Assembly (NCBI RefSeq): GCF_039654945.1
Contig: NW_027361676.1
Coordinates: forward strand, 42,098,001 to 42,162,000
DNA from: Dendrobates tinctorius
Lineage: Eukaryota
DNA length: 64,000 nt
Direction of reading: 5' to 3'
The position numbers were made by a program, and so were the translations under genes. The stretch's first letter is position 1, and every line of letters starts with the position of its first letter. The notes beneath the pieces were generated by a model, which did no database searches, was not told the origin of the DNA, and saw only the letters and a program-made list of their open reading frames with translations. Below, piece by piece: positions 1 through 64,000 of the stretch.

Positions 1-1837
1 GTAGTGGATATTTTGGGGGAGTTTAAAAGTTTTTATGAACAGTTGTATACATCTGGGTTGAGGGCTACAGTGGGGGATATTGAAAGCTTCCTTGGGGGCC
101 AAAACTTCCTAGGATTGGGGACGGCGACAGGAGGAGGTTGGATGAACCTATAACGGAGGAGGAGATTAGACTTGCTATCTTGTCAATAGCTAACAACAAG
201 GCCCCTGGTGTTGATGGACTCCCGGTTGAGATATATAAGAATTTATTGGATATTTCAGTGGCTAAATTAAAGATAGTTTTTGATGAGGCGCTACGGGAGG
301 GAGAGCTGCCGGCGTCCATGAGAGAGGCGACAGTAGTAGTTATTTTAAAGGAAGGAAAGGACCCGAAATTGGCGGAATCCTATAGGCCGGTTTCGCTGTT
401 GACAGCGGATGTTAAGATTTTGGCTAAAGTAGTGGCTGGCCGTTTGGCAAGTGTGGTCCAGAATCTGGTCCATCCTGATCAATCTGGTTTTATGCCAAAT
501 AAGTCTACAGCGATGAACTTACATAGATTATTCTTGAACTTGCAGCTGCCATCGGACAACGAGGGTAATAGAATTGTGGTTTCATTGGATGCGCGTAAAG
601 CGTTTGCTAGTGTTGAATGGTGCTATCTTTGGGAGGTTTTGAGATCTTTTGGTTTCGGACCGAGTTTTATCTCGTGGGTGAGGTTATTGTATTCTTCTCC
701 GACTGCTAGGGTGAGAGTTAATAGAGAGTTATCTGGAAGTTTTGGTTTATATAGGGGGACTAGCCAGGGGTGTCCGCTGTCGCCGCTGCTTTTTGCGTTG
801 GCAGTGGAGCCCCTGGCACAGACAATTAGGAACTCTACTTTGGTTAGGGGGTTCCGGTATGGCATGATAGAGGAGAAAATAGCCCTATACGCAGATGACC
901 TGTTACTCTTTTTAGAAAATTCTGGAGAGGCCTTGGAGGGTGTGATGAACATTCGGTGATATATCGGGTCTTGAAATCAATTGGGCAAAGTCAAATATCT
1001 TGATAGTAGTGGATGAAAGGGGTGATGACATCCTGATGGCATTGGAGGGTAGCAGGTTGTCGGTGGTTCAACAGTTCAAATATCTGGGTGTTCAGGTGTC
1101 TCTTCCTCTTTCGAGCTACGTCGATTTAAATCTGTCCCCATTGTTGGACAGGTTTAGGAAGAAAGTAGGGGTGTGGTGCAAGTTGTGCCTCTCTGTGGTG
1201 GGTAGGATAAATTTAATCAAAATGATTCTTTTGCCCCAATTAATATAAATATAAATATATATATCTATATCATAACCCCCGTTTGGTTGCCCCGAAAGTG
1301 GTTTCATACCATTAACTCTATATTTCGAGACCTTGTTTGGGGGAAGAAACATCCAAGAATTAGGCTGGAATTTCTGCAGAGGCCTAAAGATGGTGGGGGA
1401 ATCCCTGGATTTATTTTTTGGCAGCACAGGGTCAGCAGATGAGATGTTGGAGAGAGGTGAATGGACTGGGTTCGGTCCAGCGGATTTTGGTTTGGATGGT
1501 GGGAAGGGACCCATTGGTTCAGGGTGTGGAGGCAGGGGGATTTGGGAAGTTTGGTGTGGCCTATCCTACTTTGATACTGGTTCACAAAGTATGGGAGGCA
1601 ATTAAAAAGACAAGAGAAGTGGGACTATTAACAAATCTCTCCCCAATATGGAACAATGAAGTACTACCTGAATTTTTTTAAATTTGGGGAATTCAAAAAT
1701 TGGATATCATTAGGTATTCAATATGTAGATCAGATTCAGGACACACGAGAACTGTTATCCTTTGAGACACTGCAGGGGAGTTATGGGTTGCAGGAGACCT
1801 CTAGGTTTCAATATGGACAATTGAGACATGCCTATAG
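1..1837 (+). mobile_element. L1-clade LINE ORF2 fragment (RT and C-terminal region), degenerate
   Basis: ORF 138-959 has L1 RT motifs (KAPGVDG, YRPVSLL, QSGF, QGCPLSPLLF, YADD). Downstream frames give FKYLGV, GRINLIKM and SPIWNN. Stops and frameshifts are present. Confidence 0.9.
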
Positions 1838-4800
1838 GTAGGTGGAAGGTCCTTAAAGATGATTTCAGGGAATTAGGCTGTAAGCTTAAAGCAAGGACCT
1901 CCAAGGTGGTATTTTCGGAAATACTTCCTGTACCACGTGCCACGCCAGAGAGGCAACGGGAGATTAGGGAGGTTAATAAGTGGCTCAGGAATTGGTGTAG
2001 GAAGGAGGGGTTTGGGTTCCTGCAGAACTGGGCCGACTTCTCAGTTGGCTACAGGTTCTACGCTAGGGACGGGCTGCACCTCAATGGGGAGGGTGCAGCT
2101 GTGCTGGGGGAGAAAATGGCAAGAAGGTTGGAGGAGTGTTTAAACTAGGGACGGGGGGGAGGGTATTCCTTTTATAGGAGGGGAAGACAGTGCAGATAGA
2201 GACCTGGGCACAAATAATGACATTGGGGGTGGAGGTGGCATGGGGGGTGGGGTTAGAACAGTTAATAATTTAAGAAAGAATAGAGGTACAGAGAGATACA
2301 TAAAGTGCATGTATACTAATGCCAGAAGCCTCGCCAACAAAATGGAGGAATTGGAGTTAATGTTGTTGGAACATAATTATGACATGGTGGGGATATCTGA
2401 GACATGGCTGGACGAGAGCCCTGACTGGGCGGTTAATTTACAGGGCTGTAGTCTGTTCAGAAATGACCGTACAAATAAGCGAGGGGGAGGTGTGTGTTTA
2501 TATGTAAAATCATCCTTAAAACCCATCCTGCGTGATAATATATATGAATCTAATGAAAATGTAGAGTCCCTGTGGGTAGAGATAAGGGGAGGGGGGGAAA
2601 AATTAATAAATTACTGATAGGGGTTTGTTATAAGTCTCCAAAAATAATGGAAGCAACAGAGAATATCCTCATAAAGCAAATAGATGAAGCTGCGACTCAA
2701 GGAGAAGTCATTATTATGGGGGACTTCAACTACCCTGAATTACATTGGGGAACCGAAACCTGCAGTTCCAGCAAAGGTAATAGGTTTTTGACAACTATGA
2801 GAGACAATTACCTTTCACAACTGGTTCAGGACCCAACAAGAGGGGGGGGCACTGCTAGACCTAATATTAACCAACAGGCCAGACCGCATATCAAATGTAA
2901 CGGTTGAGGGTCACTTGGGTAATAGTGATCACAAATTACGTAATAAGTTTTCATATATCCTTTAATAAGATGTGTAGTAGTCAGGAAGGCAAATTTCCAA
3001 CGGATGAGAGATGATCTCGGTGCCATTAACTGGGACGATATCCTGAGACATCAAAATACACAAAGAAAATGGGAGACGTTTATTAGCATCCTGAATAGGA
3101 CCTGTGCACAATATATACCGTATGGGAATTAACATGCTAGAAATAGGAGGAAACCACTATGGCTAAATAGAGCTGTAAGGGGTGCAATAAGAGATAAAAA
3201 TAAAGCATTTAGAGAATTAAAGCAAGTAGGTAGTGATGAGGCATTAAATAAATTCTGTAAAAAGCAAATCAAGACAGCAAAGATTGAGACAGAGAGACTC
3301 ATTGCCAGAGAAAGTAAAAATAATCCCAAAATATTCTTTAACTACATAAATAGTAAGAAGCTAAAAAATGATAGTGTTGGCCCCCTTAAAAATAGTCTGG
3401 GTGAAATGGTGGATGAGGAAAAAGCCAATATGCTAAATGACTTTTTTTCAACAGTATTTACACAAGAAAATCCCTTGACGGATAACATGATCAGGGATAA
3501 AAATTCTCCATTAAATGTCACCTGCTTAACCCAGCAGGAAGTACGGCGGCGTCTAAAAAAATCACTAAAATTGACAAATCCCCGGGCCCGGATGGGATAC
3601 ACCCCTGAGTACTGCAGGAATTAAGCACAGTCATAGACCATTATTTTTAATCTTTAAGGATTCCACAATAACAGGGTCTGTACCACAGGACTGGCGTATA
3701 GCAAATGTGGTGCCAATATTCAAAAAGGGGACAAAAACTGAACTTGGAAATTATAGGCCAGTGAGTTTAACCTCAACTGTGGGTAAAATCCTGGAGGGTT
3801 TTATAAGAGATACTATACTGGAGTATCTGGAGAAGAATAACCTCCTAACCTAATATCAACATGGGTTTACAAGGGACCGTTCCTGTCAGACTAATCTGAT
3901 AAGCTTTGGACGTGGTGTACATGGACTTTTCAAAAGCTTTTGATACGGTGCCACACAAAAGGTTGATACATAAAATGAGAACAATGGGGATTGGGGAAAA
4001 TATGTGTAGGTGGGTTAAGAGCTGGCTCAGGGATAGGAAACAAAGGGTGGTTATTAATGGAGCACACTTGGACTGGGTCACGGTTAGCAGTGGGGTACCA
4101 CAGGGGTCAGTTTTGGGCCCACTTCTTTTTAACATATTTATTAATGACCTTGTAGGGGGCATAGAGAGTAGAATTTCAATATTTGCAGATGACACTAAAC
4201 TTTGCAGGGTAATCAATACAGAGGAGGACAATTTTATGTAACAGGAGGATTTATGTAAACTAGACGCTTGGGCTGATGAATGGCAAATGAGCTTTAATGG
4301 GGATAAATGTAAGGTCATGCACTTGGGTAGAACAAACAAGATGTATAATTATGTGCTTAATTGTAAAACACTGGGCAAAACTGTCACTGAAAAAGACCTG
4401 GGAGTATGGGTGGACGACAAACTCACATTTAGTGGCCAGTGTCAGGCAGCTGCTGCAAAGGCAAATAAAATAATGGGATGCATTAAAAGAGGCATAGATG
4501 CTCATGAGGAGAACATAATTTTGCCTCTATATAAGTCACTAGTGCGACCACACTTAGAATACTTTGTTCAGTTCTGGTCTCCGGTGTATAAGAAAGACAT
4601 AGCTGAACTGGAGTGGGTGCAGAGAAGAGCGACCAAGGTTATTAGGGAACTGGGGGGTCTGCAATACCAAGACAGGTTATTACACTTGGGGTTATTTAGT
4701 TTGGAGAATTGAAGGCTTCGGGGTGATCTTATTACAATGTATAAATATATGCGGGGACAGTACAAAGACCTTTCTAATGATCTTTTTACTCTTAGACCTG

Positions 4801-5220
4801 TGACTGGGACAAGGGGGCATCCTCTACGTCTGGAGGAAAGAAGGTTTAAGCATACTCACAGATGCGGATTCTTTACTGTAAGAGCAGTGAGACTATGGAA
4901 CTCTCTGCCATATGATGTTGTAATGAGTGATTCCCTAATAAAATTTAAGAAGGGACTGGCTGCCTTTCTTGAAAAGTATAATATTACAGGGTATATACAC
5001 TAGTTTCCTTAATATTGCGTTGATACAGGGAGCTAGTCTGATTGCTGTATGTGGAGTCGGGATGGAATTTTTTCCCCAATGTGAAGCTTACTGTTTGCCA
5101 CATTGGGTTCTTTTGCCTTCCTCTGGATCAACATGTTAGGGCAAGTTAGGATAGGATATGGGTGGAACTAGATGGACTTAAAGTCTTCCTTCAACCTTAA
5201 TAACTATGTTACTATGTTAC
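1838..5220 (+). mobile_element. CR1-clade LINE, 5'-truncated: end of SGNH-esterase ORF1, frameshifted APE-RT ORF2, 3'UTR and (CTATGTTA)n tail
   Basis: ORF1 has the DGLHLN esterase block (1828-2148). ORF2 motifs: YTNARS, ISETW, GDFN, DFSKAFD, GVPQGSVLGP, FADD, LVRPHLEY, TRGH. The tail ACTATGTTACTATGTTAC ends at 5220. Confidence 0.93.
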
Positions 5221-6095
5221 CTCCATGGCCTGTTAGCACGCTCACCATGCAAGACTCCTTTGCTGAACAAATACATGTTGAAGTGCATTTAACATTTAGG
5301 CAAGCCTGTGAAATACTGGGAGAATACAGTTTGGTCGTATGAGACCAAAATTGAACTCTTTGGATGCAATGAAACACACCAAGCTTGGAGGCCAAAAGGC
5401 ACTGCATATAACCCCCAAAACACCTTACCAATAGCGAAGTTTGTAGGTGGGAACATCATGGTGTGGGGATGATTTTCAGCATACCGCATTGGCAAACTTC
5501 ATATATTTGAAGGAAGGCTGAATGGTCAAATGTACAGAGACATTCTTGATAAAATCTGCTATCATCTACCAGGATGACGACACAAGGGTGAACATTTCAG
5601 AAAAGCAATGATCCCAAACACACAAGGAAACTCTCAATTGGTTTCAGAGAAAGAAATAAAGCTGCTTGAATGGCCCAGCCAATCACTTGACCTGAATCCA
5701 GTAGAAAATGTATGGAAGGCAAAAAAAAAAAACTCCGTTCATAGGAGCCCACAGAGTATTAAGGATTTCAAGAGTGTTTGTGTGGAAGAATGGGGCAAAA
5801 ATCACACCTGAGCAATGCATGTGACTTGTTTCTCCATATAGGAGACATCTTGAAACTGTTATCACTAACCGAGCCTTTTTTTTTTTATGAAGTATTACAT
5901 AAATTTCACCGTGTTCAATACTTTTTCGATGTGTCATTACTCATTATGACACATAATTTATGGACATCTGTGGTTTGATTTGTTTGCCTGCGTGGATTGG
6001 ACGGGTTGTTACCCAACATATGGTGAAACTTCCATGTCAACAGCACCTTTAGAAATATATTTTCTTAGAAAATTGGTGACTTATTTCACCCATTG
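5221..6095 (+). mobile_element. Degenerate Tc1/mariner transposase 3' fragment
   Basis: Remnants of WSYETK, GGNIMVWG, NDPKHT and WPSQSLDLNPVENVW (ORF 5608-5811). Confidence 0.8.
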
Positions 6096-6217
6096 TCTTC
6101 TGAAAAGTTTGGGAAGTGCCTAATTACACTGCCTCATAATGTCGTAGTCTTGCAATGAAAATAAAAGCAACAGTGTATCATCATTGGTGAGATTAGTAAA
6201 CTCACTTTATCTTGTAG

Positions 6218-6298
6218 GTCCTTTCAGCAGCATCAGCGGCTGGTGTCTCTGTAGCGTTTGGAGCGCCTATTGGTGGAGTCCTTTTTAGTTTGGAAGAG
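6218..6298 (+). CDS. CLCN3: CLCN3 internal exon (81 nt)
   Basis: AG 6216-6217, GT 6299-6300. Translates [27 protein letters not shown], a CLC signature. Phase 0/0. Confidence 0.95.
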
Positions 6299-6329
6299 GT
6301 AAAAATTTTCAGATTGTTACCAGGAATGT

Positions 6330-6930
6330 GTACTCCTCAACATTGACATTGCATCAACAGGAGAAAAACAATCATGGAATTATGGATATCACAAAATGAA
6401 TAGATATAATGATATGAAAATGATGAAAAAATGGAAACATTCAGAACCTCTCAATTAATTAAATACTGAGTATGAGCACTACACCCAGAATTACACACAC
6501 TTACACGCCTTTATTGCTATGAATGAGGTTTTAATGGTTCTCTGAGGAATGTTCTCCCGTGCTGTGGATCATGAATATCTGCTGCTAGCAGCTCCTTCGC
6601 AATAGACGTCCAAGGACATCCCAGATGTGCTCGATGGGAGACTATTTCAGAGATGCTGCAGGTTGTGGTAGCACGTTTAGGACAAGCAGAAGGCTCTCAA
6701 TAGCACAAGCAACATACGGCCTATCATTGTCATGTTGAAAAACACCTACTAGGACAATTAGAAATGGCCATAACACTGGTTTCATGGCCAAATCAATGTA
6801 ACGTAGAGCTATTAGTGCACCTGGAATTAAGATTAGAGTGGACTGGCTACAGTACATTATGCCACCCCATAACATAATCCTGGGTTTGTGACCTGTATGA
6901 TGTTTTTTTAACTCATTCACGACTATCGAT
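6330..6930 (-). mobile_element. Degenerate Tc1-like fragment
   Basis: ORF 6642-7007 contains IMLWGGI and FQHDNDRP, typical Tc1 DDE-domain motifs. Boundaries approximate. Confidence 0.7.
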
Positions 6931-7650
6931 GAGTGTGTATATATAATATATATATATATCAAAGGCCGTATCTTTGCCTTTGATGTGGGCTCACACCTCT
7001 TCCGCACTTGTTGTTTGATTTAATCAGCCGTTGAGGGGCTTTTAACAGCCGCAGATGGAGCTGTGCTCTGACCACAGCTGTCAACCTGTTAAATCCCGCT
7101 GTCTATCACTGCCAGTTTCATTGGGATTTACTACGTCCTGGCTGGAAGCGCCTCATTAATGCTGCTTATTGGCACCCCTGTCACGTGATTGTGGGGCACC
7201 TATGGATTGTCACGACAGCTGACGGTCTGCAGAAGATCCTTGTGCCCGTCATTGTGGATCTCCTGTGAAGGCTAGCCTGTTGCCTACGTGCATAAAAGAT
7301 TGTGATTTTTGCTATACATAGCAGTGCTGAATCCCCGCTTCAGGGAGGAGGGACGCAGCTCGGACACTGCACACACTGAAGGTATTATTCATGGGCTCTT
7401 AGCAAACGTTGAGAAGCAGCATGTTATCCAGGCACACTGCCTCATCTGGGATTGCAATGGTGACACATTCTTTTAGCATATCGCAGAGTCTCAGGACATT
7501 GTATTTTTGCCATTGCTATATCTGCATGCATTCAGATATATGCCAGTAACCATTACAAACCTATTTAAGTGCAAGCACTTGAGGTATTACTTTTCATTGG
7601 AGGCATTTATATACAGGGCATGATAGGCAAGCTGCATCTTCTACACTTTA

Positions 7651-8010
7651 GGCTATGTGCCCACGTTAGCGTTTTTAAACGCTCAGGAAACTGATCCCCT
7701 TCCCAAAAAACGCACGTCTAAACGCGCGTCTTTTTTCCGCGCGTTTCTTGCAAAAAAGACGCGCGTTTTTGACGCGCATTTTCTGGGAACATTGGGGAAG
7801 GCTAAAAACGCTCAGCAATGCGGAAATTAATGAGCATGCTGCGTTTTTAGCCGCTAAGCGATTCCTGAGCGTTTAGAAACGCATGCATTGGCACAAAAAG
7901 CTAAAAATGCATGCAAATTAATTTGAAGCTGCTTTTAAGCGTTTCTGCAGCGTCTGAGCCGGCACAAACGCTGCGGAAACGCTTAAAAAAAGCAACGTGG
8001 GCACACAGCC
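7651..8010. mobile_element. Palindromic PIF/Harbinger-type MITE
   Basis: TIR GGCTATGTGCCCACGTT / AACGTGGGCACACAGCC, flanked by TTA/TAA. Confidence 0.8.
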
Positions 8011-8137
8011 TAAGAGTGATTTTTTGTTTTTGGATTATTAATTGGTACTTATTACAAATTGTATCTAATGGTGTCCCTAGCCAGCAGCGTCCCTCACATC
8101 AGGTATTTGTTTTATCCCATTATTACTGTATGTCTAA

Positions 8138-8380
8138 GGCCTGTTTCACACTTCCGTTTTTGTGTCCGCCAAACGGATCCGTTTCCGTTTTTTTGACGGA
8201 AACTGATGCAAACGGATCCGTTTTTAAAAAAACGGATCCGTTTTTTTGACGGATCCGCGGTAACCGTAATGGAAGTCTATGGGACAAAAAAACGGATCCT
8301 GCAAAAAATGGCGGATCCGTTTTTTAACGGAAAACAACGGATTTTGACGGATTTGAAAAAACGGAAGTGTGAAACAGGCC
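8138..8380. mobile_element. Palindromic PIF/Harbinger-type MITE
   Basis: TIR GGCCTGTTTCACACTTCCGTTTT / AAAACGGAAGTGTGAAACAGGCC, TAA/TTA flanks, internal ACGGATCCGT repeats. Confidence 0.85.
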
Positions 8381-8583
8381 TTATATTGTGTTTACAATTA
8401 GATTATTTCAATTTTATTAATTTATTCTCTTGTGCATTTCTGGTCACTTCTCTTTCAGAGCAGGGTATTTAGTGACACAGATGGGGATTTCCTGCTGAGT
8501 TACTAGCACGGTACCTATGGATCATATGAATTTTTGATTAAACAGTCACATTACTGCCTGTCTTTTTTTTTTTTTTTCCTTAG

Positions 8584-9126
8584 GTCAGTTACTACTTTCC
8601 TTTGAAGACACTGTGGAGATCTTTCTTTGCCGCTTTAGTGGCTGCTTTCATTTTAAGATCAATCAACCCATTTGGAAATAGCCGTCTTGTCCTTTTTTAT
8701 GTGGAGTATCACACCCCTTGGTACCTATTTGAACTCCTCCCTTTTATCCTGCTTGGTGTGTTTGGTGGACTGTGGGGAGCATTTTTCATCCGTGCAAACA
8801 TTGCCTGGTGCCGACGACGCAAGACTACGAAATTTGGGAAATACCCAGTCCTAGAGGTTATTGTGGTGGCTGCTATCACAGCCGTCATTGCATTTCCAAA
8901 TCCATATACACGGTTCAACACCAGTCAGCTGATTAAGGAGCTGTTCACAGACTGCGGGCCTCTCGAATCCTCCACCCTGTGCGACTACAAAAATGACATG
9001 AATGCTAGCATTGTGGATGATATCCCAGACCGGCCTGCTGGAAATGGAGTATACTCAGCCATGTGGCAGCTATGCTTGGCACTTGTATTTAAGATCGTTA
9101 TGACGGTGTTCACTTTTGGCATTAAG
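8584..9126 (+). CDS. CLCN3: CLCN3 internal exon (543 nt)
   Basis: Polypyrimidine tract + AG at 8582-8583, GT at 9127. Translates [22 protein letters not shown]...[21 protein letters not shown]...VFTFGIK, which is ClC-3-specific. Confidence 0.97.
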
Positions 9127-9176
9127 GTAAAAAAAAAAAAAAAAAAAAAAATTTTTTTATTTTTTGAAGCAATATT

Positions 9177-10075
9177 ATAATAATAATAAAAAAAATTTTC
9201 TATAGCGCCGACATATTCCGCAGCACTTTACATTTCAGAGGGGATTTGTACAGACAATAGACATTACAGCATAACAATAATCACATAGATTATAACAAAT
9301 ACCAACAGGAATGAGGGCCCTGCTCGCAAGCTTACAGTCTGAGGAAAGAGGTAGACACGAAAGGTGGGTGGTAACAGTTGCCCTGATTTTATGAACCAGC
9401 CATAATGTTAAGTGTGTAACAGTACAGACACAGAGGGCTAATGGATGCATAAAGCATGTGGGAACATGATGCGGGGAACCTGGCTATGGTAAAACTTTTG
9501 GCTGTGCCACACAGGGATAGATTAGGTTAATGTGTTGAGGCGATAGGCCAGTCTGAATAAATGCATTTTCAGGGCACGCTTAAAATTGTGGGGATTGGGG
9601 ACTAATCGTATTGACCTGGGAAGTGCATTCCAAAGAATTGGCGCAGCACGTGTATAGTCTTGGAGATGGGAGTGGGAGGTTCTGATTATTGATTAACCTC
9701 AGGTCATCAGCAGAACGGAGGGCGCGGGCAGGGTGGTATACTGAAACAAGGGAGGAGATGTAGGGTGGTGCTGTGCCATGGATGGCTTTGTGGGTGAGGG
9801 TAATAAGTTTATACTGAATTCTGGAGTGGATGGGTAGCCAGTGTAATGACTGGCACAAGGTAGAGGCATCGGTGTAACGATTGGTGAGGAATATGATCCT
9901 GGCTGCAGCATTCAAGACAGATTGGAGAGGGGAGAGTTTGGTAAGAGGGAGACCGATTAGAAGAGTTACAATAGTCGAGACGAGAATGAATGAGAAACAG
10001 TTAGCGTTTTTGCAGAGTCAAAAGTAAGAAAAGGTCGGATTCTAGTTTTTGAGGTGCAGATGACAAGAGCGAGCC
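9177..10075 (-). mobile_element. L2-clade LINE 3' fragment
   Basis: ORF 9580-9915 reads NAAARII...LHWLPIHSRIQYK...LRS (L2 C-terminus). On the - strand the 3' end is TGTAAAGTGCTGCGGAATATGTCGGCGCTATAGAA followed by a (TTA)n tail. Confidence 0.85.
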
Positions 10076-11425
10076 AGCAAGCAAGCTGTCTGGGTTTTAG
10101 CAATGCGACTCCCACCATTCATTGCTGTAGGACAATACCTTTTCAATGGATCAGCATTGCACATGCTTGATTTTTACCTCTATTCATACAGCTCCTTGTC
10201 TTGGTAGTGTGGCTGAGGGGGACCGCAATTGGGGTTCCCATTAATCTGGCAACCACCAATCCAACATCACCTATTTATTGAGCAAAGTTGCAAATGTTTT
10301 TGGTTGGAACAACCTTTTAATATGATAGATGAAATTGAGACATACAATGGTGGGATTCTCATTATAAACACTTGTAGATTATTTCCTTGTGAGAACATGG
10401 AGACACTAGTAGAAATAATTCCTATTGATTATTAAACAGATCCTCTGCAGTATGTTGTGGTGATTTTGAAGGAGATCTGTTTGATGGGACAACTCGCCAT
10501 TGCTTGTAGTCCATGCTAAAGGTCTTCATATTAATAGTTTAGAGAAAAGTTTGTTTTCTCTAAAACAATCACAAAAGGAGTTGGTTATGTTGATCCTGCT
10601 GAGAATACAGCGGTTATCTCCCGCTGGCTAGTTCAGTCTTTAGCTGGTGATTGGCTGGGAGGTGGGCTTACTTAGGGGGGCGGCGACTAACAATCTGTTG
10701 TCTAGCAGCAGAACACAGGCTAATGAGGGGGCACATGGTGAGACACACATAGAAGATTTTCTAACTAAACACTTGAAGAGGGAGGGGGAATGGCACAGTG
10801 AATAAATCCAACTTTGACTTGTGCAGGCTTCCGCAGGATCAACTCCAGAAAACAGCTGGTTTATTGCTTCAAAACGAGACATGGACTGAAAAATTGCTGC
10901 TAAACATTAACTCTTTTGGCTTTAAAAAAAAATAACTCTGACAAAGTAAGCAAAGGGGATAATGCTATTTATTGACTATTTTTTTTGGTATGACTGTCGG
11001 TTTTATGGGCATCAAAATTCAAAGCTTGAAAATTGTGAATTCTTCACAATTTTCATCAAATACCTGGATTTCCAGAAATGCAAATTTTATTGACCTAAAT
11101 TTACCACTAACGAAACGCAATCTCTGAATTGCTGAGATGTAGACGTATTCCAGAGTTATTACCACATAAAGTGACGTGTGTCAGGTGTAAATTTTTGGCC
11201 TGGTCAGGAAGGTGAGAACTGGCTTTTCATCAGCATCCTAACCATGTCAGGATGGAATGGGTCTGAAAAAGCCGTGAAGCCGGCCAGATGTAAACATTTG
11301 CGTCAATCCAAATTTTCCTAGTTTGAACACATGCAGTGAAGGCTAGACTAGTGCATGTACAGTGCAAGCCAAAAAAACTTTACATATGTGCAGCAAAAAA
11401 AAAAAAAAATAATAATTACTTGTAA

Positions 11426-11872
11426 GGCTAGTTTCACACTAGCGTTTCCTGGAGCTGCGGAGTGATGCGCACGGCCGCCTTGAAGCTCTGCCCACGGCCG
11501 CACCTCCTCCGGTCAGCTCCGCCTATGGGCGCATGACGCTGCAGGCGATGTGCGTACCCTATCTTTAGCATTGGGTACGCAGGCCGTGCGCAGGTATGTG
11601 TTTGCCGGCACATGAGTCCTTTTGACGGTGCGCCGATAGCACCAAAATGCAACACAGTGCGTTTGGCGCAGGTTGGCGCACCGTCAAAAGGACGCATGCG
11701 CCTGCAAACGCACACCTGTGTACCCAGTGCTAAAGATAGGGTACGCAGGTCGCATGCAGCGTCATGTGCCCATAGGCGGAGCTGACCGGTGGAGGTGCAG
11801 CCATGGGCGGAGCTTAGCGGCGGCCGTGCTCATCCCTCCGCAGCTCCAGGAAACGCTAGTGTGAAACTAGCC
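11426..11872. mobile_element. Palindromic PIF/Harbinger-type MITE
   Basis: TIR GGCTAGTTTCACACTAGCGTTT, TAA target duplication, near-complete self-complementarity. Confidence 0.88.
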
Positions 11873-12174
11873 TAAAATCTGTGTCATGATTTCAGTTCTT
11901 AAAAGTGCACGCAATGGGGGAGATAATTAAAAATGGTCTAATGGCAAAATTGGCTTGGTTGCCCATAGCAACCAATCAAAGCTGAACTTTCACTTCTCAA
12001 TACTAATTGTAATGAAATATTCACTATAAAACACTTGAACTTTAAGATTTGTGGTTTCTTTGACCTTGCAAATATTTTTTTTTGCTGCCACTGCACTATT
12101 GGACAGCTCCCGCACCTGCCTGCAGTGCCTGACTACATCTGTAAGTTGCCTTGTGTTTTGTACCTTGTTTGCAG

Positions 12175-12361
12175 GTTCCCTCTGGATTGTTTATCCCAAG
12201 CATGGCGATAGGAGCCATCGCAGGAAGAATTGTTGGCATTGCTGTGGAGCAGCTGGCATACTACCATCACGACTGGTTTATATTCAAGCAGTGGTGTGAG
12301 GTGGGGGCAGACTGCATCACTCCCGGTCTGTATGCCATGGTTGGGGCAGCCGCGTGTTTGG
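12175..12361 (+). CDS. CLCN3: CLCN3 internal exon (187 nt)
   Basis: GCAG| acceptor, |GTAAGT donor. Translates [21 protein letters not shown]...[15 protein letters not shown] (GxFxP motif). Confidence 0.97.
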
Positions 12362-12898
12362 GTAAGTCTTCTCATATGGGTATTGTACAAATATTTGGAC
12401 TAGTGGTAGTTGAACTTGCAGCAGATATGGCGATAAAAGTATTTGTGGAGTTTCTAACCCTTATTGCAAACATGATTGTGACTCCATGTAGTCATAAACT
12501 CAACAGTAAAGATTTGCACTCAGTGGCTTTTTTCCTTTCTGCACATATTTGTATAGGATTAAAAAGAAAATGTTATCCTGCATTTGTTAATCCAATTGCT
12601 AATCCTTATTAATGTAATCCCTGAAGTAAGAATGCTGGTACTGTATGTACACAGACTCCAGGCAAGTAAAAATAAGAGCGTATTCTCACTACCTCTAACC
12701 CCATCTGCTGGGACAAGAATCTGTGACATCCTGTATTAGTCACCTGATCTCTGAGGCCTGTGATTGGCTGGAGCAGTCAGCTGACTGTCATCCCTTAGTG
12801 CAGAAATATTAGTTTTTTTAAATCCTAATCTGCATTGCTTTGATGGAAATCGGAGATGAGAGCTGTAAGCTTGTCTGAATCGTCTTGTATTTTATCAG

Positions 12899-13297
12899 GT
12901 GGCGTTACCAGGATGACAGTGTCGCTGGTTGTTATTGTTTTTGAGCTGACAGGAGGCCTAGAATACATTGTGCCGTTGATGGCGGCTGTGATGACCAGTA
13001 AGTGGGTAGGAGATGCCTTTGGACGCGAAGGCATCTATGAATCGCACATACGTCTTAATGGATATCCGTTTTTGGACGCAAAAGAGGAATTCACACACAC
13101 CACTCTGGCCCGTGATGTGATGAGGCCAAAGAGAAGTGACCCTCCGCTGGCTGTGCTCACACAAGATAACATGACCGTTGATGACATTGAAAGCTTAATC
13201 AATGACACGAGCTACAATGGTTTCCCTGTCATCATGTCTAAGGAATCACAACGACTTGTTGGGTTCGCACTAAGAAGAGATCTAACTCTAGCAATAG
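12899..13297 (+). CDS. CLCN3: CLCN3 internal exon (399 nt; last TM helices and CBS1)
   Basis: TCAG| acceptor, |GTAAGT donor. Translates [18 protein letters not shown]...[16 protein letters not shown]...YNGFPV...RRDLTLAI. Phase 1/1. Confidence 0.97.
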
Positions 13298-13603
13298 GTA
13301 AGTAACAGAGTATCCTATTACTGCTGTCCCATTACTGATCACATACGCCATCCCCTCCATGTTTGGCTGAAGCTCTTCTTTCCATAGTGGGCAGGTTGTA
13401 TTTGCTCATTCATTATCTTAGAATGTGTGGGACCCAGATCTGCATCATGTCACTATCATTTTTTCTCCTTTATCTCTCCACTGACCTCTGGCTGTTCGTC
13501 ATCAGCCTCTAGCTTTACTGCAGTAAAAGTCAATGTGTTGTATGCATGGAGTCGTTCTGGACCAGAGATGGCTGTTTAGGAATTCTCTATCTGTTTTATT
13601 TAG

Positions 13604-13820
13604 AAAATGCAAGAAAGAAGCAAGAAGGTATTGTTGGAAGTTCTCGTGTTTGCTTCGCCCAGCACACCCCATCCCTTCCTGCAGAAAGCCCCCGACCTCT
13701 GAAACTGCGCAGTATCCTGGACATGAGCCCATTTACTGTGACTGACCACACACCAATGGAGATAGTGGTGGATATATTCCGCAAGCTGGGGCTCAGGCAG
13801 TGCCTTGTCACACACAATGG
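13604..13820 (+). CDS. CLCN3: CLCN3 internal exon (217 nt; start of CBS2)
   Basis: TTAG| acceptor, |GTGAGT donor. Translates [22 protein letters not shown]...[15 protein letters not shown]. Ends in phase 2. Confidence 0.97.
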
Positions 13821-14623
13821 GTGAGTGTTCAGCATGTTCACATTATTGTAATCACTGGTATTAGACTGAGGTGACAAGCTGGGTTGCAATTTTTTCATAA
13901 ACTAAATTTGTCATCAGACAGACCCTATAGTGAAATACAGCTATAAGGCTCCAATAGTATTGTACTTTTATGTACATCAACAGATCTACGATCTACGCTT
14001 TGGGGTGACATTGAAAAGCAAATACTCTATGAATTATGACACCTCCAAACCTTATATCCAAGTGATGTGACTCTGATACTTCTCAGCCACATATAGTACC
14101 AACATTACAGAGCACACCATAGAGTAATACCTGCTGAATCACTAGTATTGCAGCTTATAGATGTAAGAGCTTATACAAATACTGTGCCACAAAGCACAAA
14201 TCACTGAAATCTGTTCTTTCCACACTTTACGTGGTCCGGACCTAAGGATCTGCCCTGAGAATAGGGTTCCTATAGGGTTATTGCAGCCCACAAGCCTTTA
14301 TTAATATGGACTGGTTTCCTCGCGCTTAGTGTCATCTGTACAAAGAAATGGCTGCCATTGCTAGTAATCATGTAGATCGAGCAGTTGGAGCATTTCTTGA
14401 ACAGTTGACACGGCTTTCTAAGGTGGTATATTAGGCTCAAGTATATGAATTTCCATTTATTTGCTTAAAGTTTCACCGACAATGGAGTATCTTTGTCTCC
14501 AAAAGTATGATTAAATAATATACCATTGCGAGAAATCCATTTATTTAGACATTCAATGCATTAAAGAACCCTTCCCATTAAGTTTTTTTTCCAATTAACT
14601 TGAGTATATGCATGTAGTGTGTA

Positions 14624-15433
14624 CAGTGGCATTTCAAAATTTAAGCACACCTGGTCAAAATTACTATTGTGAACAGTTAAGCAAATTGAAGATTAAATGA
14701 TCTGTAAAAGGCCTAAAGTTAAAGATGACACATTCCTTTGTATTTTAGCCCAAAAAAATATAATTATACTTTCAACTTTTACATTTAAAAAATTCCAAAA
14801 TGGAAAATGGGCCGATACAAAAGTTTGTACACCCTTGGAGATGTGTACTCAGATAATTTTGACCAAGGAGTCAGACCTTATTTAGCCTGTTAAAGTTGTG
14901 GCTTATTCACTGTCATCACTGGCAAAGGCCAGGTGATGTAAACTTCCCAGATTTTTATAAAAAAATCAACCTCTTCTAACCTAGTGCCAGAAAACAGCAG
15001 CCATGGCTGCTTCTAAGTAGCTGCCTATTATTCTGAAAATGGTGGTGGCCCACAAAGCAGGAGAAGGCTATAAGAAGATAGCAAAGAGTTTTCAAGTTGT
15101 CCTTTCCTCCGTTCAAAATGTAATTAAATGGCAGTTACCCGAAACAGTGGAGGTCAAGATAAGGTCTGAAAGACCAATCAAAATTTCAGTGAGAGCTGCT
15201 CCTAGGATTGCTAGAGAGGTAAATCAGAACCCCCGCCTGACTGCAAAAGACCATCAGAAATATTTAGCAGACCCTGGTATTGTGGTACATTGTTCTACTG
15301 TTCAGAAACACCTTCACAAATATGGCCTTCATGGAAGGCTCATCAGAATAAAACGTCTCCTACGTCGTTTCCGTAAACTTCAGAAGAATGGATTCGATGA
15401 AAATTCAACAAATTCTTGATTCAAACATAACAC

Positions 15434-15470
<37 letters not shown>

Positions 15471-15970
15471 TGAAGTTGATAAGAGGATGGCTTCTACAAA
15501 AGGCTAATGATGCTAAACACATTGTCAAAATCCACAATAGACTACCTCAAAAAGCTCAATGTTTTACAATGGCGTTCACTGTCACCTGATTGGAAGATTG
15601 GAACATCACTGAAAATCTGTGGTTAAACCTTAAATAGCAGTGCATGCAAAACAACCCAGGAAGCTCACAGAACTGGAAGAATGGATGAAAATATCTCCAA
15701 CTCAAGACTCTTGCCTGGCTACAAAAAGCGTCTACAAGCTATGATACTTTTCAGAGGGGGTGCTACAAGGTGATAACTGTTCAGAGTGTCCAAACGTTTG
15801 CATCGGCCCATTTTCCTTTTTGTAAGACTCAAAAAGTAAAAGAAAAAAAAATATAATATTTTTGCCTAAAATATAAAGGAAATGTCATCTTTTAACTTTA
15901 GGCCTTTTTAGAGATCATTTCCTCTTCAACTTGCTTAACTGTTCACTACCCAAACTTTTACATGCCACTG
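14624..15970 (+). mobile_element. Degenerate Tc1 element inserted into a T2-type MITE (14561-16330)
   Basis: TIRs CAGTGGCAT... / ...ATGCCACTG. Paired-like HTH ORF 15039-15419 (GEGYKKIAK). Same family as 56388-59096. Confidence 0.85.
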
Positions 15971-16326
15971 TGTGTTACCTTACTCTCCTACCGCCTCCTT
16001 CTCTGGGACCCAGCGCTGTTCTGCTCCTCTTCTCAGTGACGTTACCGCTCTTCAGAGTCTCCGGGTCACACACAGCCCAGTGAGGCGGCCTTTACATTGT
16101 AGTCTACAAAGCATCATAACAAGCTCCATAGGCTTACATTTGTAAAAGAGATTTAAGGCTCGCATAGTGATCTGGAGAGTCTGAAGAGCAGTGATGTCAC
16201 TGAGGAGAGGAGCAAGATTGCACTGGATGCCGAAGAAGGAGGCTGTAGGCGAGTATATTAAGACATACACGCTACATACTTATACATAAATTCAGTGTAA
16301 AAAAGAAACTCCATGCTATTGCTTCT

Positions 16327-16748
16327 TTAAAAAGTAACTGTCATTTTAATTTTTTTCATAAATCAACATTAAAATAGGAAACTTTATAATGTACATTATC
16401 AGATCTGTTTCTTTCTCTGCCAGAATTGATCAGTCATTATCAAAATTCTCAATTCTGAGGTAAAATCTGTATTCAGTGCAGGCAGATGTTCCCATCACTG
16501 ACAAGAGATGGTGGCTGCTACTGATAAGAATCTATGTAAATAATATGGAGAATCCAGAGATGGAGCTCCTGCCTACATAGAATCTCATCAGTAGCTGCCG
16601 CCATCTCATATCTGAGTGATGGGACCATCTGTCTGCACTGAATACAGATTTTACCTCAGAACTGAGAATATTATATTATAAAGTTTCTTATTTTAATGTG
16701 TACTATTGTTTTTATGAAATAAAAATTAAAACGATGGTTACACTTTAA
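16327..16748. mobile_element. Palindromic T2/Kolobok-type MITE
   Basis: TTAA at both ends and long inverted arms (TCTGAGGTAAAATCTGTATTCAGTGCAG / CTGCACTGAATACAGATTTTACCTCAGA). Confidence 0.75.
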
Positions 16749-19700
16749 GGGTTTTTCTGGTTCTATTTACATATGGTATAGTATACCCTACTGAAGGCCA
16801 TTACAAGTCACCACAGACATATGATCATATAACGAAGATTATTAATACAGGCCTTAGATTTCTGAATGACTTGTAATATCCTTAGAAAGCTAAAGGGAAA
16901 CCGTCAGCAGGATTTTGCTCAATAAACTAAAGACAGTGTCAGGTCGGCGCCGTTATACTGATTACAATGATACTTGGTGATAAAATCCATTTTGTGGTTG
17001 TTGTCTGTATTTTCCCTTCACCCATGACAGCACACCTGAGAGAGGGATCCGCCCCACCAGGTCAGGAACCTACTGAAATATAAGGGGCGGCACCTCTCCC
17101 TGCTTCAGTTGGGTTCCTGTCCTGGAAGGGAATCCCACACTGACAGTGGCGGTGCCTGTCATAGGTGAAAGAGCCCAGGCCCGTCCTGGCGCGGGAAGAA
17201 CAGGTTACCTCACCTGTAGCGCCGGGCGTCTGGTAGCGCAGTCCCCGGGGTCTCCCTGGGGCTCCGAGTTTGAGCGGGTGGCGGCTCCTGGAGGCTCCAC
17301 AGCGCCTCCCTCCCCTCGCGAGTGCCCGCAGTCTCTCTCCTTCAGAACGCCTAGCATGGGAGGGCCACGGGCGTCTTCCGGCCGCTGACGTCAGTGGCGC
17401 AGGGCATCCTGGGAGCGCGCCGGCTGACGTCAGTAAGGCGACGGCAACATGGCGCCCGGTGTGACGCCGGCTGGCCTTTTTCTCAGGAAACGGCAGCGGT
17501 CCGCCGGCGGTTGCAGGGGGGAGGGGAAAAACGCTCACCGGGACCGAGGCTATTTAAAAGAGGAGGGCGGTCAGCATGGCCGGGTAACCATGGGGTCAGA
17601 GCAGGAACGGTCGCCGTCTCCACCGTCTCTGCCTCCTTCACAACCCTCCGCTCACAAGCATGGCAGCCGATCAAGCAGCAGTCGCCCCAGCCGTAGTTCG
17701 GGGGACTCTTTGAGATCCGGAGAGCACAGATCACGTGCTCCTCCACAGCCTCCAAGTTCAGTATCCTTGATTACGGGTGGTGAGTGATCTTCGTGAATGT
17801 TAGCAAGCTGTTAATAGGGGCCTTCTTTTGTTTGTTTAAATTCCTTAGGAAAAACCTAAGAAAGCAGGGAGTAAGAAGAACAATAGAGATTGTGCCATAT
17901 GTAAAAGCCCCCTAGCAAGAGACTGGCAGAAGGACCTTTGTGCCAGCTGCATCCAGCAAACCATGGCAGAAGAAGCGCCTAGTTTCGCAACCAACCTTAG
18001 ATCAGTTATCAGGTCGGAGATGGAAGGCTCGCTTAAAGCATTGTTAAAAAAGGGAAAAAGAGTAGGAAGGATTCCCCTAGCTCTATCTCAAGACTCTCTT
18101 CCTCGGCCTTATCTCAGGCCTCTTCCTCAGATAGCGACACGGGTGGCAAACCGTGTTTCACAGTAGAAGATACGCATGCTCTCCTCAAAGCCATCAGAGT
18201 GACAATGGGCCTACAGGAGGAAAAAACGGCTAAGTCCCTGGAGGACGTCATGTTCGGGGGACTAGAAGAGAGGAAGAAACGGACCTTTCCAGTCAATGAA
18301 AAGGTCCAGGCACTCGTTGAGAGAGAATGGAGGAAGCCTGAGAGGTCAGGAGCTCTTCCCTCCTCCTCTAAGAGAAGGTACCCCTTTGAGCCTAAGGACA
18401 CAGAAATATGGGACAAAGTCCCAAAGATTGACGTGGCGGTGTCCAGGTCATCCAAAAAATCGGCTCTGCCCTTGGAAGACCAGGGGTACTAAGGGAACCG
18501 CTAGATAAAAAGGCGGATTCCTATTTAAGACATGCATGGGAAGCAGCAGCAGGAGGATTGAAGCATGCAATAGCCGGCACCTGCACGGCGCATTCCCTAA
18601 TGATTTGGCTGCAGCAATTAGAGAGACTGGCTTCAAAAGTCTCAAGAGAAAAAATACTGGCAGATATGTATCTTCTGCATGTGGCAGCAGCATTTTTAGC
18701 GGACACCTCGGCGGACTCCATGAGGTTGACAGCTAGGGCGGCAGGATTATCAAACACCGCGAGGTGGGTGTTGTGGCTTAAGGGCTGTCCAGGTGATCTA
18801 CAGTCTAAAGCTAAGCTGTACTCTCTCCCATGTGATGGTCTGTTTTTATTCGGAAAAAACCTAGATGACATCCTAGAGAAGGCAAGTGACAGAAAGAAAG
18901 GCTTCCCCAGGTTTCCAGCGGATCAGAGGAGGCCGCCCTTTCGGAGAGAAAAATTCAACAGGGGCTGTCCCCTGGGGAATAGAAGGAGATGGGAAGATAA
19001 AAGGAAAAAGGAGTCCGGTTTTATGTTCGGTAGAGCTACCTCCACTTCCAAGAAATCCCCACAATGACGCCAGTATTCCGGTAGGGGGGAGATTGGCGTT
19101 CTTTTCCCAGGCCTGGGAGAACATCTCTTCCGGTGCCTGGATCCTAAACATCATAAGGGAAGGCCTCAAGATTCCTTTTTCACATCAGCCGAGAGCATCA
19201 TTTGCCATTACCCCTATCAGGAAGGTGATAGAAGAACAGTTGGCCTTGTCTGCTAGACAGATTCTTTCCAAAGTCCCGAGCAAACAGGAGAAAAGAGGGT
19301 TCTACTCGCCCCTCTTCCTGATAAAAAAAACCGGACCAGTCATTCGGAACAATCATAAACCTCAGAGGCCTCAATCAGTGGATAAAAAAATCAGACCTTC
19401 AAGATGGAGTTGGTAGCTACAGCCATAAAGCTGCTGCATCACGATTGTGTTATGGCCGTAATCGATTTAAAGGATGCATACTATCACATCCCCATCCACC
19501 CAGGTTATCAAAGATACTTTGTGGCTCTCTATATCCAGGGCATTCTCAGGCATTTTCAATTCAGAGCCCTTCCATTCGGCATATCCATAGCCCCAAGAGT
19601 TTTTACCAAAGTCGTAGCGGATATGACAGCCTTCCTCCGAATTCACGACACGATCATAATACCCTATTTGGACGATTTCCTAATAGTGGGCAGCTCAGAA

Positions 19701-21264
19701 GACTACTGTACTGTACAGTTGAAATGAGTGACCGACACCCTACAGAAACTCGGGTGGATGGTAAACGTAAAAAAATCAAGGTTACAGCCCCTAAAAAAAG
19801 ACTTTTCTAGGGTTTATCCTGGATTCTGACCAACAAGCCTGTCTACTACCAGAGGCCAAGATAGAAAAGGTGAGGTATGTAACCTTGGCTGCCCTAGACC
19901 AACCCCACATGATCCTGAGAAACGCTATGTCCTTGCTAGGTACCCTGACGTCCTGTATCCCAGCGGTCAGGTGGGCACAATTCCACACCCGACAGCTTCA
20001 AGGCGAAATTCTATCAGCACAAAGATCGCTGAGAGGGCGTTTAGAAGGAAGACTGGAGCTTTCCTTAGAGGTCAGGAGCTCTCTCAACTGGTGGTTAGAC
20101 AGGACAAACTTGACATCAGGGATGCTATGGGACAAACAAGTGACCGACATAATTCTGACAGATGCGAGCTCCTCAGGGTGGGGGGCACACCTAAGGAGTC
20201 ATGCGGCCTGGGGGCCTCAAAAACAGGGCGCATCTGCCAACTTGAGAGAACTGTGGACAGTGAGCAAAGCCCTAAGAGACTTTATTCCCCTCCTCAGTGG
20301 CCGCAATGTCCGTATCATGTCGGACAACAGAGTAACAGTGGCATACATCAATCAAAAGGGGGGTACAAGATCACACTCCCTAATAAAGGCGGCCAGCGAC
20401 ATTTTTCACAGAGTGGAACAGCACCTACTCTCTCTGATGGCATTGCATATAAAGGGGGTAGAGAATATAGAAGACTATTTCCTGAGCCGCAATATACTAA
20501 AGCAAGGGGAATAATGGGCTCTAAATCGGTCCGTTTTTCAAAAGATAATACAGCTATGGGGGGAACCGGTGATAGACCTCTTTGCCAACAAAAACAGGTA
20601 AGTGTTCATTAAACCCAAGGGAAAAGCTGTGGGCGGTGGACTCATTGCAAATTTCGTGGGACTTCAGGCTAGCCTATGCGTCCCCCCCCCCAGTGACTCT
20701 GATCCCAACAGTAGTGAGAAAAATCAGGAAAGATCAAGCCAGGGTGATCCTAATAACCCCGTTCTGGCCAAAAAGACCCTGGTTGTCTCTGATGCGGATG
20801 ATGTCCCTCTCAGATCCATGGATTCTGCCGGAAATCCCAGACCTGCTAACTCGGGGTCCAATATTCCACGCTCCGGTCAAGGGATTCCATCTGATGGCGT
20901 GGAATTTGAAAGGTCACTTCTAATGGATAGAGGGATCCCAGGGTTAGTGGCCACCCTGCTAAAAAGTAGGAAACCGGTAACGACTAATATCTATGGCAGA
21001 ACATGGAATAAATTCCTGCAGTTCTTGGGTAAGCCGTTAGAGCAAGAGCCCCCGATTAGTGCCATCTTGGAATTTTTACAGTCAGGATTACAGCTAGGGT
21101 TAGCGGTAAATACCCTTAAAGTTCAAGTATCCGCACTGGGCGCGCTATATAACTGCAATTTGGCAGCTAACAGATGGGTAGCTAGATTTATTAAATCCTG
21201 CCATAGGTCCAGACCTATTCCATTACCAAGAATAGCTCCATGGGATCTAAACCTGGAATTAGAG

Positions 21265-22028
21265 AAAACAAGGGCGGGGGCGCAGACATAGGGCTTCACC
21301 TGGTATAAATCAATTAAAATATAAAAGTACTCTGGAGTACTCACCCTTTTATGGGTTGTGTTCAGACACAACCACTCTCAACGTTTGTTGCAGTCATATA
21401 GCTGCTGCAGAGCTCGTGCAGGTGGCCAGCGTCCACTAGGTATCATAAGTTGAGGATCCAAGAAAAGCACTTCTGAGCATCCGCTCTGCTTTAGTGATAA
21501 GAATTCTTCAGAAATCCATATAAATCTTTCAAGTTCTTTATTATATGTACTACAGATGTTGCCATTCACATGGCAGATCTATGAAAGAACTAGAAGCATA
21601 TTGCCACAATTCCCAGTGTGCAAATATGCGAGTGAAAAATATAAAACCAAAGTGTTTAATTAAAAATGTGTTTTTAAAATTGTTTAAAAAATTATTTAAA
21701 AATTTTGTGGGGAAGTTTTTAAATCCCAAAAACCAACTGAATGAATGGACGGATACAAATATCTTTATGTGCAGCATGTGCAGGTTGACGCCCTTTTCTC
21801 ACAACGGGGGGTTACGCCCACACAACATATAAAGCTGTCATTTGTATAGACCGATCACAACTCTGTACTGTAACCTGAAGAAGAGGTGCGGTTTGTCACC
21901 TCGAAACGCGTAGTTTCTGTAGTACATATAATAAAGAACTTGAAAGATTTATATGGATTTCTGAAGAATTCTTATCACTAAAGCAGCGCGGATGCTCAGA
22001 AGTGCTTTTCTTGGATCCTCAACTTATG
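21265..22028. mobile_element. Non-autonomous Penelope-like element with inverted 5' copy, inserted in the DIRS YR gene
   Basis: 16-bp duplication AAACCTGG(A/T)ATTAGAG at 21249-21264 and 22029-22044. 114-bp inverted repeat 21443-21556 / 21916-22029. Hammerhead motif followed by AATAAA. Removing the insert restores YR WDLNLVLEALT. Confidence 0.8.
21866..21921 (+). ncRNA. Minimal type I hammerhead ribozyme motif
   Basis: Stem I TACTGTAAC/GTTTCTGTA (7/9 pairs), core CTGAAGA (21875-21881) + extra A, stem II GAGGTG/CACCTC, GAAA (21903-21906), palindromic stem III ACGCGT, GUA cleavage triplet ending at 21912. Confidence 0.78.
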
Positions 22029-23032
22029 AAACCTGGTATTAGAGGCCCTTACAAAAGAACCATATGAGCCTATTCAACAACTACCCATAAAGTATCTTAC
22101 CCTAAAAACGATTACACTAGTTGCCCTTACGTCGGCCCGTAGAGTAAGTGACTTGCAGGCTCTCTCAGTAAATCCACCTTATACACAAGTATTTCGGGAT
22201 ACGGTTGTATTAAAAGCAGACCCCGCATATCTGCCTAAGGTAGTATCAGATTTCCATCGAAGTCAGGAAATTGTCCTTCCCTCTTTTTGCGAAAATCCAA
22301 AAAATCCAGGAGAGGAAAAATTCCACAATTTGGATGTTAGGAGAGCCCTGCTAGAATATATATCTGTGACTAGCCAGTGGAGGAGGTCCCAGTCCCTATT
22401 CGTAGCCTTTCAGGGTGCCAGAAAGGGTTATGGAGTGTCAAAGGGGACTATTGCCAGATGGATTAGGGAGGCCATTAGTATAGCCTACTCAGCTAGTGGT
22501 GTTCCGATTCCTGACGGCATCAAGGCTTATTCCACCAGAGCCGTGGCGACCTCATGGGCTGAAAAGGCAGAGGTATCAATTTTGTAAGGCCGTCATCTGG
22601 GCCTCACCATCAACCTTCTTTAAACACTATAGATTAAACCTATCCTCCTCTGCTGACTTGACCTTTGGTAGAAGGGTGCTACAAGCGGTGGTCCCTCCCT
22701 AAGGTGTTTCGAAGTCTCCAAAAATCTCTCAGGTGTGCTGTCATGGTTGAAGGGAAAACCACCATGGTTACTTACCGGTAGCTGGTTTTTCCGGAACCCA
22801 TGACAGCACCCGTATATTTCCCCCCTTTTTCACCGTATGGGTGTGCACGCTAGTAGGGTGTATTTGTGTGATGTGGTGTTGGATAAACATGTAACTAACC
22901 GGGAAGTCCTCTCATGTCTGCCACCCCTTATATTTCAGTAGGGTCCTGGCGGGGCGGATCCCTCTCTCAGGTGTGCTGTCAGAAAAAACGGCTACCGGTA
23001 AGTAACCATGGTGGTTTTGTAGTTTTTAGTTA

Positions 23033-23804
23033 CCGTATATACTCGAGTATAAGTCGAGTTTTTCAGCCCCCTTTTGGGGCTGAAAAAGATCCCCCTCGAC
23101 TTATATTCGGGTCACGGTGCCAACTTACCTGGTCCCCGTCATCTCCGCAGTCCCAGTCGTCTCTGCGGTCCCCTGCAGCGTCCTGGCGGCGGGTGATGAT
23201 AGGGCCGCGGCGGCGTTCAAAATCTCTGCGCGCCGCTCTCTCCCATCCTCCGGCAGTGACGTGCAGGGGGCGCGATGACGTGGAAAGCACGCGCCCTCTG
23301 CCTGAGTCACTGAAGAGCCGGCGACGCTCAGGAGCAGCTGTCATCAACGTAGGTGAGTATATAGTGTTGTTTTTTTTTTTTTTTTTTTTTTAAAAGTCCA
23401 GCAGCGGCAGCAACATGATAGGATTACTGGTAATCCTATCACTTTGGGGGCAGCATTACGATATTTGGGCCACCATTCACTGTGCAGCATTTATGGGGGC
23501 ATATGTTGTGCAGCGTTATTTGGGCCAGCATTCACTGTGCAGGATTTATGGGGGCATATGTTGTGCAGCGTTATTTGGGCCAGCATTCACTGTGCTGCAT
23601 TTTGGGGGCATACTGTATGTTGTGCAGCATTATTTGGGCAACCATTCACTGTGCAGCATTTTGGGGGAATACTGTATGTTGTGCAGCATTAAATTTACCA
23701 GTATCTTCGGCAATTCCCACCCTAGACTTATACTCGAGTCAATACGTTTTCCCAGGTTTTTGAGGCAAATTTAGGGGGGTCGACTTATACTCGAGTATAT
23801 ATGG
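23033..23804. mobile_element. Non-autonomous pogo/Tigger-like DNA transposon with internal ~58-bp minisatellite
   Basis: TIR CCGTATATACTCGAGTATAAG / CTTATACTCGAGTATATATGG, TA duplication, tandem repeats ~23460-23690. Confidence 0.8.
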
Positions 23805-25340
23805 TATGTATTCTCGTGCCCCGGGGCAGCCTGTTGGGGGGGGGCGGGGGCTTTATGTGGTGCTCTGCTTACATATTTATCCTTGTGGGCTTATGACAGG
23901 TCACTGATGCTTCAGTGACCTGCTCCCTATTTTATATTAATGCATAGAATATTGTGGGGTTGGAAAAAAAAAATTATATCCAGCAAAATGGAGGTGCCTG
24001 CGCAGTAACATCTATGGGTAAGCAGATGGATGCTACTGCGCAGGTGCTGCCATCATTCTGCTGCAGTCACATTTCTTTTTCCTCCAGTAAAATGGCAGTG
24101 ACACTTGCGCAGTTGCATATATCAGTAAGAGATGCTACAGTACAGGCACCATTTTGCTGGATGTAAATTTTTTTTTTTTTTCTAACCCCACAATATTCTA
24201 TGCACTATGTAAGGGAGGGATCAGTGACCTGTCTGTCAGAAGCCATGCAGATGAATATGTAATCAGAGCGCCACAAAAAGCACCATCCACAGGCCGCCCC
24301 GGAGAACGAGAATCTCAGTAACTGAAAACTACAAATGCAGATTAAACAACCACAAGATGGATTTCATCACCAGGTATCATTTTATTCAGTATAACCGCAC
24401 CAACCTGACACTGTCTGTAGGTTACTGAGCACAATCCTGATGACTAGTTCGCTTTAAATCAAGAGTTGTAGCACTAGTTATATATTTTGCTGTACAATAA
24501 TTGGAGTAACTATGTTTGAGAAAAAAAATGGACCTATAAGCTTTCTATGAGTCTTTGCATGACTCTGCATGGATTCCGAGTTCTTCTGCCCGTATTTTTC
24601 AGTGATTGGTGAGGGTCTCAGGACTCTGATTTCCACTGATCAAAACTTATGACGTGTGGTTATAATACAGCAAAGGTTTTTCTTAAAGTTTAGTTACCCT
24701 TTCAGCTTTATTTACAGAAAACTACTTCCTGTTGGTATGACGTCTGTGTTGATTAGAAAGCCTAGTATAATGTTACAATGGTGCATATATATTCCTAGAG
24801 ACATAGCCTTGTACTCTGTATACGCTTGTTTTACTGATAAAATGGCCCAATGGTTCCGGCTGCATGCGCATCATTCCCATGTGATACTGCTAGTCCTGTT
24901 AGGGATAAAGCGGATGGCTTTGGCTCTTGGCTTCACTGTGTTCATGTGGGCACACTACTAATGGCTGTCTCTGCATTATGGCATGCTCTGTCACAATAAC
25001 AGCCGTAGTATTTGGTATCCATGGAAGTAATACTGACATACCGTGCACTTATTAATAACCGTATCTCCTGTCCTAATAGATGTTCTGCTTACAAATTACA
25101 GAGACTTTCCACCCGTTTATTAACCCTTGCTTCATTTCATTCATGCCGAAGTAAGCTACTGCTGAGCACCGCTATAATGGCAGCGTAGTACAGAGGTCTG
25201 CTAGAAGACAGGGAGTGATCACAGCAAATAAACCACTGCTAAAATCTGTACAGTGCACAAGCCACTAAAGCGTGTACAGATTGTAGTCTGGTCTTCTCAC
25301 AATCCTGAGATATCCGAAGTATAGTGTTCTTGAGTTATAA

Positions 25341-25637
25341 GGCTATGTGCACATGTAGTTTTTTGCCTCTGCGGATTTTGTAGAGAAAACCGCAGGTAAA
25401 TCCGCAGGACAAAAGTCCTGCGGTTTTACACCTCATAATGGATGAGGTGTAAAACTGCAGCGTTTCTGCACCAAACAATTGACATGCTGCGGTTTGTAAA
25501 CCGCAGCATGTGCGCAGCTTTTTATTTATTTCCATAGGAAATAAAGGTACTGTACAACGCAGCAGAATCTGCTGCGGACCCGCAGGTGCAGAAACGCTGA
25601 AGAACCGCAGCGGAATCCACACCGTTTGCACATACCC
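25341..25637. mobile_element. PIF/Harbinger-type MITE
   Basis: Termini GGCTATGTGCACA / TGCACATACCC, TAA flanks, CCGCAG/CTGCGG internal repeats. Related to 52429-52720. Confidence 0.75.
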
Positions 25638-25796
25638 TAAGCTTTCTTCTGTCCATTATTCCCCTGTGAGAATCAGTGAGCACGACTATATGTAGTGTGC
25701 CTGAAAAATCCACAATGGACCATTATTACAGCTGACACTACCACATTACATGCCGTATATTCCTGACACCTATCATAGACAGTGCGCTGATACTAA

Positions 25797-26212
25797 GGCT
25801 TCTTTTATACTTACCGGGTTTTTGCTGGCCATTTTTGCAGCCTCAATAGATTTCTATGGGGCCGCAAAATCGGCACGCAAAAATTAGTCGGAGCGTCGTG
25901 TACCGTATGGCCATGAGGTCCGTATATGCGGCCGTGTAAAAAGGTCGAGCCTGCTTGATCTTTTTCACAGCTTACGGACACGGCCCCCATAAATGGGGAC
26001 GCAAAAACAACGGAAGTTGTTTTTGCGGTGCACCGTCACTTCGGTTTTGCGGAATGCCATTTTTTTCCAATACTTCTTCCATAGTATTGGAAACCTGAAA
26101 AACTGCGATCCACAAGTTTTTTGCGGTCCGTTACTGCAGCAGACCATGAAAATTGCGGCGGTAAGGCCCACAATAACGGGCCGCAAAAAACCCGGTAAGT
26201 GTAAAAGAAGCG
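25797..26212. mobile_element. PIF/Harbinger-type MITE
   Basis: TIR GCTTCTTTTATACTTACCGGGTTTTT / AAAAACCCGGTAAGTGTAAAAGAAGC, TAA flanks. Confidence 0.78.
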
Positions 26213-26426
26213 TAAGCAGCTACTCCGGATTATTTTAAGACTAAGAAATGTGTGGTTTTGTATTTCTTTGGAATTTTTATGTAAACTTTGACAAAGCCTC
26301 TAGTTGTGTGTCTGCCATTCCACCCCTCAGCCCATAACATTGCCATTATTTTCTGTTGCTTCATTCTTTTTGTTTTCTCCATTTGTAGTTCCAACTCAGT
26401 TATTAGCATAACATGATCTGTTTCAG

Positions 26427-26502
26427 GACTGTCTTGGGGATCATCACAAAGAAGAACATATTAGAACATCTCGAGAATCTAAAGCAGCACGTGGAACCCT
26501 TG
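26427..26502 (+). CDS. CLCN3: CLCN3 alternative 76-nt cassette exon (ClC-3B/e isoform)
   Basis: TTTCAG| acceptor, |GTGATT donor. In phase with the upstream exon it reads (G)TVLGIITKKNILEHLENLKQHVEPL, matching the mammalian ClC-3B insert. Missed by the ORF track. Confidence 0.92.
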
Positions 26503-27221
26503 GTGATTAGACAAAACGCCTCTAACTTGTAGTCACTTCTTAGGAGACAGGAAGCATGAAATTTGACTACTGTCACACATCACCAGGTTAACCGAAGAGC
26601 TTGTTGCTCCAGCCGATCGCAGCCGCTGACGGCCACGGCTGAAAGTTCTCATTGAGCTCTGCAGGCGGCAGAAACCTCTGCTCAGCATTTCCGATCTATT
26701 TGACATAAGATTATCAAAGCATCGTAGTAGGCACCAGCTCTTTAATTTTAGAATTTTTACAGAAGTAGAGTAGCTGATCTGGCATTAGATATAAATGTTA
26801 TTATTTCATATCACTAATGTCATATTAGTGTGTGTCGCCTCATTGGACCATGGCTTGCTTTCTGGCTATGAGATTGTAGGCACAAAATAAAATGGTCAGA
26901 AGCACGTGCTGGGGTGAGCAAAATGTGCGATAGTAGTATGTTATACATGTGCTCTTACCTGGTCATAGGACTAGATATCAGCTGCGGCTCTGCAGTCTCA
27001 ATACTCCAGCACGTTTGTAAAAGTTGTTCACACATTTTTCACAATGGACCAATTAAAGGGGGACATAAATTATTGACAGGTCTAGGCTGCAGGGTTGCAC
27101 TTTGCTTACCTAGTACATGTATCCACACACACATTCAAAAATTCTTAATAAATATAATTCTGGATTAATTATTCAACGGCTCATATACAAAAAAAATCAA
27201 TCCTTAAAAGATACTTTATTA

Positions 27222-27812
27222 ACCAATCTGAAACACTTTTAAGAGACGGTCCTGGCGCTTGCTGGTCTTTCTTGGGCACCCTGGAGCCTTTTTGGCAACA
27301 AGGGAACCTCTCTCCTTGAAGTTCTTGATGATGCGATAGATTGTTGACTGAGGTGCAATCTTTCTAGCTGCGATACTCTTCCCTGTTAGGCCATTTTTGT
27401 GCAGTGCAATGATGACTGCACATGTTTCTTTAGAGATAACCATGGTTAACAGAAGAGAAGCAATGATGCCAAGCACCAGCCTCCTTTTAAAGTGTCCAGT
27501 GGTGTCATTCTTAATCATGACAGATTGATCTCCAGCCCTGTCCTCATCAACACCCACACCTGTGTTAATGGAGCAATCACTGAAACGATGTTAGCTGGTC
27601 CTTTTAAGGCAGGGCTGCAATGATGTTGAAATGTGTTTTGGGGGATAAAGTTAATTTTCTAGGCAAATATTGACTTTGCAAGTAATTGCTGTTAAGCTGA
27701 TCACTCTTTATAACATTCTGGAGTATATGCAAATTGCCATTAGAAAAAAGGAAGCAGTAGACTTTGTAAAAATTAATATTTGTGTCATTCTCTAAACTTT
27801 TGGCCATGACTG
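27222..27812 (-). mobile_element. Tc1 5' fragment (left TIR + paired-like HTH)
   Basis: TIR CAGTCATGGCCAAAAGTTT with TA at 27813. ORF ISKETCAVIIALHKNG...QSTIYRIIKNF...GCPRKTSKRQDR. Confidence 0.85.
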
Positions 27813-28491
27813 TACAAGCGATCTGATCATTGCCTGTATGTAGCAGAGCCGAATGGATAATGGGAGCTTCTAGTCTCCCTTGGAGACTTTTGAAGCATGC
27901 CAAAAGTTTTTTTTAAAAAAAGTTTTAAAAAATATAACAAAATAAAAAAATAACATTCAAATCACCCCCCTTCCGCCCCATTGAAAATAAATCAATAAAA
28001 AAATCAAACATATCAATCTGGTATTGCTGCGTTCAGAATCACCTGATCTATCAATATAAAACAAAGAATTAACCCGATCGCTAAGAGTGATGAGAAAAAT
28101 AGTCAAAACTCCAAAATGACGTTTTTTTTGGTCACTTCAACATTGTATTAAAATGCAATAACGGGTGATCAAAAGATCATATCTGCACCAAAATGGTATC
28201 ATTAAAAATGTCAGCTCTGTACGCAAAAAATAAACCCTCACGAGAGATGGAGACGCTGTGGGTATCAGAAAATAATACAAATTTGTTTTGTGGGTTTTTT
28301 TTTTTTTTTTTAAACAAACTTTGGATTTTTTTTTTCACCACTTGGATGAAAAAGAACCTAGACATAGACAGTCAGTTTTAGCATTTAGTGAACAAGGTAA
28401 GAAAGAACAAAAACAACTATGGGATTGCACTTTTCTTGCAATTTCACCGCACTTGGAATTTTTTTCCTTTTTCCAGTACACGATATGTTAA

Positions 28492-29878
28492 CCCCTTAAC
28501 TCCCAGAGCTTTTTGCGTTTTTCACTCCCCTTCTTTACAGAGCCATAACTTTTTTATTTTTCCATCAATATGGCCATTTGAGGGGCTTATTTTTTGCGGG
28601 ACGAGTTGTTCTTTTGAATGACACCATTGGTTTTACCATGTCATGTATTCTAAAACGGGAAAAAAATTCAAAGTGCTGTGAAATTGCAAAACAAAAGTGC
28701 AATCCCACACTTGTTTTTTTTTTTTGGCTATTTTGCTAGTTTCATTAGATCAGGGTTCCCCAACTCCAGTCCTCAAGGCCCTCCAACAGATCATGTTTTC
28801 AGGATTTCCTTTGTATTGCACAGGTGAATCAATAATCACCTGAGCAATACTAAGGAAATCCTGAAAACATGATCTGTTGGAGGGCCTTGAGGACTGGAGT
28901 TGGGGAACCCTGCACTAGATGCTAAAACTGACCTGCCATTATGATTTTACAGGTCATTACGAGTTCATAGATCCCAAACATGTCTAGGTTCTCTTTTATC
29001 TAAGTGGTGAAAAAAAATTCCAGTTTGCTAAAAAAAAAAAAAAATTGCGCAACTTTCTGAGACCCGTAGCGTCTCCATTTTTTGTGATCTGTGGTTGGGT
29101 GCAGGCTTATTTTATGCGTGTTGGGCTGATGTTTTTAATACCAATTTTGTGCAAATACGTTCTTTTGATCGCGCGTTATTGCTTTTTAATGCAATGTCGC
29201 GGCGACCAAAAAAACGTTATTCTGGCGTTTTGAATTTTTCGCTAAGCCATTTAGCGATCGGGTTAATGCTTTTTTTTTATTGGGTGATTCTGAACGCGGC
29301 GATACCTAATGTGTTTTTATTGTTTGTTTGTTTTTTTTCTTTTGATTGGGGCGAAAGGGGTGACTTGAACTTGTATTTTTTTTTTTTTTTTTACTTTTGG
29401 CATGCTTCAATAGCCATAGGAGGCTAGAAGCATGCACAACTCGAACGGCTCTGCTACATATAGGTGATGAGCAGATCGCCCATATGTAGCAGATTTACTG
29501 CATTGCTTTGAGCGCTGACCATCGGGCGGCGCTCAAAGCAATGTGCCTGCAACAACCATAGAGGTCTCTGAGACCTCTTCTTGTCAAGGCAACGAGACGC
29601 CAACCCCCGATCACGTGACGGGTGTCGGCGATGAGCTCACTTCTGGCGCGACGGCCGGAAACACTAGTTAAATGCCCACTGTCAGCTTTGACAGCGGGAT
29701 TTAACTAGTTAATAGGTGCGGGAGGATGGCGATTCCGTTCGCGCCTATTGCGCGCACATGTCAGCTGTTCATAACAGCTGACATGTCGCGGCTTTGAGGT
29801 GGGCTCACCACCGGAGCCCACCTCAAAGCAGGACATCCTTACCTATGACGTACTATTCCGTCATCGGTAAGGAAGGGG
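28492..29878. mobile_element. Non-autonomous piggyBac-like (TTAA) element nested in an oppositely oriented related element (~27820-29960)
   Basis: TTAA|CCCCTT...AAGGGG|TTAA ends. The flanking DNA is reverse-complement-similar to the interior and to 53570-54398. Confidence 0.75.
28751..28912. mobile_element. hAT-type palindromic MITE (162 bp)
   Basis: TIR CAGGGTTCCCCAACTCCAGTCCTCAAGG, 8-bp TSD CATTAGAT/CACTAGAT. Second copy at 48207-48368. Confidence 0.88.
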
Positions 29879-29967
29879 TTAAATCCAATGGTGTCTTTCA
29901 AAAGTACACCTCTTCCTGCAAAAACCAAGCCCTCACATGACCATATTGACCAGAAAGTACTACTAGT

Positions 29968-30830
29968 ATAAGGATGGGGGCCCTGCATACCAGGATAGTG
30001 ATGGAGGCCCTGCATACCAGGATAGTGATGGGGGCCCTGCATACCAGGATAGTGATGGGGGCCCTGCATACCAGGATAGTGATGGGGGCCCTGCATACCA
30101 GGATAAGTGATGGGGTCCTGCATACCAGGATATGGATGGGGGCCCTGCATACCAGGCTAAGGATGGGGGCCCTGCATACCAGGCTAAGGATGGGGGCCCT
30201 GCATACCAGGCTAAGGATGGGGGCCCTGCATACCAGGCTAAGGATGGGGGCCCTGCATACCAGGCTAAGGATGGGGGCCCTGCATACCAGGCTAAGGATG
30301 GGGGCCCTGCATACCAGGCTAAGGATGGGGGCCCTGCATACCAGGCTAAGGATGGGGGCCCTGCATACCAGGCTAAGGATGGGGGCCCTGCATACCAGGC
30401 TAAGGATGGGGGCCCTGCATACCAGGCTAAGGATGGGGGCCCTGCATACCAGGCTAGGGATGGGAGGCCCTGCATACCAGGCTAGGGATGGGAGGCCCTG
30501 CATACCAGGCTAGGGATGGGAGGCCCTGCATACCAGGCTAGGGATGGGAGGCCCTGCATACCAGGCTAGGGATGGGAGGCCCTGCATACCAGGCTAGGGA
30601 TGGGAGGCCCTGCATACCAGGCTAGGGATGGGAGGCCCTGCATACCAGGCTAGGGATGGGAGGCCCTGCATACCAGGCTAAGGATGGGAGGCCCTGCATA
30701 CCAGGATAGGGATGAGGACGATCATTCCTGCCAGGATAGGGATGAGGGGGGGCCGTGCATACCAGGATATAGATGAGGGATCCATTCATACCAGCATGGG
30801 GATGGGGAGCCATATATTCCAGGATAGGGG
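29968..30830. repeat. 27/28-bp minisatellite (GGATGGGGGCCCTGCATACCAGGCTAA) inside a Tigger-like element ending ~30930
   Basis: About 30 tandem units visible directly. A right TIR-like GTCTTATAGTACGAAAAATACGG|TA follows. Confidence 0.92.
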
Positions 30831-32608
30831 GATATTAAGTACAGAATTAACCACATTTTTGCTTACACTTTTTTTCTCCTAATTTCCTCCTCTAAAACCT
30901 AGGTGCGTCTTATAGTACGAAAAATACGGTATATACCTTTTCATAGGTATATGGCAGCACTTTTACCGCTAGTAAAGACTGCACAGTTGCTACAAAACAT
31001 GCTCCCCTAACATAAATGTGGCATCACTGTAAAAAAAAAAAAAAAAAAAAAAAAACTTCAATACAATATGTATATGTACAGCACCAAAATACCATTAAAT
31101 GTCATAACTTATCCACAATAAGCAAGTGCTCCTACAGCTGGGTCCATGGAAAACGCAATCGTTATGGCTATCGAAAGGGATGGATGTAAAAGTTGCACTA
31201 TAAAGGCAAAGACTAGGTGCTGCAGTTTGCGGTTAAAGAACGAAGCGACCATATTCTGGAGAATCAGGTGACCCCCTTCCATATCGCTAAAATATGGTAT
31301 CACTTTGGCTAAGGGCAGACCTGTACTCAAAGCAACTCCCAAAGCGCCGTGCAGCACAAGACTCCTAGGAACACCAAATACTGCAGTGCAGTCCGACTGA
31401 TCTCCACCGCAGCATCTAGCTCGCAGTGCCTCCATAGAAGCACCACTGTCAGAATCGTCCATATCCACCTCTGCCCCCCCCCCCCCCCCGGCAGGTCCTG
31501 TGCTTTCATGCTCACAGAAACTGTGCTGTTTCTGCTTTATACTTATACCCGGCACTGCCAGGACTCTGAGACATGATGTTCTAGGGTAAGCAAAAGGTAT
31601 TCCTGCAGTCTGGACTCTCAATTTCCACATATATTTTGTATATTATAATCATCACCTGCAAAGAAAGTTTCACGGATTATGTCTGGGACTACAAGAATGT
31701 AAAAGGTATATCACCCATTTTCTGTGTTAGTTTCTCCTTAACTGAAATCCCCAGTATTTCATAGTGTTGCATTGTTCAGCTAATTGCATTAGAGCTGCCA
31801 TCATCCCTCGCCTCATCTGACCTCTGTGCTAATTCTTTGAGTTACATGTCCCCTCTCCTCTGTAATAATACATGTAGAAGAACTGGTGCCCGAAATCTAG
31901 TATAGAGCCTTATGTACCAAAGCTTTGCTGTAGCTTTCCATTTGTGAATGCACTAAAGACCTTGTTAGACTCTGCTGGTTGCTTTGACTATGTTGCAGAT
32001 GTCAATGACCGCTTTAGTATGTTCTCACTTTTTCAGTTTGTTCCCAATACAGAAGAATTTCATGCGTCCTCTCACAAGCGGAAGTACTAACCGGAGTAAC
32101 AAGGGCATCTGCTGAATATGTTCTGCTTTGTGCTGTTATCCTGGTGGAGGTTTTTATTATGATGAATTCAGATTTCAGACTTTTTTTTTGTTTGGCCTTC
32201 TGCAGTTACGTGTAACTCGTATTTTGTAAGCTCTGTAATGCAATCTTCTTACTGCAGTAGTGGAAATTGCTTTACCCAAGCAATTTCCATTTTAGCCAAA
32301 GACCTGTCACATGAGCATACAGTCCTATGCGTGAACAGCATGGGAGAGCAGTAGATGTGGAGCTGACTGTCCCTATAATTTTTTTATTTTGATTGCTTGT
32401 TAAAAATGACTTGATTTTGTAGAGGAACATCTATTTCACCCAGAAAACAGTGTGTCCAATTGTAATAGCCATATAGTTATGTGATTAAGTCGGCTGTTCC
32501 CATGCAAAAACAAGTGATTGTCTAAGGCTCTGTTCACATGTCCAGTTGTCATCTGTTTGTAACGGATCCAGTATTTAAAGAAAATAAAATAACTGGATTC
32601 GTTATAAC

Positions 32609-32919
32609 TAGTGATGAGTGAGTATACTCGTTGGTCGGGTTTCCCCGAGCATGCTCGGGTGATCTCTGAGTATTTGGAAGTGTTGGGAGATTTAGTTTCC
32701 GTCTCCATAGCTGCATGATTTGCGGCTACTTGACAGCCTGAATACATGTGGGGATTTCCTAACAAACAGGGAATCCCCTCATGTATTCAGGCTGTCAAGT
32801 AGCCGCAAATCATGCAGCTGCGGAGACAGAAACTAAATCTCCGACCACATCCAAATACTCGGAGATCACCCGAGCATGCTCTGGGAAACCCGACCAGCAA
32901 GTATACTCACTCATCACTA
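32609..32919. mobile_element. hAT-type palindromic MITE nested in a Harbinger-type MITE (~32526-38647)
   Basis: TIR TAGTGATGAGTGAGTATAC, 8-bp TSD GTTATAAC/GTTATAAG. A related half-copy lies near 58703. Confidence 0.82.
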
Positions 32920-34008
32920 GTTATAAGCAGAGCAAAAACAGATCCACCGTTTGGTTTCATTTTTTGTTCTTGGATCAGTTTTTATTAGAGGTGTTTTTTT
33001 AATATCTCTTCTGTTTTGAGTATGAACTGTGCTTAAAAAACAGTAACTTAATGGATGAAATAACTGATGACCATCCATTATGAGACTCCCTATAGACTTT
33101 AATGCTTAAAAAAATGGTTTCGTTTGCTTTCCATTGTTTTAACCAGACAAAAAGTTGAGCAGACTGTTTTATGATCCAACTTTCTTTTTTACTCTTCGCC
33201 ACGACAGCACCCACTGGAGGTATCGGATCCGCCCATTTGGAACAGGAAACCCTACAGGAAAGATAAAAGGGGCGGTCCGCCTTTCCTCCTCAGTTTTGGT
33301 TTCCTGTTCCAAATGGAGCAGGATCCTGCAGGATCTTACCTGGGCCATGCATCCGCCTGTGCGGTCTCCTCGGGAACGGCAGGGGCTGCGGTCCGGAAGC
33401 GGCGTCGGGGGAGATTCCGTTTGACGGTTCCCCCCTCGTCTGGTGGCATAACGGTGATGACCGGGTCCGGGGAGGGCCGCCCGGTCTTACCAGGGAGCGG
33501 GCCGGTCTGGCATCCGGAGGCAGAACACCCCTCCCCCCCTCCATCGGTGGAGATACAGCGTGGTGAAGCCATGAGCGCGCGAACCGCGCGTGTGAGTAGC
33601 GGTGGCGCAGGAGCTGGCCGGCGCCCGACGCTCCTATACCCCGGAAGTAATGGTTGAACTTCCGGGGTAGGATGGCGATGACGCGGCGCATGCGCCCTGA
33701 CACAGGGCGACTTCCGGGGGCACAACAGGAGTGAAGATAAAACAGCGCTGCAACGATGGAACCATGTCGTCCCCCACGGAGTCGCAGGCCCCAGCAGGGG
33801 ATTCAGCTGGGGGCAATTCCACCAGGGACCGCAGCGCCAGGACAGAGACTGCCCGCAGGAGCGAGGCAGCAGATACCAGATCCAGACTGTCTCAGCCATC
33901 CGACCCGGTATTAAGCTTCACTGGGTGAGTGTGCAAAGTATATACTCTACCTATTAAGCTAACCTCTCCCCCCCCCCCCCTCTCTTTACCTTTGACCTCC
34001 CACTTCAG

Positions 34009-35229
34009 TCAAAGAAAAAAGAAAAAATTAAACATAAAGAATGCGCATTATGTTCAGAGCCTCTCCCTGACTCCTACCCCAAAAAACTCTGCAAACAATG
34101 CATGAAAGAAACCAGGCAGGGGTCGACGATATCTTCTAAAGATATCCGAGCCATAATTAGGGAGGAGATACAAGCCATCAACCGCGCCAGCACTCCCTCA
34201 GAGTCCAGTCATAAGAAACAGGTCGTTGTTAGTTCAGAGTCAGAGGAAGAACAGGAGTTAAATTCAGGCTCCGCATTCACGTCCTCATCGTCATCCTCGG
34301 AGATGGAAGGACGCGCATGTTTTCCACTGGACAGCGTAGATAACCTAGTAAAAGCGGTTAGAAATACTATGGGGTGTGAAGAGGAAAGGGGAGCCCAAAC
34401 CGCGCAGGACATTATGTTTGCGGGATTGGCAGAAAAAAAGAGGAGATCATTTCCGGTGATACCGGCAATTAAGGACCTCATCAAAAGAGAGTGGGAAAAA
34501 CACGACCAGAGGGGTTTTCTCCCATCAGCCTCAAAACGGAAGTATCCGTTCACTGATGAAGACCTATTGAAATGGACTAAAATACCAAAGGTGGATGCCG
34601 TCATAGCCTCCACTTCCAAACAGACCTCGATCCCGGTCGAGGACGCAGGATTGTTAGCAGACCCATTAGACCGAAAGGCAGAATCTTCGCTCAAAAGGTC
34701 CTGTGAGTCCACCACCGGGGTATTCAAACCTGCAATAGCCAGCACATGTACTGCTAGATCAATGCTGGTATGGCTAGATCAATTAGACCAGCAGATCGAG
34801 CAAAGAGTGTCAAGGGAGAAACTGCGTGCAGCCATCCCGTTGATAAGAGGTGCAGCTGCCTTTATGGCAGATGCTTCAGCGGACACCCTAAGACTGGCAG
34901 CGAGGTCGGCAGCCCTGGTGAATAACGCCAGACGCGCGCTGTGGATAAAAAGCTGGAAAGGGGACGCACAATCAAAATCCAAAATTAGTGCAACCCCATG
35001 CGAGGGTGAGTTCCTCTTCGGGAAAGCCTTAGACGAAATTCTCGCCAAGGCAAAAGAGAGGAAAAAGGCCTTCAGTGATTCTCCCATTCCGTTTTATAGG
35101 AAAACCTTTAAGAGACGGCCATTCGGGAGAAGAAGACAGTCGGACAGAACGAATAGATGGGCCACGAAAGACGAAAAGCAGAAGGGTACCATCTTCAGAG
35201 GGCCAACATATAGGAGAGATAAAAATTAA
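34009..35229 (+). CDS. DIRS B gag main exon (C4 zinc finger + DIRS gag core); probable first exon 33764-33907
   Basis: Open from the acceptor at 34008: SKKKEKIKHKECALCSEPLPDSYPKKLCKQC continues in frame into ORF 34102-35229 (PKVDA, LADPLDRK, RRALW, LFG). Confidence 0.8.
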   Translation, partial: SKKKEKIKHKECALCSEPLPDSYPKKLCKQCMKETRQGSTISSKDIRAIIREEIQAINRASTPSESSHKKQVVVSSESEEEQELNSGSAFTSSSSSSEMEGRACFPLDSVDNLVKAVRNTMGCEEERGAQTAQDIMFAGLAEKKRRSFPVIPAIKDLIKREWEKHDQRGFLPSASKRKYPFTDEDLLKWTKIPKVDAVIASTSKQTSIPVEDAGLLADPLDRKAESSLKRSCESTTGVFKPAIASTCTARSMLVWLDQLDQQIEQRVSREKLRAAIPLIRGAAAFMADASADTLRLAARSAALVNNARRALWIKSWKGDAQSKSKISATPCEGEFLFGKALDEILAKAKERKKAFSDSPIPFYRKTFKRRPFGRRRQSDRTNRWATKDEKQKGTIFRGPTYRRDKN

Positions 35230-37126
35230 AAGTTTAGACCCACCAGTTGGGGGTAGATTAAAATTTTTTGTTACCAAATGGGAACAAATTACGTTAAGCC
35301 CATGGATTTTGAATATAATCAAGGAAGGAATAAAGATTGAATTCCTTCAGATCCCTTATGAATTCTTTGTTATAACTCGCCTTAATTCCTCAGTTCAGCA
35401 AAAGGCTCTCGAAGACGAGATTCGAGTCCTACTAGCTAAAAAAGTTTTAGTTGACGTCCCTGAGGAACAAGAGGGTAGAGGCTTTTACTCTCCCCTGTTT
35501 TTGGTTTCTAAACCAGACGGTACGTTTAGAACCATTATTAATTTAAAGAAGCTTAATTCATTTATAAAAAATTATAACTTCAAAATGGAATCAATTAGAT
35601 CCACTATAAAGCTTCTTTTCCCAAGTTGCGTAATGGCAGGGATTGATTTAAAAGATGCTTATTATCATCTCCCTATTCACAATAGATTCCAGAAATACCC
35701 AAGAGTCGCAGTGGAAGTCGAGGGCAGGATTCGTCATTTCCAATACGCGGCCATGCCCTTCGGGCTTTCCACGGCACCAAGAATATTTACCAAGGTGATG
35801 GCAGAAGTGATGGCCTACCTTCGCCAAAAGGACACACTGATCGTGCCGTATTTAGACGACTTCCTAATAATTGGGAATTCAGTCAAACAATGTACCGAAC
35901 GCGTGACTGACGCAATCTCCTCTTTTCAGAGCCTTGGCTGGATCATCAATATCCAAAAGTCCAGACTCGATCCACAATCTCTCCAGACATTTCTAGGATT
36001 TCAACTAGATTTCTTGACCCAGAGATGTCTACTACCTCAGGTAAAAATCACCCTCACGAAATAAAAAATACGAGCAGCTATAGATAGACCACGGGTGTCC
36101 TTGAGAGGAGCAATGTCACTATTAGGATCACTAAATTCTTGCACCCCGGCAGTCCGGTGGGCCCAGTACCATGTCCGTACACTACAACACCAGATCTTCC
36201 AAGAGGATAAGCGACATAGTGGTCATTTACAGAGCAAAATAACCCTGTCACAAGAAGTCTTGACTTCTCTAGAGTGGTGGTTAGAAGATGACCATTTATG
36301 TTCAGGAGTTCCATGGGTTATAGTTCCATCCTGTATCGTAACCACCGATGCCAGTCCCCAGGGCTGGGGAGCCCACATGGAGAATGGGTTTCATCAGGGA
36401 AGGTGGAATAGAGAGGAATGCGAGTACTCATCCAATTTAAAAGAACTGACTGCAGTGTTCTATGCTCTATACAACTTCCTTCCGCAGCTCCAACAGAAGC
36501 ATGTCAGGATCCTATCGGACAACACCACCACAGTGGCCTATATAAACAGACAAGGAGGAACTCGATCAGAGACTCTGATGTCTTCAGCGGCAAGAATTTT
36601 AAACTTAGCGGAAGACTATTTTTTGTCCCTCTCGGCCCTTCATATCAGAGGCGAGAGCAATCAAAAGGCAGACTTCCTAAGCCGACACACTCTACGGCAA
36701 GGAGAGTGGTGCCTCAATCAAAAGGTCTTCAGGGACATAGTAGCCCTATGGGGACAACCCGAGGTGGACCTTTTCGCCACAAAGGAGAACAGGCAGATAA
36801 AAACATTTGCCTCCCTATCTCCATCAGATCACCCAGACATACTAGACGCCCTTCTAGCTCCATGGAATTTCAACCTGGCGTATGCGTTCCCTCCATTGAT
36901 CCTCCTACCTCAAGTAATTCGGAAGATCAGAGACGACAAAGCAAGGATAATCTTAATAGCACCGTTCTGGCCAAAAAGACCGTGGTTTTCGTGGCTGCAG
37001 ATTATGTCAATAACAGATCCTTGGGTCCTTCCTTCGACTCCCAATCTACTCTCCCAAGGCCCCTTTTTCCACCCTCAAGTGGTCAGCTTGCACTTGACGG
37101 CGTGGAATTTGAGAGGCAGTTATTGA
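35075..37126 (+). pseudogene. DIRS B RT-RNaseH-methyltransferase-like ORF with one in-frame stop (36062-36064)
   Basis: VGGRL, FYSPLFLV, DLKDAY, MPFG, YLDD, TDAS, SDN, ADFLSR, VDLFAT, YAFPP, WPKRPWF. ORFs 35075-36064 and 36095-37126 share a frame. Confidence 0.9.
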
Positions 37127-38140
37127 GGACAAGAGGATTCTCTGAGTCTTTAATTACTACACTACTACAAAGTAGAAAACAGTCCACAACCCAAATTTAC
37201 ACTAGAATATGGAAAAAATTTCTTCAATTCCATACAGTACCTCATACAGCAGAAGTTCCGATAATCCCAATCTTGGAATTTCTGCAGAAAGGGAAAGACT
37301 TAGGCTTAGCAGTAAATACGCTAAGAGTACAAATATCGGCATTAGGAGCACTATATGGCCATAATATAGCAGGCAACAAGTGGATAACTCGATTCATTAC
37401 AGCATGTGAACGAATAGCTCCAATCCACATACCCTCCGTCCCTACATGGGATCTAAATCTGGTCTTAGACGCCCTAACGGTAGACCCCTTTGAGCCGATC
37501 GACACAATACCCTTCAAATACTTAGCACTTAAAATGGCCCTCTTGGTAGCACTGACCTCAGCTAGAAGAGTGGGTGATACCCAGGCCTTGTCAATAGATC
37601 CACCTTTTTTTCCAAGAATACCAAGACAGATTGGTATTAAAACCAGACCCTGCCTACCTGCAAAAAGTGGCAACAAAATACCATAGATCTCAGGAGATAC
37701 TCCTCCCAACCTTCTATAAAAATCCCTCTACTCCGGAAGAGCAGAAGTTCCATACTCTGGACGTCAAAAGAACTGTCCTAAAATATATTGAGAGGTCCAA
37801 CAGTTGGAGGCAGAGTAGGGCCCTATTTGTTTCATTTCAGGGCTGTAAGAAGGGGTATGGCGTCACGAAGAGCACCATTTCCCGGTGGATCAGAGAGGCC
37901 ATTCGTTTAGCCTACTCCGCAAAAAACGAAGATCCTCCAGGGAACATCAGGGCGCATTCCACCAGGGCAATGGCAACTTCTTGGGCGGAAAAGGGAGACA
38001 TTCCGATCGAAACTATATGTAAGGCGGCAGTTTGGTCATCCCCTTCTACCTTCTATAACCACTATAGACTTGATCTTTCATCAACCTCTGACTTAAGCTT
38101 TGGCAGGACTGTCCTTGGCACGGTGGTCCCACCCAGGTGA
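36418..38140 (+). pseudogene. DIRS B tyrosine recombinase with one frameshift near 37605
   Basis: WDLNLVL, TSARRVGD (R), AHSTR (HxxR), AAVWSS, FYNHY (Y). ORFs 36418-37686 and 37631-38140 are offset by one base around a T-run. Confidence 0.88.
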
Positions 38141-39328
38141 TGGTCTCTGGAATCTCTCCAGTGGGTGCTGTCGTGGCGAAGAGTAAAAAGCCGGATTACT
38201 TACCGGTAATGCTCTTTTAATGAGTCCACGACATCACCCGCTCACTTCCCTCCCTAAAGATATCAATAGTTAAAGTATATCAACCAAATAATGGATAAGA
38301 AAGATGTTAAAATAAGAGAACATTGCCTAATCCTTGGCGGTCCTTCTGGTACTCTGAAACGTAAAACTGAGGAGGAAAGGTGGACCGCCCCTTTTATCTT
38401 TCCTGTAGGGTTTCCTGTTCCAAATGGGCGGATCCGATACCTCCAGTGGGTGCTGTCGTGGACTCATTAAAAGAGCATTACCGGTAAGTAATCCGGCTTT
38501 TTTTCTGTAAAAAAAAAAGTGGACTGTGGTCACAAAAACATTTTTGTCACCGTTCAAATGAATGACTGGATCTTATAACGGGTCAAAGTATGTGTGTGGG
38601 GTTTTTTTTTTTGGCATCCTAAAAAAGTGGAAATGCGATCATAGCCTAACAAGAAATTAGTTGCGTTGTTACATGATAGCAATCTGCCAGACTTTGCTGC
38701 TGTAACATGCTAATCAAATAGGACCTCATGTTCAACATTACTAGCAAATTAATTATTGCTGCTTAATATATACATCTATTCTGTCACTACATCGTGTGGG
38801 TGATACAAGTATTTATACCTGAATTGCCTCATTTACTCCTAAGGAAAGAATTGGAAATACTGTACCAGGATAGCATTCTCATTACTCACCTGTTTAATAA
38901 TCTGTCTTACTAAATTCTCATTGGTAAATTCTTCACTCTCATTTTTTGCGCATTCAGAAGGGAAATGAGCTAAGATTACTGAGCTGTTTATAATCTGACA
39001 TCCATAGATTTGTCGCACATATTGCGGTCTCTATGTGCTGGCGCAGTATGGTATCACAGGCGATAAAAAGCTCAGCTCATCGGGATAAGTAAATATAAGA
39101 CAATGATCATCCTCTAATCAGCTTGCCATTTGGCTGTTCTTTGCTGTTGAAAAATCCTGACCCATTTTATCAGCAAAGATATTGGCAATAGTAATCGGTG
39201 GTGGTCTAATCTTGTCATTCATGGATCTGGACACTGTTGCATCTTCTCTTTCTTGGTTCTCAATGGTTAAACTAGCTTTTCTTCAAAGATTGTCTTTCCT
39301 TTAACTGTATTTGTTTCCTTCTTCTCAG

Positions 39329-39419
39329 ACGCCTCCTTGGCATTATCACAAAAAAAGATATACTCCGCCATATGGCCCAAATGGCAAACCACGACCCCGA
39401 GTTGATAATGTTCAACTGA
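39329..39419 (+). CDS. CLCN3: CLCN3 terminal coding exon, canonical frame (cassette skipped)
   Basis: CTTCTCAG| acceptor. Phase 2 gives (G)[29 protein letters not shown]. Confidence 0.96.
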
Positions 39420-39490
39420 ACGCCATTTATGAAGAAGATGTAGAGGAGACTGAAGAGGAAGTCAGCTTACTGAAGGACTCTCTGCCCTGA
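39329..39490 (+). CDS. CLCN3: CLCN3 terminal coding exon, alternative frame (cassette included; ClC-3B/e tail)
   Basis: Phase 0 gives [53 protein letters not shown], homologous to the mammalian ClC-3B tail. Confidence 0.9.
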
Positions 39491-41118
39491 TGGAGGAGTT
39501 GTATGAAAAACTGGAAAAAAACTAAAGGTTTTCCATTGAGCAACATTTTGCCTCCATTACAAATTCAAGGGATGATCAAATTTGAGGCACCATGTGGGCT
39601 GTTCATGTTATTGGGAATATGTTGCCTGTAGAGGGCAGTGTAATATCCTCCAGTGTAAGGAAGTGACAAAGGCATGTCTGTTACAGGAGCGTACAAGACT
39701 CCATTAGTTTATTCTTGTTGAGAACAACCCAGAATTGAGCCATCTTGTCAAGATTTGCTGCCCTATTTAATGCTGGGGGGATAGAAAGTGAGTGCTGTCA
39801 ACTGATTACACTTCACTTTTTGTACATTCCAGGACAGATTTTATTTCTTATCTCTCCTTCGTCTGACACTCCTCTGTTATATTCCACGAGGAGACCCTTA
39901 AAGCAGCCATGTCTCATATTGAGATATACTGCCATTGAATCCAAAAATGTGCCATATAGCGCTTGGCTTGGTACAGAACTGCTGACATTTACAGGGGGCA
40001 GACATCTCTACCGCTAGACAGCTTACAACAAAAGTGGATGTGTTTATCTTCTGCTCCGTTCCATGATGTGAAGTGATTTATGCAATGTTATTTTTGTATG
40101 CCGGAAGCGTTTCATCCACCAATGTTTTGCAGTGTTAAGGCCATTGTTAGACAGACCCTGAAGTGGATAGAGCCATTTTGATGATGAGCTGTGAAGACTT
40201 TTTTTTTTTTTTTTTCTGTCGTGAAGCCTTTGCACGGTATGACGCTTTAGGAAAATCGTGGAATACTACCCAAATCAATTACCTTCTGTATACTGCAAGC
40301 ACTGACAACTGTTTATACTGCTCTACCTACAGTACATGATAGTGGAAATGTTCATCTGTATTTATATTCTGCTTGATGTTCAATCAGTCATGACAGTTTC
40401 AGGCAAACGGAGACAAAAAAAAAACTTGATACTTGCACTAATTGCACATCTCTTAACTTCTGTGGTCCTTTGCCTTCCCTATGATGAGTCCTTCTTAAAT
40501 CTGCTAGACACTGGACGCTAATTGTATTTGATATGTTTAATGTGAAAACAAATTGAAGTAATCATAATCATTTGTGATCAAAGTGACAAAAACTTAGCGC
40601 CCCCCCCCCCCCCAAACCATAACATTTTTGGAAAAACCATTTCTATCCTATTGAATTTAAAATTTTTCATTTTGATCAGTATGCATGAACCATATTTAAA
40701 GCACAGCAACACCAACCTCCTCACGGTAATGCTGAGGCCTAAAAGTGGTAAAATACCTCTAAATAAGCAATAACAAACAATAGCCAAAACTAAAATGGTA
40801 ATGCTAATTAAAGGGGAAACTGGAACTACTAACCAATAAAGATAGCTGCTGCCACTTCACCCCAAGTTTGTGATTAGATATTCCATTATTAGGGAGCAAA
40901 TTGTGCTCAATACCATCACAGGAACAGCCGCATCGTGGGGTTATGGCTTCAGCTGGTTGATTCTGCTGCTGTCTGGTAACAAATATTGTAAAAATCCTTG
41001 GAAAGTGCATTTGTCTTCTGATGAGCCTTAAGCCTAAAGTTTCACATTGTAAGAGGACCATCTGATTCTTCATAATGGGATCTCATGAGCAACAGATTTG
41101 TACCAAGGATTTTTATAA

Positions 41119-41310
41119 GGGCTCTTACTCACATGCAAGAAACACGGACGAGTCTCGCATGTCAATACCCGCACTGCCGCCGACACTCGGGTCAGAGCGT
41201 TCAGCTGCATAGAAATACATGAAGCTAAACGCTCCGAACCGAGTGCTGGTGGCAGTGCGGGTATTGACATGTGAGACTTGTCCGAGTTTCTCGCATGCGA
41301 GTACGAGCCC
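41119..41310. mobile_element. Palindromic Harbinger-type MITE in the predicted CLCN3 3'UTR
   Basis: Termini GGGCTCTTACTCACATGC / GCATGCGAGTACGAGCCC, TAA duplication, arms complementary up to a short central loop. Confidence 0.85.
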
Positions 41311-41432
41311 TAAGGATGATGGCAGTAGCATGGATGCAGTTCTAGAAGTTACTATTCGGGCATTCTGATTATATCTAAATTACAAACCAACTGAAAGTGA
41401 CAGGTGGAGTTGCTCTGTATTGTGGAAATCCA

Positions 41433-41438
41433 AATAAA
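41433..41438 (+). terminator. Probable CLCN3 polyadenylation signal
   Basis: AATAAA followed ~25 nt later by a GT-rich tract (CTTGCCTTGTTTGTTTTGTCTTTATGT), at the end of ~2 kb of mostly non-repetitive sequence. Confidence 0.6.
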
Positions 41439-41902
41439 CTTGTTGGGGAAACTATATGGTCTTGCCTTGTTTGTTTTGTCTTTATGTTCACCATAGCCCT
41501 GATCAGTCAAAGTGATGAGAACTAGATGAATTGTGAGAATCTGTGGGTAACTACATAGCTGAAAAGAAATCCTGACAAAACTTTGAAGAAGTCTGTTATC
41601 ATCAAGTCATTGCTTTTATTTTCTGCCATGCACTGGAAAAATTAAAACTTGGATATTTTTACTACTACTACCTCTGAACCTCTGCTGTACATGATATTTG
41701 ATTTTTTTTTTTTTTTCTTTTGCTATTGTCCTCCCATTCCCAGTCAATTAAGTTTTTCTGAATCAGAAAAAATGCATGTTGTATACCAGCCTGAGAGAGA
41801 CCAAAAAGATCTGTGGAGGGAAGAGTGCAGGAAATAAGGTTATCCTATGTTAAAAAGTAACAAAAATATGGTAAGGCTCACCTTGATCAAGATGTGGTAA
41901 CT

Positions 41903-44900
41903 TGAGATGAGCGAGTCCGAATAGTAAAGTTCATACCGGACACCTAGTTCGGATGTTGAATAAACTATGTTGAAAGGCTATGAGAAGAGAGTGACAAAAA
42001 GTCAAAGCTGACCCAGTGTGCAATCTAGTGCGGTCTGGAGCATATTAGGTTTTAATGGTTTGAATAAAATTTGAAGAAAAATTCTTTTATCCAAAGGAGC
42101 TTGAACATAGACTTTTTGTATCTCTCTTCTCATAAGCTTTTACGTCTCATCAGGATGGGGTTCTGTGCACCTGAAGTATCGGTGAGCTGGCTTTTTTTTT
42201 TTCTTTTTTGTTTGAAAGGCTGAAGTGCAGCCAATCAACAAACTTTTTGGCTGTGGACACTTTTGGAGCCATCACAGCCATGACAAGTATTAACATGGTT
42301 GTGATTGGCTGGCACACCTTCACATTGTCTTATATCTGGTCCCTTGCTGAAAGTGCAGAGTTGGCACCTGCGGAGCATGGGCATCTGTTATCCACCTCAC
42401 CTCTTTGCAAATCAGCCAAGCAGCCCGAGTCCCAATTCATTGAGCAGTCACTCCTGCTTTTTGATAACTCTGGTGGCTGTAGTTTTGTGATCTCTACCTC
42501 ATAAGAGATTGACTGACTGCACTGACACCCAAGCACTTGTTCAGTTTGAGGATGAGTACGTTGGAGGGATAGTGTACACGATCAGCGGACCAACTCTGCT
42601 CATCTCTGACGAAACATAGGTGCCAACTGCTGCGGTTTTCTGCAGTGTGCAGACTAGAACGTAGGCTAGGGATGAGGAGTAGATAAGATGATGAGGTCAT
42701 AGACCCCACAAGGAGTGAAGGCCATCCGTGTGACTTGCAGTTTGGAGGAAGAGGAGGTTGTCGCGCTGCACATCAAAAGTGGGAGCAGGGTGCGAAAGCA
42801 CAGCGGGTGGCCACTTGCCAGCAAATTTGCTGCTACTGCCCACCCCGTGGATGAAATGAGCACATAAAATCCAGCTCAATGGAGCACTCTGGCGTATTAT
42901 TTCTTTAGGCAATGTGCTGATGACAAGAGATGGGTGGATTGAAAGCTCTCTCGTCAGAGCCTAAAGCGAGGCATAATGTTCTGAACCTGAGCACCACATG
43001 CATGATGATGCAGCTGAATTCAAAGCACGAGCTGCAGTGGAGTACACACCTGAAAAACCAAGAAAAATGTGAGGCTCCTCCTGCTCCCTCTTCTGTTGCT
43101 GTCTGTCCACCTGGCTCACCTCAAAGAGAGAATGTGCCAGCACCACCAGCAGTGTCACAGAGCATCTCCACACTGTGCCGTGGAAGTGTTCACCTGTCTA
43201 TCCCTCAGATAGTAGTGAGAGAAAGTACCTACCCATGAACTCTTGTCTTGAATGAGAGCATTTCAAAATTCCTGGCCTTTGAACTGCTGCAATTCCGGCT
43301 GGTTTAAATGGACAGTTTTAAAAAACTTATGGTGGTGGCTGTTCCACAGTACATGCTACCCAACCGCCACTACTACTTTTCCAGGCATGCCATCCCTGCT
43401 CTACACCCACGTTGCAGACAAAATCAGGTGTGCACTGTCCTACTATCAGTGGCAAGTTTCCAATAACCACATATATGTGAACTAGTAAGCACGCGCAGGG
43501 ATGTTGTATCTCCACAACTGCCCACTGGGTATATGTAGTGGCAGCTGAGGCGGAAGGCGTTCTAGCGCATGTCCTACCACCACAGGATTGCTGGACATTT
43601 CTCTGTCCATGTTGCATCCTGTCAGTGTAACACTTGCACCACCAACTTCAACGTAGCCAGGGGTAAACGACAGCAGACTCTTCAGATACTCCCTGTATGG
43701 GGGGGAAATCCCCCACGGTGAGGAGCTGTAGACAGGGATTAAACAGACCATGGTGCTGCGTAACCTCAAGTCCGGCATGATGCTGGGCGAAATCTACAAC
43801 CCCTGGCAAAAAATTATGTAATCACCGGTCTTGGAGGATGTTCATTCAGTTGTTTAATTTTGTAGAAAAAGAGATCACAGACATGGCACAAAACTAAAGT
43901 CATTTCAAATTGCAACTTTCTGGCTTTAAGAAATGGTAAAGGAAATCAAGACCAAAATGTGGTGGTCTGTAATGATTACTTTTTTTAAACCAAACATAGG
44001 AGAAAGATTATGGAGTCACTCAATTCTGAGGGAAAAAATTATGGAATCATGAAAAACAAAAACAAAACTCCAATACATCACTAGTATTTTGTTGCACGAC
44101 CTCTGGCTTTTATAACAGCTTTCAGTCTCTGAGGCATGGACTTAATGAGTGTCAAACAGTACTCCAGCAATCTGGCTCCAAATTTCTCTGTTGTTGCCAG
44201 ATCAGCTTTGCAGGTTGGAGCATTGTCATGGACCATTTTCTTCAACTTCCACCAAAGATTTTCAATTGGATTGAGATCCGGGACTATTTGCAGGCCATGA
44301 CATTGACCTTATGTGTCTTTTTTTCAAGGAATATTTTCAGTTTTTGCTCTATGGCAGGATGCATTATCATCTTGAAAAATGATCTCATCATCCCCAAACA
44401 TCCTTTCTATTGATGGAATAAGAAAATTGTCCAAAATATCAATATAAACTTGTGCATTTATTGAAGATGTAATGACAGCCATCTCCCCAGTGCCTTTACC
44501 AGACATGCAGCCCCATATCATCAATGACTGTGGAAATTTGCATGTTCTCTTCAGGCAGTCATCTTTATAAACCTCATTGGAACGGCACCAAACAAAAGTT
44601 CCAGCATCATCACCTTGCCCAATGCAGAGTCGCGATTCTTCACTGACTATGACTTTCATCCAGTCATCCACAGTCCATGATTGCTTTTCCTTAGCCCATT
44701 GTAACCTTGTTTTTTCTGTTTAGGTGTTAATGATGGCTTTCGTTTAGCTTTTCTGTAAGTAAATCCTATTTCCTTTAGGCGGTTTCTTACAGTTTGGTCA
44801 CAGACGTTGACTCCAGTTTCCTCCCATTCGTTCCTCATTTGTTTTGTTGTGCATTTCCTGTTTTGGAGACGTATTGCTTTAAGTTTCCGTTCTTGACGCT

Positions 44901-45850
44901 TTGATGTTTTACTTGGTCTACCACTGTTTGCCTTTAACAACCTTCCCATGTTTGTATTTTGTCCAGATTTTAAACACCGCTGACTGTGAACAACCAACAT
45001 CTTTTGCAACATTGCGTGATGATTAACCCTCTTTTAAGAGTTTGATAATCCTCTCCTTTGTTTCAATTGACATCTCTCATGTTGGAGCCATGATTCATGT
45101 CAGTCCACTTGGTGCAACAGCTCTCCAAGGTGTGCTCACTCCTTTTTAGATACATACTAACAAGCAGATCTAATTTGATGCAGGTGTTCGTTTTGGGAAT
45201 GAAAATTTACAAGGTGATTCTATAATTTTTTTCGTTCAGAATTGAGTTACTCCATAATTCTTCCCCTATGCTTGGTTTAAAAAAGTTACCATTACTGACT
45301 ACCACATTTTTTGTTCTTGATTTCTTTTCGTGTTTCTTAAAGCCAAAAAGTTGCCATTTGAAATGACTTTAGTTTTGTACCATGTCTGTGATCTGCTTTT
45401 TTTTTCTACTAAATTGAACAACTGAATGAACATCCTCCAAGGCCGATAATAATTTTATTTTTGTCATAATTTTTGCCGATATGACACACTTTTCTGGTGT
45501 ATGTGCTGAATTTGGTGGTGCAGAGCTTCCTTAAAAATGATCCAGATATGTCACAGCTGCTGGCGAAACTGCGGCTATCTGTGTGCACTTCCGGCGTTTT
45601 CACACTGCTTCTGCCTTCCCGCTCAACTCCTCATATGCAACGTACCCACAAGGTGGAACTCCACATTGCATATGTTGGAGAGCCTGTACGAGCTGCAGTA
45701 CGCACAGGTGGGTCCTCTGCGGAACAACACTACTTCACCAACCAGTGGGCCTACATGTGGGTTGTGTGCCGTGTTGCGCTGCTTCGAGCACTCCATAAAC
45801 ATGGCCAGTGCTGCTGACGCCATCATCCGCATTACTATCCCACTTCTACC
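41903..45850 (+). mobile_element. Decayed hAT (ZBED-like) transposon split by a Tc1 insertion
   Basis: Terminus GAGATGAGCGA near 41904. Remnant motifs VLNLVVQSFLK and CNVPTRWNSTLHMLE resume right after the Tc1. Confidence 0.7.
43797..45477 (-). mobile_element. Tc1 element, degenerate, with long TIRs
   Basis: TA|CAACCCCTGGCAAAAATTATG left end. ORFs 44656-45012 (SGRPSKTS) and 44324-44671 (SEES, MIWGCM, FQDDNA). Confidence 0.88.
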
Positions 45851-48206
45851 CTTCATAGTGGAATCCTGACAATTTAACCTGCACATTACCCATTTTCAGC
45901 AACCCCCTGCAATAACAGTTGATGGTACCAATTTTACCCTCTGAGTTTTTCCAAATTTTTGTCACCCATGAAGTCTTACAATTGTCCAACAAATTTATAT
46001 ACAGACAATATATTTCCCCAAAACCTACCTCCTTCATTCCCATTTATAGATCCACACAAATATGCCTGGGGCATTACCCTCAATATGGGTTTGATTAAAA
46101 AAAAAAAAAAAAACACTCCTGGGCAACATAATCTGTCCCTGTGTTTGCAGCTGTCATGACCCAATCCTGTTTTGAAGTCCTAATGTGATCATTTTAGTGA
46201 TAATTCACAACCTCCCCTCCCCAAGAATTGACCCTAATTTTGATTGCCTTAATAAATAGAGACCCTTAATTCATCCACTCTTGTCAGCAATCCAATGCCT
46301 TGCTTGCGTGAGTGACTCCGGCTCCAGCCCAAACTCAGACTTCCATTTAAAAGCGTAATCCATCTGAATTAAGGAAAAACCTTCACTTTGAGTGGTAAGC
46401 CTCAATTCTCAGACTACCCCACCTGAAGGGACCAACTAAAGGTGCAGCTGGAGAGCAGACTTTCATAGAGACCATGTGCTTTATTAATACCATGTGCCAT
46501 CCTATGGCTGAAGTAAATAGACTGGAGGACAACTATACACACACAACAAAAAGAGGTTAAACAGGTTCTGCTGTGTTAATCTCTGATGTGCAGTCATGAG
46601 GCCCTGTGCAGCCCTGACATGTGGCCAACTTTAGCCTAGAGGTCCAGGGCCCAGCTTACATACCTGAAGCCAAATTTAAGCACCTGAGGCTCTTGGCCCA
46701 GAATTTTAAAAAAAGTGGACACCTCTTGTGCTTAGATTTGAACATACATTTTTCACTAACAATGACAGTAAAGAAAAAACCTCATTACCAAGTGAACTTT
46801 CACAAAGTTCACTTATCACTATGAGGCAATCAAAAGGTACCGGAATAAGAGAAGGACACATCTCAACAGAGGCTGAAGAATTGTCCACTTTACTAGAGAG
46901 CCACTGACTGGACTTGCTAATTTTTGCAGTACTCAGTTTCTCACCGACACGGTCGCTCCACCTGCTCCTGCGGCTTCCCATCAGGTTATGGCTGCAGGTG
47001 CTGCTGCTTGGTGTGTAGCTCCATCTTTCCTGGAGGGGACAGATGGAGCATGGAAGTGCTCACTAGGTGGACTCACCACACCTGAATGCAGGACCTGCGC
47101 TACTGCCTGCTGCTCCAGGCCTTGTCCGGTACACCCTAGAAGATCTGAGTCACCTGGCTCCTGCGCATTATCCGGTTTGCCTCCTGACATGGGCACATAT
47201 CGAACCGCGCCAGAGCTGGCCATCACCACCCTGGGGACGCCGCTCACATGTGCCCGCACATGTGTGAAAATCCCCTTGGACCCACTGTGGCGCTTACAGG
47301 GACCCTGCACCAGCCGTGGCTGGGAGAGGACCGCTGCCTGAGCCAGCCCGCCAGGTCTGGGGAAAGGATCAAATTCTTCCTTTTATCTTCAGGTGCGCCA
47401 ACCCTTCTACGAGGTTTCCCCGTCAATAATAGAAAACCAACTGAGGTGGCAGGTGGTGGAGAGGCGACGCCTTTTATTCTGTAAGTTTCCTGTTCTTCAA
47501 GGGCTGAATCCCTAAGTCTCTAAGGTGGTCCTAGCCTGGGACGTCTGGTTGCCAGTCAGTGTGTGGCTATAGATCTAATAGTCTGGTAGAATTAGGTCCG
47601 CATTTTCTTCTCTGTAACTCAGACGATAGTCATCCGTCTTTACGCCCATTTTATAAAATACCTTGGGGGTCTTATAGACTCTATGAATTAGAAACAGTTG
47701 AGACCTTCTGTGTTGTTTCTTGAAAGCAACCTTGGAGAGTCCAGCACCTCTTCCCATTCCTCTGTAGAAATGCTACCTACATCCTCTTCCCACTTACTCT
47801 CAACTGGGTCATTGGGTCACCCAAAATATTTAGCAACAATGAGTTGTAAAACCAGAGAGACTACTCTCTTCATTGATTTTGCCTGTACATGAAGTCTTAA
47901 CAGCCATAGAGGACATAGAAAAATCAAAGATGGTTTCCTGAGCCCGTATTGCATGTCTTAGTTGCAAGAATTTTCAGTTTTATGCAAATTAAACTCCTGT
48001 TTCAGCTGTTCAAACATCTTGAGATGGTTATCAGAGTATAACTGATGCACACATTTCAATCCCAGATCATTCCCTTCTCCAAATCCCTCCAATCTCCACA
48101 GTTCCTCTAGATTAAAGTTATTCCAGATAGGCGTGTACTTTAAACAGTCTGTCATCTCAGTCCTTTACATGTCCACCAAATTTTATGGGCCAGTGACTGG
48201 GTAGAG

Positions 48207-48368
48207 CAGGGTTCCCCAACTCCAGTCCTCAAGGCCCACCAACAGATCATGTTTTCAGGATTTCCTTAGTATTGCTCAGGTGATAATTGCTTCACCTGTG
48301 CAAAACAAAGGAAATCCTGAAAACATGATCTGTTGGTGGGCATTGAGGACTGGAGTAGGGGAACCCTG
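48207..48368. mobile_element. hAT-type palindromic MITE, second copy
   Basis: Same TIR as 28751-28912; TSD GGGTAGAG/GGATAGAG. Confidence 0.88.
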
Positions 48369-49271
48369 GGATAGAGTATATACTCGGATTACCTACAAAT
48401 TTGTGTAAATTCTCCCCTCCCCAGTATTTTATTACTATTGATACTGTTTCCTGGGCCTCCTCCAATGCCCAGCCTTGGAAGTGCTGAAACTGGGAAGTTA
48501 AGTAGTACCACCCTATATGAGGCAAAGCTAACCCCCATTGATTTTTTTTTTTTGTAATTTTAGTTCATCTAGTTTTATTCTGGGGATGTTTCTTTTCCAC
48601 ACCAAATCTCTAAAGATGTTGTACATTTTCCTAAACCAGTATTTAGGAATCCAGACAGGCGAGTTATGCACAAGAAATAGAATGCATGGCATTAAGCACA
48701 TCTTAATGAGGTTTATTCTACCCAAGGTTGACAGAGGTAATTTTTCCCATACACACCCTTTGTTCCTCATTTTAATAGATATGGATTTTAATGCAATAAA
48801 CTCCTGAGGTTTATTACTAATGGACAGACTCTCCCAAATAGCAGTACTCCTGGAATCGAAAGGTAGAAGAGTGGGTTTAGACCAGTTTGTCAAGGAGAAA
48901 ACACCGTGTGCACAACTGTAGTGGTGCTGAGGTATGTTCCCTAACCATATATAATAAAATGAAAACCTGACACTTTATTTTATTAGACCTGTTTGTCAGG
49001 CCTGAAAAGGTCCCAAATTTCTCAATTGTGTTCATTATGTTTGGAATAGAGTTATCCAAGTTATTAATGAATAATAAAGGTCATCAACATATAGAGTAAT
49101 ATTTTCTTCTGTGTTTCCATACTTAAAATCCTCTATCCCGGGTGTCTTCTAATAATACAAGCTAACGGTTCTACTGCAAGTGAAAACAAGCGGCGATACC
49201 AAGCAGCCTTGTCTAGTCCCCCTGAAAAGCTCAAATTACTCTGACATTCCCCCATTAGCCCTTACTTATAA

Positions 49272-49916
49272 GGGCCCGTTACACACCGATCTCGCTGATT
49301 TTGTGACACATCAGCGATCTCTCCAGCGAGATCGCTGTGTGTGACATCCAGCAGCAATTGCCCCCCCCCCCCCCCCCCGCGGGGTATCGCTGATCGTGCT
49401 GGATCGTCCAGGGACATTTTTTCATTGCTGGTCTCCCGCTGGCCAGTGCGCATCGCTGCGTGTGGCAGCAGGAGCCAGCGATGAGCGACATTGCACGCTG
49501 GTTACCAATTTAAACATCAGGTTTCTAAGGGCTGCGGGGCCCTTAGAAACCCGATGTTTACCCTAGATACCAGCGTGCACTGCAGGCAAAGCGGCGCACA
49601 GACCGGAGTAGCTCTGCTATCTGCAGACCGGAGTAGCAGTAGAGCTACGCCGTTCTGTCTGCGCCGCTCTGCCTCCACCTCCCGCCCTGCCTGCAGTGCA
49701 CGCTGGTATCTAGGGTAAACATCGGGTTTCTAAGGGCCCTGCAGCCCTTAGAAACCCGATGTTTATGTTGGTAACCAGCGTGCTCGCTGGTCCTGATCGC
49801 GGGAGGGGCTGTCTATGTGACAGCTCACCAGCGATCAGCTAACAATGTCCCAGCGATCCCATCCATGTCGGATCGTTGGTGGGATCGCTGGGACATCGTT
49901 ATGTGTAAAGGTACCC
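49272..49916. mobile_element. Harbinger-type MITE
   Basis: Termini GGGCCCGTTACACA / TGTAAAGGTACCC, TAA/TTA flanks, long internal inverted repeat (~49495-49783). Confidence 0.78.
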
Positions 49917-50779
49917 TTAGCCTTTGGGGATTCGTATAGTATTCTTAATCCATTTAATGAAATTAGGACTGAATCCAATGTGGCCCCAGCACTGCTCACA
50001 CATACTCCCACTTGGCAGCATGAAGGGAAACAATAGATTTAGTGGATGGGTTATCTTGTGCCACTTTCAGGTTTAAAAATACCCTTTGCAGGTTAATGGC
50101 CGTTGATTTTCAATGCATGAACCCGGCCTGATCAGAGTGAATAACTGAGATGACCAAATTCAAATGACTGGCCAGAATTTTTGCTAGAATCTTGACGTCA
50201 GATGTCAGCAATTATATAGGTCTATATGAATGCGGGAGAACTTTCTCCTTCCCCTCTTGTGGAATCACTATGATTGTTGCTTCCTGTAAAGTGTTCGGCA
50301 GGCTCCCTGACTGACTTTGTTAATCATAACCAGGTATTTTTGCCCCAACACTTCCTCAAACCACGTCTAGAGTTCTATTGGCAGGCCATCTGACACTGGG
50401 GCCTTGTCATTAGGCATCTTCCCCAAAAGTAATTGGACTCTGGTGCTTCCCTATCCTTGTCCTGCAGAACCAGTAGACTCAGTCCAATAGCTCCTCTTAT
50501 GAATAATTGACTCTAGATGAGTACAGCCTAGAGTAAAAACCATGTTATGCTTCTAATATTTCCCCCGATTGGGTTTTAACGTTTCCCTCATTGTCCTTTA
50601 ATGGAAGGGGAGTGGTTTACCTTAAAATGAGTTTATTGAAAACGGATGAGGTGAACCTTGCGACTGAAAATGAAGAGTCTGAGCTCACTTTTCAGGGGTA
50701 TTCTGTCCCTTCCCGTTGAAGGATGCAATATTTAGAGCCGCCATGGTGGATCTGTGGGTAAGCCTGACACATGTGACAT

Positions 50780-51414
50780 GCTATATGTCTTTTTTTGTTT
50801 TGTTTTTTCAACAGTGGGACTTTGTGGGGTCTTCTTGCTAAGATATTAGCTTGACACAGGTGTCTTCTACCTGTCACAGTACTCACAGGAACTTGAAACT
50901 ATCTTTGATCATCCTGGAGCTGATCATTGGCTGACCTTTGCCATTCTAGCTATAATTCCATCCACTTGAATGGTAGTCTCCCACTTTCTTGCATGTCTCT
51001 GTGGTTTGGCTTTCCATTTTAAAGCATTGGAGATCATTTTAACTGAACAGCCTATCACTGTCTGCACTTCTTTATAAGTTTTTCCCTTTCCAAACAACTT
51101 TTTAATCAAAGTACGCCATTCTTCTGAACAATATCCTGGCCTTACCCTTAAATAAGGGCCACCTGATTCATACCGGTTTCTTCACAGAATGATTGACCTC
51201 ACTAATTGATCTCCACACTGCTATTGTTTTACACAATGAATTTTTCTAATACCACAGACTCAAAAACATGCAGATCGAGAATGCTGGAGTCTGTTGGTTT
51301 TCTTAGACTCTACTGCACCAACTGCTAAATTGTTCAACATGTGGTAATATAATTTATACCCAAAACAGTGATTAATCTGGTCATATGGGACTGCTATTAT
51401 TTTGAACACTACTG
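50780..51414 (-). mobile_element. Tc1 5' fragment
   Basis: TIR CAGTAGTGTTCAAAATAATAGCAG; HTH ORF 50924-51109 (GKTYKEVQ...ISNALKW). Confidence 0.8.
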
Positions 51415-52428
51415 TATGTACAATGTCTAAAAGCATGTTCACACATTTTCCAGACAAAACCCAAGAAAAAAAAACTACATTGGCATATACCCTGTAGTAT
51501 GTAAATAGTCATTGTGGAGACATGAGGGTCAGTGGGTGTTCTTGTCTGCTGTCAAGGCTGTTTTTACAAAAACCGCATGGGCCAGGGCTCATCTCACTGA
51601 ATGCCCGTACTCATTCCCCATGGGCAGAACACTACTCAGGTCACCTGGCCACATGTGTTGTCTTATTGTCCAACCTGGTTTCTCTAAATGACTTCTTGGG
51701 CTTGGTGATGGGCAGTGGAGCAGATCTGTATTCCACCAGCTGAAACCAGTTTTCTTGGGCTGACGTCCTGTAGTCACACCGGTGTCAGGAGCAGGGCCCT
51801 TTTATATGCCACATCTCTCATTTCAGGATTTTGCATATTGTCCCACAGGATTGAGTGAAGACAATCCCTCATTGTTTGATTAGACTGCATATTTTTCTTC
51901 CAAATTGTGCAGACTAGTACACTGTAGGGTGCTGATGCAATTCGTAATTTAGGCTGCTTGGGACTGGGTTGTTTCCAGGCTACCACTGGATCCTTGATTT
52001 GGCAAGCCGTTCAATTCCTCTGTGTCATCCTCATCCTCCACGATGTTCTGGGCATACCAATAGACCAATTCCTGTATCAAAGCCAACCGTTGAATATTGA
52101 TCCGTCGAAGCTGGCACGACTCCTGTAGTTGTAGTTTCCTGTTGTGGCTGTATATCGACTCCAATCCCCTTCTCAAGGCTGAGCTGGTGGAGTTGGACAT
52201 GGTGGCATCCAAAACCTGCTGTGTATGCCTCACCTATGGCCAAGCGATAGATCCTGAAAAAATGAGATGCTACAGGTCTCAGAAAATGGCACGCAATGAG
52301 CGCAGACTCCCACACCACTGAGAAAGAGGGGCATGTCCACGCCAAGCAGAGAAAAGCCCGCACGAAAAGGAGAAAGAATGGGTGGAGCCAACTCTGCAGA
52401 TAGGCCACACAGAAGCCGATGCCTATAA

Positions 52429-52720
52429 GGGTGTGTGCAGACGCTGCGGAATCCGCACGGATTTTGCAAAAACCGCAGGTCAAAAGATCTGCGGTTTGGT
52501 CCTGCGGTTTCACCATCTCCATAATGGTGGAGATAGGAAACCGCTGCGGATTCCGCAGAAAGAATTGACCTGTCAATTCTTTCTGCGGTTTCAAAACCGC
52601 AGGAAATCCGTGCGGATTTATCCGCAACGTCCACACAGCGGTTTCTGTTTACCATTCATTTGAATGGTACTGTACACCGCAGCTAAAACTGCTGCGAATC
52701 CGCAGCGTGTGCACATACCC
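52429..52720. mobile_element. Harbinger-type MITE
   Basis: GGGTGTGTGCAGACGCTGCGG / CCGCAGCGTGTGCACATACCC, TAA duplication. Confidence 0.82.
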
Positions 52721-52777
52721 TAATAATCAGAGAGGCCGGTACAGGAGCGCCCACACAAAGGTAAAAAAATATATATA

Positions 52778-53240
52778 CAATACAGACCAAAAGTTTGGAC
52801 ACACCTTCTCATTCAAAGAGTTTTCTTTATTTTCATGACTATGAAAATTGTAGATTCACTCTGAAGGCATCAAAACTATGAATTAACACATGTGGAATTA
52901 TATAATTAACAAAAGTGTGAAACAACTGAAAATATGTCTTATATTCTGGGTTCTTCAAAGTAGCCACTTTTGCTTTGATTACTGCTTTGCACACTCTTGG
53001 CATTCTCTTGATGAGCTTCAAGAGGTAGTCACTGGAAATGGTTTTCACTTCACAGGTGTGCCCCGTCAGGTTTAATAAGTGGGATTTCTTGCCTTATAAA
53101 TGAGGTTGGGACCATCAGTTGTGTTGTGCAGAAGTCTGGTGGATACACAGCTGATAGTCCTACTGAATAGACTGTTAGCTGCTTTTTTCTTGCCAGAATA
53201 CAAATTCTAAGTAAAGAAAAACGAGTGGCCATCGTTACTG
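52778..53240 (+). mobile_element. Tc1 non-autonomous or truncated fragment
   Basis: TIR-like CAGACCAAAAGTTTGGACACAC. The long TIR carries the transposase tail (MPRVCKAVIKAK) in antisense, and LSKEKRVAI lies near 53207. Confidence 0.75.
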
Positions 53241-53569
53241 TACTGTATTTTAAAAAAAAAAAACAAAACCCTTAGATGCTTCCAGCTAGAGGTCGATTGC
53301 AGATCTTCTTGTCACTTCCCAGGGTAAAAACCTGTGGGAAAGAAGGGGTTACCTCTCTGTATGGAGCCGATTTGTAAATAGGATCACCCTTCCAGTCCTC
53401 ACCATCAAGGGATGAGATCCGGCTGTAAGAAGTCTGTACCTCGAGACCATCTGGATCTGGTGGGTGGGCAGGGGGGGGCAGGACCACTCTTGATGTGTTG
53501 GGGGCTGGGGTTCTGTCGGATAGACAGATGAGAAAATGGGGTGGCAAATCACGCTGTTCTGTCTCTACT

Positions 53570-54398
53570 CGCGCCTATTAGCCAGTTAAATGCCACTGTC
53601 AAACGCTGATAGCGGCATTTATCGCGCGCTTCCGGCCATCAGCAGGAAATACGCGCATTGCTGACCCCTGTCATGTGATTCGGGGCATCTGTGCGTCAGC
53701 ATAACAACCAGAGGTCTTCTTGAGACCTCTATGGTTGCTGATGCGTTCAGAATCACCTGATCTATCAATAAAAAAAAGGATTAACCTGATCGCTAAACGG
53801 CGTAGCGAGAAAAAAATCCGAACGCCAGAATTACTTTTTTGGGTTGCCGCGACATTGCATTAAAATGCAAAATGGGTGATCAAAAGATCGTATCTGCACA
53901 CAAATGGTATCATTAAAAACGGCAGCTTGGCGCGCAAAAAATAAGCCCTCACCCAACCCGAGATCACGAAAAATGGAGACGCTACGGGTCTCGCAAATGG
54001 AACAATTTTTTTTTTTTTTTTTTTAGCAAACTTTGGAATTTTTTTTCACCACTTAGATAAAAAACAACCCAGACATGTTTGGTGTCTATAAACTCGTAAT
54101 GACCTGGAGAATCATAATAGCTGGCCAGTTTTGGTGTTTACTGAACCTAGTAAAAAGAGGCAAACAAAAAAGTATGGGATTGCACTTTTTTGCAATTTCA
54201 CCGCATTTGGAATTTTTTCCCGTTTTCGAGTACACAACATGGTGAAACCAATGATGTCGATCAAAAGTCCAACTCGTCCCGCAAAAAACAAGCCCTCACG
54301 CGGCCATATTGATGGAAAAATAAAAAGTTATGGCTCTGGGAAGATGGGGAGCGAAAAATGAGAACGCAAAACCGGAAAAAGTTCCAGTCATTAAGGGG
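53570..54398. mobile_element. Partial non-autonomous piggyBac-like element
   Basis: Ends AAGGGG|TTAA; reverse-complement similarity to 28492-29878. Confidence 0.7.
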
Positions 54399-56387
54399 TT
54401 AAAATAGTAATAAATGTTTTTATAGTCCTTTCCTTTAGGGTAGCTGGATGTCTTGCTGCCTTCTACCTTATCAATTTCACCCAGGAACCGGCCCGTGGTC
54501 TCTGTCCATGCACTGTGTACCCTTATTACACTGAATGATACCTGGACAGGGTGAGCTGATGTGATATTTTTCTTTGCCTTGTCAGCTGTATGACACCCAC
54601 TCCTCCAAGTGTGGGCTCAGTTAATGTTTAATGGGCTGTCCAATCACAAGCTATTAACTTATCCTTAGAATAGGTAATCAATATCGAATCGGCGCATCCA
54701 CATGCCGGCTGTTCTTGGCTCTGACGGCATCCTGCGCTGTTCTGCAGCACCATGCAGTGGCTTCTACACATTCAAAGAAGCTACACAGCTCAATTCAATG
54801 CATTACGGCCTAACCACAGGATAGGTCATCAATATTTTGTTGCTTCACAACCCCTTTAAGGCCCACACATTCATAACAATAATATGACATGGGGCAGAAG
54901 GGGGTTAAAGGACAGAGGGAGATTAGACAAATTTTGATGTACTCCTCATAAAAGAATGATGTTTTTAACACTTTATTTTGAATGTTTGTTAATTGTCTTG
55001 TCTAAAATATTTCTGAACAGAAAAATATGACATTTGTGGTCATCCTGGGTGGGGCTGAATATACCATATATATGCTATGTGCTGCTGGTAAGAGTAAGGG
55101 GAAACAGATTTACATTCTAAATCCAGACTTCCTGCAGAAGATAGTAGTTTCTTTTGATGACCTAATTTTTCTTGTCTGAGTATCCTTTCTCTGCAGCATC
55201 CAGAAAACTAAGTAATGCACTCCTAGGCTTTTTGGAGCAGCCTGTGTTGAAGTCCCTGGTCACCTTTGCATCAGTTTGAGTTAAGGAAGCAAATAATATA
55301 CAAACACAAGCAACTATCTAAATATATATGTTCTGTCTCCAACATAATTCACAACCTTTAACTATTTTGATAACATACAATGATTTGCTGTATGTATAGT
55401 ATGTACAGGTTTCTATATAGTTTACTGTTTTATGTATATTTGGCTCCATCTACTGACCAAAGTCATAACTGCATGATTATTATGCATTGAACTTCCTGAA
55501 TTTTATTTCCCTCTCTTCACAATGCATTTTGAGAAGGTTTGCAAAGCACCCTGGTAAGTTGCAAAGCATCATGGTTAAGTCCAGCCCCCATTTTCCCCAC
55601 CAGTTCTTCTATTTCCTCTCAAGCATGCATTTTGTGAACATCTCATTTCTCTACTCCCCTTGTGTCAGCATCGCTGGTAGGTGGTCATGCTTCCTATATC
55701 TAATTCTATCTCATACTACCCCTGCTTAGTTAGCTAGTAGTGCAGATATGTATATATATGTTTTCCTATGAACACAGTACTGATTGTATTTACATGTTTC
55801 TAGTTTCACCACATCAATATACCCTACGTTCAATAAAGCAGATTCAACTACAGTCTCCCTTATTGGACCCCGGTATAGCAGTTTAGCTGCCTGTTAAGCT
55901 ACATGGATCCTGGTTCATTTAGTGAGGGCATGACGATATATATATATTTTATTTATAATTATCCTGTCATTTAGAACTGGCAGAGGGTAGCTTGTTGCTC
56001 TGCTAGCTCTGCTGTCTTCCATTCCTTGATGTTGGAGATTGCAGCAGATGAGATGATTGGAAAATCAGTGCTTTCTCCCCGCTATATGTGCTCAGGGAGG
56101 GCAGAAAAAAAAAAAACAGACTGTAGAGAGGAAGACATCAAACTCATTAAGAGGATATAAGTACATAAATTAGGCTACGGTAATGTCACATGACCCATAA
56201 ATATTTGCTAATGCATGTCTATTTGAGCTGCATTTTAAATAATAGAAAGTCAAATTGTACACTCGAACTGATGTCTTAAGTCGCTTGCCATAGACAAGAA
56301 AATTAACCAAGTTTGTCACATTCTCAAAATCCATTGAATATAATTAGATGCAATACCGCAATGTCACATGCAATGTTGATGTGTGTA

Positions 56388-59096
56388 CAGTGGCATGTAT
56401 AAGTTTGGGCACCCCTGGTCGAAATTACTGTTATTGTGAACAGATAAGCAAGTTGAAGATGAAATTATTTCTAAAAGGCCTAAAGTTAAAGATGACACAT
56501 TTACTTTGAATTTTAGGGGGGGAAAAAATTGTAATGATTTACATTTTAAAAATTACAAAAAGGAAAATGGGCCAATGCAAAAGTTTGGGCACCCTGCATG
56601 GTTGCTACCTAGTAGCACCCCCTTTTGAAAGAAAGCTTGTAAATGCTTTTTGTAGCAAGACAAGAGTCTTATCAATTTTGTTTGAGGGATTTTCATCCAT
56701 TTTTCATTGGAAAAGTCTAGTTCTATGAGATTCCTGGGTCGTCTTGCATGCACTGCTATTTAGAGGTGGTCTGGCCACAGATTTTCAGATCAAAGGACTG
56801 TAAGGGCCAATGTAAAACCTTCAGCTTGCGTCTTTTGAGGAAGTCTATTGTGGGTTTTGTATTGTGTCTAGAATCATTATCCATTTGTAGAAGCCATCCT
56901 CTTTTCAACTTTTTTTTTTTTTTTTCAACAGATGTTATGTTCGCGTTTTCTGGGGAGTCCGGTTTTCATGCAGAAATTTTTTGCATACGTGGGCACATAC
57001 AGTTGTGGCCCAAAGTATTGACACCCCTGCAATTCTGTCAGATAATACTCAGTTTCTTCCTGAAAGTGATTGCAAACACAAATTCTTTGGTATTATTATC
57101 TTCGTTTAATTTGTCTTAAATGAAAAAACACAAAAGAGAATGAAGCAAGAAGCAAAACATTGATCATTTCACACAACTCCAAAAATGGGCCAGACAAAAG
57201 TATTGACACCCTCAGCCTAATACATGGTTGCACAACCTTTAGCCAAAATAACTGCGACCAACCGCTTCCAGTAACCATCAATGAGTTTCTTACACTGCTC
57301 TGCTGGAGTTTTAGACCATTCTTCTTTGGCAAACTGCTCCAGGTCCCTGATATTTGAAGGGTGCCTTCTCCAAACTGCCATTTTTAAATCTCTCCACAGG
57401 TGTTCTATGGGATTCAGGTCTGGACTCATTGCTGGCCACCTTAGAGGTCTCCAGTGCTTTCTCTCAAACCATTTTCTAGTGCTTTTTGAAGTGTGTTTTG
57501 GGTCATTGTCCTGCTGGAAGACCCATGACCTCTGAGGGAGACCCAGCTTTCTCACACTGGGCCCTACATTATGCTGCAAAATTTGTTGGTAGTCTTCAAA
57601 CTTCACAATGCCATGCACATGGTCAAGCAGTCCAGTGCCAGAGGCAACAAAGCAACCTCAGAACATCAGGGAACCTCCGCCATGTTTGACTGTAGGGACC
57701 GTGTTCTTTTCTGTGAATGCCTCTTTTTTCTCCTGCAAACTCTATGTTGATGCCTTGGCCCAAAAAGCTCTACTTTTGTCTCATCTGACCAGAGAACATT
57801 CTTCCAAAACATTTTAGGCTTTTTCAGGTAAGTTTTGGCAAATTCCAGCCTGGCTTTTTTTATGTCTCAGGGTAAAAAGTGGGGTCTTTCTGGGTCTCCT
57901 ACCATACAGTCCCTTTTCATTCAGATGCCGACGGCTAGTACGGGTTGACACTGTTGTACCCTCAGACTGCAGGGCAGCTTGAACTTGTTTGGATGTTAGT
58001 CGAGGTTCTTTATCCAACATCCGCATAATCTTGCGTTGAAATCTCTTGTCAATTTTTCTTTTCCGTCCACATCTAGGGAGGTTAGCCACAGTGCCATGGG
58101 CTTTAAACTTCTTGATGACACTGCGCACGGTAGACACAGGAACATTCAGGTCTTTGGAGATGGACTTGTAGCCTTGAGATTGCTCATGCTTCCTCACAAT
58201 TTTGTTTCTCAAGTCCTCAGACAGTTCTTTGGTCTTTCTTTTCTCCATGCTCAATGTGGTATACACAAGGACACAGGCTGAGTCAACTTTAATCCATGTC
58301 AACTGGCTGCAAGTGTGATTTAGTTATTGCCAACACCTGTTAGTTACAGATGCTGTTAATTACACAAATTAGAGAAGCATCACATGATTTTTCGAACAAT
58401 GCCAATACTTTTGTCCACCCTCTTTTTTTGTTTGATGTGGAATTATATCCAATTTGGCTTTAAGGCAATTCTTTGTGTTTTTTCATTTAAGACAAATTAA
58501 ATGAAGATAATAATACCAAAGAATTTGTGTTTGCAATCATTTTCAGGAAGAAACTGAGTATCTGACAGAATTGCAGGGGTGTCAATACTTTTGGCCACAA
58601 TTGTAGCCTTATGGTAAGGCTGCATGAGAGGATTTCTTCTGATGACTTCCATGTAGGCCATATTTGTGCAGATGTCCAAAAAGTAGAAAAGTGTACCACA
58701 ACTAGTGATGAGTGAGCATGCTCAGATAAGGTGTTATTCGAGTACGCTCGTGTCCTAATAAGAGTATTTTCGGTATGCTCGAGTCCCCACGCCTGCATGT
58801 CTCACAGCTGTTCGACAGCCGCAACACATGCAGGGATTGCCTAACAAACCGGCAAACAGATACTGTCAAAAGGGGGGTGCTACGAGGTACAAACAATGCA
58901 GAGTGCCCAAACTTTTGCACTGGCCCATTTTCCTTTTTGTAATTATTAAAATGTAAAAAATGAAAATATATATTTTTGCCTAAAATACAAAAGGAAATGT
59001 GTCATCTTTAACTTTAGGCCTTTTAGAGATCATTTCATCTTCAACTTACTTAACAGTAATTTTGACAAGGGGTGCCCAAACTTTTATATGCCACTG
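56388..59096 (-). mobile_element. Internally deleted Tc1 (family of 14624-15970) carrying nested insertions
   Basis: TA|CAGTGGCATGTATAAGTTTGGGCACCCCT ... CCCAAACTTTTATATGCCACTG|TA. Confidence 0.85.
57000..58603 (-). mobile_element. Full-length Tc1 (DD34E, IR/DR-type) with frameshifted transposase
   Basis: ~200-bp TIRs with repeated AAAGTATTGACACCC sites and TA flanks. ORFs 57814-58302 (TKELSEDLR...GRKRK) and 57217-57618 (FQQDNDPKHT, SPDLNPIEHLW). Confidence 0.92.
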
Positions 59097-59302
59097 TAGT
59101 ACCAGTCTGTGCTGATAAATGAGATCAAGTAACGGCAGCAGCAACCTGGTCATGCAAACCTCGCATCCAGCATATATATAGCAAGAAAGTACAAGAAACT
59201 ATATGGCTCGGTTTTAAAGGGGTGGGGGGGTTCATCACTAGGCTAATGTGCTGCCAGGACACTTCTAACCCATCAAGCCATTTCTTTGGTACTAAGACAT
59301 TA

Positions 59303-59763
59303 GGCCTCTTTCACACTTCAGTTTTTTACAAATCAGTCACAATCCCCCAGGTTTTGAAAAAAACAGATCCTCAATTTTCTTTTGAGGATCCGTTTTTTTT
59401 TCCCCATTGACTTGCATTAATGGCAGATTGTAACTGATTGCTTTCCGTTGCATCCGTTTTTTTTGAGGATCCGCCAAAAGTTGCTGTCCGTCACCATCCT
59501 CAAAGATTTGAAAACGGAGCTTGCAACGTTTTTTTCTGTGGTGGATCCTCCAGACACTTATTTAACCCGAAATTCTTTCTGGGTGCCGGAAAAAATTCTC
59601 TCTCTCCTTCCCGGCCAGCAGTTCCTTTATATTTCCTCATTTTCAGGATCCGTCTGAAAACGGATCCTGTGCCATCCGTTCACATCAGTTGACAACGGAT
59701 CCGCTTGTCTGACTTTTTGGCGGATTTGAACTGATGCAAAAAAACTGAAGTGTGAAAGAGGCC
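59303..59763. mobile_element. Harbinger-type MITE
   Basis: TIR GGCCTCTTTCACACTTCAGTTTTTT, TTA duplication. Related to 8138-8380. Confidence 0.85.
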
Positions 59764-60162
59764 TTAGCAGTTATTTACCAGTTGGGATCCTCACCAGCTA
59801 CAGCATATTAATAAGCCTTGGGCACCAAAGACCCTGCCAACACGGTTGTTGCTCCTTAAACCACTTTTGGTATACTGAAGACCTGCTGCTTTGGAGATGC
59901 TGTGACCCGTTTATTTAGCCTCACTGGCCTGTGTCATAATTACTCTGATCCTTACCCTTTCCAGCTTCCAATACACTGGGTCACTGGTTTTATTAGGACT
60001 AACTTGTTTATGGCATGTCATCTGTATATATCAGATACAATCTGGGTGTAGCCTGTAGAAAACAGTCTGCCATCCCAGTGAACACAATACCAATGGTCAG
60101 ACTGCAAGTTATCATAAATGCTAGTCATTTTTAATTTACCAACAAAAATTAAACATTTTTAA

Positions 60163-62282
60163 CCCCTTTCTGCCATTGGACATACTATCCTGTCCATGTG
60201 ACCTGGGATTTAATTCCCATGGACGGGATAGTACGTCATAGCGATCAGCGGCGCTGATCAAGCCGTGTCAGCTGATTATCACTTTTTACAGGGATATGGT
60301 ACCCAGAGCCCGGAGGACAGTCTCCTCTCCTCCGGATCGTGGGTACCATCCGCAAATGTTCTGCTTACTTTTTGCATGGTGGGCACAGCCACATTCAGAA
60401 AGTAAGCAGAACAATGCATTCCTATGGGTGCGGGATCGCCGCGATTCCGCAAAATTAATGAGCATGCTGCGTTTTTTACCGCGAAGCAATTCCACCGCGG
60501 TAAAAACCGCAGCGTTAGCACAGCATTGCGGAATCCCATAGGAATGCATGGGATGCTTATTTTTCGTGGCAAAATTGCGAGGTTAAAACCGCCGCGAAAA
60601 AAACGCCACGTGTGAACTCAGCCTAAAACTGCTTTATCAATTTTACCACACGCGGAACGGTGTAAATGCACCCCCGCCAAAAAGAAATTCGTGAAATGCT
60701 GGTTTTTGTTTATTCTGCGTCCCAGAAATCGGAAAAAAAAAAAGCGAAAAAAAGTCACGTGCCTGAAAAAGGTACCAATAAAAACGTCAACTCGTCCCGC
60801 AAGAAATAAGACTTCACATGACTCTGTGGGTCAAAATATGGAAAAATTATAGCTCTCAAAATGTGGCGATGCAAAGACTTTTTACAATAAAAAGCGTCTT
60901 AGCGTGTGACACTGCCAAATATAAAAACCGCCATAAATAGTAAATCAAACCCCCGTTACCAACTCCTTAGTTAGGGAAAATAAAATAAAAAAAAAAAAAG
61001 TTTTTTTTCCCCATTTTCTCATTAGGGTTAGGGGTGTGTTGGGGTTAGAGTTGGAGTTAGAATTCGGGGGTTTCCACTGTTTGGGCACATCAGGGGCTCT
61101 CCAAAAGCAACATAGCGTCCGATCTTAATTCCAGCCAAAAAAAGTCAAATGGAGCCGCTTCCCTTCCGAGCCTCTGCCATGCACCCAAATAGTGGTTTAC
61201 CCCCACATGTGGGGTAGCAGCGTACTCAGGACAAATTGCACAATAACTTTTGGGGTCCCGTTTCCCTTGGGAAAACAGAAATTGGGGGGTGAAAAGATCA
61301 TTTTTGAGGAAAAAAAATATGATTTTTTTAATTGTACGGCTGTACGTTATAAACTTCTGTGAAGCCCTCGGGGGTTCAAAGTGCTCACCACATATCTAGA
61401 GAAATTCCTTGGGCGGGGGTCTAGTTTCCAAAATGGGGTCACTTGTGGGGAGTTTCCACTGTTTAGGCACATCAGGGTCTCTCCAAACGTGACATGGTGT
61501 CCGATCTGAATTCCAGCCAATTTTGCGTTGAAAAAGTCAAACAGCGCGCCTTCCCTTCTGAGCTCTGCCATGCGCCGAAACATGTGGTGGTGGTGGGGAG
61601 GGGGAACCACTATCAGGTATCAGCGTACTCAGGACAAATTGCACAATAACTTTTGCAGTCCAATTTCTCCTGTTAAAAAAAAAAAATGGACCTGAAGTAA
61701 TTTTGTGTGAAAAAGTTAAAAAAAAAAAAAACATTTAACATTCAAAAAAGTCCTGTGAAGGACCTGAAGGGTTGATAAACTTCTTGAATGTGGTTTTGAG
61801 CACCTTGAGGGGTGCAGTTTTTAGAATGGTGTCACTTTTGGGTATTTTCTATCATATAGACCCCTCTAAGTGACTTCAAATGTGATGTGGTCCCTAAAAA
61901 TAAAATGGTGTTGTAAAAATGAGAAATCGCTGGTCAACTTTTAACCCTTATAACTTCCTAACCAAAAAAATAATTTTGTTCCCAAATTGTGCTGATGTAA
62001 AGCAGACATGTGGGAAATGTTACTTAAGTATTTTGTGTGCCATATCTCTGTGATTTAAGGGCATGAAAATTCACCAAATTTCCTTTTTTTTTCCCACAAA
62101 TAAACGCAAGTTATATGAATGAAATTTTACCACTAACATGAAGTACAATATGTCACGAGAAAAACAGTGTCAGAATCACCGGGATCCATGGAAGTGTTCC
62201 AGAGATCACCTCATAAAGGGACTGTGGTCAGAATTGTAAAAATTGGCCACTAACATGCAAACCATCCTTGGGGGTAAAGGGG
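60163..62282. mobile_element. Non-autonomous piggyBac-like (TTAA) element with internal tandem repeats
   Basis: TTAA|CCCCTT...AAGGGG|TTAA; ~350-bp internal repeats (GGCACATCAGGGGCTCT...) shared with 62739-64000. Confidence 0.78.
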
Positions 62283-62407
62283 TTAAACTCCAAAATTTTC
62301 AGTCAAGGTCATCTTGTAAGTAGTTAGCTCCCAGCAGTAAACTTCTTTCTCATGTCAGAAGGTCACTGAATCATTACACTTACAGACTTCAGACACAAGA
62401 TAACAAT

Positions 62408-62413
62408 TTTATT
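62408..62413 (-). terminator. Probable HPF1 polyadenylation signal
   Basis: AATAAA on the - strand, ~58 nt downstream of the HPF1 stop. Confidence 0.6.
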
Positions 62414-62470
62414 ACAAAACTACTTTATAGCATAATGAGAACAAATATGCAACATTAACTGTGATCTGAA

Positions 62471-62602
62471 TCATGTGGCTAGATGGTTGACATTCTCTTT
62501 ACTTCGGTTTGCCAGGTGAGATTCAATTATTTCTGCAAATAAATCCCGTTTCAGAAGCTTGTATGCAAGGGGCAAAAGTTGGCCAGCAACTTTGTGAAAG
62601 TA
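62471..62602 (-). CDS. HPF1: HPF1 (histone PARylation factor 1) last coding exon
   Basis: - strand: TTTTTCAG| then [43 protein letters not shown]. Matches the HPF1 C-terminus and the known CLCN3-HPF1 tail-to-tail synteny. Missed by the ORF track. Confidence 0.93.
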
Positions 62603-62738
62603 CTGAAAAACAAAACCAGAATAAAACGAGGACTTTGAAACCAGCACTCAGATTGTAGTAATGAAGTAGCAACAGCCCATTAGTGCTTATTATATTAATG
62701 AATTTTTAGACCATTTTGTAAATATCACAGAATATTAA

Positions 62739-64000
62739 CCCCTTAACCACCAATGATGGATCTCGCAGTCAGTGGACGCCTCCCCGTTTAGTGCGGGCTC
62801 CGGCGATAAGCCCGCAACCTTTCCCGGCACATATCAGCTGTTTGAACAGCTGACATGTGCTGCTAACAGCCACGGGAGGAATTGCGATCCTCCCACAGCT
62901 GTTAACCAGTTAAATGCCGCTGTCAAAAGCTCTGACAGCGGCATTTAACATGCATTTCCTGCCATCGCGCTGGAAATCCACCCACCGGTGATCCTTTCCG
63001 AGCCCAGACGTGTGCCCAAACAGTAGTCTACCCCAACATATGGGGCATCAGTATACTCAGAACTTATTGCACAACAACTTTTGTGGTCTAATTTCTCCTA
63101 TTACCCTTGGGAAAATAAAAAAATGGGTGCTTAAAAAAAAAAAAAAAAGTGGAAAAAAAAAAATGTTTTATTTTCACGGCTCTGCGTTATAAACTTCTGT
63201 GAAGCACTTGGGGGTTCAAAGTGCTCACTACTCATCTAGATAAGCTCCTTGTGGGATCTAGTTTCCAAAATGGGGTCACTTGTGGGGGGTTTCTACTGTT
63301 TAGGCACATCAGGGGCTCTGCAAACGCAACATGACGCCTGCAGAACATTCCATCAAAGTCTGCATTCCAAAATGGCGCTCCTTCCCTTCAGAGCTCTCCC
63401 ATGCGCCCAAACAGTGGTTCCCCTCCACATATGAGATATCGGTGTACTCAAACTTTTGTGGTCCAATTTCTCCTGTTAGCCTTGTGAAAATAAAAAATAG
63501 CGGGCTAAAAAATCATTTTTGAGGAAGAAAAAAAAAAAATGATTTTTATTTTCACAGCTCTACGTTATAAACTTCTATGAAGCACTTGGAGGTTCAAAGT
63601 GCTCACTACACATTTAGAAAAGTTCCTTAAGGGGTCTAGTTTCCACAGTTTAGGCACATCAGGGGCTCTCCAAGCACAACATGGTATCCGATCTCAATTT
63701 CAGCCAATTCTGCATTGAAAAGAATTAAACGGCGCTCCTCCGTCGCAAGCCCTGCCGTGCGCCCAAACAGTGGTTTACCCCCACATATGGGGTATTGGCG
63801 TATTCAGGAGAAATTGCACACCAAATTTTGTTTCTCTTTTTACACTTGTGAAAATAAAAAAAAAATGGTTCTGAAGTAAAATGTTTGTTTAAAAAAAAAA
63901 AAAAAAAGTTAATGTTCATTTTTTCCTTCCACATCGCTTCAGTTCCTGTGAAGCATGTAAAGGGTTAATAAACTGCTTGAATGTGGTTTTGAGCACCTTG
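62739..64000. mobile_element. piggyBac-like non-autonomous element in the last HPF1 intron (runs off the window)
   Basis: TTAA|CCCCTTAAC start and the same ~350-bp repeat units as 60163-62282. Confidence 0.75.

What the first reader, a model, noticed from the sequence alone, without database searches (positions are those of the whole stretch)
17590..34104. Two divergent DIRS retrotransposons share a hidden spliceosomal intron with tandem donors in gag
Seen in both elements: an ACCATG start (17590; 33764) opens a Ser/Arg/Pro-rich leader that hits a stop unless spliced. A phase-0 GTAT donor (17761; 33908), a pyrimidine tract and a phase-0 AG (17848; 34008) define introns of 88 and 101 nt. Removing them fuses the leader to a Lys-rich stretch and a CxxC-x12-CxxC finger (CAIC...CASC; CALC...CKQC), in frame with gag. 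A second, stronger GTGAGT donor lies 19 and 17 nt downstream (17780; 33925); joined to the same acceptor it is out of frame and gives an early stop. The nucleotide sequences are otherwise quite different, so the architecture appears selected. Established: retrotransposons normally lose introns on reverse transcription. Inference: the genomic RNA must stay unspliced while gag comes from a spliced mRNA, and donor choice may switch between gag and RT/YR expression. I cannot confirm whether this is already described for vertebrate DIRS.
Basis: partly seen in the sequence, partly recalled or inferred. Interest (0 to 1): 0.78.

Follow-up and report, generated by a model that had tools for sequence, protein, structure and literature searches.

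The report
Conserved gag intron with twin donors
Two very different copies of a frog jumping gene (DIRS retrotransposon) carry the same short intron at the start of their capsid-like gene, with a weak in-frame donor and a strong out-of-frame donor side by side; twelve elements from four frog families keep this layout, so it is almost certainly functional, but I could not show spliced RNA.

Summary
Both loci are DIRS elements with inverted terminal repeats, a LAP2alpha-like gag, RT/RNase H and a tyrosine recombinase. El1 (about 16891-24456) is decayed. El2 (about 33199-38502) is young.

The same layout holds in all 12 elements examined, from four hyloid frog families:
- An ATG opens a variable leader that ends in a weak phase-0 donor (usually CCG|GTAY).
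- A consensus donor (G|GTRAG) lies 17-34 nt further on.
- A pyrimidine tract and an AG acceptor follow.
- Exon 2 opens with a Lys-rich stretch and a CxxC-x12-CxxC finger.

The gag frame is closed inside every intron. In 11 of 12 elements no ATG precedes the finger. The strong donor has no conserved route to an in-frame Gag. RefSeq and one independent annotation call the weak-donor junction.

Direct RNA proof is missing. Four runs of uncertain type show only unspliced contigs, no spliced joints and no intronless copies.

Best reading: Gag needs splicing at the weak distal donor, and the copied RNA stays unspliced. The strong proximal site is a conserved U1 site of unknown role, possibly too close to the branch site to splice.

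This scan already noted the gag intron elsewhere in this genome (s1-376925, s1-382845). The conserved twin donors are the new part.

The parts
16891..17002 (+). El1 left inverted terminal repeat arm; its partner is 24345-24456 (85% complementary). El1 is an old copy.
   Evidence: pair I4
17590..17760 (+). El1 exon 1: ACC-ATG plus a 57-codon Ser/Arg/Pro-rich leader
17761..17848 (+). El1 intron, 88 nt, phase 0. Weak donor GTATCCTT (the only in-frame GT in the leader), pyrimidine tract, and a TAG acceptor that also closes the gag frame.
17780..17785 (+). El1 proximal consensus donor GTG|GTGAGT, 19 nt after the weak donor, phase 1. It would leave a 69-nt intron.
17849..19067 (+). El1 gag exon 2: Lys-rich stretch, CAIC-x12-CASC finger and LAP2alpha-like domain, broken by frameshifts
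33199..33297 (+). El2 left inverted terminal repeat arm; its partner is 38363-38461 (99% complementary). El2 is a young copy.
   Evidence: pair I3
33764..33907 (+). El2 exon 1: ACC-ATG plus a 48-codon leader ending in CCG
33908..34008 (+). El2 intron, 101 nt, phase 0. Weak donor CCG|GTATTA, long C/T tract, CAG acceptor. The gag frame is closed by a TAA inside it.
33925..33930 (+). El2 proximal consensus donor TGG|GTGAGT, 17 nt after the weak donor, phase 2. It is one of only three sites scoring 8 bits or more on the element's sense strand.
33950..33963 (+). El2 candidate branch region (ends in CTAAC). It is the best-conserved intron block against the Ranitomeya relative. The branch A lies 55 nt from the weak donor, 38 nt from the strong donor, and at the start of a 48-nt AG-free zone.
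34009..35229 (+). El2 gag exon 2: Lys-rich stretch, CALC-x12-CKQC finger, LAP2alpha-like domain (Pfam PF11560, E 2e-16)
35075..36064 (+). El2 reverse transcriptase ORF, overlapping the end of gag
36095..37126 (+). El2 RNase H ORF
37631..38140 (+). El2 tyrosine recombinase ORF (weak Phage_integrase hit)
38185..38502 (+). El2 internal complementary region paired with the right end (58-nt arms, 97%). Contains the CCG|GTAAGT donor-like site at 38484.
   Evidence: (pair I7)

Best explanation
A clade of DIRS (tyrosine-recombinase) retrotransposons in hyloid frogs has a short U2-type, phase-0 intron (74-120 nt) splitting the 5' end of gag.

Layout:
- Exon 1 holds the start codon and a fast-evolving, disordered leader of 15-113 codons.
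- Exon 2 opens with a Lys-rich stretch and a CxxC-x12-CxxC finger, followed by the LAP2alpha-like Gag core.

How it most likely works:
- Full Gag can be translated only from RNA spliced at the distal weak donor (consensus CCG|GTAY).
- Reverse transcription uses unspliced RNA, which is why every genomic copy keeps the intron.
- A second, consensus U1-type site (G|GTRAG) sits 17-34 nt inside the intron and is just as conserved. No conserved in-frame route links it to Gag, so it is kept for an RNA-level reason and not for coding.
- My preferred guess for that reason is geometry. The strong site lies only about 25-38 nt from the candidate branch sites and would leave an intron of 54-69 nt in 9 of 12 elements, so it may be a poor donor despite its consensus. 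It would then act as a U1 docking site. That could help the weak upstream donor, hold splicing down so that much RNA stays unspliced, and/or protect or boost the promoter-proximal transcript.

Shown: the anatomy, its conservation, the coding logic and the absence of intronless copies.
Inferred: that splicing happens, which donor is used, and what the strong site does.
For: Anatomy:
- Verified in both window copies.
- Both are DIRS elements: ITRs and ICR; LAP2alpha-like gag, RT, RNase H and tyrosine recombinase.

Conservation in 12 elements (window El1 and El2; Ranitomeya variabilis x3; R. imitator x2; Phyllobates terribilis; Bufo gargarizans; Engystomops pustulosus; Dendropsophus ebraccatus; one Logan contig); taxonomy:
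- 12/12 have a phase-0 intron. The weak GTA donor scores -2.7 to 5.2 bits and the strong one 8.0 to 9.6 bits.
- 12/12 have a stop in the gag frame inside the intron. In 9 of them it is the acceptor's own TAG.
- 12/12 have the finger at residues 9-18 of exon 2. In 11/12 no Met precedes it.

Weak donor under selection:
- Position -1 is G in 11/12.
- The last codon is Pro in 8/12, and it is always CCG.

Strong donor is not for coding:
- In 5 of the 11 elements run through the acceptor scan (L014 was fetched later), a stop precedes it in the leader frame. In 2 more, no alternative acceptor restores the frame.
- An ATG-started ORF in its phase exists in only 2 of 11.

Exon-intron-exon signature within one family (El2, L001, L014):
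- All 7 leader gap runs are multiples of 3, against 2 of 9 in the intron.
- Intron identity of 65-69% is at least as high as in the flanking coding sequence.

Annotation and copies:
- RefSeq models and an independent GenBank annotation use the weak-donor junction.
- Contigs of four runs show no intronless form.

Geometry:
-.
- Human introns become rare below 65 nt and peak near 83-85 nt (PMC4463651).
Against: - No spliced junction was seen. Contigs of four runs (type unknown, one guessed to be RNA) run straight through the intron.
- All Logan contigs and Logan-derived proteins are unspliced.
- Gene models may be driven by open reading frames and not by RNA. One Ranitomeya imitator model reads through the intron in another frame (P0054).
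- By ordinary rules the strong proximal donor should outcompete the weak one.
- Three elements would leave strong-donor introns of 83-95 nt, which is not short.
- My donor scoring matrix and the steric limits come from memory or from human data, not from frogs.
- The 12 elements are related, so the counts are not independent events.
Confidence: 0.65

Rival explanations
1. The strong GTRAG site is the only donor used. The leader is then an upstream ORF that ends soon after the junction. Gag starts further down (internal AUG, non-AUG or reinitiation). The 'weak donor' is conserved for some other reason.
For: - The strong site scores 8.0-9.6 bits against -2.7 to 5.2 for the weak one, and it is conserved in 12/12 elements.
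- A proximal strong donor normally wins (own knowledge).
- In El2 the out-of-frame ORF would end at a TGA overlapping the gag-frame ATG at 34102.
Against: - The CxxC-x12-CxxC finger is conserved in 12/12 elements, yet it lies before the first Met of exon 2 in 11/12.
- The strong donor's phase varies (0, 1 or 2), and a stop often precedes it.
- The ATGA overlap is absent in El1.
- The G at -1 and the fixed CCG codon point to selection on the upstream site as a donor.
- Leader indels are all multiples of 3.
Confidence: 0.15
2. There is no splicing. The conserved block is a cis-acting RNA or DNA signal of the element (for example a promoter-proximal U1 site or a packaging signal), and the annotated introns are artefacts of programs bridging two open frames.
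For: - Only unspliced contigs were seen in four runs and in Logan assemblies.
- Annotation pipelines take whatever frame is open (P0054).
- The 5' half of the intron is the best-conserved stretch of the region.
Against: - The full intron grammar is present in 12/12: GT, an AG-free pyrimidine-rich 3' part and an AG. The pyrimidine fraction is 0.6-0.85 in 11/12, against a window mean of 0.49.
- Phase 0 is kept despite intron lengths of 74-120 nt.
- The finger cannot be reached from an AUG without splicing.
- No conserved fold was found and there is no Rfam family.
Confidence: 0.08
3. One reading: the weak donor makes gag mRNA, and the strong donor pairs with another, downstream acceptor to make an RT/YR mRNA.
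For: Two conserved donors share a leader. Retroviruses use a leader donor for subgenomic mRNAs (own knowledge).
Against: - No joint leaves 33924 in contigs of four runs. The only nearby joint (33932 to 34953, one contig, 20-nt side) does not start at the donor.
- The RT ORF overlaps the gag end.
- Earlier notes of this scan argue that RT/YR are reached by recoding at the gag stop (untested here).
- The strong donor's phase is not conserved.
Confidence: 0.07
4. For El1 only: the intron is U12-type (minor spliceosome). Its donor is the full GTATCCTT consensus. TTCCTTAG at the 3' end would be the branch site, and the in-frame AG 12 nt further on (17859-17860) would be the acceptor.
For: - The 8/8 donor match at 17761-17768.
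- The branch-like TTCCTTAG at 17841-17848.
- The AG at 17859-17860 keeps the frame (and direct reading of the sequence).
Against: - None of the other 11 weak donors has ATCC at +3 to +6.
- The branch match is imperfect.
- El1 is a decayed copy.
- The U12 consensus is quoted from memory.
Confidence: 0.1

Closest known systems
Ogre (Ty3/gypsy LTR retrotransposon of legumes), intron between its ORFs (Steinbauerova et al. 2008, cited in PMC3735527)
   Same: The intron is kept in the genomic copies. Splicing joins coding parts, and only part of the RNA is spliced, so unspliced RNA remains as template.
   Different: Ogre is a plant LTR/integrase element. Its intron lies between gag-pro and the RT region, not inside the start of gag, and no tandem donors are described.
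copia and BARE1: spliced subgenomic RNA dedicated to Gag (PMC3735527)
   Same: Gag supply is set by splicing, while the replicated RNA is unspliced. BARE also uses a small intron (104 nt).
   Different: In those elements the unspliced RNA also encodes Gag, and splicing removes pol or creates a stop. Here the unspliced RNA encodes only the leader, so Gag depends on splicing.
Major 5' splice donor in retroviral leaders (own knowledge; context in PMC10309623 and PMC3856414)
   Same: A consensus U1 site lies close to the 5' end and is retained in the unspliced genomic RNA.
   Different: It lies upstream of the gag AUG, Gag comes from unspliced RNA, and the donor serves env or accessory mRNAs.
SV40 early region: large-T and small-t alternative 5' splice sites sharing one acceptor (own knowledge, not checked here)
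   Same: Two donors share one acceptor. The proximal donor leaves a very short intron (about 66 nt), whose size limits its use.
   Different: Both SV40 products are in frame and functional. SV40 is a DNA virus with no copying through RNA.
Xenopus DIRS-like families (PMC9210276; locus L013)
   Same: Same superfamily: ITRs, LAP2alpha-like gag, RT/RNase H and tyrosine recombinase.
   Different: The gag is a single exon without the CxxC finger, and the paper mentions no splicing.

Membership tests
DIRS1-like tyrosine-recombinase retrotransposon | Inverted terminal repeats plus an internal complementary region | tested here: met
   El2: 99-nt arms at 99%, plus a 58-nt ICR/right-end pair. El1: 112-nt arms at 85%.
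DIRS1-like tyrosine-recombinase retrotransposon | gag-like ORF1, RT/RNase H, and a tyrosine recombinase in place of an integrase | tested here: met
   El2 hits Pfam LAP2alpha, RVT_1 and RT_RNaseH, plus a weak Phage_integrase match below its cut-off. El1 hits LAP2alpha and RNase H.
DIRS1-like tyrosine-recombinase retrotransposon | Methyltransferase-like domain after RNase H (present in many DIRS) | tested here: inconclusive
   The ORF at 36418-37683 has no Pfam hit at E 0.01.
U2-type GT-AG spliceosomal intron | GT donor, AG acceptor, pyrimidine tract, branch-like motif with an AG-free zone | tested here: met
   Present in 12/12 elements. Two elements lack a strict yTnAy motif.
U2-type GT-AG spliceosomal intron | Position and phase conserved among homologues, with exon-like and intron-like substitution and indel patterns | tested here: met
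   Phase 0 in 12/12. Leader gap runs are multiples of 3 in 7/7 cases, against 2/9 in the intron.
U2-type GT-AG spliceosomal intron | Spliced junction present in RNA and absent from DNA | tested here: inconclusive
   No joint in contigs of four runs of unknown type. Contigs drop rare forms, and raw RNA reads were not available.
U12-type (minor spliceosome) intron | Donor /RTATCCTT, and a TCCTTAAC-like branch site 10-20 nt from the acceptor | tested here: not met
   Only El1 matches the donor; 0 of the other 11 do. The consensus is quoted from memory.
Retroelement with a retained, regulated intron (copia/BARE/Ogre type) | Genomic copies keep the intron, and intronless copies are absent or rare | tested here: met
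   All 12 elements keep the intron. No skipping contig appeared in four runs.
Retroelement with a retained, regulated intron (copia/BARE/Ogre type) | Both spliced and unspliced transcripts demonstrated | not testable with these tools
   The read tools were capped at one call and returned only contigs of uncertain library type.

The most novel reading that the evidence does not exclude
The conserved consensus 5' splice site inside the intron is not a donor but a built-in U1 docking site. It sits too close to the branch site to splice, and it activates the weak in-frame donor just upstream. It also marks or protects the RNA that stays unspliced. One transcript would thus be partitioned into Gag mRNA and genomic RNA by splice-site geometry alone. 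That would be a natural counterpart of engineered intron-binding U1 snRNAs, and a new expression strategy for tyrosine-recombinase retrotransposons.
Probability: 0.22. Interest if true: 0.75.

Novelty: new variant of a known kind. Interest (0 to 1): 0.55.

Why it matters
- DIRS elements are the least understood retrotransposon order, and how they express their overlapping ORFs is unknown.
- A gag whose start codon sits in a separate exon means that spliced RNA is the Gag messenger and unspliced RNA is the template. This gives a simple answer to the translation-versus-replication conflict that retroviruses and LTR elements solve in other ways.
- It also matters for annotation. ORF-based TE pipelines will miss the true Gag N-terminus and its zinc finger.
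- The twin donors are a compact natural test case for how splice-site strength and intron geometry compete.
- None of the DIRS papers I could search mention an intron. Older subscription papers on DIRS could not be read.

Tried and rejected
- RNA evidence. The run search returned no run on record as RNA. Laying X1, X5, X8 and X10 on 33300-38350 gave only contigs that cross the intron unspliced, with no relevant joints. This is inconclusive, not negative.
- Spliced fragments in the protein collection. A 100-residue exon-2 query found nothing. All Logan-only Gag proteins start in the intron or after the finger, so they come from unspliced contigs.
- In-frame route for the strong donor. I looked for alternative acceptors or an alternative ATG. 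None is conserved.
- Conserved RNA fold around the donors. There is no consensus structure in the El1 family. In the El2 family a hairpin could cover the strong donor, but with only three sequences and z-scores of -2.05, -0.32 and -1.76. I rejected this as evidence.
- Rfam: no family at gathering score in 15000-40000.
- U12-type reading: only El1 fits.
- Wider taxa. A profile search returned frogs only, because of the candidate cap, so nothing can be said about reptiles or fish.
- Steps left out on purpose. I did not build or search a joined (spliced) protein; the exons were handled separately by reference and junction effects were read from frames only. I built no family consensus or mended copy. 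The two-sequence consensus line that DNA alignment printed was not used.

Full report
**1. The observation**

I read both sites and translated every frame.

In El1:
- ACC-ATG at 17590 opens a 57-codon Ser/Arg/Pro-rich frame.
- That frame ends at a TGA lying inside GTGAGTGA (17785-17787).
- A GTAT at 17761 is in phase 0.
- A GTGAGT follows at 17780, in phase 1.
- The AG ends at 17848.
- The next codon starts a Lys-rich stretch and a CAIC-x12-CASC finger.

El2 repeats the design:
- ATG at 33764, with a 48-codon leader.
- GTAT at 33908 and GTGAGT at 33925 (phase 2).
- The AG ends at 34008.
- A CALC-x12-CKQC finger follows, in a 406-codon gag frame.

The gag frame is shut by a stop inside each intron. 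The two copies share 33% amino-acid identity around the finger, and their DNA does not align.

**2. What the loci are**

El2 (about 33199-38502):
- 99-nt inverted terminal repeats at 99% identity, and an internal complementary region.
- ORFs hitting LAP2alpha (the known DIRS Gag-derived domain), RVT_1 and RNase H, plus a weak tyrosine-recombinase match.

El1 (about 16891-24456):
- Terminal repeats at 85% identity.
- Frameshifted gag and RNase H.
- A foreign insert at 21249-22044.

A tblastn of gag finds only these two copies in the window. The best protein matches are DIRS Gag models of poison frogs, up to 87% identical to Dendrobates tinctorius, so the genome is dendrobatid-like.

**3. Conservation**

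I fetched the DNA under ten annotated or assembled relatives and located their introns without joining anything. I did this by matching the protein's prefix and suffix to the genomic frames.

With El1 and El2 this gives 12 elements. They come from Dendrobatidae, Bufonidae, Leptodactylidae and Hylidae, all Hyloidea.

All 12 share these features:
- An ATG, commonly followed by Ser (7 of 12).
- A leader of 15-113 codons.
- A phase-0 donor G|GTA(T/C/A). The G at -1 holds in 11 of 12; El1 has A.
- A second donor, G|GTRAG, 17-34 nt further on.
- A stop in the gag frame inside the intron. In 9 elements this is the acceptor's own TAG.
- An AG acceptor.
- The finger at residues 9-18 of exon 2.

Further points:
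- In 11 of 12 the first Met of exon 2 comes after the finger. A conserved, clearly coding motif therefore cannot be reached from an AUG unless the leader exon is spliced on at the upstream donor.
- The last codon of exon 1 is Pro in 8 elements, and it is always CCG. This points to selection on the nucleotide (G at -1) and not only on the residue.
- In 5 of the 11 elements scored, including both window copies, this donor is the only in-frame GT in the whole leader.

**4. The strong donor**

I scored donors with an approximate vertebrate matrix written from memory, so the scores are useful only as a ranking.
- Upstream donors score -2.7 to 5.2 bits. Downstream donors score 8.0 to 9.6 bits.
- Sites of 8 bits or more occur 0.57-1.3 times per kb in these elements. 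They appear in 2-10% of shuffles of the relevant 45 nt.
- Twelve of twelve is therefore not chance, although the elements are related.

This site has no conserved in-frame route to Gag:
- Its phase varies.
- In 5 of the 11 elements run through the acceptor scan (L014 was fetched later), a stop precedes it in the leader frame.
- In 2 more, no alternative acceptor restores the frame.
- An ATG-started ORF in its phase exists in only 2 of 11.

Its conservation therefore reflects an RNA-level function.

**5. Exon and intron signatures**

Within one family (El2 and two Ranitomeya copies):
- All 7 gap runs in the leader are multiples of three. In the intron only 2 of 9 are.
- The intron is no less conserved (65-69%) than the flanking coding sequence.
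- The best-kept blocks are the two donors with the spacer between them, and a branch-like CTAAC region.
- Among this genome's own copies, the indels seen in contigs fall in the spacer and the intron (33914, 33963, 33977). None falls in the leader exon.

**6. RNA**

This is the weak point.
- The single run search returned ten runs of the same organism, none on record as RNA.
- Laying four of them on 33300-38350 showed contigs crossing the intron intact. Examples are 33818-34433 in X1 and 33919-34197 in X5.
- No joint was seen at 33907^34009 or 33924^34009, and none from the strong donor to a distant acceptor.
- If these runs are DNA, intronless copies are rare or absent, as expected when only unspliced RNA is copied.
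- If X1 is RNA, unspliced RNA dominates. X1 lacks any depth over 33300-33637 while the other three runs have it.
- Contigs cannot exclude a minor spliced form.
- Logan contigs and proteins from other frogs are also unspliced.
- RefSeq models, and one submitter annotation of Engystomops, use the weak-donor junction. Such models may be ORF-driven. One Ranitomeya imitator model simply reads through the intron in another frame (P0054).

**7. Mechanism**

Shown:
- Gag with its finger needs the weak-donor splice.
- All copies retain the intron.

Inferred:
- The genomic RNA is the unspliced form.

For the strong site I offer a geometric hypothesis:
- Measured from the weak donor, the introns are 74-120 nt (median about 88).
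- Measured from the strong donor, they are 54-95 nt. Eight of 12 are 65 nt or less, and 9 of 12 are 69 nt or less.
- Candidate branch motifs lie 46-61 nt from the weak donor but only 25-38 nt from the strong one.
- In humans, GT-AG introns become rare below 65 nt and peak near 83-85 nt (PMC4463651).

A consensus U1 site too close to the branch site could do several things. It could recruit U1 and favour the upstream donor. It could damp splicing so that much RNA stays unspliced. It could also give the known promoter-proximal benefits of a 5' splice site (own knowledge). I cannot tell these apart. Three elements have strong-donor introns of 83-95 nt, which weakens a purely steric account.

**8. 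Limits of distribution and literature**

- A Xenopus laevis DIRS (L013) has a single-exon gag without the finger. The intron therefore belongs to a clade of frog DIRS and not to DIRS in general.
- A profile search did not reach beyond frogs.
- Seven literature searches found no description of an intron in DIRS gag. The dedicated Xenopus DIRS study contains no word on splicing.
- Precedents for retained, functional introns in other retroelements are copia, BARE1, Ogre and retroviruses.
- The classic DIRS papers by Goodwin and Poulter are not in the library and could not be checked.

**9. Earlier notes of this scan**

- The gag intron was already reported on other pieces of this genome (s1-376925, s1-382845). 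My independent checks agree, including that a second ATG/strong-donor pair is not conserved.
- New here is that the strong donor itself is conserved in every element, with a regular geometry.
- Note s1-376919 describes a donor-like CCG|GTAAGT at DIRS right ends. I saw it at 38484 as one of only three strong donor-like sites in El2.

**Verdict**

This is a new variant of a known kind (a retroelement with a retained, functional intron), in an order where it has not been described in the literature I could reach. The conserved twin-donor design remains unexplained. RNA evidence is still needed.

Noticed in passing
window 17761-17768, 17841-17860: El1's weak donor is a full match to the U12-type donor consensus (GTATCCTT). 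TTCCTTAG sits at the 3' end, and an in-frame AG lies 12 nt further on (17859-17860). None of the other 11 elements shares the donor match.
   Followed up: partly
window 33640-33760 (El2); 17400-17590 (El1); L001 2830-3000: Promoter-like motifs lie just upstream of the leader ATG and about 500 nt inside the element. They include an NRF1-type palindrome GCGCATGCGC at 33686 (the only one in the window, also present in the Ranitomeya copy), CTTCCGG/CCGGAAGT ETS-like sites, TGACGTCA in El1, and TATA-like boxes about 30-40 nt before the ATG. Run X1 has no depth over 33300-33637 but has depth from 33638 onward. This hints at an internal start for a messenger RNA distinct from the full-length RNA.
   Followed up: partly
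window 34102-34105: In El2 the frame entered from the strong donor would stop at a TGA that overlaps the first gag-frame ATG (ATGA). This looks like a termination-reinitiation layout. It is not present in El1.
   Followed up: partly
window 33925, 35006, 38484: These are the only three donor-like sites of 8 bits or more on El2's sense strand: the intron site, one near the gag/RT overlap, and CCG|GTAAGT inside the right-end/ICR segment. The last resembles the CCG|GTA of the gag donor.
   Followed up: no
protein P0054 (Ranitomeya imitator): In one copy an upstream ATG, 8 nt before the leader ATG, opens another frame that reads through the whole intron into gag. In L001 the same ATG is in frame with the strong donor. 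This is not conserved in the other elements.
   Followed up: yes
window 21249-22044 (arms 21435-21556 and 21916-22037): A foreign insert inside El1 has a 122-nt inverted repeat at 98% identity. There is no Rfam hit at gathering score.
   Followed up: no
window 29880-30770: Two adjoining tandem arrays with 27-nt and 28-nt periods (about 18 and 10 registers) lie between the two DIRS copies.
   Followed up: no
window 32602-32926; 41118-41311; 28746-28917: Three near-perfect palindromes, with arms of 159, 93 and 82 nt and 7-8 nt loops. Their nature is unknown; they may be foldback or MITE-like elements.
   Followed up: no
window 51141-51176 (minus strand): A second match to the CCGGTA...GGTAAG twin-donor pattern, with no gag homology nearby. 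It is probably chance (0.17 matches expected, 2 found).
   Followed up: no
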